Source: Antedon mediterranea
Taxonomy: Eukaryota; Animalia; Echinodermata
Direction of reading: 5' to 3'
Length of the DNA stretch: 64,000 nucleotides
Assembly (NCBI RefSeq): GCF_964355755.1
Contig: NC_092671.1
Location: 2,046,001-2,110,000, forward strand
Numbering within the stretch: position 1 is the stretch's first letter; every line of letters begins with the position of its first letter. Shown piece by piece: positions 1 through 64,000 of this stretch. The position numbers were made by a program, and so were the translations under genes. The notes beneath the pieces are model-generated. The model worked only from the letters and a program-made list of their open reading frames with translations. It did not search any database and was not told where the DNA came from.

Positions 1-814
1 CTTACAACAGAATTAAGTGACAGAAGAAAGAACACTATCTTATCATATGACTGTATATTACATAGCCTATGTAAATACGCGAACGTGATTGGTTGAAACT
101 GCATCACATGACTACCGCTGCGAGGATCGTAAATCGTATATATCCTCGAGAACGATGATATTGACTGTGTAATTTTCGCGTAATTATCGTGTCCTCTGTC
201 ATTAAACATATAGATTCTCGAGTACGATGATATTGACTGTGTAATTTTCGTGTGCAACACTCGAGTTTGCCGATAAATAAACAAAAGTCATCTACTCGAT
301 CTTGAACTCGGGTGGAATTGTCACTCCATCGCAAGACAACGTCTCATCCGCTGGGCCACGGAATTTGCTTGAAGAAAGTAATCTTCTAAACTATTTAAGC
401 TATGCATACATAGCGCCCTCATTTGTTATAAGTCCACCCTAAATGTGATGAAACACCGTTTGTGATTGGTCAATACTCACGGTAGTAACCTAGTAACTAG
501 TACGCGCTGAACATCCGGTGATTCGGCTCCTCGAAGATCGAGAGAAGACGAATTGTTTATTCGGCCTACCTGATTATAATATTATTATTAATAGGCTTAT
601 TGATGGAAATTCTTCTGTTAATTTAAACGACCTAGGCCTAAGTGAATATTTTATTGCCAAGGAATCATTAATTAGTAATTATCTGTAGGCCTATATTATT
701 CTTCGCAAGGTAAGGTGTCTAGGCAGGCTTGTTTTAAATACAATACAACTACTCCTATAGGAGGCCTAGCCTAGCTTCACCCAACCCAGCAGACTTGTTC
801 TTGGCTATATAATA

Positions 815-1005
815 TAACAGATATTGCCTTTTATATCGGTTAAATATAAGATTTGACATCCCCTCGGGAATGATATTAAGTTCTCGGGGACTATATATTT
901 CCCTCAGCTGGCGCTTCGGGAAATATATATTCCCTCGAACTTAATATCATTCCCTCGGGGATGTCAAATCTTATATTTAACCTCTAAGCAGTCAATATCT
1001 GTATA
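815..1005. mobile_element. Hairpin-forming end of an unclassified interspersed repeat
   Basis: About 90-bp arms (ACAGATATTG..TTAAATATAAGATTTGACATCCCCTCGGGAATGATATTAAGTTC.. and their reverse complement) around a short loop near 905-917. The tail AAGCAGTCAATATCTGTATAATA recurs at about 36648-36670. Confidence 0.6.
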
Positions 1006-1655
1006 ATAGATAACACTTTAGTAGAATTATATAAGAAAGTACAGTAATAATCCTAGTTTTAAAAACTTATTGAAATGTTATATTTTTATAATATATTCAG
1101 AACATTAACAAGTCTTTAATAGTTCAACATGACTATAAAACTCCATTCTTCACTATCAAACTACTTTGACAAAAAAAGATGTGATATGTCCAAATATGGT
1201 AAATGCTCAAATATGGTACTGAGCACATCTTATTTTTTTGTTTGATAGTGTAGACTGAGCTTAATAATATTAGCACTGTTTTGACATCCAGATATTTTTT
1301 TTAATGAAAGAAAAACTATAGTAATTACGTTATGCCTAATGTCCAAACATGGATGGATGGATATGGGTGTGTTTTATTGTAGGCTTATAACAAGATAGGT
1401 CAGACAAACTGTTTAAGGTATTAAATAAAATTACATAATTTGACTATATAGACAGTGTGTGTACTCAAGCCTTTTCTGTACAGTTCTACTGTGATTATAT
1501 TTTTCTGTTAAATTCTACCAGTGATTTACCTTTTTGAAAATACAGTAGATAGAACATGGATCTATTGTCTATGGATATAACACCTCCTTTGGGACATCCC
1601 TAGAGACACTTTCCAGTGAAACAAATAAGGATATCTTTTAACAGTACTGCAAATA

Positions 1656-2850
1656 CCTATTTTGAGGACCCCCTATTTTGAGGGCCCCTATTTTGAGGTT
1701 CTCCTTTTTTGAGGTCCTCCTATTTTGAGGTCCTCCTATTTTGAGGACCTCCTATTTTGAGGACCCCCTATTTTGAGGGTCCCTATTTTGAGGTTCTCCT
1801 TTTTTGAGGTCCTCCTATTTTGAGGAACCCCTATTTTGAGGACCTCCTATTTTGAGGATCCCCTATTTTGAGGTCTTCCTATTTTGAGGTTCTCCTTTTT
1901 TGAGGTCCTCCTATTTTGAGGAACCCCTATTTTGAGGACCTCCTATTTTGAGGACCCCCTATTTTGAGGGCCCCTATTTTGAGGTTCTCCTTTTTTGAGG
2001 TCCTCCTATTTTGAGGAACCCCTATTTTGAGGACCTCCTATTTTGAGGATCCCCTACTTTGAGGTCTTCCTATTTTGAGGTCCTCCTTTTTTGAGGTCCT
2101 CCTATTTTGAGGAACCCCTATTTTGAGGACCCCCTATTTTGAGGGCCCCTATTTTGAGGTTCTCCTTTTTTGAGGTCCTCCTATTTTGAGGAACCCCTAT
2201 TTTGAGGACCTCCTATTTTGAGGATCCCCTACTTTGAGGTCTTCCTATTTTGAGGTCCTCCTTTTTTGAGGTCCTCCTATTTTGAGGACCCCCTATTTTG
2301 AGGGTCCCTATTTTGAGGTTCTCCTTTTTTGAGGTCCTCCTATTTTGAGGAACCCCTATTTTGAGGACCTCCTATTTTGAGGATCCCCTATTTTGAGGTC
2401 TTCCTATTTTGAGGTTCTCCTTTTTTGAGGTCCTCCTATTTTGAGGAACCCCTATTTTGAGGACCTCCTATTTTGAGGACCCCCTATTTTGAGGGCCCCT
2501 ATTTTGAGGTTCTCCTTTTTTGAGGTCCTCCTATTTTGAGGAACCCCTATTTTGAGGACCTCCTATTTTGAGGATCCCCTACTTTGAGGTCTTCCTATTT
2601 TGAGGTCCTCCTATTTTGAGGTAACTCCTATTTTGAGCACCTCCTATTTTGAGGATCCCCTATTTTGAGGTTCTCCTTTTTTGAGGTCCTCCTATTTTGA
2701 GGAACCCCTATTTTGAGGACCTCCTATTTTGAGGATCCCCTATTTTGAGGTCTTCCTATTTTGAGGAACCCCTATTTTGAGGACCTCGTATTTTGAGGAT
2801 CCCCTATTTTGAGGACCTCCTATTTTGAGGTCCTCCTATTTTGAGGACCC
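1656..2850. repeat. 16-17 bp minisatellite (CCTATTTTGAGGnnnn) with higher-order structure, inside a Tc1/mariner-type MITE
   Basis: About 70 units with variants ordered in recurring blocks. The right flank TAATAGAGTTTCTGCTGTA resembles short MITE copies at about 18345-18430 and 51467-51551. Confidence 0.9.
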
Positions 2851-4543
2851 TACAAGCTGATACTTGTTGGGTCCTGATGGGGTCTTCTTAATAGAGTTTC
2901 TGCTGTACAGTAGCCTATATTTTTTTTAATTCTAAAAAAATAATTTAAATTTTAATGATGTTTTAAACATTAACTAATTATTTCAATAATTATATAATTA
3001 ATCAAGTTTGGATAGGAAGTGCAATGAATTTGCAGAAATAACTTAGAGAGACATTTGTTTACACAAATAAAAAGACAAGTAATATACTGAAAACAATCGT
3101 TTCTGTACACTAAGACTCTTACTTACTGTTTAAACAGTAACCATTAGTTTCATATGAATAACTAATTTGATTTGAATAATTAAGTAAGTTGGTTAATATA
3201 ATCCAATTTTCGAGGTTATTACTGTACACGGCAGTTCTAGTTACAGTTAACGCGGCTGTAAATGCAATCTATCATAGTGTCAACGTCATTTTACACATAG
3301 TAGGCCTATAGAAGTAGTTTTTCATTTCATTATTTATTCGGTCTATTTCAGTATGTACATAACAAACAAAAAATGAAATTGGGGAGACCAGGGTCAATCT
3401 AAGTAAACTTAATTACTGTAGCTGAGCCGGTTGACCTACCCCCAAAGTCAGTTTACACATAAAAGACACAAAAAAACAGTAAAACGCGATTCAAAATGAA
3501 TGTGAACTTTTCTAATGAAGGCTGATGGGCTTTCTAGGACTGCAGCATCTGTCAATGGTCTGGGAAGCTGGTCCCAGACACATAATAGTAGAAGCAGTAG
3601 TAGTATATGGCAGACGTGACATCCTATAAAAAATCTCTTAAAAAATCCTGACTACATACTGCACTATACAGGTTAGGGTTCCACTTTGTGTAGCCTAATG
3701 TTTACATTAACTTAACATACACTAATGTAATCATTCACTTTATTTAGCGAGGGTTTTGTACAAACAAGAACTGAAATATGATTAAACATACATCATGCCT
3801 ATATCCTTATTGCCTACAATCAGCTGTACATGCTAGATCAATAATCTGTAGCCTTTTGAGCTGCAGGTCACATACAGTTGGATTGATTTACTGTAAAAAT
3901 ACCTTGGCTTACTTTAGCTGTAAATTAGAAGTAATTAAATAACTTTAAAGGTCATGGGGTATTTTTGTATTTGAACAGTGAACTTAATTTAGTTTAAAAG
4001 ATCTGAATGTCATTTGATCATCTAGAGCCTATTTCTGATGCATATTGTCGAATAAACAATTTATTTAAAAGTAGATTTTAAATGTTTTATATTGCCTACC
4101 CCAAGTCATTTCACATTACTCAAGTACTACAGTAATAACATCCTCAATCTACATAGCGAAAATAGTGACTTTTTCAAGGGATAGTACAGCCGAACAACAT
4201 TAAATTGACCAAATAATGTGTGTATACTGGGATATATGCACGCGAAGACTGTATAACATTGACTATTTCGTGACTAGCTTACTTGGAAACCGACATTGCC
4301 TAAAAGAGAGCAAAACTTTGATTATATATACAAATCTGTTAAACATCCCTATCAGATAATGGTACATACATACAATTATTATTATAAAGTGGGAGCACAC
4401 ACAGAATCATAATCATTTATTTTCGGGACCGTCACCTTTATTAAGTGTCTCAAAATGAAAGGTTGCCAATAAGCACAGATCTGAAACCTTAAAGTTCGGA
4501 ACGTGAATAGCACAGCTGTACCGAAGTAAAAATAAAGACCTAC

Positions 4544-4731
4544 CTCAACACCTGAACCATTCCATGTCGACTCGCATAGTGCATCAACGTATTGTGTTCA
4601 TATTTATCACCGTATGTCGAGTTCGGATCAAGTGACTTGCGTATCTCCGGCGTGTTGTTGTACAAATATAACGCTTGTTTCTCGTCTCCTTGGTAAATCG
4701 CTTTCTGAAACTTGGATGACACGCTTCCCAT
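4544..4731 (-). CDS. ANKIB1: ANKIB1-like RBR E3 ubiquitin ligase (ankyrin repeat and IBR domain protein 1), first coding exon; gene continues leftwards
   Basis: MGSVSSKFQKAIYQGDEKQALYLYNNTPEIRKSLDPNSTYGDKYEHNTLMHYASRHGM closely follows the vertebrate ANKIB1 N-terminus as I recall it ([45 protein letters not shown]). Donor AG|GTAGG at 4543; upstream acceptor TTTTACAG at 4950 implies a non-coding leader exon. MGxxxS fits N-myristoylation. No further coding exon was identified in 1-4543. Confidence 0.9.
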
Positions 4732-5149
4732 TCTCGCTTTTTAGAAGACAAGTTGACAAATAAACAATATAAAATTGCACCTAACCTTAGAGAATACAGT
4801 TGTGTAGTACTGTACTGGAGGGAATTAATTACAATGTATTGCACAAATCATAAACATCCTTGAAAATCTATAACAGCAAACAAAGAAACATCAACTTGCG
4901 ATTTAATTAGTTTCATTTCCAGTTGCATTGTTTCAATGCTGGACAGGATCTGTAAAATAACAAAAACATAGATATTATCAAGAATGTATGGGGAATATTG
5001 ATAAGGATGATAAATATGAAAACAGATGTTAACTGATTATTATATAAGGAAAACAAAGAAGAGTTATTTTTGGTTTTTTTTGTGTCTTTTGTTTTGGCAG
5101 GTTTAGATTAGCATTTAACCTTTTTAACATTATTAAATAATGGAGAAGT

Positions 5150-5640
5150 TGATGATGATGATATGAACATGATGATGATGATATGAACATGATGATGATG
5201 ATATGAACATGATGATGATGATGATGATAACATGAACATGATGATGATGACATGAACATGATGATGATGATGATGATGATATGAACATGATGATGATGAC
5301 ATGAAAATTATGATGATGACATGAACATGATGTTGACATGAACATGATGATGATGATGATATGAACATGATGATGATGACATGAAAATGATGATAATGAT
5401 GACATGAACATGATGATGTGAATATGATGATGATGATGATGATAATATGAACCTGATAACATGAACATGATGATGATGACATGAACATGATGATGATGAT
5501 ATGAACATGATGATGATGACATGAAAATGATGATGATGATGATGACATGAACATGATGATGTGAACATGATGATGATGATAATAATAATGATAACAATGA
5601 ACAAGATGATTATAACAATAGTTGTGATGATGATTGTGGT
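5150..5640. repeat. Compound (GAT)n / GACATGAACAT microsatellite
   Basis: Directly visible; explains the His/Ile/Ser-rich spurious ORFs. Confidence 0.95.
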
Positions 5641-5651
5641 GGTAGTAATAA

Positions 5652-6002
5652 TGCACTTGTCAATTGTATGACCCATTATACCCCTGGGAGAGGTACTCAT
5701 TTGTCAATTGTATGACCCATTATACCTCTGGGAGAGGTGCGTCATTTGTCTGATGTCCATCATACCTTATGAATACCATTATTATGTCAAAAAATGAACT
5801 TACCTTTAGGTAACCATGACGCACTCATTGTGACAATGTTGTTTATGATATGGTGGGTGGTAAAGTGATGGCCATTGACACACTATTGTTCATTAATGCA
5901 ATGTACTATTTAGGTTCCTCCGTCAATAATTATTTGTAAATGACGCATCCATGACGCACCTCTCCCGGGCTCGTATAGTGGATCATACAATTGACAAGTG
6001 CA
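5652..6002. mobile_element. PIF/Harbinger-type MITE, family H1, copy 1
   Basis: TIRs TGCACTTGTCAATTGTATGACCCA / TGGATCATACAATTGACAAGTGCA flanked by a TAA..TAA target duplication; near-identical copy at 63322-63665. Confidence 0.85.
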
Positions 6003-8462
6003 TAAACATGATGATGACGTCACTAATGATGCTGATTTTACTTATAAAAATGATGTAATTTAATTTTCGATAATCACAAAGATGGTAAGGTAATAGGCCT
6101 ATGATAATGATTGTAATTTGTGGAAAGATGATGATGTCATATATGCTCATTAAAAAGTGTACAAAATTAAATTAATCTTCAAATAAATACAGTTAAAATA
6201 GATTCTTTATTGGAGTACTTTTTGATGTCGTCATCAAAGCCAAGTAGACAGCCGAGTACTTGTTATGGATTTTAAACATTTTCAACAGGATTAAGCACTT
6301 AAAAATAATAGTTAAGAAAGAAAAATAAAGAAAAAGGAAAATAAATTAAAAATCCAATTTAGGCTATTTCAATCATTCCGTGTGACATGTGTTTGTGGTT
6401 TCTTTGTTCTAAATTTTAAAAAGTGACACTTGTACTACACTTGTATTGTGACAAATGCTATACTGTACAATGACAAATGCTACACATTATAAAGACAAAA
6501 TGTGTTACGGTAGTTACACATAAATGACAAATGGAACATATAAAAAGAGATGATAGTAACTGTCTACAACCTGGTAGCCTTGTTGAAAGGTATTTTAAAG
6601 TTTAATTTAATTATTAATTGTATGTAACAAAGGACTTACAGATTTGAACATTACGACAGAAAATTAAAGGTGATTTCCTGTTTCAGTTTTGCCCTTTCCT
6701 TTTACTCCACAATGGTGGTCGAAAATTAAGATTAAGATTTAAAGCCTTGTTTACACTATGTAACAAAAAAATATGATGTGCCCATATATGGACATGATGA
6801 TGTCATATATCATTCAAGACATTTTATTGGTCCACTTTAAAATGGAAACTTGTTTTGCTTGGCATAATTAAGACAATCAAGCAACAAAGAAAAATACATA
6901 TTTGGAAAAATCAGCACGATATTTGGGCACATCACACTTTTTTGTAAAACTAGTTTGATAGTGTGGACAGAGCTTTAGACTATCTACTGTCTGTCAAGCA
7001 GTAACGTACGGTACATCAGAAGATTGAAACTAAGTTTTTATTTTATGAGTACTTTTACGACCGGCAGAATTCATTTCATAAAAAGCATTAATCTTTTAGT
7101 TTGTTTACACAGAATATTGGTTTGCTTCGTCGTGAGTGTGTGGACTCTACGGAGACTTTTTCCTGGAAATTAAGCAATCTCAAGAACTCTAATCTATAAA
7201 CAGTCACCTATTTCAAGTAGTTAACCGGCGTTTTAATTAAACGACGAAACTGCTCGTTCAAATACTTGGAATAAATGTATAACTTTAGTTATTGTCACCC
7301 AATAGGCCACCAATCCATGTAAAAGAGCTATTTCATTATTACCTGAACAAAGCATCTGTTCAATGGCATGTTTTTGTTAATTAAAAAAAAATTCTTTTTA
7401 TAACAGTACAATTCCAATTCCAATCCAAACGGCAAATAAACCTCAAATTCTGTCTTTTAGCTAAATTTAAATATACGCTGCTGTGTGATAAAATGATGGC
7501 AAAGGAATTAGTTCAAAAACTCAATGCAGATTGAATTATTTTGAGCTGGTTGTTCAACAACAAACGAATGCTTACTGATGCGTGTCATCTCAACAGCCTG
7601 CCTTGCAAACAATTTAGTTTTTGAAACGGTGAATTTCATTCATGTCGGGGAAAAAATAACATTTTGAAATTTAGCTAATAATAGATTAACCCGGTAGATC
7701 AGAACACAATGCTAAATGTGTGTACTTAGACAATTTGTGGTTTTACATTCTAATATATTTTATGTGCAGTCAGTAGTCAATGGTTACGATTCATATCATT
7801 GTACAGTGAGCTGTAATAAACAATAATGCTTTAGAACAACTCCTGTATTAATGCATGTTACACAACAAACATCATTTCATACTGTTCTCTATATTATTAT
7901 GGGCTATAAAGAATAGTAGTAAGGAGTACAATTATTTTATGGGTAAAACTAAAATTATAATCACATTAAAATTGTTTCTAATCGGTAACAATGAAATTGA
8001 AAATTAATATTCTGTATTAAGAAAACAATCAAATTAAATATCTCTTTAAAATGTCTCAAATTTATACATTTTATTAAATTGATAATAATTGTGGAACGTA
8101 GTGTGTGCTTGACAGTTTAGTCCATTACGGTAGAGTGTATAGAACATTTTAACTTTTCATATCAAAGTCCTCCCTCTGGAGAGCACAGGGTATTGTTGGT
8201 TTATCCAGTTAACTTGGGCACGAAACAGACTAAAAATATATATATAAAATAATTTAGCTATAGACTAGTCAAGAATTGATGCGACTAAACTTTTATCAAC
8301 AATGAAACGTATGGATGAGTTTATATTCTGGTATTTGGCAAACCAGCTCATATTCTACAATCATGTACAGTACTTTCAATCACAAATTAATTGTATAAAA
8401 AAAATGGATACTGCAGGGGAATTCCCCAGTGGGGTCCCATATTGCAAATAGGTTCCAGAATT

Positions 8463-8650
8463 GGCTCTGTCTACACTATCAAACTAGTTTGACAATAATT
8501 AAAAGTGTAATGTGTCCAAATATGGTAGTGCTATGCCAAAATATGGTAGTGGTATGCCCAAATATTGTAGTGATATGACATCATCATGTCCATATATGGG
8601 TACATGATCATATTTTTCTGTCACATAAAGTTTGATAGTGTAGACAAGGC
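8463..8650. mobile_element. Short high-copy Harbinger-like MITE, family H2 (about 7 copies in the window)
   Basis: TIR GCTCTGTCTACACTATCAAACT..AGTTTGATAGTGTAGACA with internal CCAAATATGGTAGTGATATG repeats. Related copies at about 1150-1260, 6745-6975, 25038-25170, 51075-51272, 54175-54275 and 54997-55130. Confidence 0.8.
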
Positions 8651-10736
8651 CTTAGCAAGTTTGGCAGATATTGTATACAGCATAGCCATGTGGTAAATTG
8701 GTAGGATACAAAACTGTTGATATAATATTATGAAAGACAATAGGATTTGAATACATTATCCCATTGTTTAGTTGGCCCATTTTGCTGGTTGTTGGTACAA
8801 TACTATAGTTAAATTTGTTTAAACAAACAATGTCTGCAATGGCTATCAATATTGTGTTGACAAGTTCAGACTATCGAAACAGCTGATACCATGCCATTTA
8901 AAAAAATGTTCAGGCTGGTTCTCTGACGCCGTGGTTACTTTCTATTGGTTTGAATTGTGCTCAGTAATGAATGGATTTGAAAAGCCTGAACCTTGACTTC
9001 TTGATCAAAACAATAACTCAAAAGAGTCAAAAGGTATTTTATTGGACAGATATGAACTAGGAATCTTAAGGCCAAATTATTTTTAAACAAGAAATATTTC
9101 TTAAATATTTTATACCGTCTACGTATCCCACTAAATGAGTGGCGCGAAATGGTGATGAGTAAAGACGACCAGGCCCTGCCTAGGCAGTGGCTCAAATTGC
9201 CGGCGGCAACTAAATCAGTCTTGTCAAATTAGTAAAAAGTATGAATGGCCTATAATTATAATATAATAATTTTCCAATCCTAATAAAATAAAATGACATC
9301 CACATGCCCTATCAGCATAAACAACCTTGTCTAAGTGAAGGATGGTATATAATTGTGATGTCACAGCTAGCTGTACACAACAAAAGGATTGGGTACTGGA
9401 GGTGACATACCAAAACTGAGATTGAGAACAAAAAAAATATATTGTTATGCTTAAAATACAGTCGTCGTAGTTGGAAGGATGAATACGTTAATGTAGTTAA
9501 AGTATGGACAGCATTAAATAAACAACTAACAGGCAGGATTTAATCAAATATTGGTAATTTGTATAGCATGATAATATACTCAATTAGGCCCCGTCAAATA
9601 GACTGTCTTTGTGCACTTCCAACCAGAGCCAGGTGGCCTAGAAAAGTTCAATTTGTCCCTACCTAGCTACACAACAAAAATATTTTGTATAAATGATATA
9701 AAAAACAAGGATCTCAAACAAAAAGTTGAAGAAACTACATTAGACTGTTAATGTGTAAAATACGGTACATTACATGTTATAAAAATGTGTAAAACAATCT
9801 AAAAACCTACCGTAATTTAACACGCAATTAGCCTGAACTGCTGGTGTTTTGGAACCAAAAATACTCTTTGTTATTGTAATTTATGTCTGCTGCCCTCTAT
9901 CCGCCAATGGATTTTAAATGTCACTGGAATTTCTAAATTCTTTGTTTTCAATGTTTTCTGATAAATTAACTCACACAACAAAAGAAACCGTTTAATTAAT
10001 TATCTGAAGTGTGTTTGTTTGCTATTGTAAAAATTCTCTCCATGCCAAATTCAAACAAATCTACAAAATAACCAGATAGACAGTGTGTATTAAAGGATGT
10101 ATTGTTTTTTCCAAAATGGAAAATTGAATCAATATCACTATTTTTTGCTTTAAATATTTTTAATATACTATTATGTGGCAATAAAATGGCAAAATTCAGA
10201 AAAAACATTAATACAAATTTTCTTCTAGGGGTGAAAACAATCCATTCTAATAAATGTGGGTGTTTTTTAAACTTGATCTATTTATTGTTTTTTTCGATAA
10301 TTCTGTTGCCATCTGCTGCTTTTCAAATTGTTATTGTTCATGGTTTATGCATGGAGGTATCCTCCATGGTTTATGAGTGCTGCGTCACTGATGTAAAAGT
10401 ATAGTTTTAATCAATTATTAGATCAAACAAAAAACTCCAAATAAATATGGCATTCAGTATTTCAAACTTTATTTTTTCATCTTCAGGAAAGATCTTTATT
10501 TGTTGAAATGAAGAAATAAAGTTCCAACAATTACAAGGTACTGTAATTATCAAAACGTATGTGTCAAAACTTTGCGTGTTTCCCACGTTTTTTTTAAATC
10601 GATCGCCTGATGAAACAAAAAACCTACGTACTACCCTCTATAGTTTGAAATTATTTTCTACTGGACCCAAAACTGTGGCTATTTATCAGTAGTCACAGTT
10701 TATAACTGCAGTGTTATTAAGTACCGGGAAAGTAAC

Positions 10737-13700
10737 ATGGCATCGGAGGCCAGTGCAGCATATGGCAGTGTGAGTTCAAGTGAGAAAAGTAAGTATCAAC
10801 TAACTATTTATTTACGATTTTGTCAGAATTAAGTATTTGTACGTATGTAGTGTATTTTGACACGACTCTGTCAGTAATGGGCGTATTTAACAGCCATCAT
10901 GGATCGGTTTGTAAAACAGGTCTGTGATTTGATGTTTACCTAGTAAAGTATTGTGTTTACTATATTGTCCGTGTACACTGACCCGTTTCTGGTTGTACAG
11001 TTTGAATAGGTTCAACCTGTTTGCGTTAAAATCTCCCCTTATTAGTTTATATACGTGGATATTTTTTAGATTTTCTAGCTCCCTATGCCGTGTTTTAAAA
11101 GGTATAAATATAAATAGATCATTTTGTAGTTCTGTTTTGATTAATGTTATTTTTAAAGTCAAATGTCAAGTCTGTCAAGTAGAATAGAATTAGGAAGTAG
11201 GTGTGTACAGGCTGTTAAAAATCGTTTACCGTGAGAAGTGTTTTACTCGCGTGTATTTTCGAGTGCAATTCGAGCGTTAGAAATATTTTGATGTTTAAAA
11301 GTATGTGAATTTTTATTTGATTGTCTTCATTAATTTAAAGAACACACGGGGTGATAAACGATTTTTTAAACAGAATTGTACAGTATCAGAAATAAAGGGC
11401 AAGGGGTTGCTTTGTCAGTGTTTTTGATAGTGGTATCCTTAAGGCCAATTTACACACAGATGAGTGGTAACAGTGAACTGTAACGGTAATCGGAACACTG
11501 CATAGCTTGTCCCACATAGAATCTGTACTTTTCCTGAGTGGAAAACTCCTGTCCGCTCTATGCTGTGTGTAAATGGTCATAAGAAATAACATAAATATAG
11601 ATTATATATTTTCATTACCATTACCACTTGTCTGTTTAAATCGGCCTTTATTTGATTTATCATTTAAAAATCATTTTTTTAATTTTTATTTTATGTTTTC
11701 AGTTTAGCTTTGACCCTGACCCCTTCGTCGTTACCATGCGCCTTATTTTTGTTTGAAGAGTCTGATTATTTTCACCATGGCACAGCTTTTCGTCGATGCT
11801 GAAACGCTTGACCCCTTCGATGGTAACATATCAGGTCAGGTTGTTGACCTATGCATCCTGCATGAAACATGCATGATGGGATTGTTTCGTTAGCATGGAT
11901 TTAAGCGCATGTATTGATTAAGTTAACACAAAAATGCTAAAATATGAATTGTCATTTACATTTATTTTTCATTTGTTGTAATTATAATATATTATATTGA
12001 TTATTGATTTTCGTTAGCTCGGTTTAACTTAGGGACTACCTAGAATAAAAGAATTTGTGATGCTTAATCCGGAGGCATGGCTTCAAACAGAGCGCTTAAT
12101 TTATTCCCATTTTTATAGCCACTACTTTTTAGAATCGGAAAAGAGCAATTTTCAAAGATTCCTATAACAAGAAATGATGACTGCTCTTTGTTAATTAATT
12201 TTGTAGAAAGAAAATAATAACTAGATTTAATTCGTCACTATGACGAATTATAGGTTATATGCATTGATTTAAATAAAGATAATTGATTTTTAAAAGATAT
12301 ATGGATTGATTGATTTTCTCAGAATCTTTAATTATTTATAATATATGATAGGACCTTGCTAACGCGAACACCATAGCCGGTATCACAATCCGATCAAAGA
12401 TCCATATGCGTATAATGTCATAAACCACATTTGTTGTTACATAAAAATAAAGACATAAGTTAATTTTTATCTAGATTTCATTATAAATCATGTGTATAAT
12501 CTATACACTAAGAAATAAATTTGAACAAACAATACGGATAATAAAAAAAAATCTTATTTCGTTTCCCAAGGTGAGACTCGATCTCGGCACCTTGAATGCC
12601 ATAGACACGAGCACAGACCATCGAGCCATACACAACTCACTAAAAGTTGTAGAAAAATTCCTCCGTGTATTTACTATGCAGTAACCACTTTGATGCAAAT
12701 AGATTATTACATACCGAAATGAATTATAATTTTTTACTATGATGACATCTTTAAAATGTATACAAATGATGCACTGTCAAACTACATACTTTTAACTTTA
12801 ATATATGAATTTTTGAAGGAAGAAAGTTAATGTTAAGTTTGTTATTTTGGCCTAAGAAAATGTCATAATTTGTTTGATTGTCGAAATTATTTTTTTTAAA
12901 TTTAATATGCAATTAATGATGACTTAATCAACTTTTGTTCTCTTTATTTGATAATAAATCATACATATGATACATACACTTCAAGAAAATGAAATAAAAA
13001 ATAGGTGTTCCCCTGCATTCTGACGATATATATTAATTTTAAAATTTAGCATATTTTCACCATTTTGTTAACTTATACGTGCGTAGCCAGTCACTTTTGA
13101 CGTGCTCGTATAACGCAATTTCGAGTTGAAACCTTAATCAAATATGATGATATTATTAAAGAAAGATTGTAAAACAGAAATCGGGCAAAAAGAGTGCGCA
13201 TTAACGTTTAACGCGCAGTGCGCGTGCAAAAATCTGCGCACTCATGGCAATTTTTTAAACGCTTAAAATTGCCTGAAACGTACTCTAATTTCATCGAAAA
13301 TAAATTTTGACAATTTTGAACATTTTAAGCGCGCGTACGCAAGCGTTATATGCGCTACGCACGTAATTTTATTGCCATATGATGAAATATGACCTGAAAT
13401 TTATGAGTACCAAATTTTGTTTAATTGTGATTCATGCTTGTGAAGATATGATTACAAACGTGATTTCGTAAAATCGCGCGTAGACCGCGTAATTTTTGAT
13501 TACGCATCGTGAAAATATAACCACATCGATTCCTGGCCATGAGGAATATACTCTGAAAACTTGACTTAGCTAGATTAAACTGATGCCAAGATAATGCACG
13601 GACAAAATAGTGCTAAGGAAAGAATAAATAAATAAATAAATAAATAAAGATTTTGACAGAATCAAGAGGTTATATGCATATCATGCATATAACCTAATTA

Positions 13701-16700
13701 CTATTGTAGCAGGCAGTTCCAGGTGAAGTTCAAAATTACTGTATTAAAAATATGATACAAATCATATTTCCTCATACACCTATTTTGCTGCCTCCTTCCG
13801 ATCAAACATTAGACTAACTCTACAATAATGATCTGTTTGGTTAGCTGACAGAAAACCAAAACACATTTTTTGCTGCAGCTAAAGTTAAGTAATACTCAAG
13901 GTATTCTAAGTCAGTGTAGAGTGAATATCTTTTGTATGTTTCACTATAAACCTTTTTAAATACCTTTGAATAGACTCAGTATTCTTCATAGTTGACTTAA
14001 CCCCATTGAATAGGAAGACCAACAATGAATCCTGTACAAAGGGGAAATCTGTTAATAAGTATTGAGGAACCTGCCACAGTTAACCAGTATTTAAAATCTG
14101 GTATTGTATATCCAGTATAAAGGCATTGAGAAAGAGAAGTAATAGAAATATTGATTGTTTTAAATCAGACAACCGTAATTACTTACTTACTTACTTACAT
14201 ATATCATTGTATGCATGTCTTGGCGTTTATCAACCTTACAGTATACACAAAGTTTAACACGTCCTACCCAATCAGAAACAATCACTCAAGCGTCCACCAT
14301 TTTTGTAGACTTTTATATTTATTGATACAGGTTTAGAATTTAGTAATCATAGTTTTTATGGGTTTTGGAGGCGTTTATGTGAAAACATACCGATAATATT
14401 ATGCACAGTACATAATTGATAATCCACAAACACAAAATATAAATGGGATTCATATGTTTTTTTCATGGGAATTTAGGCATCTTCAAGTTAGTGCATGTAA
14501 TTACAATCACAACCAATTTGACGATAGTGTTTTTTTAATCTCTTATACAGTTATTTCGTCTTCCAAAAGACAGACTTTAATCTCTCCCTTTTGAACGTTC
14601 ATACTATGGTATAAGCATTGTTCATACTATGGTATAAGCATTGTTCATACTATGGTATAAGCATTGTTCATACTATGGTATAAGCATTGTTCATACTATG
14701 GTATAAGCATTGTTCATACTATGGTATAAAGCATTGTTCATACTATGGTATAAGCATTGTTCATACTATGGTATAAGCATTGTTCATACTATGGTATAAA
14801 GCATTGTTCATACTATGGTATAAAGCATTGTTCATACTATGGTATAAAGCATTGTTCATACTATGGTATAAAGCATTGTTTGCTAATTGCATAAATTAGA
14901 ACTCTTTTAAAGAATCATGAATGCATACTGTTTAAAAATACTATATTTCAGTGCCTCTTGCTTTCAGTAGTTTGGTACAATAACACTTTAATATAAAATC
15001 CTATAGTATAGTAATTAGTACATGCAATATGATCTTTTATCTCTGCATGGTTAACTATTATCTGTTTTTCAATTTTCTCACCTCGATGGTACCTTTATAA
15101 ATTAATTTTTATTTTAATTAAACTTACTGTACCATAAAGACTTGCAAATCAAATTTAACCGGTCCTTTTTTTTTAAATTCTAAAATTGTGGTGGTGGAAA
15201 ACTGACAATATTAATATTTCTTTGATTTCTTTTCTATAATTTTAGATTCGTCAACATGTAGTGATGAGATGAGCCCACTTGAAGGTGGTGTAACTTTAGT
15301 AATTTTATTTTAACATGTCAACATTTATTTAATATGAAAATTTTGAATGAAAATCTTATACATGTGCTAGCCATCCTCAAATCGGAATTATAATAATTTG
15401 TCATTATAATCATTTTTTCATCTTGCTTAATATCAAGTAATTATGTTTACATTTGAACATGTCAAATGCCCAATTAAGCTTGTGTTCGCCAATTTTTAAA
15501 TTTTTCCTGAAACAAATATTATTTATTTTATTTTTATTTATTCAACTTCTCACTAACACTGTTAGTGAAGGATCGGGACCAACAGGTGGTGTTTGTGTGG
15601 ACTAGTTACCGGGGTAACCCCCTACTCGTCTCAAAAGATATACTAGGTTTTTTAAAGTGCACATGAGCTATGTGTACACTGGACCTACGGTTTATAGTCC
15701 TTATCCGAGAAGGCTCGTTCTACCACCAGAACCATGGAGTGAGTGAGCCTCGAACCCCTGTGGATGTTATGGCTACGTAATTACGGTTCCACTGTCTTAA
15801 CCGCTTTGGATACAGATTGGATACTGTACGTTATAACATTTTACTGTCTATATTTCACCTCGCTTTTGTCCATATTATTAAAAAAGCAACAACTATAAAT
15901 TGATGCTAGATAATAAAAGATTTTCATTCAAATGATTTTATTATTTTTTTGCTTTTGCTGTCTTTTCTTCTTTCCACTTTTTTTTTTCAATTTCATTTAT
16001 AACATTTAGTACTTTACAATCCCATTTTCCAAATCTCATCAATTTACAGAAACTCATTTTACGGATATTTAATTTCAATAACCATAACCATATTTTTGAT
16101 ATTTCAACTTTGGTTATATAGTGGACGTGTTTGATTAAGCATTCAACATTAATATCAAACTTGATTATATATATGTGGACACCATATGGAAAGACTGATT
16201 TAAAAAAAAAGATAGATATTAATGATTGATGCTGTATAGTTAAAAAAGAATGTGGACTAAAGTTATATTGTGGTTTACCAGCCAATATGGTTGGTATACG
16301 GCCACTATTGTATGATTCCATGATGACCTCTCTGCGATCAGACACTAGTCACATGGTTTTAAGTTTATAAAGTGTAAAAAAAAAAGTCTTCAGGTGCTGT
16401 GAAAACAAGTGTAAAGATGGTGATATGCCCTCATCGCTAACATGTGTTCGACTAATAAAATGCAGTTAGCACCAGTTGAGTCTCGGCGTCCTTCTCAGGA
16501 CTCCGGCGCTTCCTAAACTGACAAAAATAAATGGGTCTTAAACCTTATTATTATTATTATATTGTAATATTATTCTATGCAATTAACATAATGTACAAAT
16601 TATGTATCAACATTTAATAGCCGTGTTGTTATCAACGTAATCTACAAGTTATTTTTATTCTGTTTACTGACACCCACAATGACCTGACTAGAATGAGCTA

Positions 16701-19700
16701 GGCAAACAATCCCACGTACCCAAGTATCTTAATGACACTGTGTGTACAAAGTGTACACATTGAATGCGTAGCCAAACATGTGTGTTTAGTAAACTTTCCC
16801 TACTGTACTATCAGCAGTTTGGAACTGCAGATAACAAAAATAAGTTTTAATAAATGGTAACAGAAATTTCTAAACAGCTACCGTAGGAATATATATTTTC
16901 TATACATTTTTTTTCCAGTTCCTACTTTGTTTTAAAATTCATACGCATTCATACAGTACAAGTAATTCACTAATTACAGGATCTATAAACTTCATTTATC
17001 ATGCTTATAAACTAAGTCTCATTTGAGGCTTAGGGAATGGAGTTGAAAGAGTAGTGAGTTCCAACCCTGGCACTAGGTCAGGATTGAACCCTGGACCTTG
17101 GGATTGGAAGGCAAGCACGTTAACCACAAAGCTAAAGCTCCACTACAAACTCTCAATTTTTGTAAGATAATTTGAACTTGACTGTCTACTTAAAGACCAC
17201 TGCACCACTACATGAAATCCTCCCCCTCCCCATTTTCTTTCCCCAACAAAACTGTATTTAATATATCTTTTGCTATTTAAAATTCTTGGCTATAGTTGGT
17301 AACTAGGCATTAATGTTGTCAACCTTTAAATAACAAGTAATTCAGATGGCTCTGATCAATTACATTAAATTCAATCAATTACGACAGTATGGATTAAGAA
17401 ACATATGGGTTGAGCTTAAACGCTTTTGGCAACGTGGCTTGCGCATTGATCACATCTAAGATGGTGAAATGCATTTTTCAAAACAAATAGTTTATAAAAT
17501 GATATCTGCAAACAGAAAATGAGGAATATTCCCTGAGACATGAGGTGCGTCTCATTTTAGTAAGCACTTACATAAATTATATAATTCTGGTAGATGTGAT
17601 AGTGATAATGAATATCCAATAAATATTAAAAATATAGAAATTGTCCAAATTTATTTTCTTATACTAGATTAGAATGATATAAAGAACACATTAAAATTGT
17701 TTGACTTATATTATTAGAATTGAGACATTGAGAAAATTTAGAAATAGACATAATATCAACTTTAATTGTGAAATGTGAAACATTGATAAACATGTTCTTC
17801 CTATGTTCAATAAGGTATTTAATGTATAAAAAATACATACACTTATAAAAATACATTTTAGAATACTTATTATAAAAACATGAAACATATTGCAACATTT
17901 AAAACAATGATTTAAAAAAGAGTTCTCTTAAATTTCAAATTAAATTGTAAATTGCAGTTATGTTGCAATGATCATTATTTTGTTGTATAAAAAAGCAATG
18001 TTGCAGAGTGGACGAGGAGTAAGGGAAAAACCTTTCCCAAATAAACAGGCACTTCCTCTACCCCACTTTCTCCTTTAAAATAGAGCAACTTTATTAAAAA
18101 AAATATTTATGAATATTGCACTACACTTAGAAATAATAAAATTCATCAACAAAAATGAGTAAATAGCAGTGATGGTAAGGATATGCTTACTTGAATACGG
18201 ACGCAGTATTAACTGTATTACCTGCCATACTATAATGCCTCAACAACACCACACCTTTTTCCTTTTCTCCTTTTGTCTAAATCCTATTACTCAAGCCATT
18301 CATACAAATAATACTAATCTAATTCTTGACATATTTATACAGTACAGTAGACCAGGGAGGTAATAGACCCTCTATTGGGACACCCTTATTCAGGGACACC
18401 CCTATTATTTAAGATGTATTGTCCCCTAAAATCATTAAAAAGATTTATAAAATCAGACTTTGAATAGACTATTTTGCAGTTTTGACGAAGTTATTCACTT
18501 ACATAGAAAAAAGAGATTATGATAAAAAAGACTTTATTGAGATCAAGTTTATCTCAATTTTAAATCACACATAATTTGCTAGTACCCTGTGATGAGATCT
18601 TTGACAAAAATTTTCGTCTTTAAAAACAAATTATAGTATGCTATGGAGGAAAATTCTTCCTATGATTGCAATACTGCGGCGAACTTTTTGAATAAATTGA
18701 TAAAATAAATTGAAGCAAAAAAATCATTACAATACAACAGAACTCATTTATATAAACTGTTCTGAATATACAATATGCTGATACTGATTGTCTTTACTTG
18801 TCCATAATAAAAAACATTTCAACCTGTATTTGAAATTGCCATTAAAAAAATCAGTGCGAGACATACAAAATGCAATATCAATATACAGGAATATTTAAAT
18901 ATAAATATGTACTGTATGTAAATTTAATATCATTTTATCATTACAATTTATTAAAAATATTGTTTATTTATTTGAATATAGAGTTTGAAAGACAATAAAC
19001 ATTATAAAAAGATATTCAGGAATTATTTAAATACTTTACATTTGCATAATATAAAAAAAAATTGTGTAAAAACTTATTTATAAAAATTCTTCTGAATAAT
19101 GTGATTTTACAACTCTCGTTTTTTGTTAGCACAGTGGTGATGAAATTTACTAAAAAAAATAATTCAAAATATTATTTTTTCCACTTTATTTATATTATTA
19201 TAAAAATTCTTTTTTAAATGTGAATTTACAACTTCTTTCTTATTATCATTGGCACAGTGACAGATGGAAAACACATCACAGAATATTCTGTAACTACAAT
19301 TATATTTATTCAATATGTGGAACTATTCTCATTATGAAAACATTAAGCCCTGATGGGTTTAATATCTCATTTATGCCATTGATCACGAGAAAAAGACGAT
19401 ATATATTGTTATTATTTTAGCAGACTTAGAATAAGTAATATAACAGGCTTTACTGAGTTTACTTATGCTTGGACATTACCTTTTAGATTTTTGGCTAAAG
19501 ATGTATTGTCCCGGTCCCCCACGACAAAATAATTCTTTTTGTTGAATATACCATTTTAATGTAAAAAAAAAATTGGATAGACAAAAAAATGATTTAATTT
19601 TCATGTTTTTCTTTAAATATGACCATTTTTTATAAGTGAAAACATTATTTTTGGAAAGAGTGAATAAGATTATTGAAACTACAAAATGGCCTATTCATTG

Positions 19701-22700
19701 AAATTTTTATTCATTTTTAATTGTCATGTTTTGACGAAAGTAAGAAAGCTTTTGTTTATTGCGACAGATAAAAGCTTTATTGAGTGTGCAAATGATATTA
19801 ATGTCTATAATGATTTGTAAGGAAAATTGCCACTATTGAATTTTCTAAGGACATACTTTATAGAAAGACTAAAAGCAAGCATCTATAAACAGATGACTTC
19901 GCTAAAGGTATTGAATTGTACGTAGTCAGCGTTACGTACTTAGCGTGCTAATAATTACTTATTATTAAGTGTCAACACTTAATGTCACCGGAGATATCGC
20001 GCTAAGTTATAGTTTTATAATTCGTTATACGATATCATCTCTAAGGATTTTCAGATTGTTAGTAACTGTTGGCTACGTCAACCAATTAATAAGAAGGTGT
20101 AATTCAATAGTTGTGTCTTCAAGCGATTTTAAAGAAAATTTTGCATTTGTTTGACAAAAAATTCACAGGAAGTGTGTATCCGTAGTACAGTACTATGTTA
20201 ATCTTCTTCTATATCTGCTGTTTTTAACTCATGGACAATATTTAAAATTTCCATGTAGCATAATGAAATGATTAGTCTATTCCGTGCCTAGCTTACCTGG
20301 ATAAACCGACAAATGCCCTATTCTCCTAGAAGAGCGATATGTACTCGAAAAGTATAAAATTCATTGAACACCACTCTTTATAAATGGTACAGTCCACAAA
20401 CCAAGCCCTCAAGTGGGAGCATGCTCACAAACCACCATCATCATATATTTCACTCTTCGAGGAGAATATGGCATTTGTTGGTTTATCCAGGTAAGCTAGG
20501 CATGAAATAGACACCATTTCTGGTTTGTGTAATCAATTGAATCATATATTATTTAAATATGTAAAATTATGAATTGAGATATTGAGATTTTATCTAGTAG
20601 ACCCTGTACATTATAGGTATTAAGAGAACAGCTTTGGTTATCAACAAACTTCCGCTTTGACAGAAGTGTCCCCTAAAAATGGTAATTGGCTGAAAAGTTA
20701 CTGTAGAATATATCTTGCTTCCCATTCACTTCGCAGAAAAGTGTCCCCTAAATAGGGATGTACCATGAATAGGATTTTCCCAAAGAAGGAGTTTTCCCAT
20801 TGTGAGGGACTTTCCCAAAGGATAGGTTCTAGTTTACTTAAATCATCATACTGTACATGTCTTGCATATTTAGTCTTGTCTCTAATCAAATTAATTATTT
20901 ATATCAAAACATTAAATTACTATATTTCTTTTTAATATTGAATTAATAATCAATAAATAATACTTATTATTTATTAGTAATACTATCCATTATATTTACA
21001 GTATAATAATAATTTAAAATTATTAATAAAAATATATTTAGTCTTGCACTATTGTTTTTAATTTTATTTTTTTTATTCTTCACTTTTCATTCATGTAAAA
21101 TAATGTTATTATAATTTTATGCTATTTATTCACAAGATGCTAAAGCTTAGTATCATCATACAGTAAGTGTTATTCACATACAAATGATGTCATTAAATAA
21201 TATATTTATAGAATTATAGTATTTCATACGTCAAAAATAATTATAATGAATGATAATAATACAGGTGTATGCCTCATTAGTGTTATCAACTTCATTAACG
21301 TATATAATTAACATCACACTGAATGTTTAAGGTGATGTTGTATGAGATAAGCTTACTGAGATGCGAGACCGAGGTAATTCCTCCCGTGAGACGTGATACG
21401 CGATATTAACACTGTGAGAAGCAAAGTTAATGTTTCTCATGGGACGTGTTTTAAGATGACATGCGAGATTGGCTTGTGAAATGCGAGACCAAATTAATGC
21501 GTCCTGCGAGACGAGTATGTTTTCTCATGTATTACAATCACCTGCACCGTAATTTCCTAGATGAATGTGATTAGTGGAAGTGAAGTTTACGTGAAAATGT
21601 TAAGCAATGAAATTGAATACAATAACAAAAATAGGACGATTGTTTCGTTTATTATGTTAAATCAAAAGGCAAATTACTGAAAAAATGGAAATACTGAATG
21701 TCTGTATCTTTAAATAAAGTAAATCAAATGTATTTTTTTTGTGTCGCCAGATGCCTCACTGCTTGAGTCTGATGAGAAGCCACAAAAGATCAGTGGCAAG
21801 GCCTGGGGTAGAATGCCGGTAAGGTTAACACCAGCTAATGATTAATTTAGATCGAGTAAACATTCTAGAAATTACGCGCGATTTACCGAATTTTGCCCTT
21901 ACGTAAATTTATATATAGATGAGAATGTCTGACAAACAACAATACACTATGTTTTAAGTGTAATTTCAATTATTGTCGAAAACCATTGGGGCATAAAGTG
22001 TTGGAGAACTGTGCATTATAATAATACAAGTACTGCTATATACATCATGATTAATAAACTTAACAATACTTTTGAGCACAAATTCTTTGAAAAATGTGCT
22101 TTATAGTATGATAAATACTGCTATACACATTAATACAAATGCATTTTTTATATTGATTATCTGTGTATAATTACTTGTTAAACATGCTTTACCTTTAATA
22201 TTTTTTTAGAAATTCTTTTGCTGTGCAGACAATTTCCCAACCAGTGTCTACTACATTGTTGGGAATGAATTTTGTGAACGATTTTCATACTATGGAATGA
22301 GAAGTAAGTATAACTACTAAGAATCTTGAGTTGAGACCAAAGATATTATAACTTTACTTAGAGCATGGAGAAATAAGATTTCATAATAATTACATAATGT
22401 CTCATCATCTAAAGATAAGATTGATATCAAACTTAACTTAAACATTCCCCTCTCCTCCACAACCTACTTCCACCACCGCACCTTGTTCCATACCAATTGA
22501 GATATCAATCAATTAAGATCAGATACTGAATTTCCTTTACCAAAGTGCAATACAAATAGATCAAAGAATCAACACCGGTATCTTTAATGGTTGCCTTTTC
22601 CTTGCATGGTCGGGTACCCGGCTTTGTTTTTTGCTGTTCTAACTTTTTTATATATGGCTTTTTAAAATTTATATATTTTTTGTTTTTTAATTAATGAATT

Positions 22701-25700
22701 GCAAATATCCAATCCTATATTTTTTATATTTCGATTGATTATGATTTGATTTTGAAATGGCATTTGAGTTTCAAAATATAGTTTGTTGATTTAATAATAC
22801 ATTTAAAAAAATTTTTTCAGCAATTTTAATTCTGTACTTAACGAACATCTTATTACTAAGTGATAATAATGCCACCGCTCTGTTTCACACGTTTGTCATG
22901 TTGTGTTATTTTACACCGCTGATGGGTGCCATGATAGCAGATGGATTCCTTGGAAAATACAGGTACTGAAGGCCTACAATTGATATAACTCTAAACAAAC
23001 ACATAAAATGCATTGCAAACACTTCCAAAAACATGACAATTGAAGATGGATAAACTAGACTACATTTTAATTACTTTTATAAACTGCACCATTTGAAAAC
23101 ATGGATGCATTATACAATTACATTCTTAGTATAAATAAGTTTGATCTAATGCATGTAACTCTCTTTGTAGGACAATCCTGTATATCTCATTTGTGTATAT
23201 GTGTGGTAGTGCTTTGATGTCTCTCACAGCTCTACCACCCCAGACAACTGGCAGCCCAGAAATGTAAGTAGTATTATTATCATCATCTAAGCAACTTTTC
23301 ACTAAATTTATTAAAGACACATTATGAGTAAATGATTCAAAGCCTTTGTATGCCACATATTGATTTATATTTGATTTAATTTTTTTTTGTATTTGTCTAT
23401 TTCATATCTAGTTTATACCTTGATAAACCAATTGTAGCCATATCTCTTCCAAGCAAGATACCTAAAAGTTCTAATAATACTGAACTAATCCATGAATGTT
23501 GGTTTGTGTAATTTCTCCAAGTCACAACTAAAAATAGGAACTATATTATTTTATTCTAAATAATAAATTATTTTGCAGTGTTGGCCCAATGATTGCCCTT
23601 CTTTTAATCGCAATTGGTACCGGAGGGATCAAACCATGTGTGTCAGCATTTGGGGGTGATCAGTTTATCGGTGGTGAGGTAAGAACACAACAAACAAATT
23701 TAGGTAGAAGTTTAAACCTACTCATGCATAAATAATTGTTTATACAGCGCCCTCTATAGATTTAATATACTGTATACTGTATTATTATTATTGTACTGCG
23801 TTTTCAATAAAAAATCTTTTGACTCGTAAAGCATTGAGAAACTATTTTTTTGTCAGAATTATGTGCGAGAAAAGATTTGTAAACATGCGAGACAATTTAT
23901 TGAGTTGTTAGAAGTGTAGTAACTTTTCTTTTCTAAACCTATTTAATAGGTGGAAATGCTACAGAAATTCTTTGCTGTGTTTTACTTTACAATCAACGCT
24001 GGTAGTGTTCTATCAACTTTCATTACACCAATTTTAAGGAGTGATGTCCAATGCTTTGGAGAAGACTGTTATTTCTTAGCCTTTGGTGTTCCAGCAGTTT
24101 TAATGTGTATTTCATTATGTAAGTGATTTTACAATGGTATATGTGTACTAGAGCACCCACAGTGTTTGGATCTTGGAGTCTAATATGATTTGTAAATGAC
24201 AATTGGGACCAATATGATATCATAGAAAATGGTTTATGGAGAGTTATTAGCATAACATTTCTTTTTCTTCATTTCAGTTATATTTGTACTTGGACGAAAG
24301 AAGTATAAGCAATTCCCACCAACTGGTAACATTATAGGGCAAGTCATTAGCGCTATATTTGTAAGTACTGTATGCCTATGTAAGTACTGTATGCCTATGT
24401 AAGTACTGTATGCCTATGTAAGTACTGTATGCCTATGTAAGTACTGTATGCCTATGTAAGTACTGTATGCCTATGTAAGTACTGTATGCCTATGTAAGTA
24501 CTGTATGCCTATGTAAGTACTGTATGCCTATGTAAGTACCGTATGCCTATGTAAGTACTGTATGCCTATGTAAGTACCGTATGCCTATGTAAGTACTGTA
24601 TGCCTATGTAAGTACTGTATGCCTATGTAAGTACTGTATGCCTATGTAAGTACCGTATGCCTATGTAAGTACTGTATGCCTATGTAAGTACTGTATGCCT
24701 ATGTAAGTACTGTATGCCTATGTAAGTACCGTATGCCTATGTAAGTACCGTATGCCTATGTAAGTACCGTATGCCTATGTAAGTACCGTATGCCTATGTA
24801 AGTACTGTATGCCTATGTAAGTACTGTATGCCTATGTAAGTACTGTATGCCTATGTAAGTACTGTATGCCTATGTAAGTACTGTATGCCTATGTAAGTAC
24901 TGTATGCCTATGTAAGTACCGTATGCCTATGTAAGTACTGTATGCCTATGTAAGTACCGTATGCCTATGTAAGTACTGTATGCCTGTCTTTAATGAGGAA
25001 AAGGTGAAAATAGGTAGTTTACAGTGAGCCTTCTAAAGCTCTGTCTACACTATCAAACTTTATGTGATGTACCATGATGATGTCATACCACTACCATAAT
25101 TGGGCAAATCACTACCATATTTGTGCACATCACACTTTTTTGTCAAACTAGTTTGATAGTGTACACAGAGGTCAAGAAAGCATATACTGTAAATCAAGTT
25201 AAATGTATCAGTTGCTTTTATACAAGAAAGTTTTGATTTTTACCGAAAGTAAGAAAATAAAAAAAAAAAAAACACAAACATTTGTAGAATAAATAAACTG
25301 TTATGATAACAGTATTCTAATCTACTGATAAATGTACTGTAAATGTTCTGTAAATTTTCTGGTAAATGTACTGTAAATGTTCTGTAAATGTTCTGGTAAA
25401 TGTTCTGATAAATGTACTGTAGCATTGTCAAAATATTTGATGTTCTTTTTGTACTTTGCAGTATGCATTAAAAAATCGATTTGTTAAAAGGAAAACAGAT
25501 ATTACAAAAGAACACTGGATTGACTGGGCAGATGATAAATATGATGTAAGTAAGACTATTTACCTGAATAAACCAACTTTAGCCAATGATTTTCCACGAG
25601 AAGTACACCCCTATAAAGTAATGGAACAAACCAAAATGTCCACCATGTTTTCTATTGCATCATCTTTATCTATGAAGCTACATTTACTTGTTCTGTTTCA

Positions 25701-28700
25701 TACAGAGTGGAAGACGGCACCATTTTGTTAAATAATGGAATCTTATATACGGAATTGAATAATGTCTTCCATTGTATGAAATGGAACAAGTTAAATGTAG
25801 CTTGAAGTAGATGAGGTTTTTTTTAATCCAGAAAATAATCTGTGCGGTCATATTGATATTTTGTTTATTTTTTAAATTTAAATACCATGGTAATTATTTT
25901 TAATTTGTGTTTCAGGCTAAGTTACTTACTGACATAAGGAATCTATTCCATGTTTTATTTATGTATTTACCGCTGCCAATTTTCTGGGCGTTGTTTGACC
26001 AGCAAGGGTCGCGATGGACACTTCAGGCAGAACACTTAGATGGTCAACTGGTGAGTTGTGAATTTTTGTTTCATTTTTTGTAAATAAGAAATATTTTTTG
26101 GCTTAATGAGTATCCTTCATGTTAATCTTGTGATTTACATATAGAAATGTTTCCCATTGGTGCATTTGTTGTAAATTGTGTACTTATTTTCTGATTGTTT
26201 ATAATTTTATATATTTCAGGGTAATTGGAGAGTTAAACCAGATCAAATGATGGTATGTAATACAGATTTTACTGTATTTTTTTTAGAGAGATAATTTGAT
26301 AAAACCAGCAAAAATACAAGCATGATTCCCAATATAGAAATATATAATATAATAAAAACATTCTCTCTCTCTAGCTGGTTTACTTTATTGTTTGATTTAG
26401 CTTTTTGCTTAATTTATTTGTATCTCCATTAATACCAACCACTGATACCCACAGCATTGTAATTTTTTCAGTGTTTATTTTATTTGTATCTTCATTGAGT
26501 TCAAGCCACTGATACCCACAGCATTGTCATTCTTTTCAGTAACTTGCCTTTATGATTAACATATTTATAACATAATAATATCAATGTTATTTCCTTGTTT
26601 AGGTTTTTAACCCAATATTGATAATTCTGATGATTCCTTTATTTGAAGTCGTTATATATCCATTGATACGTTTCTTGCGGCTCCCATGTCGCCCTCTACA
26701 GAGGATGGGTGCCGGTATCTTCTTTGCTGGATTGGCGTTTGTGATTGCTGGGTTTCTTCAGTTGAGACTTGACGTAAGTTGGTAATAAAACGAGGTAACA
26801 GTTGATGAGGGTCAGAATGATAGAAAGCATTTACACTTTTCCTGAGTTTGTTCGATTTAAATTGTAAAAAAATAGAGAAATTAATTCCTTTTTATCACTT
26901 GTAGAGCAATGAATTAACTTTCCCAAAGTCCGATGAAGGAATGATTAAAATCATAAATGCTGCCCCCTGTAACCTGGATGCTGAGCTTAGAGGGGATACG
27001 GACCAAGTACTTGGACATCTGGCCTTTGCTAATGTAAGTAATTATTAACCATGGAGTAATAGTAAGTAAGAGTTGTAATACTTTAATATATTAGTTTATA
27101 CAAATATTGTAGATCATTTTCTTTTTTTTTTCATTTCTGGTAATATTGAAAATTAATTGTTCTAATTGCCATTTTTTGTGTTTTAATGAATGAATTTCAG
27201 ATTTCATTTTATGATATATTATATTTGAATCGCTTATATTTTTTCATCATGGGCATGAGAGGAATACAGACCTATATGGATTCAGTTTCTATTTTGTGAT
27301 CTTAGCTATGTCATTTCTCCAAGGCTATAGGATTCTGTTCCCTTTTGTATTTTCTGCTAATTAACCTTGTTTTGTAGTTGCTGTTTTTATTCGTTTTTAT
27401 GTTTTTTTAAGCAATTCAAGTCACTTCTAAAATCTCAGCTGTTTTAATAATTCTTTTCGTCTTTTAGTGCTATGAGACATCAGTAAACATCACTTTATAA
27501 AAGTTTGTTAGTATTAATGAGAATGAGAATAGGATGAATTAAAATAATACTAATTTCTATTTGTTTTTTGTCTCACCAGTCTTCAGACCAAACCATTCTA
27601 CCATTAAACAACTACACCGTAACGTTTCTACCACAAAACTGCCCTCTAAGTGATACATCTGTCTACGTACCAGAATTAACAAGCGAGGAAGCTGATGTAG
27701 CAGTTGTTGGGTTGTTTAACCAATCAGGTGTCTTACAATTTGAAACTAGACAATTCAAAGGACAGATAGTTAAACCACATCGAGCCGATGCCTTAATCAA
27801 GTGAGTGTTATAAACAGGATCAGAAAACTTGAACATGACATTGGGTTGACCTTTAAGTGTTCATTTAATTTTATTCATCAAAGAGAAAAGAAAAATATCA
27901 TTAAAAATTTTAGACTTAAATAAATTAAAAGATGAAAAGGTCCATCAACAAAAAGCTAAAAGCTTGTATGTGGTTGATGACCTAAAAAACTTAACTAAAC
28001 CATAAAAGTCAAAAGAACATATTGAACTTGACATTTGGTTGACCTTTAAACGTGGATTTACATCTGACATGTATGGGTTTCATCCATGGTACTCAATATT
28101 TAGATGGCGCTTTACTAGTCGGTACATCAGTTACACTTTTTATTTCAATGCCATCTTTCTGTTACAGAAAAGAAAACAAAAATTATTTAGGAGAAGATCA
28201 TATTATAAGTTTTCTTTCACATTGCATCACACATAGTTTGCTATACTCAAAAAGAAAGAACAGAAGATTTGTTTACATTGATCTTGTATTCCTTTTTAAA
28301 ATTAACTTTGAAATGAATTTAATCAATTTGTAAGCATACATCTTTGATTTGTTGGTACCCATGCTACTATGTTAAAGCCTGTGCATTTGTTAAATTTGTA
28401 ATTTGTTTTTTTGCAGTGTTGTGTATGTCATAGAACCTGATATCCTGACAAACATGTCTGTGATATTAGAGAGTGATAAGAATGCCTACACCATTCCTTT
28501 TGAATTCTTTAATGCATCTGCCTTTGTGGAGATTGTTCCAGATACGTAAGTTCTAATTTGAAGCTTTTTTATTTGATAAGACCAAATTAATGAATTCTGT
28601 GGCGAATCCAGGATTCTTAAATATGAAGTTCTGAACTTAACCTAATGTCGTATCTTGTGCATTGCGAAAGATGAGTTCAATTTTCGACGACCTAGGACTT

Positions 28701-30715
28701 ACACTTATTGGTTGTGGACATAGAATCCACTAGAAAATGTGTCGTATAGGAATCGTGTCACAATGCCACCACATGCACAAAATGAAGTAAAATGGCATAC
28801 GAGTTCCTAGGTCATCAGAATTCTTTAGCTTTCAAATATTAAAGATACTGCATAATAATAAAGAAAAAGGCATGCTAGTTTTATGTCTTACTGAAAGGAA
28901 ATAAAATAAACGAAAGAGGATACATCTTAAAAATTTTGTTTTCTTTTGATACATTTTAAAAAATGTTAATTTTAATTGTAGGTATACAGTACTAATCCCA
29001 TCTCAGTCACCTGATGACAATAAAACTCACGAAGAAGCTAATATAAAACTAATAGCTGAAAATGGAGCTATATATACAATGGTTATCCAATGCAACGAGA
29101 CACTGTCACTGGGTTCATGTCAGGTGTGTTTACAAGATTCAAAACGCAAGAATTTTATATTTTTTAAAAATTGGCGCATTCAATTTTTGGGTGGAGCTAT
29201 TAACATTTACCGTTCCATTCAACAAACAGTTACTCGATTTTTAACATACACTGTACATTGTTGTCCTGTCAATATGTTAAGATGTCAAATGTCAACATGT
29301 CAAATGTCAACATGTTGAGACATCAAATATCAATTTCATTTCATTTATTCGTCTCAAAACAATGAACAAAACAATAAAATACACAAACATAATAAATATC
29401 AGCCAGAACATGAGACAGGGCACTCAAAAAGTGAACTAAATCACTGTCAGGTGGGGACCCTTAGACAGGGCACCCCAAAAGTGAACTAAATCACTGTCAG
29501 GTGGGGACCCTTAGACAGGGCACCCCAAAAGTGAACTAAATCACTGTCGGGTGGGGCCCTGTACATAAAAACAGTAGAAAAAATACATTTTAAGATGTCA
29601 AAAGTTGAAATGTCAGAAGTCAATATGTTTAGATGTGTGTGCTTATTGTATTGATAATCATTTATTGTTGTTGTTTTTCAGCCAATCATTGTGGTGCATG
29701 TTGACATCAACCCAAACACCATCTCCATATTCTGGCAGATTCCACAATATTTTGTGATCACTTTTGGCGAGATTTTGTTTTCTGTAACCGGCTTAGAATT
29801 CTCATATTCTCAGGTTTGTTACAATCAAATAATTATAGTGTTAAAAGTTATAATTATATTTTTTTTACAAAATGTTTATGATGAGGAGTGTGACATTCTT
29901 GCGGAGAGAGAATAAATAATATTATAGCTGTATTGTACCTTTGTATTGTAGGCCCCATCCAGTATGAAATCATGCGTGCAGGCTGCGTGGTTGATGACGG
30001 TAGGGTTTGGTAATCTCGTTGTTGTCATTGTAGCTGAGAGTAGAATTGTTGATAGTCAGGTAAGAGCTTTGATAGCAATACTTTACACATTACTTTACAT
30101 TTGAGATAAATAAATTGTTATTGCACTGTCAAAACTCAGAATAATCCTAATTTATTTCTTAAAATATTTCAAATTCATTTCTACAGTGTAAAAAATATGA
30201 AATCATATATTTTGGGCTAAATTTTTGGAAAGTTGGCTGCATTACAGTATCTTACAATACAACATCACACTCAGCTTTTGAGTCGAAAAGTCATCCTGTG
30301 ACCCACTTTGATAGTTGACAGTTTGCATCCACTCATTTTGTTATTTTTCTGTTTGTCTGGAAATTTAATAAAATAAAAATGAGCAGAATGACTGTTAGAC
30401 TCAATAGCAGTGTAGTCAAGAAGAGCATAGTAAAAATGAAATTAACTATACATAAGTAACAACTCTACTTTGATTTTTAACACTATTGAACTTTTACTAT
30501 CTTTTTTGTAACAGGCCATAGAATTCTTTATTTTTGCTGGACTTACTGGTGTAATCTTATTGATCTTTATTGCAATGGCACTACGTTACACATACATCAC
30601 CCCATCTGTTCCAGAGACTACAGACTTAACAAATTTAGTAGACGATAAAAACCAAGCAGAAATGTCTTTGCGAGACCCAGTGGCAAACGTAGAAGGAAAG
30701 AGTTATCAAGAATAA
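10737..30715 (+). CDS. SLC15A1/2: SLC15A1/SLC15A2 (PepT1/PepT2)-type proton-coupled oligopeptide transporter, 20 exons, about 774 aa
   Basis: Exons 10737-10788, 15246-15284, 21751-21818, 22210-22303, 22821-22962, 23171-23263, 23579-23678, 23950-24118, 24278-24360, 25462-25545, 25916-26050, 26220-26252, 26603-26773, 26905-27033, 27580-27800, 28417-28545, 28982-29123, 29682-29813, 29952-30059, 30515-30715. All are GT-AG and phase-compatible. Motifs: NEFCERFSYYGMR (ExxER), GAMIADGFLGKYRT (PTR2_1), GTGGIKPCVSAFGGDQF, FYFTINAGS (PTR2_2), WALFDQQGSRWTLQA, QIPQY..GEILFSVTGLEFSYSQAPSSMKS. Large extracellular loop as in PepT1/2. The first three exons are less certain. Confidence 0.93.
12219..13697 (-). 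mobile_element. Helentron-associated non-autonomous element (HINE/DINE-1/Pearl-like)
   Basis: One end has AACTAG, the palindrome AATTCGTCA-CTA-TGACGAATT and AGGTTATATGCAT. The other end has an (AAAT)n microsatellite followed by the hairpin AGGTTATATGCAT-ATC-ATGCATATAACCT. A/T-rich insertion site without TSD. Confidence 0.7.
14597..14878. repeat. 23-24 bp minisatellite, about 12 copies
   Basis: GTTCATACTATGGTATAA(A)GCATT in tandem. Confidence 0.95.
15540..15810 (-). mobile_element. tRNA-derived SINE with a Deu/Nin-like conserved core
   Basis: Minus strand: AGCGGTTAAG (A-box end), GGTTCGAGGC (B-box-like), then CTCGGATAAGGACTATAAACCGTAGGTCC..GCACTTTAAAAAACC..GAGTAGGGG. A fragment recurs at about 31730-31750. 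Confidence 0.65.
17015..17146 (-). mobile_element. tRNA-derived SINE head
   Basis: Minus strand TAGCTTTGTGGTTAA (A box) and GGTTCAATCC (B box); related to the plus-strand copy at 53455-53570. Confidence 0.6.
20273..20513. mobile_element. Small TIR element (about 50-bp TIRs)
   Basis: GTCTATTCCGTGCCTAGCTTACCTGGATAAACCGACAAATGCC versus GGCATTTGTTGGTTTATCCAGGTAAGCTAGGCATGAAATAGAC; a similar end lies at about 8190-8232. Confidence 0.7.
24361..24985 (+). repeat. 19-bp minisatellite GTAAGTAC(T/C)GTATGCCTAT, about 33 copies, starting at the exon-9 splice donor of the SLC15 gene
   Basis: Directly visible; the first unit begins at the first intron base, 24361. Confidence 0.97.
29335..29560 (-). repeat. 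Probable LINE (L2/CR1-like) 3' tail with a roughly 49-bp unit in triplicate
   Basis: GACAGGGCACCCCAAAAGTGAACTAAATCACTGTCAGGTGGGGACCC occurs three times; minus-strand tail AATAAATGAAATGAAA. Confidence 0.5.
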
Positions 30716-32849
30716 ATGTAGTTAATTTGTTTAAATTGAGTAAAATTTTATTCTTTTGTTTGAGAGTAAAAACATAATTTTAAGCTTGTTCTATATACAA
30801 GCTTAAAAATGCTTGAGGCTTATAATATGCTTGCCTAAATATTTTTGGTTGGTGTAAATATCAGATCAGCTATCTATGATTACATCAGCCATTTATTCAA
30901 GCCTGTAGTGGGGAGGGGAGCGTAGAGGGTTCAAATAAACCCCCTTTTGCTTGTAGTGCCCTTTTCAAATAGAGACCAGAAAGTAATGATAAATAGGCCT
31001 AATTAGCCTAGCTTGTGACGATTTTTGCCTGTTTATTGGAAAAACAAACTCATAAGTTGTGAAGATGTGCGAGACTGGTAGATACTGTAGGTAGATAGTA
31101 TGCTATACTAGAAGTATACATATGAACTACCAAATACTCAAAACTTTAATAGAATAAGCCTAAGTGTATTAGTAAGTTTTAAATGATTTTACGGTGCTTT
31201 TAGAACGTTCTTATATAGTGCGTGGGCTTGTGTTAGGGTTGTTTCTTGGGACCACATGCAGTGGTGCTAGATGGTTTAAGTAAATGTACACAGTGTATAT
31301 AAACTGGTTATTCCAAGTATATAACAGGGAAGAGTCTTAAGGTGCATTCGTACTTGGTCTGTTTCAAAATGTTTTGTGAAACAATATACAGAATTAAACG
31401 ATGAAACAGAGCAGTGTAAATGAAGCTTTATTCTAGCCTGCTGTAAGTAGAGACAAGGAAATGTATTTTGCTCCATTTTATATATTTTTTTTTACGTTTG
31501 TTATGTTGAAGAAAAGGTTTTTTATTATTGTAAATTTACTTTTCAAATGATTTTACTGATTGGCTGAAGTAAAACATGTTTTTTTAAAGGGTTGATTTGC
31601 TTAATTTTAACTTTTGTTTCAAGTGATGTCTTCATGTTTGAAGGTTGTTCACCATGGTTTGATGGTGATACTAAGAGGTTAGTAGGAACAGAAGGCCCCA
31701 TTACTATTTTCGACTGGGGCTGATCCTAACTGGGGTAATCCCCTACTCGTGCATAAAAGTCACATTTTACAAATTGAGAACATTAAAAAATGTATTCTTG
31801 GACAAAAGGAATAATTTTACATTGTCTACTATTAAATACATACAGTAGTAAATGGTAGGTCTTCAGATAAACTTTAAAAAAATAGAGGGACACAAATGTT
31901 CCTGTTTTTAAAATAGAGGTAAACAAATGTTCCTGTTTTTTATATAAACCAACTTTATATGTTATATTATTAATACCTTGAAAATATGAGTTTGTTTATT
32001 TTTTTTAATGCTTTGTTTTGTATTTTTAATAAATTTAAAATCTTCTTCAGTAATTTTTTGTTACAACAGTAAATAATATTTGTATGTGATGTATGCTGTG
32101 TTTGAAAATAAGCGGATTTTGTAAAAATACAAGGGTATAATTTATATACAACATGTGGCTTAAATAATAGAATGGTGGAATTATTTCTTCCATGTAAAAC
32201 GTACTTAACTAAAATGTTTGGGTGAATCATGGTGATGGTTTTATTCTAAATGTTAAGAATGTGTAATAATAGTATTACTGTGGTAGATGTATTCTAATTA
32301 TATTGAAATAAATTATATTTATTCACAATAATGTTTTTGAAGGCGTTTATTTATTTTAACTTGAATTATATCCAAACATACAAAGCTGTACTTTCATTCA
32401 ATGTAACATTTCCATTTATATTTACAATCGCAATATACTTTTGCCTGTAAATTTATTTATAGATATCATATGAATAAAGATAATCGTAGCTTTGAAATAA
32501 AAAAATAAAAGGAAGAAGGCAGGATCCCAGAAAGTTAAGGAGCTGGTGTCGGGCCTGCCTGAGACAAGTACAAAGGGACAGGGACAAACTGGGATAGAAG
32601 AACAAACTGCGGTAATATAGTAATCCCAATTTCATGTCATCTCATGTAATAATAATTTTGAAGCTACACCTTTACAACTGTGGCACACGTTCATACACGG
32701 TGCGTTCTTAAAATAAATAGATAGACAACAAACAGATACAAAAATAATACAACAAACAGATAATAAAATAATAATAATGTAATATATTGACGCAAGTAAT
32801 GTCATTCAAAATATTTATCAAATTAGGAAATTGAGCTTATCAACAAAAA

Positions 32850-35498
32850 TTAGACATCTGTATTTAGCAGGTACTTGAAGAGTGATACCAACGGCATAAA
32901 CACATCTGGCTCTACCTTGCCATCGACAACAAGTCCTTCAACAAATAAAACATTTTTGTCGGGGTTAAAGAATGAGGGTAAGCATCCACTCTGAATACAT
33001 TTGTCCATATGTCCAAGAATTCTTTCAGCCCATTTCAACGAAATACTGTTGCCGACATTTTCTGCAGTTTCTTTAAGATTGGGATCGTTTTCACGTTTAG
33101 CTATCTCAAGTTCATGAAGAAAACAAGTTTTAAGGTGGTAACTGGTTATGTATTTTTTTAATTTTCTTCCGCTGTCGTGGTCTACGACCTTTGGAAAATA
33201 TCCAGTTTCAGAAAGAGATTTCAGGATGATGTATCCTTTTTTGATATGATCTGGTACAGACTTCATTATGTTTTGTTCGAGATAACTATATGATATTCTA
33301 TAAAACATGGTATAATCTTTCACATGGTACCTGTCTGGTGTTTTGAAAACCACCGAAAACATGGGATCGTTTGTGCATTGTTGCAGTAAGCATGAGTGGC
33401 CAACAGAAAAACCTTCTGGTGTCCATTCAGGAAACCAAATTGTTGGAACAACATCTACATCTATCTTGAAGGTCTTTGCTTTGCGTCCAAAATAGACAAA
33501 GCTCAAATTTGAAGTGCCACAGAAAATTTCATCAAGAAATTTTACACAAATAAGTTCATTTTGATCGTCCACAATATGCCTGACCTCTTCATTTATTAAG
33601 TTGTACAATTGACGATTCAACATCTTACAGTCTAGGAAATTGTCTTGGTCAAGATACTGAGAAAACTGTTGTTGAAACTTTTCATCTCGTAGACGAAGTT
33701 TAACAAACCCTTCTGGAAAAGCAGTAGATTCAACTGGAACGAATGCATTGCTGAATTCTATCAAACCCCAAATAAAATCAAATTCATCTCTGACCTGTAC
33801 TTTTGTACCTTCAAAAGAGCTTCCAGCCAACCGTAACTCACAGCGAAATAATGGATTTCGAACAGCCATTCTGTCAGCCACAAGGTGCATCAACTTGTCC
33901 ATTTTCTCTGGAACAATGGAATTGTCCTCAATGTCATAAAACATTCCCATATTAGTCAATTTTAACATGATATTGATAGACTTGCAAAGAGAAGTCTTGT
34001 GCTTGTCGACATGCTTTATATATTCGTCAATATCAACTGTACCATGTTCTTTTCTGATGTATTTTAAAAGGGGGCAACAAAATAGCGGATCATTTTCATT
34101 GCATACCAAAACAGGATTTTGTAATTGCAGTGGTTTTAGTGTTTTGAATTTAGATAGTAATTCTTGAAATTGGGGGAAGTGCAAAATTTGTGCGAGATCA
34201 GTGGGTGATTCATCATTGTGGTCTTTAATGCACACGTCACAACGAGCTCTTAACAAAGTCTGACAAACTGGTAGCTTTCTATGCCATACGGCCCAGTGGA
34301 GTGCTGTCGAGCCATAATTATCTCTTACATTGATGTTATGGCCATTTTTTAAATACCAGAAAATTAAGACATGTGCCATATTGTAAATTCTACATGCCCA
34401 ATGAAGTGCAGTTGCTCCTGTATTGGATTTTCTTGTGACGTCAGCACCCAGCTCTAGTATGGTTACCAAAATGTCCAAGTCACCAATAGTTGTAGCCTGA
34501 TGAAGTGGCGTTACACCATACACATTAGCTTGATTTACATCTACACCTTCTTCTACCAGCATTTTGATAATTTCACTGCGAAGTTCAAAATCCTTTACCT
34601 TTTCTACAGCATGGAATATTTCATTTTGTCCCCTGTGATCTTGTACATTCATCTTTATTCCATATTTCATCAACTCTTTGATAACTTCACAGGTTGTATC
34701 CCCTGATGTTAAGGCGTGGTGCACAACTGTCTTCCCCTCGTAGTCTAACTCATTTATTTCAGCACCTTTGTCTATCAGTAACTTCAAAGATGTGGTGAAC
34801 CTTTCAAATTGACTGGTACATGCAAGATAATGCAAAACGGTTTCACCAAGACTGTTTTTGGCTTTGATGTCTGCACAATTCTCCAACAGAAATTGTATCG
34901 AGCGATGACATGCAATTTCACCAATCACATGAAGCGGTGTATCATCATTGTTGTCCAGACAATTTACATCTAGCCCCATTTCCAACAGCTTTTTCAACAT
35001 ATCAACCCTGCTATCATCAGCATGGCGTTTGCTGGCTATGTGAAGATAGCTTCCACCAGTTCTAAGCTCTTTCTCCTGTATATTGCTTACTGTTTCAACT
35101 TTCTCTAACAAATAACTGTACTCCAATTTACCACTATACATCAAATGCATAAAATCTGTCTGGCCATTCCTATTTTTGTGGTTTATATTTGCTCCGTTTT
35201 CCAACAAAAACTTCAAAATGTTCTCACTATCCGAACTCATGCTGTGTACTGCTTTGAAAAGTACTGACTGCTTCAAAACATCTTTGTGGTTGACACTGGC
35301 TCCTTTCTTTACAAGTAACTTAACTGTGTCCAGACTTGAATGTTGGACCGCACTGCAGAGTTCATTGCTTAGCAAGTCTTCAACACCAGTTGATGTGAAA
35401 TCTTGACGGTCAAGCTTGGAAATGATTTCCTCTATTTTCTGTAAATCATTTCCCAGAACTGCATCCTTTAAAAGTTTCTCACCTGTTGCTTTATCCAT
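32850..35498 (-). CDS. Ankyrin-repeat / cGAS-like receptor (Mab-21 nucleotidyltransferase, cGLR) fusion protein, 882 aa, intronless CDS
   Basis: Uninterrupted ORF; the track start at 35513 is a GTG and the first ATG is at 35498. About 12 ankyrin repeats (DTPLH, ETVLH, VTPLH, ATALHWA, STALHWA; G.DVN turns) precede a Mab-21/cGAS fold with LAGSSFEGTKVQVRDEFDF, IDVDVVP, RISYSYLEQNIM, ITSYHLKTCFLHE and CLPSFFNPDKNVL. Confidence 0.92.
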   Translation of the reverse strand: MDKATGEKLLKDAVLGNDLQKIEEIISKLDRQDFTSTGVEDLLSNELCSAVQHSSLDTVKLLVKKGASVNHKDVLKQSVLFKAVHSMSSDSENILKFLLENGANINHKNRNGQTDFMHLMYSGKLEYSYLLEKVETVSNIQEKELRTGGSYLHIASKRHADDSRVDMLKKLLEMGLDVNCLDNNDDTPLHVIGEIACHRSIQFLLENCADIKAKNSLGETVLHYLACTSQFERFTTSLKLLIDKGAEINELDYEGKTVVHHALTSGDTTCEVIKELMKYGIKMNVQDHRGQNEIFHAVEKVKDFELRSEIIKMLVEEGVDVNQANVYGVTPLHQATTIGDLDILVTILELGADVTRKSNTGATALHWACRIYNMAHVLIFWYLKNGHNINVRDNYGSTALHWAVWHRKLPVCQTLLRARCDVCIKDHNDESPTDLAQILHFPQFQELLSKFKTLKPLQLQNPVLVCNENDPLFCCPLLKYIRKEHGTVDIDEYIKHVDKHKTSLCKSINIMLKLTNMGMFYDIEDNSIVPEKMDKLMHLVADRMAVRNPLFRCELRLAGSSFEGTKVQVRDEFDFIWGLIEFSNAFVPVESTAFPEGFVKLRLRDEKFQQQFSQYLDQDNFLDCKMLNRQLYNLINEEVRHIVDDQNELICVKFLDEIFCGTSNLSFVYFGRKAKTFKIDVDVVPTIWFPEWTPEGFSVGHSCLLQQCTNDPMFSVVFKTPDRYHVKDYTMFYRISYSYLEQNIMKSVPDHIKKGYIILKSLSETGYFPKVVDHDSGRKLKKYITSYHLKTCFLHELEIAKRENDPNLKETAENVGNSISLKWAERILGHMDKCIQSGCLPSFFNPDKNVLFVEGLVVDGKVEPDVFMPLVSLFKYLLNTDV

Positions 35499-36408
35499 GT
35501 TATGCAGATTCACTTAGATGTGATAAACTTAACGTGTGCATGCCTTCTGGAAGACTATTATTATTAACATATTGTGCATAGTTGTTCATGAGCTTTTGTA
35601 TGTCACCTGGTGTAGATATCTGCAAATAAATAAAACATTTTATGCTACAGTAGTTATTTTGCTAATAAGCCAAATAAGTTAGATAATTGAAATAAAACTC
35701 CTTTTTTAATATACCACTAGATATTCACTTTGACAAAACCTGTTCATTTTGACTTTTTAAATTATTATTTTTGTTAACTTTATTCAAATTATTTTTAAGA
35801 AGCTATTTAAGACTAGACAAACACATTCCTCTTTCAAGGAGGCCTGTTTTTATTTTGAAATAAACTCCTTGAATAATAAATTGTTTAATCATGTCATAAC
35901 GTTGGTAAATAAAAGACATTTTTGCATACGAGGCCAGGAGGATTGTGGCGGTGCATGACTAAGTAGGCGGAGTTACAAATTGGCATGATTGGTCAATTCA
36001 TAATTTTATATATGCACCGTGGTGGTGGACTATGTGGCTTCTTGCTTTTTAAAACTGGATTCCACACCAGGTTCCTCCCTCCTCCCATCTACTCATGGAG
36101 GAAAACTATTATCCATGGTCTACCGTCTTAAAATCGGAAGTTTCCCATTTCTTAGCCAATGGCCCATGATTAATTGTATACGGCAGCATGCGCCGCCATG
36201 CACCCATTGGCTAAGCGTGGAGATATCTTTGGCCTATTATACAGTAGCCTTCATCCATGGAGGTATAAAAATAGATACCTCCATGCTTCATCCAAACCAA
36301 ACTGTAAAGAAGGACGGTAATGTTTTCAAATCAACCGGTCATAGGCCTAGCTACACTAACCAGTAATCCTAGTGTTTAATAACAAGAAGATTAGAATTGT
36401 TAACTTAC

Positions 36409-36520
36409 TTGCAAAATTATAAAATTAGCTGAAACCAAAGTAAAACTCGCTTTGCAATTTGTTCCATTTTATCAAAACATCGTCGTGTTAGGGAAGGGAC
36501 TTCCCGGACTTTGGTATAAA
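36409..36520 (-). promoter_or_regulatory. Predicted non-coding first exon and promoter of the ankyrin-cGLR gene, with an NF-kB consensus site
   Basis: Acceptor TTTATTTGCAG at 35620 and donor AA|GTAAGT at 36408 define a 5'-UTR intron. GGGACTTCCC at 36496-36505 matches GGGRNWYYCC. An ISRE-like GAAACCAAAGTAAAAC lies at 36431-36446. Confidence 0.5.
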
Positions 36521-38739
36521 AAAACAGACCCACTTCTTTCTCCTTTTCATTTGACAGGCGCCCTCATTATGAGTACATACAGTAGTTTATACAGGCAGTT
36601 GTTTTATATAATTCCCTCGTGGGATCTCAAATGTCATAATACACCTCAAAGCAGTCAATATCTGTATAATATTAATGGTGCAATTAAATGAATAATTGTT
36701 AGGTAAATCATAGAGATATTATATATTCATTATAATATCTCTATGGATAAATACATAAGGCTCAGTCGCCCACTGTTGGTCTGCATCCCACATCAACAAC
36801 AAAATTGATCAAAACGGTTAAGGTATTTATACATATTTTAATGCATAATAGATTTCTAAATTGTATACATTTTGTACAATATCATAAAATACAGTAGTAG
36901 TATGCAACTTAGAACACATAATAACAACATTTTATAGTGCTGCTGCTGTGCCAGTGTATTTATGCAACAGAATTCATAATTTAATCTATAAAATTCTAAG
37001 ATACATTATATAATTATAGACTTTTACAAAAGAAGGAAGTTTGAAGTGTGTCGTAAAACCTAACATGGTTTCTTAAATGAACTGTGGAGCTTTTTAAAAA
37101 CGTTCAAAGGTCAACAAATATAAACGGATGAGCATCACCATCTATCACGTTATTCGTTTTGACATTTGTACACTACTCATTTACAAAGACTCTCTTTTGG
37201 TGGTCTGAAGATCTAAAGTCCTCTGATCTCTCATTTTCTCAATGAGAAAAACATTATTTATTTTGTGTATAATAGGGGAGATGGAATACAACAAATTTAT
37301 TTTAAGCATTGCATTGAAACCTGGTTAAATGCTAAAAAGGGTACAAAGACCCTGGAGAAACTATTGGCATTTATTGAACTGTTATCCTACAAAACATGAA
37401 AATAGTGAATATTTAACCATTATAACCAAAATTAGTGTGGTCTTTGCCTGGCACTATAAAGTCATTAGTGCTTCAATAAAGTGAACGCTTAAGAAAAGTT
37501 GTGGTCATTGGCCACAATACAGGATCAAAATATCATTTGGGCAAGAACAATAGTGCCACCAATGTAACAATATACAATCTAAAAACAAAGCTGTATTCCT
37601 GAAGGATACTATACTATTGAAAGTCCGTTATGCGAGTTGTGTAGACAACAGGAGTTCATCAGGTTTTATAAACATATGAACAAGTAATGTATTTATATTT
37701 AGAAATAAATACTTTTATTATACCCATCCCTTGAATAAAATCAGATCCAAAATAATAAATCATTTTACCTCAGTCCTGAATTTGGTGCTGAATGATTAGC
37801 GAATTTATGTTTTCACGGTAATCCACTAGACTATGCGCCGCATCGAGAAAAACATATGAACATCCACAGAATGATTGTAATTACATTACCAAGCAGTCTG
37901 ATGGCGCTTTGTGAAAATGAGAAGTCATTAATATTAACTACTACGAAGGCAGGTTTAAAGAATTAGATAACAGGGCTGTTAATGCATCTACAAGATAACA
38001 TTATGATGACATACAAAGACATGGAAATCTATAAAACCAAAGCATATGGTTCCATCATTACAAACAAATAATAATTGTATATAGAATAGAATAAATTTTA
38101 ATAGCATTATACATCACTTATGGATATATTAAAAATGTAATTCTACTACTACTATTAGTATTACCACACGAGTATAATTGCTTTTATATACACACTATGT
38201 ACATTATATAATAATAATTTCTTTTTACAATTTGTACAAATGACAGTGCAGCACATTTCCTATGGCTACAGTACAGTAATAAAATCTATTTTGATGATTT
38301 ACTTTAACCCAACATATCGAAACTGTAATCTTTTTGTAAATTGGTCGATAAATAAAATTTCAAAGAACATATTTACTATCACAATAAATCTGTATAAAGT
38401 ATAAAAAAATCATGACAATTTGATCATATTTCTTTATGTTTGACATTAGAAATACATTATATAAAACAAATCTTGTAGACAATTATGTAAACTATTGTAT
38501 CAATAATCAATATTTTTATCAATAATAAATTTAACAAATCAAATTCATGATTATCATTAATATAGTGTTCATTTTGCAATTTTAAATATATTTTTCTAAA
38601 TTATTGTATATATATAAATAATTTTAGATTTCAATCTTTAATTTGTTTGTATTAGTGATTGCAAAATAAGAATTTAAATGTAAAAAATGTATTTAGTAAT
38701 CAATAATTGTTTGAAAACATAACAATAAGTGTAAGCTTA

Positions 38740-38915
38740 GACTGGGAATATAAGCTTACCCTGGAAATATAAGCTTACCCTGGAAATATAAGCTCACCCT
38801 AGAGATATAAGTTTACCCTAGGGATATAAGCTCAGCCTGGGGATATAAGCTCAGCCTGGGAATATATGCTCAGCCTGGGGATGATATAAGCTTACCCTGG
38901 GGGATACGCCTGCCT
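38740..38915. repeat. Degenerate 20-bp tandem repeat in the presumed Sp 3' UTR
   Basis: CTGG(G/A)AATATAAGCT(T/C)A(C/G)C, about 8 copies. Confidence 0.85.
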
Positions 38916-39622
38916 TGGAGGTATGAGCTTAATTTGAGACATAACCCTGTATTCAATTCAAACGTCAACAAAATCATGTGAACACTACATGATAATGTCT
39001 GTTTCCAGTCAAGCAGACACATTAATATCACAATTGTTGTCTTGAAAATCTAAACTCTAATATATCAATGTCAGTTTACAGACTTACAAGTATTCTATAT
39101 CTATACGGCCACCCAGGCAAAATACTTGGAATAGGTCTATTTGTGAGGTCTGACTGTACAGATGTTAACACTTTGTGAAAATGTAGACTGTTGACTATCT
39201 TTCATCTATTAATCGTACCATAATTTACCATTTGTAGGGCGTATGACTAGGTATATAACAATATTTAACCAATGTCTATACTAAAAAACAGACAACATAT
39301 TTATGTTGAAATGAATTTAACATATCTTATCTAAAAAAAACTATAACATTATTGAATCTTATGAGATAAGATACAATGTTATATTATATTATTCAAATTA
39401 TTTCTCAGTGCATTACAAAAATCATATCCAATACCATGCTTGCGCATCCAATTGCAGTGCATGAACCTAATAATTGTTATTTTATCAAGAATTATATAGA
39501 ATTTGAGTTGATTTACAATGCGCTGGTATAAATTTAAAGTAAATAAACATTAAAACAATTTGTTATGTGAAAGATATTGGCAGTTGACCTATCATTGCTT
39601 TTCAATCCCATCTTTCTTCTCT

Positions 39623-42600
39623 TCACATTTGGTCTGGCTTTCCAATCGTCATCACAGATGTAGGTATTGACCCAATAGTGGTTTCTTCCACAGCCATGAT
39701 GATGTCATTATCTTCGTTATCGTTGTTTGCACGTACAGCTGCAGACTTTGGCTTTTGATGTGTCTTAAGATGTTTCGACAAATGATCACTCCGCATAAAT
39801 CTCTTTGGACACAGCTCACATGAAAATTTCTTTTCACCTTAAATTAAAAAGATACATTAATAGTTAAGTAGATTTAGGTGCAATAATATGTCACATGATG
39901 TTCAGCATCTTTTCAAAGGAGTGTGTTGGTTAAGTGAATGTGTTATGCGCGATTTGAACGATTTGCGCAATTTGAAATTGCGCAAAAAAAATCCTTGCGC
40001 AATTTGAATTGAAACATGTGTTTCAAATTGCGCAAGCAACGTATTAAATTGCGCAAGTAATCTGCAAATTGCGCAAGGTTTTTCGACAGATTGTGAAATC
40101 ATGCAAACCCATATTTTTATAGTAATTTCTAAGAATGATTCAAAATTAAAGATAAATATCGCATTTCCTTATTTTAGTAGTGCAAATATTGTTATAAGTT
40201 AGCATACCGTCGAAGAACCGACGAAGGAAAACGAAGCGGTGGTGTTCCACCAGGCGGGCGCGGCGCGGGCGGCCGGCTATACTACTCTAGCCTAGCTAGG
40301 GTCTGGACTACTGATACTGACTAGGTTACATGGCCTAGCTTAAACTAATATTAAAAACTTAAAAAGTGAGTATTAAACATTATCTTCATTGAAATGGTCT
40401 TATTTATATAATAAAATACTAAATTTTAAACTCCTCTGCCTAGGCCTAGCCTAGCCATGTATGGGAAAATTTACAGTTCGTTTTCAAATTGCGCAAAGGT
40501 GTCATATTGCGCAAGAACTATCTTGCGCAATTTAAAATTGCGCAAAGATTTTCTTGCGCAATTTGAAATTGCGCAAGTTGATTGCGCAATTTGAAATTGC
40601 GCAAAAAAATCCTTGCGCAATTTTAAATTGCGCAAGAATTCTTTGCGCAATTTCAAATTGCGCAAGGATTTTTTTGCGCAATTTCAAATTGCGCAAATCG
40701 TTCAAATCGCGCATAACAAATGCACTGCCATGCATCAAAAGACAAGGCTTGCTACAAACATGGGTGCTTCTACAGTACCCATGCTAGGATAGTAGAGCCT
40801 ACCGAAAATGGCACATGTATGCACATTGGAATGTGAGGGGTTATTTTTGGTATTCAAAACAAATAATAGGGAAATCTCAATTATCAGGAGATCTGGTCTT
40901 GATTCAAACAAAGATCAATATTGGAAAGTACACAGGAGCACTCAAACAAAAGTATGCAGTGACAAAATATGCAGTGATTTGAATAGTGACTAAACCATTG
41001 TTGGTATTGGCGTACACTTTTGTGTCTGGCTCATTACCACAGGTTAAGTATGACTTGAATTGCATGCAAAGACTGTACTAACCAGTATGAGTCCTAATAT
41101 GCCGTTGCAGCTCATCAGAGCGAGTGAACCTCTTTCCACAATACAACCACTGACATACAAAAGGACGCTCCCCTGAATGCCAGCGCAAATGAGCTCTCAA
41201 GTGACTGGTCTTGCCGTACATCTTATTACAACCAGACACGTGACAAATATGCTGTTTCTTTTTACCATCCGTTCTGAAAAGATAATAGTAGGATATTCTA
41301 TTGTTCATAGTTAAACTGTACTGTTAGGGGTTTAAAGGAACTAGAACATGTTATCTAGGAATACTCTACAGGTAGGGGTTAACCAAAATTAGGAAACAGT
41401 ATCTACTTTTAGTCTGGATTAACCAGATGGAACACACACATTTATTTTTAGAAATTACCGGTAGGGTAGCAAATGGAGCATGGTATCTTTGAATATTAAA
41501 AAGGATAGTGGAATCAGCATTAAATGCATTCTAATCTCATTTAAAAATTTTACAGCCAAAACATGATTGTTGTACTGTAGCTTTCAATCCTTTTAAGAAA
41601 CAAAACTATCATTCTCATAAAAACACATTATTGATAATTCCCTCTTCCTCCCCTACCCCTCCCTCCTTATAATATCAATCTTTTAGCTACTGTACTGTAC
41701 CTTGAATCGCCATTTTTACAGTTCGGGCAAGTACAAGCCACCCTCTTCAATCTCTTTCCTGGATTTACTGGCACATTAGCATCGTCCGTTGCCGGGGCGG
41801 CATATTGAGTAACTACTTGGCTAGCATCTTGGATGGTCACTTGTTGCTGCGTCCACTTTTTACTGTCCAACGTCTGAACAATTTGAGGAGCTAAAAACAA
41901 ACAATAATATGTTAGTGTTTTACACTATAATACTGTAGGCTGATGATTTGTATGTATCTTTGGTTTAGCTATTAAATAAAAAAACATTTGATTCAATAAG
42001 GTACAGTATAATGAAATACAATAATTCAATTTTAGTTACCAATTTAAATAAAAAAGTAAAATGTTCTGATTACTAAAGACAGTCTCTGTATAATAATTAT
42101 TAAAACACTAAAATCTCAAGTCTAAGCCTAATAATTTAAATGGAATACTAACAGTAACATGAGCTAATATTTACTTAACATTTAAGTGGACGTAATTACT
42201 ATTTAACTAGTGTACGTGCCTCATCTGCGTATGTTAGCACATACTTATATTATAATACAAATTCAACGATGGTAAGACCAAAATTTCTTTCTTTTAAATT
42301 TTTTTATCAAACAATCAATAATTTAAAATACAAGATTATTTTAAACAAATTTATAGATAAAATTAATAAACTAATTCAGTATCTTCCATTAAAATTTTAA
42401 TATTAATAAACTCATAATTTTTACTCAATTTGTAATTCATAATTTACACAAGAGATAAAAATGTTATGAGATACAGGTATAACAAAAACCATCAGTTTGA
42501 TTTACATTTTAAAATTTGTAGGGAAAAAGCAATTGAATGAATTGCGTTTTAAAATTGCTTTAAAAATACTACATGATTGTATCTAAGTCACAAGTTAACA

Positions 42601-45600
42601 CTTGATTCTGCAGGCTCTACATTTTGAACAATACATATGATTTCTAGCTCTTCTACACTTATACCCTTTTTACACTATCGACTGAGAGAGGAACACGAGT
42701 TGAACTCGGAGGCAATTTCCATTTACACTAGCCAAAAAAACTGCGAGATAAACTTGAGTTGCGCCCATTTACACTACATCGATCACCCCGGTGCTGTCAA
42801 TCAAACCACTATTGCAAGCGCACACCACGTGGAACTTAACTGACTATGGTTCAACTTTAAACGTTTAAACACTGGAACATATCAACAAATCTCATAAAAA
42901 CATAATAATCTGAATTTACACATAATTTATTTAATTTTGAATGTAGTCCAGTGTAATATTTTCTTTGTGGCTATTAAGATTATCATTTATTATTTTAAAA
43001 ATTAGGGCCTAACAATTATTTTTCTTTTTAAAATGACTGCATTTCCGCCTTGTAGACTGTAGTACATTAAATAGGCCTTAAATTGTTAGGTTGGCGTAAA
43101 AATAGGGTAGGTACGGTAAGTATTTAAAATAAAAATGTATTTTTTAATTAGCATAAACAATGTATCAATGAAGGAAAATTATTATATGGTACTTTTTCAG
43201 TTCCTAAAAAGATATCGTTTTCATCCATTGAGATGTCAGTATTATATATATTTTTCCCTTTTTCAATAATTAGGCCAACATAAAATAGGTCAGGGTAGAG
43301 TTACACCAATATTACATTATTTTAGGCTTTCTGGTAAGGTACAGAATGCACACGAACAATTTCAATATTTTCAGTAGAAAAGAAAAATCAAAAATTTGTT
43401 TGTGCCTTTAAAAAAAAAATAACAAACAGCACAATATATCGTACAATTATTATTGTTTAACAGCTCGGTGTTGAACCACAACCACTTCGTGTCTCCGGTG
43501 TAGATTCGACTACACCGGAGAAGGTACACCGGAAAACATTCAGCTTTGTTTCACCCCGGGTAGAGCACACCGGGGTGGTTGGATTTTCCCATTTACACCA
43601 GTCAATAAAAACCACAACACCGGCGTTTAACGGCCCGGTGTACTAACAACCGCGGGGTTACACCGCTGTTACGGTGATAGTGTAAAAGGGGTATTATATA
43701 TTACGCCAATACTAGCTAGTCATTAGTTTAAAATTGAATAATACTAGCTCTCTACAATAGTCATTAGTTAAACATTACACTGTACATTGTCACAATACAA
43801 TGGCTGCTACCAATGTAGCTCTAGCGGGTATTGCTAAACACCGCAAACCTCCAAAAAAACATAGCAAACCCCATCGAACCAACATAAAAGTGATTGAATT
43901 ATGTAGTGTACAACCCACTGGGTATATCCATGTAAAAAAAATATTAAATTTCTACGGTTAACTACTTATTTTTGGGGTAAAACCTCATTTTTTGGTCAAA
44001 AATGATTGCTAAACTCCGCAAACCTCCAAAAAAATATAGCAAACCCATGTAAAAAAATTATTAAATTTCTACTGTTAACTACATATTTTTGGGGTAAAAC
44101 ATCATTTTTTGGTCAAAAATGATTGCTAATTTTTGACCAAAAAATGATGTTTTATCCTCAAAAAAGTAGTTAACAGTAGAAATTTAATAATTTATATACC
44201 CAGTGGGTCGTACACTACATTATTCAATCACTTTTGTGTTGGTTCGGTGGGGTTTGCTATGGTTTTTTTTTAGGTTTGCGGGGTTTAGCAATCATTTTTG
44301 ACCAAAAAATGATGTTTTACCCGAAAAATAAGTTGTTAACAGTAGAAATTTAATATTTTTTTTACATTGATATACCCAGTGGGTTGTACACTACATGATT
44401 CAATCACTTTTATGTTGGTTCGGTGGGGTTTGCTATGTTTTTTTGGAGGTTTGCGGGGATTTGCGGGGTTTAGCAATACCCGCTCTAGCTATTATTAGTT
44501 TAACACTGTAAATTGTCACAACAATACAATGGCTGCTACCAATGTAGCTCTAGCTATTAGTTTAACACTGTACATTGCCACAATAATGGCTGCTACCAAT
44601 GTAGCTCTAGCTATTAGTTTAACACTGTACATTGTCACAATACAATGGCTGCTACCAATGTAGCTCTAGCTATTAGTTTAACACTGTACATTGTCACAAT
44701 ACAATGGCTGCTACCAATGTAGCTCTAGCTATTAGTTTAACACTGTGCATTGTCACAATACAATGGCTGCTACCAATGTAGCTCTAGCTATTAGTTTAAC
44801 ACTGTGCATTGTCACAACAATACAATGGCTGCTACCAATGTAGCTCTAGCTATTAGTTTAACACTGTACATTGTCACAATACAATGGCTGCTACCAATGT
44901 AGCTCTAGCTATTAGTTTAACACTGTGCATTGTCACAATACAATGGCTGCTACCAATGTAGCTCTAGTTATTAGTTTAACACTGTGCATTGTCACAATAC
45001 AATGGCTGCTACCAATGTAGCTCTAGCTATTAGTTTAACACTCTACATTTGAACAATACATGAATACTTTAGGTAGCTCTATTTACCGTATATTTCGGTG
45101 TATAAGTCGCCCTTTTGACACGCAAATTTGACCTCTAAATTAAGGGTGCGTCTTATACACCAAACATAAATGCCTCACTACACAGATTGTACATAGGCCT
45201 ATGCTATCATCACCTCGTTTGCTACTGCTAGGCCTAGCTACAGTAACTAACTAACGTAACGGCAACCTGCTTCTGCCTAGTTTTCAAGGCATTTTAGCAT
45301 GATGTTATACTAAATATGATGAAAAGATTTGTTCATTATGGCACTCCCATAAAATTTCATTTGTAAACGTTTACGTACGATTAGAATAGTATTTATTTAT
45401 ACAGTAGTTATACGCACGATCGCCGTACCCCCAGCGGAGACCTTTCTTGGTGGCCACATGGTGTATTTATAGTTATACGCACGACCGCCGTACCCCTAGC
45501 CTAGCGCAAACCCTTCTTGGCGGCCACATGGTGTACGGTATTCGACTAGTATATTCTCCAGTTGATTATAGCATGGACCTAGCGTATACACTTCTCGGAT

Positions 45601-48600
45601 ACATAGATACTAATCGAATACGATTGTCCGTGAAAACGTGCGCCCTCTCGAAATGATCGAGCGAGGCTAGCCCACACACGTACGTGTTACACACACGGTC
45701 ATGCACTCGATGTTGCGGCGAAACTCATGAATAACAAGTTAGAAAGAACTTGTTGAGGCTGGGCGCGGCCGAGCCTAGGTATGAAAAAACCTAAATAAAG
45801 GACGCCGTTGTAGATATAACAAAATATATTATTACAATAATATTGATTACAATTTAAAAAAAACATTCTTTTGATGAAAAATAAGGTGCGTCTTATACAT
45901 CGACGATATAAAAAATACCGATATTTTACTCTCAGTTAGGGGGTGCGTCTTATACACAGGTGCGACTTATACACCGAAATATACGGTAGTTTAATAATAG
46001 TCTCTATTTTGAACAATAGACATGATTGTTAATAGTCACTAGTTGATTTAAATAATTGTGCGACAGTACTTAGCTAATAGTGAGATTGAAAGGTGATGAA
46101 GCTGGTGATGCTAATGAATATTCATTAATAATTAAGTAAACTGCTTTTGGGGAGTGGCTTGTGTAACAAGAAATGCTGACCTTGGGGAAGGCACCCAATA
46201 TTCTAAACTGCCTTAATTTATGATAATTTAAAGTTCAGAAAACAGCTCTTTAAACATAGCATCAAAAAAGTAAATAAATTCAAATAAAAAGAAAATAATT
46301 GAGAGCTAATGCACATGAATGAGTTAATAAACTTAAATAATAAAAATAAAACACAAAATGATTTTGAAATTTAGAAGAAAACATAATTATAGACTGTCTC
46401 TAGGTATAGGACTTTCAACAGTAATCCTATTCATGAATACTTAACCATAATACAACTATTTTATAAGAAAATTGACAATAAATAAAAAAGAAATAGTAAC
46501 TTAGTACTATTAGTAGTGTAGTAAACAAGTTAAAAACAATAAACAAACAAACAAAGTAGTCCTAACTGTAACTTCTCAGGTTTTCAATTATTATTGATAA
46601 TGCCAATTTTTTGCACAGATGTTGAAAGTTAGTTTGTTGTTTAAAGTATCTGTCAATTTGTTATTTCAATAGTGTATGGGATATGAAGCAGAATAATCAT
46701 CATTGTCTATAACTGTCAGTAATTTCAACTGACAGCAAGCAAACTTTCTAACATCAATAATAATATATTATACAGTTGACTAGAATTTAAAAGTGAAAAT
46801 GATGGTTTTATTCACGGTCAATCAAAACGTTAAAAAAACAAACCATGTTTTTTCTCTCTATTAGTATTAATAATCTGTCAATCTACCAAATTGATTGGTA
46901 TGGGACTGGTTTATTGTATAGGTAATCAATTTTGTATCGCATGCACCCATTGAAAGAAAATTTATTTTGGAATTTTTGCATTTGTATTATCATTTTTACC
47001 AACAAAATTGAATGAACAAAAGTACAGTATGCAACAATGAAGTGTATGAGATAAGGTAATTACAATTGTTATGTTACCATGTAAATATAAATGTCTCAGG
47101 GTCACAATGAATAATATGACAAACATAATTACAGATACAGATCAATTTTGTTCTTTGTCTAAATAGTGAAATGTGAATTTGATTGACAAGAAATGTTCTT
47201 TTTTTTTTCATATTTCCTATTTTTCTTCAAGAAATCTAATTAATCTGGTTTTAAAATAGTAAATATGACAAATTAATAACTTTTAATCTGTATAGCATCT
47301 GCTATTAATGTAGTTAATTATAATTATATTTCACACAATGAAATTTATAACATTTTAATTATTTGTCAATGAAAAATAATTATAATTATTTAAAATGTTT
47401 AGTACTCACCAGCAGCATTTGCTATTTGTCCTGCAGTTGTTGTAGATATTCCTTGTCGGATCTGAGTGGACACCGTTGGTACAGTTAACGTTGGCACGTT
47501 ACTGTAACTCTGCACGGCAACAGTTGGATTGGCAAGACCGATACTCGTACCAGAAACAGCGGCCAGGATGGGCTGGCCCTGAGCATTTGTACCGGATATG
47601 TTCAAGCCTTGGAGTTGAACTTGCTGCAAGTTTAACGTATTCGGTATAGATTTCATAGTTAAGAACGGACTCTGAAGCAACGTTGTACCCTGGGTATTTA
47701 CCGCTTGCGCAATGACCTGTTGCGATTGCGTACTGACTTGCGTCGGAGCTTGCGTTCGAACCGTGATAGCTCCCTGATGAGGTTGTAATATTGTTTGTTG
47801 TGGGTGAATGGAAATAGTCTGCTGGGGTTGAACTGCGACCTGTTGCGGTTGCAGTGTAATGTGTTGCGGCTGTATGACATTAACGATTTGAGCACTCTGG
47901 GATTGCGGTTGCTGAATTGTAAATACTGGACGTTGCTGCTGTTGTTGGAACGCAACAACCTGTTGCAGTTGTTGCTGCAACTGAGTTGCAGGGTCTTGAA
48001 TCTTCGCATCTTGTTGAAATGAAATCGTGCCCTGTTGAGGCTTTATGTTCTGCGTCGTTAAAATATTCTGCGGTTGGGACGTTGTAGAGGTCACATTGTG
48101 AGAACTGACCTGTTTTAAATCAACCGTTGATTGTGTCCTGTCTTGCTTATTAACAGTCTGATCAGCTGACGCAAATGTAGCGTCAGAAATGTCCTGCTGA
48201 AATATCTGTTGGGGTGCAACGATACTGTAAACTTGACCCCCTCCCTGGTCACTGCTAGCAACAGAAACATTTGGGGAGGGTGCAAGTTGTAACGTTAACC
48301 CCTGTGAGTTAAGTGCAGTTAACCGAGGAACTGAAAAGTTTTGGACTAATTGTCCATTTGTTGAAATTATTTGTCCGGTAGGCAAAGCAAAACCTGAAGT
48401 AGCAGCAGAGGAGAGATTTAAATTAGTTTGTGCTGGAGCAGTAGCTCTGAGTATTGCCTGATTTGTACCAGGAATTTGTGTTGCAATTAAACTTCCATCT
48501 GAATCAAGATGTAGCTGAGGAATTATACTGTACTGCAGTAAATTAGTATTGTTCAAAATTTGTGGTTGTAAAATTTGCTGAGAATTGATTCCTGTTGCTA

Positions 48601-49101
48601 TCACAGTTTTAACGGGCGAACCGTCCACTATTTGAGCAGTTGTTCCAGTAGGCAACTGTGTCGCGCTCGCAAACCGAACGGGAACGGGCAGTCCAGTTTG
48701 AATGGGTTGAGCAATGGACGCCTGTGGCACAGCGGTAACAATATTTCCTGTTGCTGTTGTTATGAATTCACCAGCCTGATTTTGGCCTAGAATCTTTACA
48801 GTTGTTTGAGGAGCATGAGTTGTTGTTCCCCCTGTCTCCGCAACAGTTCCAATCTTACTACATGTGGCTGCTAACATCGCGAGGGGGGAAGGCTGGATAT
48901 CCTAAAAAACAAGGGGCGGGAACAAAGAAGTGGGTGTGAAAAAGCGGTATACACACAAGGAAGTTTTCATGAACGAAAGACAAACGATATGTACACATTA
49001 AAAATAGGTATAACCTATAAATAATTTTTTTTAATTACCTGTGATGCACTGGAAGGTTGAATATAATCACTCTGTGGTCTAGCAATGGCAACTGTAGCCA
49101 T
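39623..49101 (-). CDS. SP1/2/3/4-like: Sp1-4 clade C2H2 zinc-finger transcription factor, 5 coding exons, about 716 aa
   Basis: Exons 49039-49101, 47410-48901, 41701-41890, 41083-41273, 39623-39837. Sp box [18 protein letters not shown]; Q/S/T-rich activation region; buttonhead box [10 protein letters not shown]; three fingers [67 protein letters not shown]. Confidence 0.96.
39941..40718. mobile_element. Ginger-like non-autonomous DNA transposon, copy 1 (last Sp intron)
   Basis: TIRs TGTTATGCGCGATTTGAACGATTTGCGCAA / TTGCGCAAATCGTTCAAATCGCGCATAACA with a 4-bp TSD AATG. TGT..ACA ends plus a 4-bp TSD fit the Ginger superfamily. Confidence 0.85.
42662..43693. mobile_element. Harbinger-like non-autonomous element, family H3
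   Basis: TIRs TACCCTTTTTACACTATC / GATAGTGTAAAAGGGGTA with a TTA..TTA duplication; internal CCCATTTACAC repeats. Confidence 0.75.
43825..44482. mobile_element. About 660-bp foldback (near-whole-length palindrome) element inserted in a minisatellite unit
   Basis: CGGGTATTGCTAAAC..CGCAAACCTCC / GGAGGTTTGCGG..GTTTAGCAATACCCG, centre near 44125, CTCTAG on both sides. Confidence 0.85.
44490..45045. repeat. 59-bp minisatellite, about 9 copies plus one unit left of the foldback element
   Basis: TATTAGTTTAACACTGTACATTGTCACAATACAATGGCTGCTACCAATGTAGCTCTAGC in tandem. Confidence 0.95.
45086..45986. mobile_element. Tc1/mariner (Tc2/pogo-like) non-autonomous element
   Basis: TIRs CCGTATATTTCGGTGTATAAGTCGC / GCGACTTATACACCGAAATATACGG with a TA TSD; subterminal GGTGCGTCTTATACAC repeats. 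Confidence 0.88.
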
Positions 49102-49439
49102 TTTAGGCCCAATATTCGCATTTGTGATAACAATTTGAGCGTTGGATAGTGATGTTTCCGACATGAATATAATCTTCGCAATCCACACACTCCATCTGCT
49201 CATTTAAACCGCATTACTAATCTTGTCATACCAAATATTAATACGCCTCGCAGACGTAAACAAAACCTTATTTTTACTAATTTATGCAACAGATAAACAT
49301 ACATCATTTACAGGAATTGTTTGTAAATAAATTTATCATTTTCCTACAAAAATATTACAGAAGCAAACTTTGGATATACAAAATAAAGGTACTATTTAAG
49401 AATCAAATCGCAGTTGTTATTCGTGTAGCGGTCTGCCTT

Positions 49440-50230
49440 GATGTGCAATGATTGACAGGGGAGGGACAAACGCGAGAGTTCAAAGGAAATACCCGACATT
49501 AGTTTCGAATTCCCAAAGTACCCATTCGAAGGAAAAAATATGGACTGTTTCCTTGACGAACGAAACAACAAAAGAGTTGATCTGCAATTTTGTAATTTCT
49601 TGTTTACAAAAAAATGAAAAATTCATACCACGCCTTCCGGGGGACGAACGACGGAAGACATAATTTGCATAAATTGCTCTAAAAAGATTTGATTGATTAC
49701 TTTGTAAGTGGACAAATTACTCACGGCCGTTGAGGAGGCGGACGTGATGAGCAAAGACCATCACCCATTGGTCAACAAACATCAAAGACACCGACACTAT
49801 GAAAAACATCAGAACGTACTTAAAACTAGACTGGTCGTCGTGAGCCGAATCTGTCTCACATCAAATTCAAATATTAATTTCTCAAAATTAATCTATCACT
49901 AAATAATGCTTAAATTGTATGATACTGTAGTGAACTTACGGTTAGGGACCATCTTTAATATTAATTCATGAACAAAAAAATAATACAACCCTGATCTGCA
50001 TGACTGGCTTATGAGGCTGGCTAATCCGTGGTTAGGGTTGGCCATAGGACAAAAGGGGGCGGAATAATTGTTAATCTGTCTGGCACTCTGCTTATATGGA
50101 ACACTCACAATTAAGCGTATTACGGTGAAAAGTACAAAGAATAAACCTTTCTGTGTTAATTAGGTATGTCATAGGTCAAATCTTATTATAATTAGCACCA
50201 ATTGACTTGTTTAAATATTTGCAAAGGCGT
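49440..50230 (-). promoter_or_regulatory. Putative Sp gene promoter region
   Basis: Locally CpG-richer. GC boxes GAGGCGGAC (about 49735) and GGGGGCGGA (50055-50063), GGCGTGG (about 50226), octamer ATTTGCAT (49663-49670), ETS core CGGAAG, and ATTGG. Confidence 0.45.
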
Positions 50231-51595
50231 GGACAATAAGTGTTTATTTGATAATATTGATTTAATAAAACCTAATTTAATTAGTGTCACTATAAACTAA
50301 AAGCATCTTGCAATACTCAAGTCTTAATTAAAAAATATTTAAAATAATTTTTTTAATAGGTCAGATGTATCACAATTAATATTTATTATATAATTTTTTT
50401 TAAATCTTATATTTACTGTATAAATAAATTAATATAAATTACCAACAATTTTGAAACAGATGTTTTTATTTCACTTTAAACTGAGAGATTATTTAAAGGG
50501 TTAATATTTAGAATATAAAAGTGCTGTTTCTGTCAGAAGAGACAATACTGCAGGTTGTTTATTGTCACTAGACCTGATACAGTACATACAACAATCAATT
50601 GTTATCTGAATAGTATGAAAATTACTCACAATCATAATCACTACAATCAACTTTTTTCTTCAAGTTTTTATATTTTGCTCTTTCTACATTTTCTCGCATA
50701 AATTATTTGCTTATAATTTTTTTTAAAACATTGCCAATGAAATGATTACAAACTCAATAGTTAGTCTTCAAGAAAATTTATTTTACGATTTTATTAATTG
50801 AAGACAAAGATAAAATAGATAAGATCTAAAGAGAGATAACTTATACATTATTATGATCAGATAAAACCAAAATAAATGTTACATAAGGAGTTAAAAGATA
50901 ATATGGTCTTAAGTAGATAAAAAGAAATTAGGCAATTAAAATTATTATGGCACACCAACGTTCTTTGAATTTTGTGAAGCGAGTCAAAAATTAACTTTTC
51001 CAAGGCTGTAGCTAGGATTTTTTATAAATTAATTAGGCTGCTTGTGTAGTCTAAAGGCAAAACTAACCCTTAAGATCTGTCAACACTATAAAACTTCATG
51101 TGACAACAAATGTTAGGTGCCCATATATGGACATGATGATGTCATATCGCTACCATATTTAGGTATATCACTACCATATTTAGGTATATCACTACCATAT
51201 TTAGGTATATCACTACCATATTTGGACACATTTTTTTATAAAGTTTGATAGTGTAAAGCTTTAGACAGAGCTTTACAGGCTTGATTTGTTGTACAAATTT
51301 GGCACCCTTTAAAATGTTCTTGGTCTCACCACACTTTGTTTTGTGGTAGCGTTAAACTGCAAATAATAAATACCTGTACTATTTTCTGAAAGTATTCTAA
51401 AATGTAAAATGGCCAATTTTGGAATGATTTCCCTGTGAATAGAACAAAAGACAATGTTTCAACATTACAGCAAACCACTATTCAGAGAACACCTTTATTA
51501 AGAGGACACTTTGTTGGGTCCTAAATGTATTCCCTAATAGAGGCTCTACTGCATTCTAAATATACCATCAATATCATCAACAAATTCATTTGAAA

Positions 51596-54500
51596 TTATT
51601 TCTTTTTTTTATCCGATAGACCTGCGCCTGCGTTGAACTTAAATAGAATCATGTCGCCATCTTCTACGACATAATTACGGCCTTGTTGTCTGTACTTGCC
51701 AGCACTCTGTTAGAAACAGAATATCAAAAAGTAAATAGAAATAAACAAAATATTTGCAAAAAACCTATATCTTTCTTTCATATACAAAATTGTTATATTA
51801 TTTATTAGTTTATTGTTAGTTTATAAGATTGAGCCATAATCATTTACGCACACTCAGAAATTTATGAGCATGCGCACAGCATAGATTAATGCATTGAAAA
51901 GTTGTTAATATATAAACATGACAACTGTAACACCATCAAGAAAAACACATTTTACCTTAACTGCTCCTTCAGAGCCTAGCTCTTTAAAATCAACAAATTT
52001 CATTACTTCTGCCATAATGAAGCCTTTCTCAAAGTCTGTATGAATTTTACCAGCAGCTTGAGGGGCCTTTGTTCCTTTCTGTAAAAAAAAACCCCGAGAG
52101 ATTATCAAAACACATGATCTTTATTATCAAGATAAGAAGCCATTACTCAATTTTTATAGTAGCCCAGGCTTTAGGCTCAAAGTAAATTTAGTTTTCACTT
52201 CAAAATTCTAAAGCTATCTTTGTGTCTCTGTCTAATATTATAGAGTATATATACTTTATTCGATACTATGAAGAAGAGTTGACCTTACCTGTATAGGCCA
52301 AGCTTTCACTTCATCCGCACCACTGGTGAAGAAGTATTCCAACTGCAAAGCTTTAAAGCCATTTACAATGATCTTGTTTAGGTTACTGTAAAGTAAAACA
52401 AAACAAATATTTGAAATTATATTATATTTAATACAATATCCTAATTTATAACACTAAATATATTCTTGTCATTTGATTAGACAATTGTGGGTCACGTGGC
52501 GGTTTGATAAAACAAAATCGCAAGGCCAACACTGTAAACATCCTTCCTGCCTGTTGCTTGACTTTGGCGAAACAATAACAATACAGAAATGGCACTTGAT
52601 TAGTTACATTTTTGTATAGCGATATATATACTTATTTAGCCCATACCTTGTTGTTTTGTGCTCTTCTAAATATTTCTTTTGTTCATCTTCATCCATATTA
52701 AAGTAGGTCAGTTCAAATCCAGCGCTGAATGGGATAATCAAAGCTCCTGGGTCATTCTTATCAACCCACTCTTTTATCTTTCCTAACCTGAAGAAGAAAA
52801 AACAATGTCACTTTTGGATGAGGTGGGTAGAGCCTGGGTTACACTAATCAAAGTTGTTCATGTGAATCAAAAGTGTCAACATGCATATTCATATTTTAAT
52901 CTTTCAAATCCCCTTCTGTGACAAATTCTAGTTTCTTGCTTCAGTGAAATCAATAGTAGTTTCTACTTTTTAATGAGCAATTGTACAACCAATCAGGGCT
53001 CAGGAAAACGAGTTATAACATATTCATGAGCACTCATGTGAATCAAAAAGATGGAAATGAAAATTGTAGCTAATCAATCAATTTTTTCTCTGCGAAAAAC
53101 ATTGAAGTCATGAAAACAAATTTGCCGAAGGGTCATTCAACCTATACTTATTTTATAGCCTTTTATTAACCTTCTAAATAAACAAATAAATGTTTTAAAC
53201 AAACCATTTGTTTTTCTTTCTCAGGTAATTCCTTTCTGATAAATTAACGAGATAAATGACAGGTTTGGATGTAATAAACATGTGTTTATTGAGAACTTCA
53301 ATCTGCAAAAAAAATAGTATGAATAAAATAAATAATAAGATACTGAATAATGTGTACAACTGAATTTAGTCCTTCAAAATAATATTTCATGAACCCAAAG
53401 TATATTTATTTATTTAAGTTAGTAATTTGGCACTCACTATGGAGATTCAAATGTAGAATGGAGTTGTGGCTTGGTGGTTAAGATTCTTGCCTACTAATCC
53501 AAGGGTCCTGGATTCAAATCCTATCAGATGCCAGAATATTTCATGATAAATTCCACTCCCAATACCTACTAAAACTTTGTATTAAGACTATGTGTCTTGT
53601 TTTATAAGAAGGATAGTCACTGAATTTGGGTATACTTGGAAATGCAAATAATAAAAAAAATAAAATTAAAAAAAAAATATTATTACCTCAAAACTACTCC
53701 ACTCTTTGGTTCTTATCCACATTTTTTCCTCATTCAAACATTTACCTATTTTCGCAAGGGCATCCTGAAAAAAAAAGGCATGCCATTAAAATATATCAAG
53801 AACAATGTTTCATATATATTCAATTTTCATTTGCCTTCTTTATAGCCTCCAATATATTGCTATCGAGTCTAAATTTACATGAAAATTTATTTGTAACAGT
53901 AGACAAGTCTATGAAACAGCAGGCTGTTTAAGAAAAATGAATAACTTACAAATTCAGGTTGACTCTTTTTGTCTCCACCCCGTTTAACTTTCTTCTCTAA
54001 ATCGGTGATACGACTTTCAAGAAATTCAATGTCTTTCAGACGAAGTTCTTCCTTGATGATTTCAAGATCACGTACAGGGTCAACCTCGCCCTCAACGTGA
54101 GTTATATCATCATCTTCAAAAGTTCCTTAATTAAAAAAATAAATAATTTTTATTATTTCAAATAAATTTGTTAATATTCAAACAAAAAAATGTGATGTGC
54201 CAATATATGGACATGATGATGTCATATCACTACCATAATTTTTTTTCAAACTAGTTTGGTAGTGTGGACAGAGCTTTAGTTTTGCACAATAAACACCACT
54301 TACGTACGACATGGTAAATCCCATCTACTGCTTTAATATGAGATAAAAAAGCATTTCCGAGCCCCTTGCCTTCATGCGCGCCCTTTACTAGCCCGGCAAT
54401 ATCCGTTACATGAAGAAATGCTGGAACTTTGCTGAAAACAAATTTACAAAAGTATGATAGAATTCACATAGATATGAATAGGTGAGGCACTGGATGGGGA

Positions 54501-55857
54501 TAATATCTGGGCTGAAGAAAATTATACCGTATATGACTAAGTAAAGTCCCATTTAGCTAAAATTATTGGGTGGGATTACATTCGGATTACATTAACAATG
54601 GATATTGTGTCAAATTTAGGGGTGGGACTATACTTGAGCATGGTATGGCATACTCAGTCATAACGATTTGATACGTGAACCAAACTTAATTTCAGTTTTA
54701 ACATCCTTCAACATATCCTATTTATCAGGTACAGTATATAACTAAGAGTGGTCTGTATTTTTAAAGGGTTTTTATTGCGATTTTTACCTTGCAGGTTTAA
54801 AGAAATCAACAAGAAAATCATATCTTTCATCTGGGACTGGTACCCTACGTGCAGAAAAAGACAAAAGACAATTAAACATTTATTAGGTAACATTTCATTT
54901 AGCTTGAATATAAATGCAAGTTTACGATTTTATTTAAATATATTGGATCATGAAAAAGAGAGTTTTCATTTAACAACAGTTCATTTAGTTACCATAGCTC
55001 TGTCTACACGATCACTATAACTTTATGTGACAAAAATGCCCATATATGGACATGATGATGTTATATCACTACCATATTTAAACATATCACTACCATATTT
55101 GGGCACATCATAAAACTAGTTTAGACAGAGACAAAACTTTAGTAACTGAATATGGTACTATATTTCGTAGAAATGCTACATATTCAAAATAAGATAAAGA
55201 AATACTTATTTTCATTAGGATCTGTAACCACAAACCAAGTCACCATCAAGACAAATGACAAAATAGAAAAAAAGGAGGAAATTATCAAATAGTACACAAA
55301 TAAATCATGTTTAATCAATAATTCATTGAGCTAAGCAATTGAATTATATGTAATAAATAGTGATTCTCTACCATACCTTAAATCTGCCAGAATGGCGAGA
55401 GGTCATGGGGTCAATCATGTGTGTGTATGTTTCTATATTTGTTCTTCAGCTTTATTACTCAAAAAGTTATTTTCATAAGAGTTTAAAGGATGGTTTTATA
55501 GATATATGGGAACACGTCATGAACAAACAACGTCATCAACTGTTCTTTTAAAATAAAAAAAATACAGCAGACAAACTACCTATTGTGCAAAATGGAAAGT
55601 TTTCTGCAGATGCTTGACTTTTGGTAAGTACATTAAAAAATGTTGATTTCCTGAAACAAAGAAAAGTTATCACATTTTATCTTGAAATCTAATACAAGTA
55701 CATTTTCTCCACAATCAGAACTTTTGAAATAGTTTTGCAGCATTGTGTACACTTACCCTACATTTGGTAGACCAACTATTCCACATGACAGTGATGTCCC
55801 CACCCGACCAATAAGTGCGGGGGCTTTTGGGGCTTCTCCCTTCTTTTTTGGTGGCAT
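51596..55857 (-). CDS. OLA1: Obg-like ATPase 1 (YchF family), 12 coding exons, 398 aa
   Basis: Exons 55757-55857, 55580-55650, 55206-55221, 54788-54844, 54304-54431, 53950-54125, 53687-53764, 53205-53302, 52647-52787, 52289-52385, 51956-52078, 51596-51706. Motifs [49 protein letters not shown] (G4), [37 protein letters not shown]. Confidence 0.97.
53455..53570 (+). mobile_element. tRNA-derived SINE head in an OLA1 intron
   Basis: TGGCTTGGTGGTTAAG (A box) and GGATTCAAATCC (B box) with no complete cloverleaf. Confidence 0.6.
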
Positions 55858-56040
55858 TTCTTTGGCAATCTAATAACTACAAGAGCACAAAACAATTGCT
55901 GATTGAAAAATGATTGAATTATTAGGCCAACCAATTGACAGGAATGTTATTAATTTGTGTGTTTTAAGCCGTCTCTATTTTATTTATTATTAAAAATTCC
56001 AATAAAATTATATTACATTCGATCCGGGATCGCGATCGAG

Positions 56041-56345
56041 CAATTTTATTGTATTAAATATATGTAGTGATTCATTTATCAAAGAGTGAGTGTCGGTTAA
56101 AACTGGTAGCATATTCAATTTTATTGTATTAAATATATGTAGTGATTCATTTATCAAAGAGTGAGTGTTGGTTAAAACTGGTAGCATATTCAATTTTATT
56201 GTATTAAATATATGTAGTGATTCATTTATCAAAGAGTGAGTGTCGGTTAAAACTGGTAGCATATTCAATTTTATTGTATTAAATATATGTAGTGATTCAT
56301 TTATCAAAGAGTGAGTGTCGGTTAAAACTGGTAGCATATTCAATT
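56041..56345. repeat. 75-bp tandem repeat, 4 copies, upstream of the OLA1 start exon
   Basis: Units start at 56041, 56116, 56191 and 56266. Confidence 0.95.
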
Positions 56346-58430
56346 TCGATGACATTTTAAAATATAGAAATACTAAATAGGCATGGAATAAAATTAAGAA
56401 AAAAAAATGTGTTAAAGTTGAGTTGATGCTTACATTTTTATAAAGTTTTAACTTAATTAAGTAGGAAGAATAGTATTTTTTGTGACAGTGTAGCAATGTA
56501 TACAAACAATCAAGATCATTTTATGAAGATTAGCCTTTAGACCAGGCCCGGTGTTACCAGTTGCCTTATTTAGACTAAATATGCAAATATGGTATGGACT
56601 CCACTTGCCATTCAGCTGCTCTCCATCGAGCCAGTTGCCAGCTCCTGTAGTGCGAGTGTGGCTGCAGTTCTCTCTCTACACTACAAACTAGGCTAAAACT
56701 ATTGCCAAGCAAGGCGTTTGACGCGGGTGTAAAACTAAAGAGATATTTATCGTACGAGCTACTTTTTGCCAATCTGGTTTACTGTATTTAATCATTATAA
56801 AATTGTGTATCACATGGTCAAATAATATAAAATACAAATTAAGTACATATAACTAAAAGTATGACTTGTTTCTAGGCCTACCATACTTACTCTATGCACA
56901 ACACCACCGTCCGTATGATGACCGTCGGTGGTGCAATCGTCCACATGGAAAGTTGTCTATGCAGCGCCATCAATGCATTAGATACAATACATTTTCGACG
57001 CATGTTCGACAGGACCAATTTGTTCCACGTTCGACTCCTCTTCTATAGCACCATATATAAATATACAAATTACATAACGTAAAAAAAAAGATTCATAATA
57101 TAATTCAAATAAGTCATTGTTGACTTATAAAGAAAGACAATTTGTTTAATTTTTTATGATTTTTTTTTCCAAACAAAAAAAATGTTTCTTCTTCTAATTC
57201 TAGCTTCGTGATGTTGCAAGCTTGTACAAAAATATTAATATATTGGAAGATAAAAAGTAAGCTAGAATGTTAGTCCAGAATTGTACATCGCCAAATAAAT
57301 AACAATAATAATACAGAAAAACATTTTAACTAGGGGCCTACAGTATTATAATTGTTTTACTGTAGATAGTTCAGAAAACATGAATTGATATTTTAAAATA
57401 AAAAAGTAAAATATTGCTTTTTTTATATTATCGTTCTATGCACACCTGTGAGGCGTTCACACAATAGTAGAGCAGTTAATGACATGAGCTGTGCATTTTA
57501 TTACCAAAGCATGAAACTTGGCACAAAGTTTCTATAATGTATATAGATTCAAAATATCGGGGGGTGCCAAGTGTCCAACGTCCGGTATGGCGGCCATCTT
57601 GATTTCAAAATGGCCACCATAAAAACAAAAAATGTTCATATCTTGGCAACTATACACATTAGAGACTTAATTCTGGTCTCAAATTGTTCACAAACTATAT
57701 ATTTCTATTTGCTCTAATGAAAATTTTCGTCAAAAAATGACCGGAAATGACGTTTCTTTCAGTTTGACCTTTGACCTCGTATTTGTATATCTCTGTAACT
57801 ACTGGTCATTTTCAATCGATTTTGGTGTCATTTTGTTCAGAATAAATACATTTATATTTGTAGTAATGAAACATTTTCACATAAAATGACCGGAAATACA
57901 ATTTATGACCTTTGACATTTAATTATTGATTTTTAATTATGTGAATATACTGTATGTGGTTTTTGGTGGTCTTAAATGCACCTAATTTTGAACTAAACTT
58001 TGACCTGATAGGCGTAATTATATTAAATGATTAATGGACTTAAATTGTATATAGTACATAAAATTGGTAAACATTGTGCTTTTGGTGGTACCATTAGTTC
58101 AATGATGTTGGCACCTTCTGATTCGCTAAAAGTTTTAATAGTTTGACAGAGGAAATAACATACATGTTATGGAATACCGTAAAACCTCGAAAAGGTGATA
58201 GTATGAGCTTCTTTTCGAGATAGACTGTATTTGAATGTCAAATTAATAGTATGATGATCGTGTTTATATCAATATATTATTAATGACCTTACAAAGAACC
58301 CTTTATATTTCAACAATCAAGCCTCAGTTATTCTACAATTTATTGTTTTCCAAGTGGCTGGTAGGCCTATTTTGATTGCATCTTCTTTTTGTAGGCCTAT
58401 GCTTCCTCGGTAATATGGTCCTACCCCTCC

Positions 58431-59878
58431 TTCTTTGTCTGTAGATGGTCTTATACCCCATTCTTTGTCTGTGGATGGTCTTATACCCCCTTCCTTGTCT
58501 GTGGATAGTCTTATACCCGCTTCTTTGTCTGTGGATGGTCTTATACCCGCTTCTTTGTCTGTGGATGGTCTTATACCCCCTTCTTTGTCTGTGGATGGTC
58601 TTATACCCGCTTCTTTGTCTGTGGATGGTCTTTACACCCCTTTCTTTGTATGTAGATGGTCTTACACCCCTTCTTTGTCTGTGGATGGTCCTACACTCCC
58701 TTCTTTGTCTGTGGATAGTCCTACACCCCCTTCTTTGTCTGTGGATAGTCCTACACCCCCTTCTTTGTCTGTGGATGGTCTTATACCCCCTTCTTTGTCT
58801 GTGGATGGTCTTGAACCCCTTTCTTTGTCTGTGGACGGTCTTATACCCCCTTTTTTGTCTGTTGATGGTATTAAACCCCTTTCTTTGTCTGTTGATGGTA
58901 TTACACCCCTTTCTATGTGTGTGGATGGTTTTACACACCTTCTTTGTCTGTGGATGGTCTTACACCTCCTTCTTTCTCTGTGGATGGTCTTATACCCCCT
59001 TCTTTGTCTGTGGATGGTCTTATACCCCCTTCTTTGTCTGTAGATGGTCTTATAATCCCTTCTTTGTGTGTGGATGGTCTTACACCCCCTTCTTTGTCTG
59101 TGGGTGGTCTTACATCCCCTTCTTTGTCTGTGGATTGTCCGACACCCCCTTCTTTGTCTGTGGATGGTCCTACATCACCTTCTTTGTCTGTGGATGGTCT
59201 TATACCCCTTCTTTGTCTGTAAGTGGTCCTATACCCTTTCTTTGTCAGTGGGTGGTCTTACACCCCCTTCTTTGTCTGTGGACGGTCCTACACCCCCTTC
59301 TTTATCTGTGGACGGTCTTACACCCCTTTCTTTGTCTGTGGACGGTCTTACACCCCTTCTGTGCCTGTGGACGGTCTTATATCCCCTTCCTTGTCTGTTG
59401 ATGGTATTACACCCCTTTCTTTGTCTGTTGATGGTCTTACACCCCTTTTTTGTGTGTGGATGGTCTTACACCCCTTTCTTTGTGTGTGGATGGTCTTACA
59501 CCCCTTCTTTGTCTGTGGATGGTCTTACACCCCCTTCTTTCTCTGTGGATGGCCTTACACCCCTTTCTTTCTCTGTGGATGGCCTTACACCCCTTTCTTT
59601 GTCTGTGGACGGTCCTACACCCCTTTCTTCTTTGTCTGTGGATGGTCTTACACCTCCTTCTTTGTCTGTGGATGGTCCTTACACCCCCTTCTTTGTCTGT
59701 AGATGGCCTTATACCCCTTTCTTTGTCTGTGGATAGTCTTACACCCCCTTCTTTGTCTGTGGATGGTCTTACGCCCTTCTTTGTCTGTGGATAGTCTTAT
59801 ACCCCCTTCTTTGTCTGTGGATGGTCTTATACCCCCTTTTTTGTCTGTGGATGGTCTTACATCCCCTTCTTTGTCTGG
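58431..59878. repeat. About 30-bp minisatellite (TTCTTTGTCTGTGGATGGTCTTATACCCCC), about 48 copies, inside the Academ element
   Basis: Directly visible; source of the many overlapping repetitive ORFs. Confidence 0.97.
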
Positions 59879-60090
59879 ACCCACTACTTTGATTGATTAA
59901 ATCAGACATTGTTTCTTGTATGATTAGGAGACCAAGACCTTGAAAGTGAAAGTCCACAAGTGGATGCCTAAATAGGTCTTGTACAGAACAGTATATTGTA
60001 GGTCCATGTCACTAATTTGAGAATTACTTGAATAATTATATTGAGATGTCTTTTACGAATTGATTTGGTTCGGATTTTGCTAAAAAACCA

Positions 60091-60400
60091 ATGAGTAGAG
60101 AAAATCGAGGAAAAGGATTCAGATGGTTTACAGCAAAGGCCCATTACCATAAAAATGGAGTACATTTTTTTAGATGCAACGAAAATGAACAAGAATTATC
60201 TGAGTTTCTGACTAATGAAAGTAGGTCTACTGCACAAATGCAGGATAAGTTTGTAGTAAGTACTTTGAAAGACGGTATTCTCTTAACTCATGAAAATGAA
60301 AACTTTCCGAACTTGTCTCATATGCAACATCAAAGAGGCCAACGAAAGAATGCTACTTTACATCAAAAATATTTCCAAATGGCATCTAACAATTCAATTC
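60091..60400 (+). pseudogene. Frameshifted remnant of the Academ transposase XPG/PIN-like region
   Basis: FFRCNENEQELSEFL in one frame and CNIKEANERMLLYI in another resemble the FL...ENK.EL..FL and C.HEEAD.RM.LH motifs recalled for Academ ORFs. Confidence 0.6.
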
Positions 60401-61310
60401 AACTTTTATTTCAGACAATTGTCCATATGGTATAATACAGTGCAAAAAAAAAAGATGATGGAGAGAGGACCAAAACTTTTATCTAACGATTGACACATCA
60501 CAGTTTAGCAAACAAGTCGGCATAGATGAGCTCAGTGATTGCTGTTTCTCAGTGATCTGTCATACTTTACGCCTATCCTATCACATCAAAAGTCAAAAAT
60601 TCAGAATAATAATTCCTGGTCATTTTTGCAGTGTCAGTTATTTCGTTAAAAAAAATTAGGTGCATTTATACCAATGTAAACCACATACAGTATGTTCACA
60701 TATTATATATGTCAAAGGTTATAAATTGTATTTCCAGTCATTTTATGTGAAAATGTTTCATTACTACAAATATAAATGTCTCTATGCTGAACAAAATGAC
60801 ACCAAAATCGATTGAAAATGATCAGTAGTTACTGAGATATACAGATAAGAGGTCAAAGGTCAAACTAGGAGAAACGTCATTTCCGGTCATTTTTTCACGA
60901 AACTTTTCATTAGAGCAAATAGAAATATGTGGTTTGTGAACAATTTAACACCAGAATCAAGTCTCTACTGTTTATAGTTCCCAAGATATGAACACTTTTT
61001 GTTTTTATGGTGGCCATTTTGAAATCAAGATGGCCGCCATACCGGACGTTGGACACTTGGCACCCCCCGATATTTTTAATCTATATACATCAAAGAAACT
61101 TTGTGGCAAGTTTCATGCTTTGGTAATAAAGTGCACAACTTGGCTATTTTTATGGCACTAACTGCTCTACTACAATGACTGTGCGTTGTAATGCCACTTA
61201 TTTGTTATATTCAATGTAAAAGGCACTAACAGCGTGCCACATAGGTATGACCTTGTGTGTTATGTGACCTTTTGTAAGCCGATGTGAACCGCGAATGTTT
61301 GAATAAAGGA

Positions 61311-63901
61311 ATGGCGACATTGTTAAGTTTTCACTATTTTCAAAATACCCCAATGATGCAAGATGACGAAAAAGTTAAAACAGGTATATAAATGTTGTTT
61401 ACGGTACTATCTTGTATTATTCTAGGTCAAATAAACCTGTAAACGTACACATTTTTAGCGTTACTTGTAGTAGGCTCTAGCCCGTCGTCCGCCGAGAGTG
61501 CAGTTGCCAGCAGCAAGGGTTAGTATGTTATGCGCGATTTGAACGATTTGCGCAATTTTAAATTGCGCAAACAAAATCCTTGCGCAATTTGAATTGAAAC
61601 ATGTGTTTCAAATTGCGCAAGCAACGTATTAAATTGCGCAAGTAATCTGCAAATTGTGCAAGGTTTTTCGACAGATTGTGAAATCATGTACACCCATATT
61701 TTTATAGTAATTTCTAAGAATGATTCAAAAATAAAGATAAATATCGCATTTCCTTATTTTAGTAGTGCAAATATTGTTATAAGTTAGCATATCGTCGAAG
61801 AACCGACGAAGGAAAACGAAGCGGTGGTATTCCACCAGGCGGGCGCGGCGCGGGCGGCCGGCTATACTACTCTAGCCTAGCTAGGGTCTGGACTACTGAT
61901 ACTGACTTAGGTTACATGGCCTAGCTTAAACTAATATTAAAAACTTAAAAAGTGAGTATTAAACATTATCTTCATTGAAATGGTCTTATTTATATAATAA
62001 AATACTAAATTTTAAACTCCTCTGCCTAGGCCTAGCCTAGCCATGTATGGGAAAATTTACAGTTCGTTTTCAAATTGCGCAAAGGTGTCATATTGCGCAA
62101 GAACTATCTTGCGCAATTTACAAATTGTGCAGCGCAATTTAAAATTGCGCAAAGATTTTCTTGCGCAATTTGAAATTGCGCAAGTTGATTGCGCAATTTG
62201 AAATTGCGCAAAAAAATCCTTGCGCAATTTTAAATTGCGCAAGAATTATTTGCGCAATTTCAAATTGCGCAAGGATTTTTTTGCGCAATTTCAAATTGCG
62301 CAAATCGTTCAAATCGCGCATAACAAGTACACTACTACTCAACTGTCACTCTGTCAGTCATTTTGTTCCTCGCGATACTTCGTACCAATGGGACTGCCTA
62401 GCTAGCTATAGCCCTTTAGTTGGTACCACTCCACCTACTATCTAGGCCACTACAGTACTGCTACTAGGTACAAAATTGGCAAATAATAGTATAGAAATGC
62501 CAATCAATAATATACTAGGCTAGGCCTAATAAACACTCAATATTATTCATATTAATGATTGATAACATACATAACAACAATATGAATGATAAAAAATGTA
62601 TTTATTTTATTCCAATTTTTATGATGAAACAACATCAATTTTTCACTTACAAAAATGTAAATTTGTTACTGATACTGTAGGCACATTCAGTATTCTATAG
62701 TAATAACACAAATGATTGGTTAATTACTCTAGGACCATTTAGAGCTACCAAGATATGGCACGATATCATAAAAGAAATTCATGACAAAGTTACTCCAAAG
62801 CGCCACCGTCATTTGATGAAAACGTATGAAAATTGTTTCTCTGGAACGGAAGTAACTGATGTTCTTGAGAAGTACTTGAAAGAAAATGGTAGTTTTGAAG
62901 AAATAGTTCCAAGAGACAAGTCCATCAAATTAGCACAGGTATAAAATAGATGAAATTAACAATTAAAATTGTATGATGAAATATATGTGTTTTATATATC
63001 GTTGTTTGCCACTGTAGTGCAGTAAGATAATAACTTGTCTTAAGGGTCTTTCACATTGCAAATCAAATCAAACGTCAATGTTTAATTTTCACTTATATCG
63101 ATTTGCACAGGGAGTGTTGTAAAAACCAAACACAGACATTTGTTTTGCCGGCGCTTGACCAGAACTGTGTCGGAACAGGTGTGACACTGACAGACCATTT
63201 AACCTTGAAAAATGTACTACTATAGTATCCAGTACATCTTCACAAATATATATATATATACGCGATTATGAGATCATGTTCCGAATATGAGCACTGTTTC
63301 TATAATTTACAGTATGATTTATGCACTTGTCAATTGTATGACCCACTATACGACCCCCGGGAGAGGTGCGTCATTTGTCCGATGTGCGTCATACCTTTGA
63401 ATACCATGACGCACCCGTTAAAAATGTGACTTTTAGGTGACCATGACGCACCCATTTTGACGCACCCATTTTGACGCACTGTGACCATGTTGTTTATGAT
63501 ATGGTGGGTGGTAAAGTGACGGACATTGACACACCTTGTTCATTGATGTGACGTACCATCTAGGTTTTTTGACGCACCCCTGCGTCAGTAATTATTTGTA
63601 AATGACTCACCCATGACGCACTTCTCCCGGGGGTTGTATAGTGGGTCATACAATTGACAAGTGCATTATATATATATATATACTGTATATGTTTTTTATT
63701 TAAATATGTTGTATTTTATGTAAATTCTGTACACAGCAAAAGCCAGGCATTACTATCATAACATATTCAATTTTAGATTCTTCAAAACTTTTATTTGTAT
63801 TGATAGCTTTTGTTAGATGCTAAGGTATTTCTGGAAACCACAACAGTTGGCCAAGTAGTAAAGAAAGCTACATTCTCTGATAGTAACTCTCAATTTTATC
63901 G
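61311..63901 (+). CDS. DEPDC7-like: DEP-domain protein of the DEPDC7/DEPDC4/DEPDC1 family, first three coding exons; continues past the window
   Basis: Exons 61311-61383, 62733-62938, 63807-63901 give GPFRATKIWHDII..KRHRHLMKTYENCFSGTEVTDVL..VPRDKSIKLAQ|LLLDAKVF..KATFSDSNSQFYR. This matches the DEP-domain pattern of DEPDC1 (GPYRATKLW) and DEPDC7 (PFGATYVW..FEDSSCSLYRF) as recalled. Confidence 0.85.
61526..62325. mobile_element. Ginger-like non-autonomous DNA transposon, copy 2 (DEPDC intron 1)
   Basis: Near-identical to 39941-40718; 4-bp TSD AGTA. Confidence 0.85.
63322..63665. mobile_element. PIF/Harbinger-type MITE, family H1, copy 2
   Basis: Same TIRs with a TTA..TTA target duplication; internal TGACGCAC repeats. 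Confidence 0.87.
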
Positions 63902-64000
63902 GTAAGTACAATTTGATCCAGGATTTTGAAATGGGTGGGGGGGGGGGGGGACTGGTGTGATGGTGGGGGTGGAAACTTAAAAATGGTTAAATAAAGTGCT

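Follow-up and report, generated by a model that had tools for sequence, protein, structure and literature searches.

cGAS-like receptors (cGLRs) with an E/D/D triad make cyclic dinucleotides for STING. RNase L senses 2-5A and carries an N-terminal ankyrin array on an enzyme. Both elements meet in the ANK-cGLRs, which were catalogued by Li et al. in 2023 (bioRxiv 10.1101/2023.02.22.529553; PMC9980059). Table S1 of that study lists proteins from Anneissia (XP_033111273), Mytilus coruscus (CAC5425862), Acropora millepora (XP_029195643) and Actinia (XP_031557634), curated as cGLRs with complete active sites; by its tables, these four are outside the screened set. The screen covered 140 proteins, most of them negative. 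An ankyrin match is given in Table S2 for none of the 15 active cGLRs, nine of which respond to nucleic acid, and such sensors have a pI >8.5. Four coral ANK-cGLRs, members of another subfamily, entered the screen without their ankyrins; the domains were tried with poly I:C and dsDNA, and none is marked 'active' in the tables (PMC9980059). The original prediction, which knew of no biochemical characterization of this architecture, was therefore not quite right, although our literature search turned up no test of any ANK-cGLR in its full-length form, nor of any member of the crinoid/Mytilus/coral family. Li et al. raised cGLR ligands beyond DNA and RNA as an open question (PMC9980059).

The ankyrin-cGLR gene and its locus

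The window, meaning the whole analysed stretch of 64,000 nucleotides of Antedon mediterranea DNA, contains an uninterrupted ORF that encodes an ankyrin-repeat cGLR. The features are as follows.

32850..35498, minus strand: ankyrin-repeat cGLR, 882 aa, one exon (ORF, Pfam, colinear relatives)
34128..35387, minus strand: ankyrin array, 12 repeats, aa ~38–457, pI 5.9 (Pfam, model, alignment)
33999..34103, minus strand: linker module with C466, D470, C475, H496 and H500 (invariant in 20/20 aligned sequences; predicted hairpin and helices)
32853..33995, minus strand: cGLR/Mab-21 nucleotidyltransferase domain, aa 502–882, pI ~6.1 (VIA-align, phmmer)
33777..33827, minus strand: GS activation loop (G559, S560) and E572-F-D574 (family alignment, 8gjw alignment)
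33453..33455, minus strand: third catalytic Asp, D682 (opposite the DVDLVP Asp in the 8gjw alignment; invariant in 20/20)
33219..33278, minus strand: thumb-less groove segment E741–K760 (alignments with 8gjw, human cGAS and the family)
33174..33182, minus strand: D773-H774-D775, predicted helical-lobe hairpin, family-invariant (model and alignment)
35500..35621, minus strand: candidate splice acceptor, AG at 35621–35620, then open frame (sequence)

An ankyrin array and a Mab-21/cGLR domain had been predicted in one ORF, and this was borne out by Pfam: Ank_2 (E 4e-45), Mab-21 (aa 562–746, E 7e-11) and Mab-21_C (aa 754–851, E 7e-07) all matched above the curated cut-offs. Full-length relatives were colinear (887–910 aa), and the top Atlas match was an Ank + Mab-21 cluster (score 0.99). 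The whole-protein AlphaFold2 model, built from a 20-row alignment, reached a pLDDT of 86 and a pTM of 0.75. Its secondary structure contained 12 helix pairs in the array, in line with the predicted number of about 12. The catalytic domain folded from the single sequence had a pLDDT of 32, and this model was left out.

The predicted intact cGLR fold held when the model was superposed. The top structural match of aa 502–882 in VIA-align was Cv-cGLR1 (8gjw; Z 26.2, rmsd 3.6, 336 aligned), followed by mouse cGAS (Z 24.1, rmsd 3.5, 335 aligned), Sp-cGLR1 (8gjy; Z 23.1) and Tc-cGLR (7lt2; Z 22.8). phmmer aligned both lobes to 8gjw (E 6e-06). With the full model, Foldseek returned ankyrin proteins only, among the matches listed. 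The match to RNase L (Z 21.7) is generic among many ankyrin proteins. Few structure matches covered the linker (aa 455–500), which does not imply a new fold.

Ankyrins were present in 115 of the 150 nearest relatives, and in 108 of 110 of those with a long N-terminus. The Anneissia homolog was 66% identical over its full length. Architecture and family are those of the ANK-cGLRs of Li et al., so the Antedon protein is an additional family member. The original prediction mentioned accessory-domain cGLRs from invertebrate surveys, and they are indeed catalogued; the architecture is common and no novelty. The active-site elements used by Li et al. (GS loop, [DE]h[DE], third [DE]) were found at G559-S560, E572-F-D574 and D682, together with homology to the core and to the helix bundle at the C-terminus and predicted structural homology. 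Two departures from their stricter motif were seen: Ala instead of Q/T before GS, and a D574–D682 spacing of 107 instead of the stated 50–90. The Anneissia homolog has the same departures, yet it sits in the curated list (PMC9980059).

Host genes flank the cGLR gene on either side. Bacterial or assembly contamination was ruled out by these flanks, by a same-place copy in a related organism and by Mytilus copies on records of 105–132 Mb. The Sp4 gene adjoins the locus; a fusion to it was ruled out because all five Sp4 exons map upstream, ending at 39626. Sp4 is on record among the database proteins and matches the NCBI protein of A. mediterranea, in agreement with the host; the Antedon cGLR protein is not on record. 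Short high-copy repeats were observed at both flanks.

The open frame after the candidate acceptor ends one nucleotide short of the initial ATG of the cGLR ORF and contains a 29-codon upstream ORF from 35589. No spliced joint to this acceptor was seen in the sequencing-run contigs. In two RNA-like runs, low-depth contigs (2–6) covered the gene at a depth similar to that in non-coding DNA, so that they support expression weakly. In the comparison with a close relative, 32 codons differed, 19 of them silently, and dN/dS was about 0.15–0.18 (from the 40 of 126 differences listed, 35 of them in the ORF), which shows purifying selection on the ORF. Two contigs of the related organism carried two unplaced gap letters within the ORF span; these could reflect a frameshifted allele.

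Active site, groove and linker

The motifs named in the original prediction were found in place: AGSSFEGTK at 33801–33827, EFD at 33777–33785, DVDVVP at 33444–33461 and, in the helical lobe, SYHLKT at 33126–33143 and LPSFFNP at 32961–32981. The third Asp does lie in DVDVVP and is invariant, but it is D682 (20/20) and not D680, the position of which is Ser in the other 19 family sequences. E572 and D574 are likewise invariant (20/20), and the triad is equivalent to E225/D227/D319 of vertebrate cGAS. The same conservation applied to the pocket residues K719, R734, S736, E741 and K760 (20/20), which correspond to K362, R376, S378, E383 and K414 of cGAS.

The vertebrate zinc thumb (H390, C396, C397 and C404, between E383 and K414) is missing, as predicted. 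The segment E741–K760 has no Cys cluster and spans 19 residues, compared with 31 in human cGAS (12 more) and 23 in Cv-cGLR1. The missing thumb had also been taken as a pointer to control by the ankyrins. This step was rejected because dsRNA-sensing insect cGLRs and MB21D2 likewise lack a thumb (PMC8410604). Cv-cGLR1, Sp-cGLR1, Tc-cGLR and Drosophila cGLR1 share the GS loop, the triad and the thumb-less groove with the Antedon domain, but they have no ankyrins, are basic and are activated by dsDNA or dsRNA. The Antedon domain is near neutral to acidic and ~18% identical to them. The N-terminus of vertebrate cGAS is disordered, whereas that of the Antedon protein is the ankyrin array.

Q742 and I757 are invariant (20/20) and replace K384 and K411 of human cGAS, where the dsDNA-sensing Cv-cGLR1 has K/R. 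K753 was kept as K in 19 and R in one of the 20 sequences. The pI of the catalytic domain was 6.1 in Antedon and <8.5 in 19 of 20 family members, calculated with Biopython on aa 500–880, a method different from that of Li et al.; the domain of Acropora is basic (pI 8.9). Hence, the combination of high pI (>8.5) and basic groove of nucleic-acid-sensing cGLRs was not found in the Antedon domain.

The region between the domains had been described as a linker, and it lies there, but it is no plain spacer: it is a conserved, predicted folded module with the motif Cys-x8-Cys-x20-His-x3-His (C466, C475, H496, H500), which is invariant in the family (20/20) and present in most second-tier relatives too. 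This motif is a candidate for zinc binding; it precedes the spine helix on the N-terminal side and is distinct from the thumb site of cGAS. Its spacing is unlike that of a classical C2H2 finger (C-x2-4-C-x12-H-x3-5-H) and no zinc-finger Pfam entry matched; a zinc site of a non-C2H2 kind is possible. The text and tables of Li et al. that were available contained no mention of the Cys/His linker or of the discordant tree described below (PMC9980059).

Ankyrin repeats 5, 9 and 11 were more conserved (0.75–0.77) than the catalytic core (0.64), and W367, W402 and W405 of the array were invariant. The array was acidic in all 20 sequences (pI 4.9–6.0; 5.9 in Antedon).

Possible modes of activation

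The predicted intact fold, triad and ankyrin fusion are borne out, and the predicted role in innate-immune signalling is likely. We propose, with a probability of about 0.5, that the Antedon protein is a ligand-gated cyclic-dinucleotide synthase. Its sensor would be the ankyrin array, which would bind a trigger other than nucleic acid and would be needed for activation rather than merely blocking the enzyme. The signal would pass via the predicted zinc-bound linker to the catalytic domain, which would then make a cyclic dinucleotide that activates STING; the crinoid Anneissia has three STING genes. A ligand that is neither DNA nor RNA appears likeliest because of the candidate zinc motif in the linker and the two replaced basic groove residues. 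That it is a microbial or host protein is a guess. RNase L is the model for ankyrin-gated catalysis, from which the Antedon protein differs by its 12 repeats and its nucleotidyltransferase effector.

This proposal is favoured by the invariant triad and pocket residues, the structural matches to known cGLRs, the retention of ankyrins in the clade, the strong conservation of repeats 5, 9 and 11, the low pI of the catalytic domain, the invariant Q742 and I757, the purifying selection and the STING genes of Anneissia. It also fits the four unmarked coral constructs and the lack of ankyrin matches among the 15 active cGLRs in the tables (PMC9980059). Several points speak against the ligand-gated synthase. 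An intact triad is no proof: in the published data, no activity was seen for MB21D2 despite its putative triad (PMC8410604). The evidence of expression is weak, the protein is not on record although its neighbour is, and the related organism may carry a frameshifted allele. The kept K753 and the basic Acropora domain leave room for nucleic-acid sensing.

Alternatively, the acidic ankyrins clamp the enzyme until a pathogen protease or a binding partner releases it, in the manner of a tripwire. The acidity of the array in all sequences is consistent with this, as are the invariant Trp residues in repeats 10–11, which adjoin the linker, and the whole-chain pTM, which suggests that the domains may have some fixed arrangement. 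We consider this autoinhibition improbable: the coral domains, freed of their ankyrins, were not marked active in the available tables (PMC9980059), which weighs against release by ankyrin removal. These coral constructs are about 25% identical to the family (via P0134), belong to another subfamily and have no Cys/His motif, which also limits what they say for the ligand-gated synthase. Their negative result may reflect expression or boundary failure.

A conventional dsRNA/dsDNA sensor, in which the ankyrins merely localize the enzyme or recruit partners, is a still weaker candidate. It would fit the nucleic-acid response of most active cGLRs (nine of 15; PMC9980059), the ability of thumb-less cGLRs to sense dsRNA (PMC8410604) and the kept K753, and the predicted zinc module might offer a new binding surface. 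The low pI in 19 of 20 sequences and the invariant Q742 and I757 argue against it, as do the ankyrin-less relatives left unmarked with poly I:C and dsDNA in the tables (PMC9980059).

Equally little credence is given to a non-immune role along the lines of MB21D2 or Mab21L1, either as a scaffold that binds nucleotides or as an enzyme that makes some other product: MB21D2 (Z 22.6) and MAB21L1 (Z 18.9) have the same fold, a neutral groove and no thumb, and the conservation is unusually high for an immune receptor, but both are single-domain proteins with 12–16% identity to the Antedon domain, the GS-x-E-x-TK-x-EFD motif of the ORF is of the active cGAS type, and the patchy distribution, the fragmented copies and the tandem arrangement in Mytilus edulis, whose copies form two clusters on a single 1.9-Mb contig, are more in keeping with an immune than with a developmental gene.

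ANK-cGLRs form a large clade, and a compact, single-exon, conserved family with invariant ankyrin-groove and linker residues is a good entry point. If gating by the ankyrins through a zinc-bound linker is real, the mechanism would be one not yet described for cGLRs.

Family history

The closest relatives outside the feather stars were those of mussels. Crinoid and Mytilus copies were 59–64% identical (Antedon–Mytilus 59–62%), and their clade received 100/100 support in all four bootstrapped trees, one of them with a site-mixture model, and 100 SH-aLRT in a quick tree. The path lengths were 0.49 for Antedon–Anneissia, 0.61 for Antedon–M. coruscus, 0.77 for Crassostrea–Saccostrea and 1.55 for Mytilus–Crassostrea, so that the crinoid and Mytilus copies lie closer together than those of two oyster genera. 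In AU tests, monophyly was rejected for the bivalves (p 2e-40) and for the bilaterians (p 0.002).

One explanation, which we regard as an even bet, is that several paralogs existed before the cnidarian–bilaterian split and were mostly lost, while crinoids and mussels kept the same slow-evolving one. The ANK-cGLR clade as a whole is old and rich in paralogs (Mytilus and Pinctada have two lineages each), and the AU tests cannot separate paralogy from transfer. There is also a precedent: for the mytilectins, equally patchy in mussels, crinoids and others, the explanation given in the portion of that work available was an ancient origin followed by loss (PMC10744619). On the other hand, the past rate would have to be far slower than the present one, to judge by distances of 0.14 between two Mytilus congeners, 0.77 in oysters and 0.49 in crinoids, and the gene would have to have been lost in all named urchins, sea stars, sea cucumbers, gastropods and scallops of the match lists.

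The other explanation is cross-phylum transfer. The clearest case would be a move between the lineages of mussels and feather stars; a further one may have linked those of oysters and anthozoans. The tree support, the AU tests and the short Antedon–M. coruscus path favour it, as do the data on the neighbouring Sp4, whose N-terminal exon had no mollusc match (two matches among 7,995 scored candidates). Between the two crinoids, identity is 74% for Sp4 and 66% for the cGLR, and for the cGLR it is still 59–62% from Antedon to Mytilus. In Anneissia the two genes are on separate contigs (2.13 Mb for Sp4 and 334 kb for the cGLR). The ORF is intronless in crinoid and coral. Against transfer, GC3 (0.36) is inside the host range, and no carrier was found in viral contigs (searched twice) or prokaryote genomes. 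No terminal repeats, target duplication or convincing flanking repeat pair were seen near the gene, although such traces would no longer be visible at an old insertion. The silent sites of crinoid and coral copies carry no information on the history, as they are saturated: 42 of 146 were identical, where 41 are expected. The bivalve order Mya,(Mytilus,(Pinctada,oysters)) of one tree was lost in a smaller tree, so the backbone is unstable. Moreover, three further lineages could fill the distribution gaps. Taken together, transfer is possible at a little less than even odds. A donor is not claimed because of the unstable bivalve order and a Pinctada gene model without the catalytic core.

If true, the transfer of a functional immune receptor gene from one animal phylum to another would be a rare event and would alter how patchy invertebrate immune genes are interpreted. 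That both parts hold, an inter-phylum transfer of a single-exon ankyrin-cGLR (mussel/feather star, perhaps oyster/coral–anemone) and ankyrins that read a non-nucleic-acid ligand and gate the enzyme through its own zinc module instead of the cGAS thumb, is rather unlikely. If neither transfer nor new mechanism holds, the gene is one further member of a catalogued family.

A metagenome search yielded six Montipora-like loci (91–94% to P0007) and ten generic ankyrin loci.

Gene, fold and constraint

The window is animal DNA rich in AT. We take the gene order around the cGAS-like receptor (cGLR) to be ANKIB1-like, SLC15A-like, cGLR, Sp4-like and OLA1-like, from labels given by eye to translated exons:

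4543–4740 (−): exon similar to the first part of ANKIB1 (label by eye)
about 22800–32330 (+): exons of a peptide transporter, by eye SLC15A-like, the last of them about 500 nt away from the stop of the cGLR
32850–35498 (−): cGLR, one open frame of 882 codons, with Pfam domains Mab-21 (aa 562–746) and Mab-21_C (aa 754–851)
39626–49101 (−): Sp4-like gene
about 52600–54460 (−): OLA1-like gene, adjoining the Sp4-like gene

The original prediction of an ankyrin–cGLR gene was right. All motifs it named were present in the frame at the positions it assigned, and the Pfam profiles for ankyrin repeats, Mab-21 and Mab-21_C each scored over their cut-offs. The AlphaFold2 model (20-row input alignment) had a pLDDT of 86 and a pTM of 0.75. 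In a comparison with 48,161 chains, the top match of its C-terminal part was oyster Cv-cGLR1 (Z 26.2, rmsd 3.6, 336 residues), followed by mouse cGAS (Z 24.1), Sp-cGLR1 (23.1), Tc-cGLR (22.8) and MB21D2 (22.6). The catalytic triad (E572, D574 and D682) was invariant in 20/20 aligned family sequences, and D680 was not invariant among them. The gene is real and intact.

The protein was absent from a collection of 15 billion sequences, and no near-identical protein was found among the relatives recovered by database searches; hence, the Antedon gene seems to be unannotated. No second copy was found within the 64-kb window.

Contigs of a related organism span the locus at the same place. The differences were covered for 40 of 126 rows, and 35 of these 40 lie inside the open reading frame (ORF). 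They change 32 codons, 19 of them silently, and the dN/dS from these 35 differences was near 0.15–0.18. The catalytic residues were untouched in the 40 rows covered. Two contigs (runs X5 and X6) carry 2 extra letters somewhere in 33073–34264; as these are unplaced within that interval, a frameshifted allele in the related organism is possible. An in-frame 3-letter gap segregates at 35052–35244.

Linker, ankyrin array and proposed mode of sensing

The ankyrin–cGLR architecture is known and common, and the Antedon gene adds a member. A catalytic-domain search of 1.84 billion representatives gave 317 matches, and our own ankyrin profile found ankyrins in 115 of the best 150. Three ESM Atlas matches (ranks 4, 5 and 8) join ankyrin arrays to an MTPAP-like domain, which is a second ankyrin-plus-nucleotidyltransferase architecture. 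ANK fusions are listed among cGLR architectures in the available parts of Li et al. 2023 (bioRxiv 10.1101/2023.02.22.529553, PMC9980059), whose Table S1 contains four family members, from Anneissia, Mytilus coruscus, Acropora millepora and Actinia tenebrosa. What is notable in the cGLR is a conserved candidate zinc linker, a cross-phylum tree signal and a negative precedent in coral constructs that sharpens the mechanism.

As far as the available supplement goes, none of the four accessions is in the screened set, and an ankyrin match occurs in 0/15 active enzymes. Its samples 84–87 are coral proteins with an ankyrin-like match at aa ~12–346 and Mab-21 from aa ~452. The screen tested them with poly I:C and dsDNA in the form of domains without ankyrins, and no 'active' note stands beside any of them. 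These samples belong to another subfamily, with motifs common to P0134 (a relative 25% identical to the query). Among mostly open-access papers on ankyrin with cGLR, Mab-21 or CD-NTase, none was found that studies an ANK-cGLR at full length.

In the linker, C466, D470, C475, H496 and H500 were invariant in 20/20 sequences, and in the AlphaFold2 model they sit on a predicted hairpin and helix directly ahead of the spine helix. In an alignment of 30 of 36 rows (6 were dropped because no GS motif was found by pattern), the four Cys/His residues were complete in 12/12 family rows and 10/18 more distant rows. Three further distant rows have a His one place past the first Cys position, and the remaining rows lack the motif. 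The strict pattern fits only 11/88 wider representatives and so marks a subclade. Our reading of this sequence pattern is a candidate zinc site that would hold the ankyrin array fixed against the spine helix.

The absent zinc thumb, originally offered as an argument for ankyrin control, carries no weight, since Tc-cGLR, insect cGLRs and MB21D2 also lack it (available parts of PMC8410604). Better evidence against nucleic-acid sensing comes from domain charge and two invariant residues. The pI of the domain was 6.1, and it was <8.5 in 19/20 family sequences, whereas nucleic-acid-sensing cGLRs have a pI over 8.5 according to the accessible text of Li et al. 2023. At the positions of K384 and K411 in human cGAS (K and R in Cv-cGLR1), the family invariably has Q742 and I757. 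These two human lysines have a role in DNA binding. Ankyrin repeats 5, 9 and 11 were the best-conserved parts of the protein, and repeats 10–11 hold invariant Trp residues, as expected of a binding surface.

Taken together, the pI, Q742/I757, the linker motif and the ankyrin conservation favour a model in which a non-nucleic-acid ligand would activate the cGLR in an ankyrin-dependent manner (probability about 0.5). Among its three rivals, autoinhibition is unlikely. Conventional dsRNA/DNA sensing, which the low domain pI and the replaced lysines speak against, and a non-cyclase role are both slightly less probable still.

Family distribution and ancestry

The tight family comprised 19 clusters, 43–66% identical to the query. 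A further cluster at this level emerged from a profile search and a few others from the catalytic-domain search. Named hosts were only two crinoids, four Mytilus species, oysters, Pinctada, Mya, Acropora, Montipora and Actinia. Of the 19 representatives, 11 had no host name; most of them group with named hosts, and the lineages P0006, P0012 and P0253 do not. Comparison by eye with Table S1 gave the label 'Actinia-like'.

Crinoid and Mytilus copies formed a 100/100 clade with and without a site-mixture model, and oyster copies grouped with anthozoans (100/100, 100/99, 100/95 and 94/96). AU tests, on groups chosen after the first tree was seen, rejected a Mytilus+oyster clade (p 2e-56), a clade of all family bivalves (p 2e-40) and one of all family bilaterians (p 0.002). 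Crinoids and mussels have been separated for more than 550 million years. The path from Antedon to M. coruscus was 0.61 and that from Antedon to Anneissia 0.49, meaning that crinoid and mussel copies differ little more than those of two feather stars. The paths were 0.77 between two oyster genera and 1.55 between Mytilus and Crassostrea.

Hidden paralogy has about an even chance of explaining this closeness. Paralogs are many in the wider clade, and the similarly patchy mytilectins are attributed to ancient origin and loss in the available parts of PMC10744619. Both points weigh against transfer across phyla, as do an unstable tree backbone, ordinary codon GC, absent terminal repeats and the failure to find a viral or prokaryotic carrier. 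Transfer is nevertheless plausible, at slightly under even odds. It draws on the crinoid–Mytilus clade, the AU rejections and the short path, and on the Sp4 neighbour, which is 74% identical between crinoids and whose N-terminal exon, a low-complexity region, had no mollusc match among 7,995 candidates scored. In Anneissia, the cGLR is not on the contig that carries Sp4, a weak hint of gene movement. A crinoid–mussel pattern was not reported in the literature found on cGLRs and horizontal transfer.

Mytilus edulis has two family copies (P0005 and P0021), about 78% alike, on a single contig, and P0039–P0044 are fragmented copies on several contigs; these are signs of duplication and decay.

Possible transcription and flanking DNA

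A GT..AG joint of the SLC15A-like gene (30056–30512) was present in runs X8 and X9 and missing from X5, so X8 and X9 behave as RNA. In these two runs, low-depth contigs cover the cGLR ORF but also non-coding DNA, and transcription is plausible. At 35500–35621 (−), a good candidate splice acceptor is followed by 39 open codons, with the stop one base ahead of the cGLR start codon. This frame encloses a 29-codon upstream ORF, which may control translation or be chance. In the coral locus L001, by contrast, an acceptor-like sequence lies 2 nt ahead of the ATG.

In its four main exons, the upstream Sp gene was 99.8–100% identical to a protein of Antedon mediterranea from NCBI, which identifies this feather star as the host. 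Its adjacency to the OLA1-like gene suggests an old deuterostome linkage; SP3 and OLA1 are likewise adjacent in vertebrates.

The flanks of the cGLR contain a perfect hairpin of 15 bp and three short repeats of very high copy number (36709–36745, 36589–36700, 32641–32781 and 36166–36306), which may be ends of small mobile elements. ORFs of 318 and 220 aa at 58415–59877 were rejected as genes: they are a 30-bp minisatellite (about 49 copies) without a Pfam match. The window has two copies (40089–40800 and 61464–62440) of a repeated element that combines a 31-bp 'TTGCGCAATT' tandem array with a GC-rich arm; both copies have high depth in contig runs.
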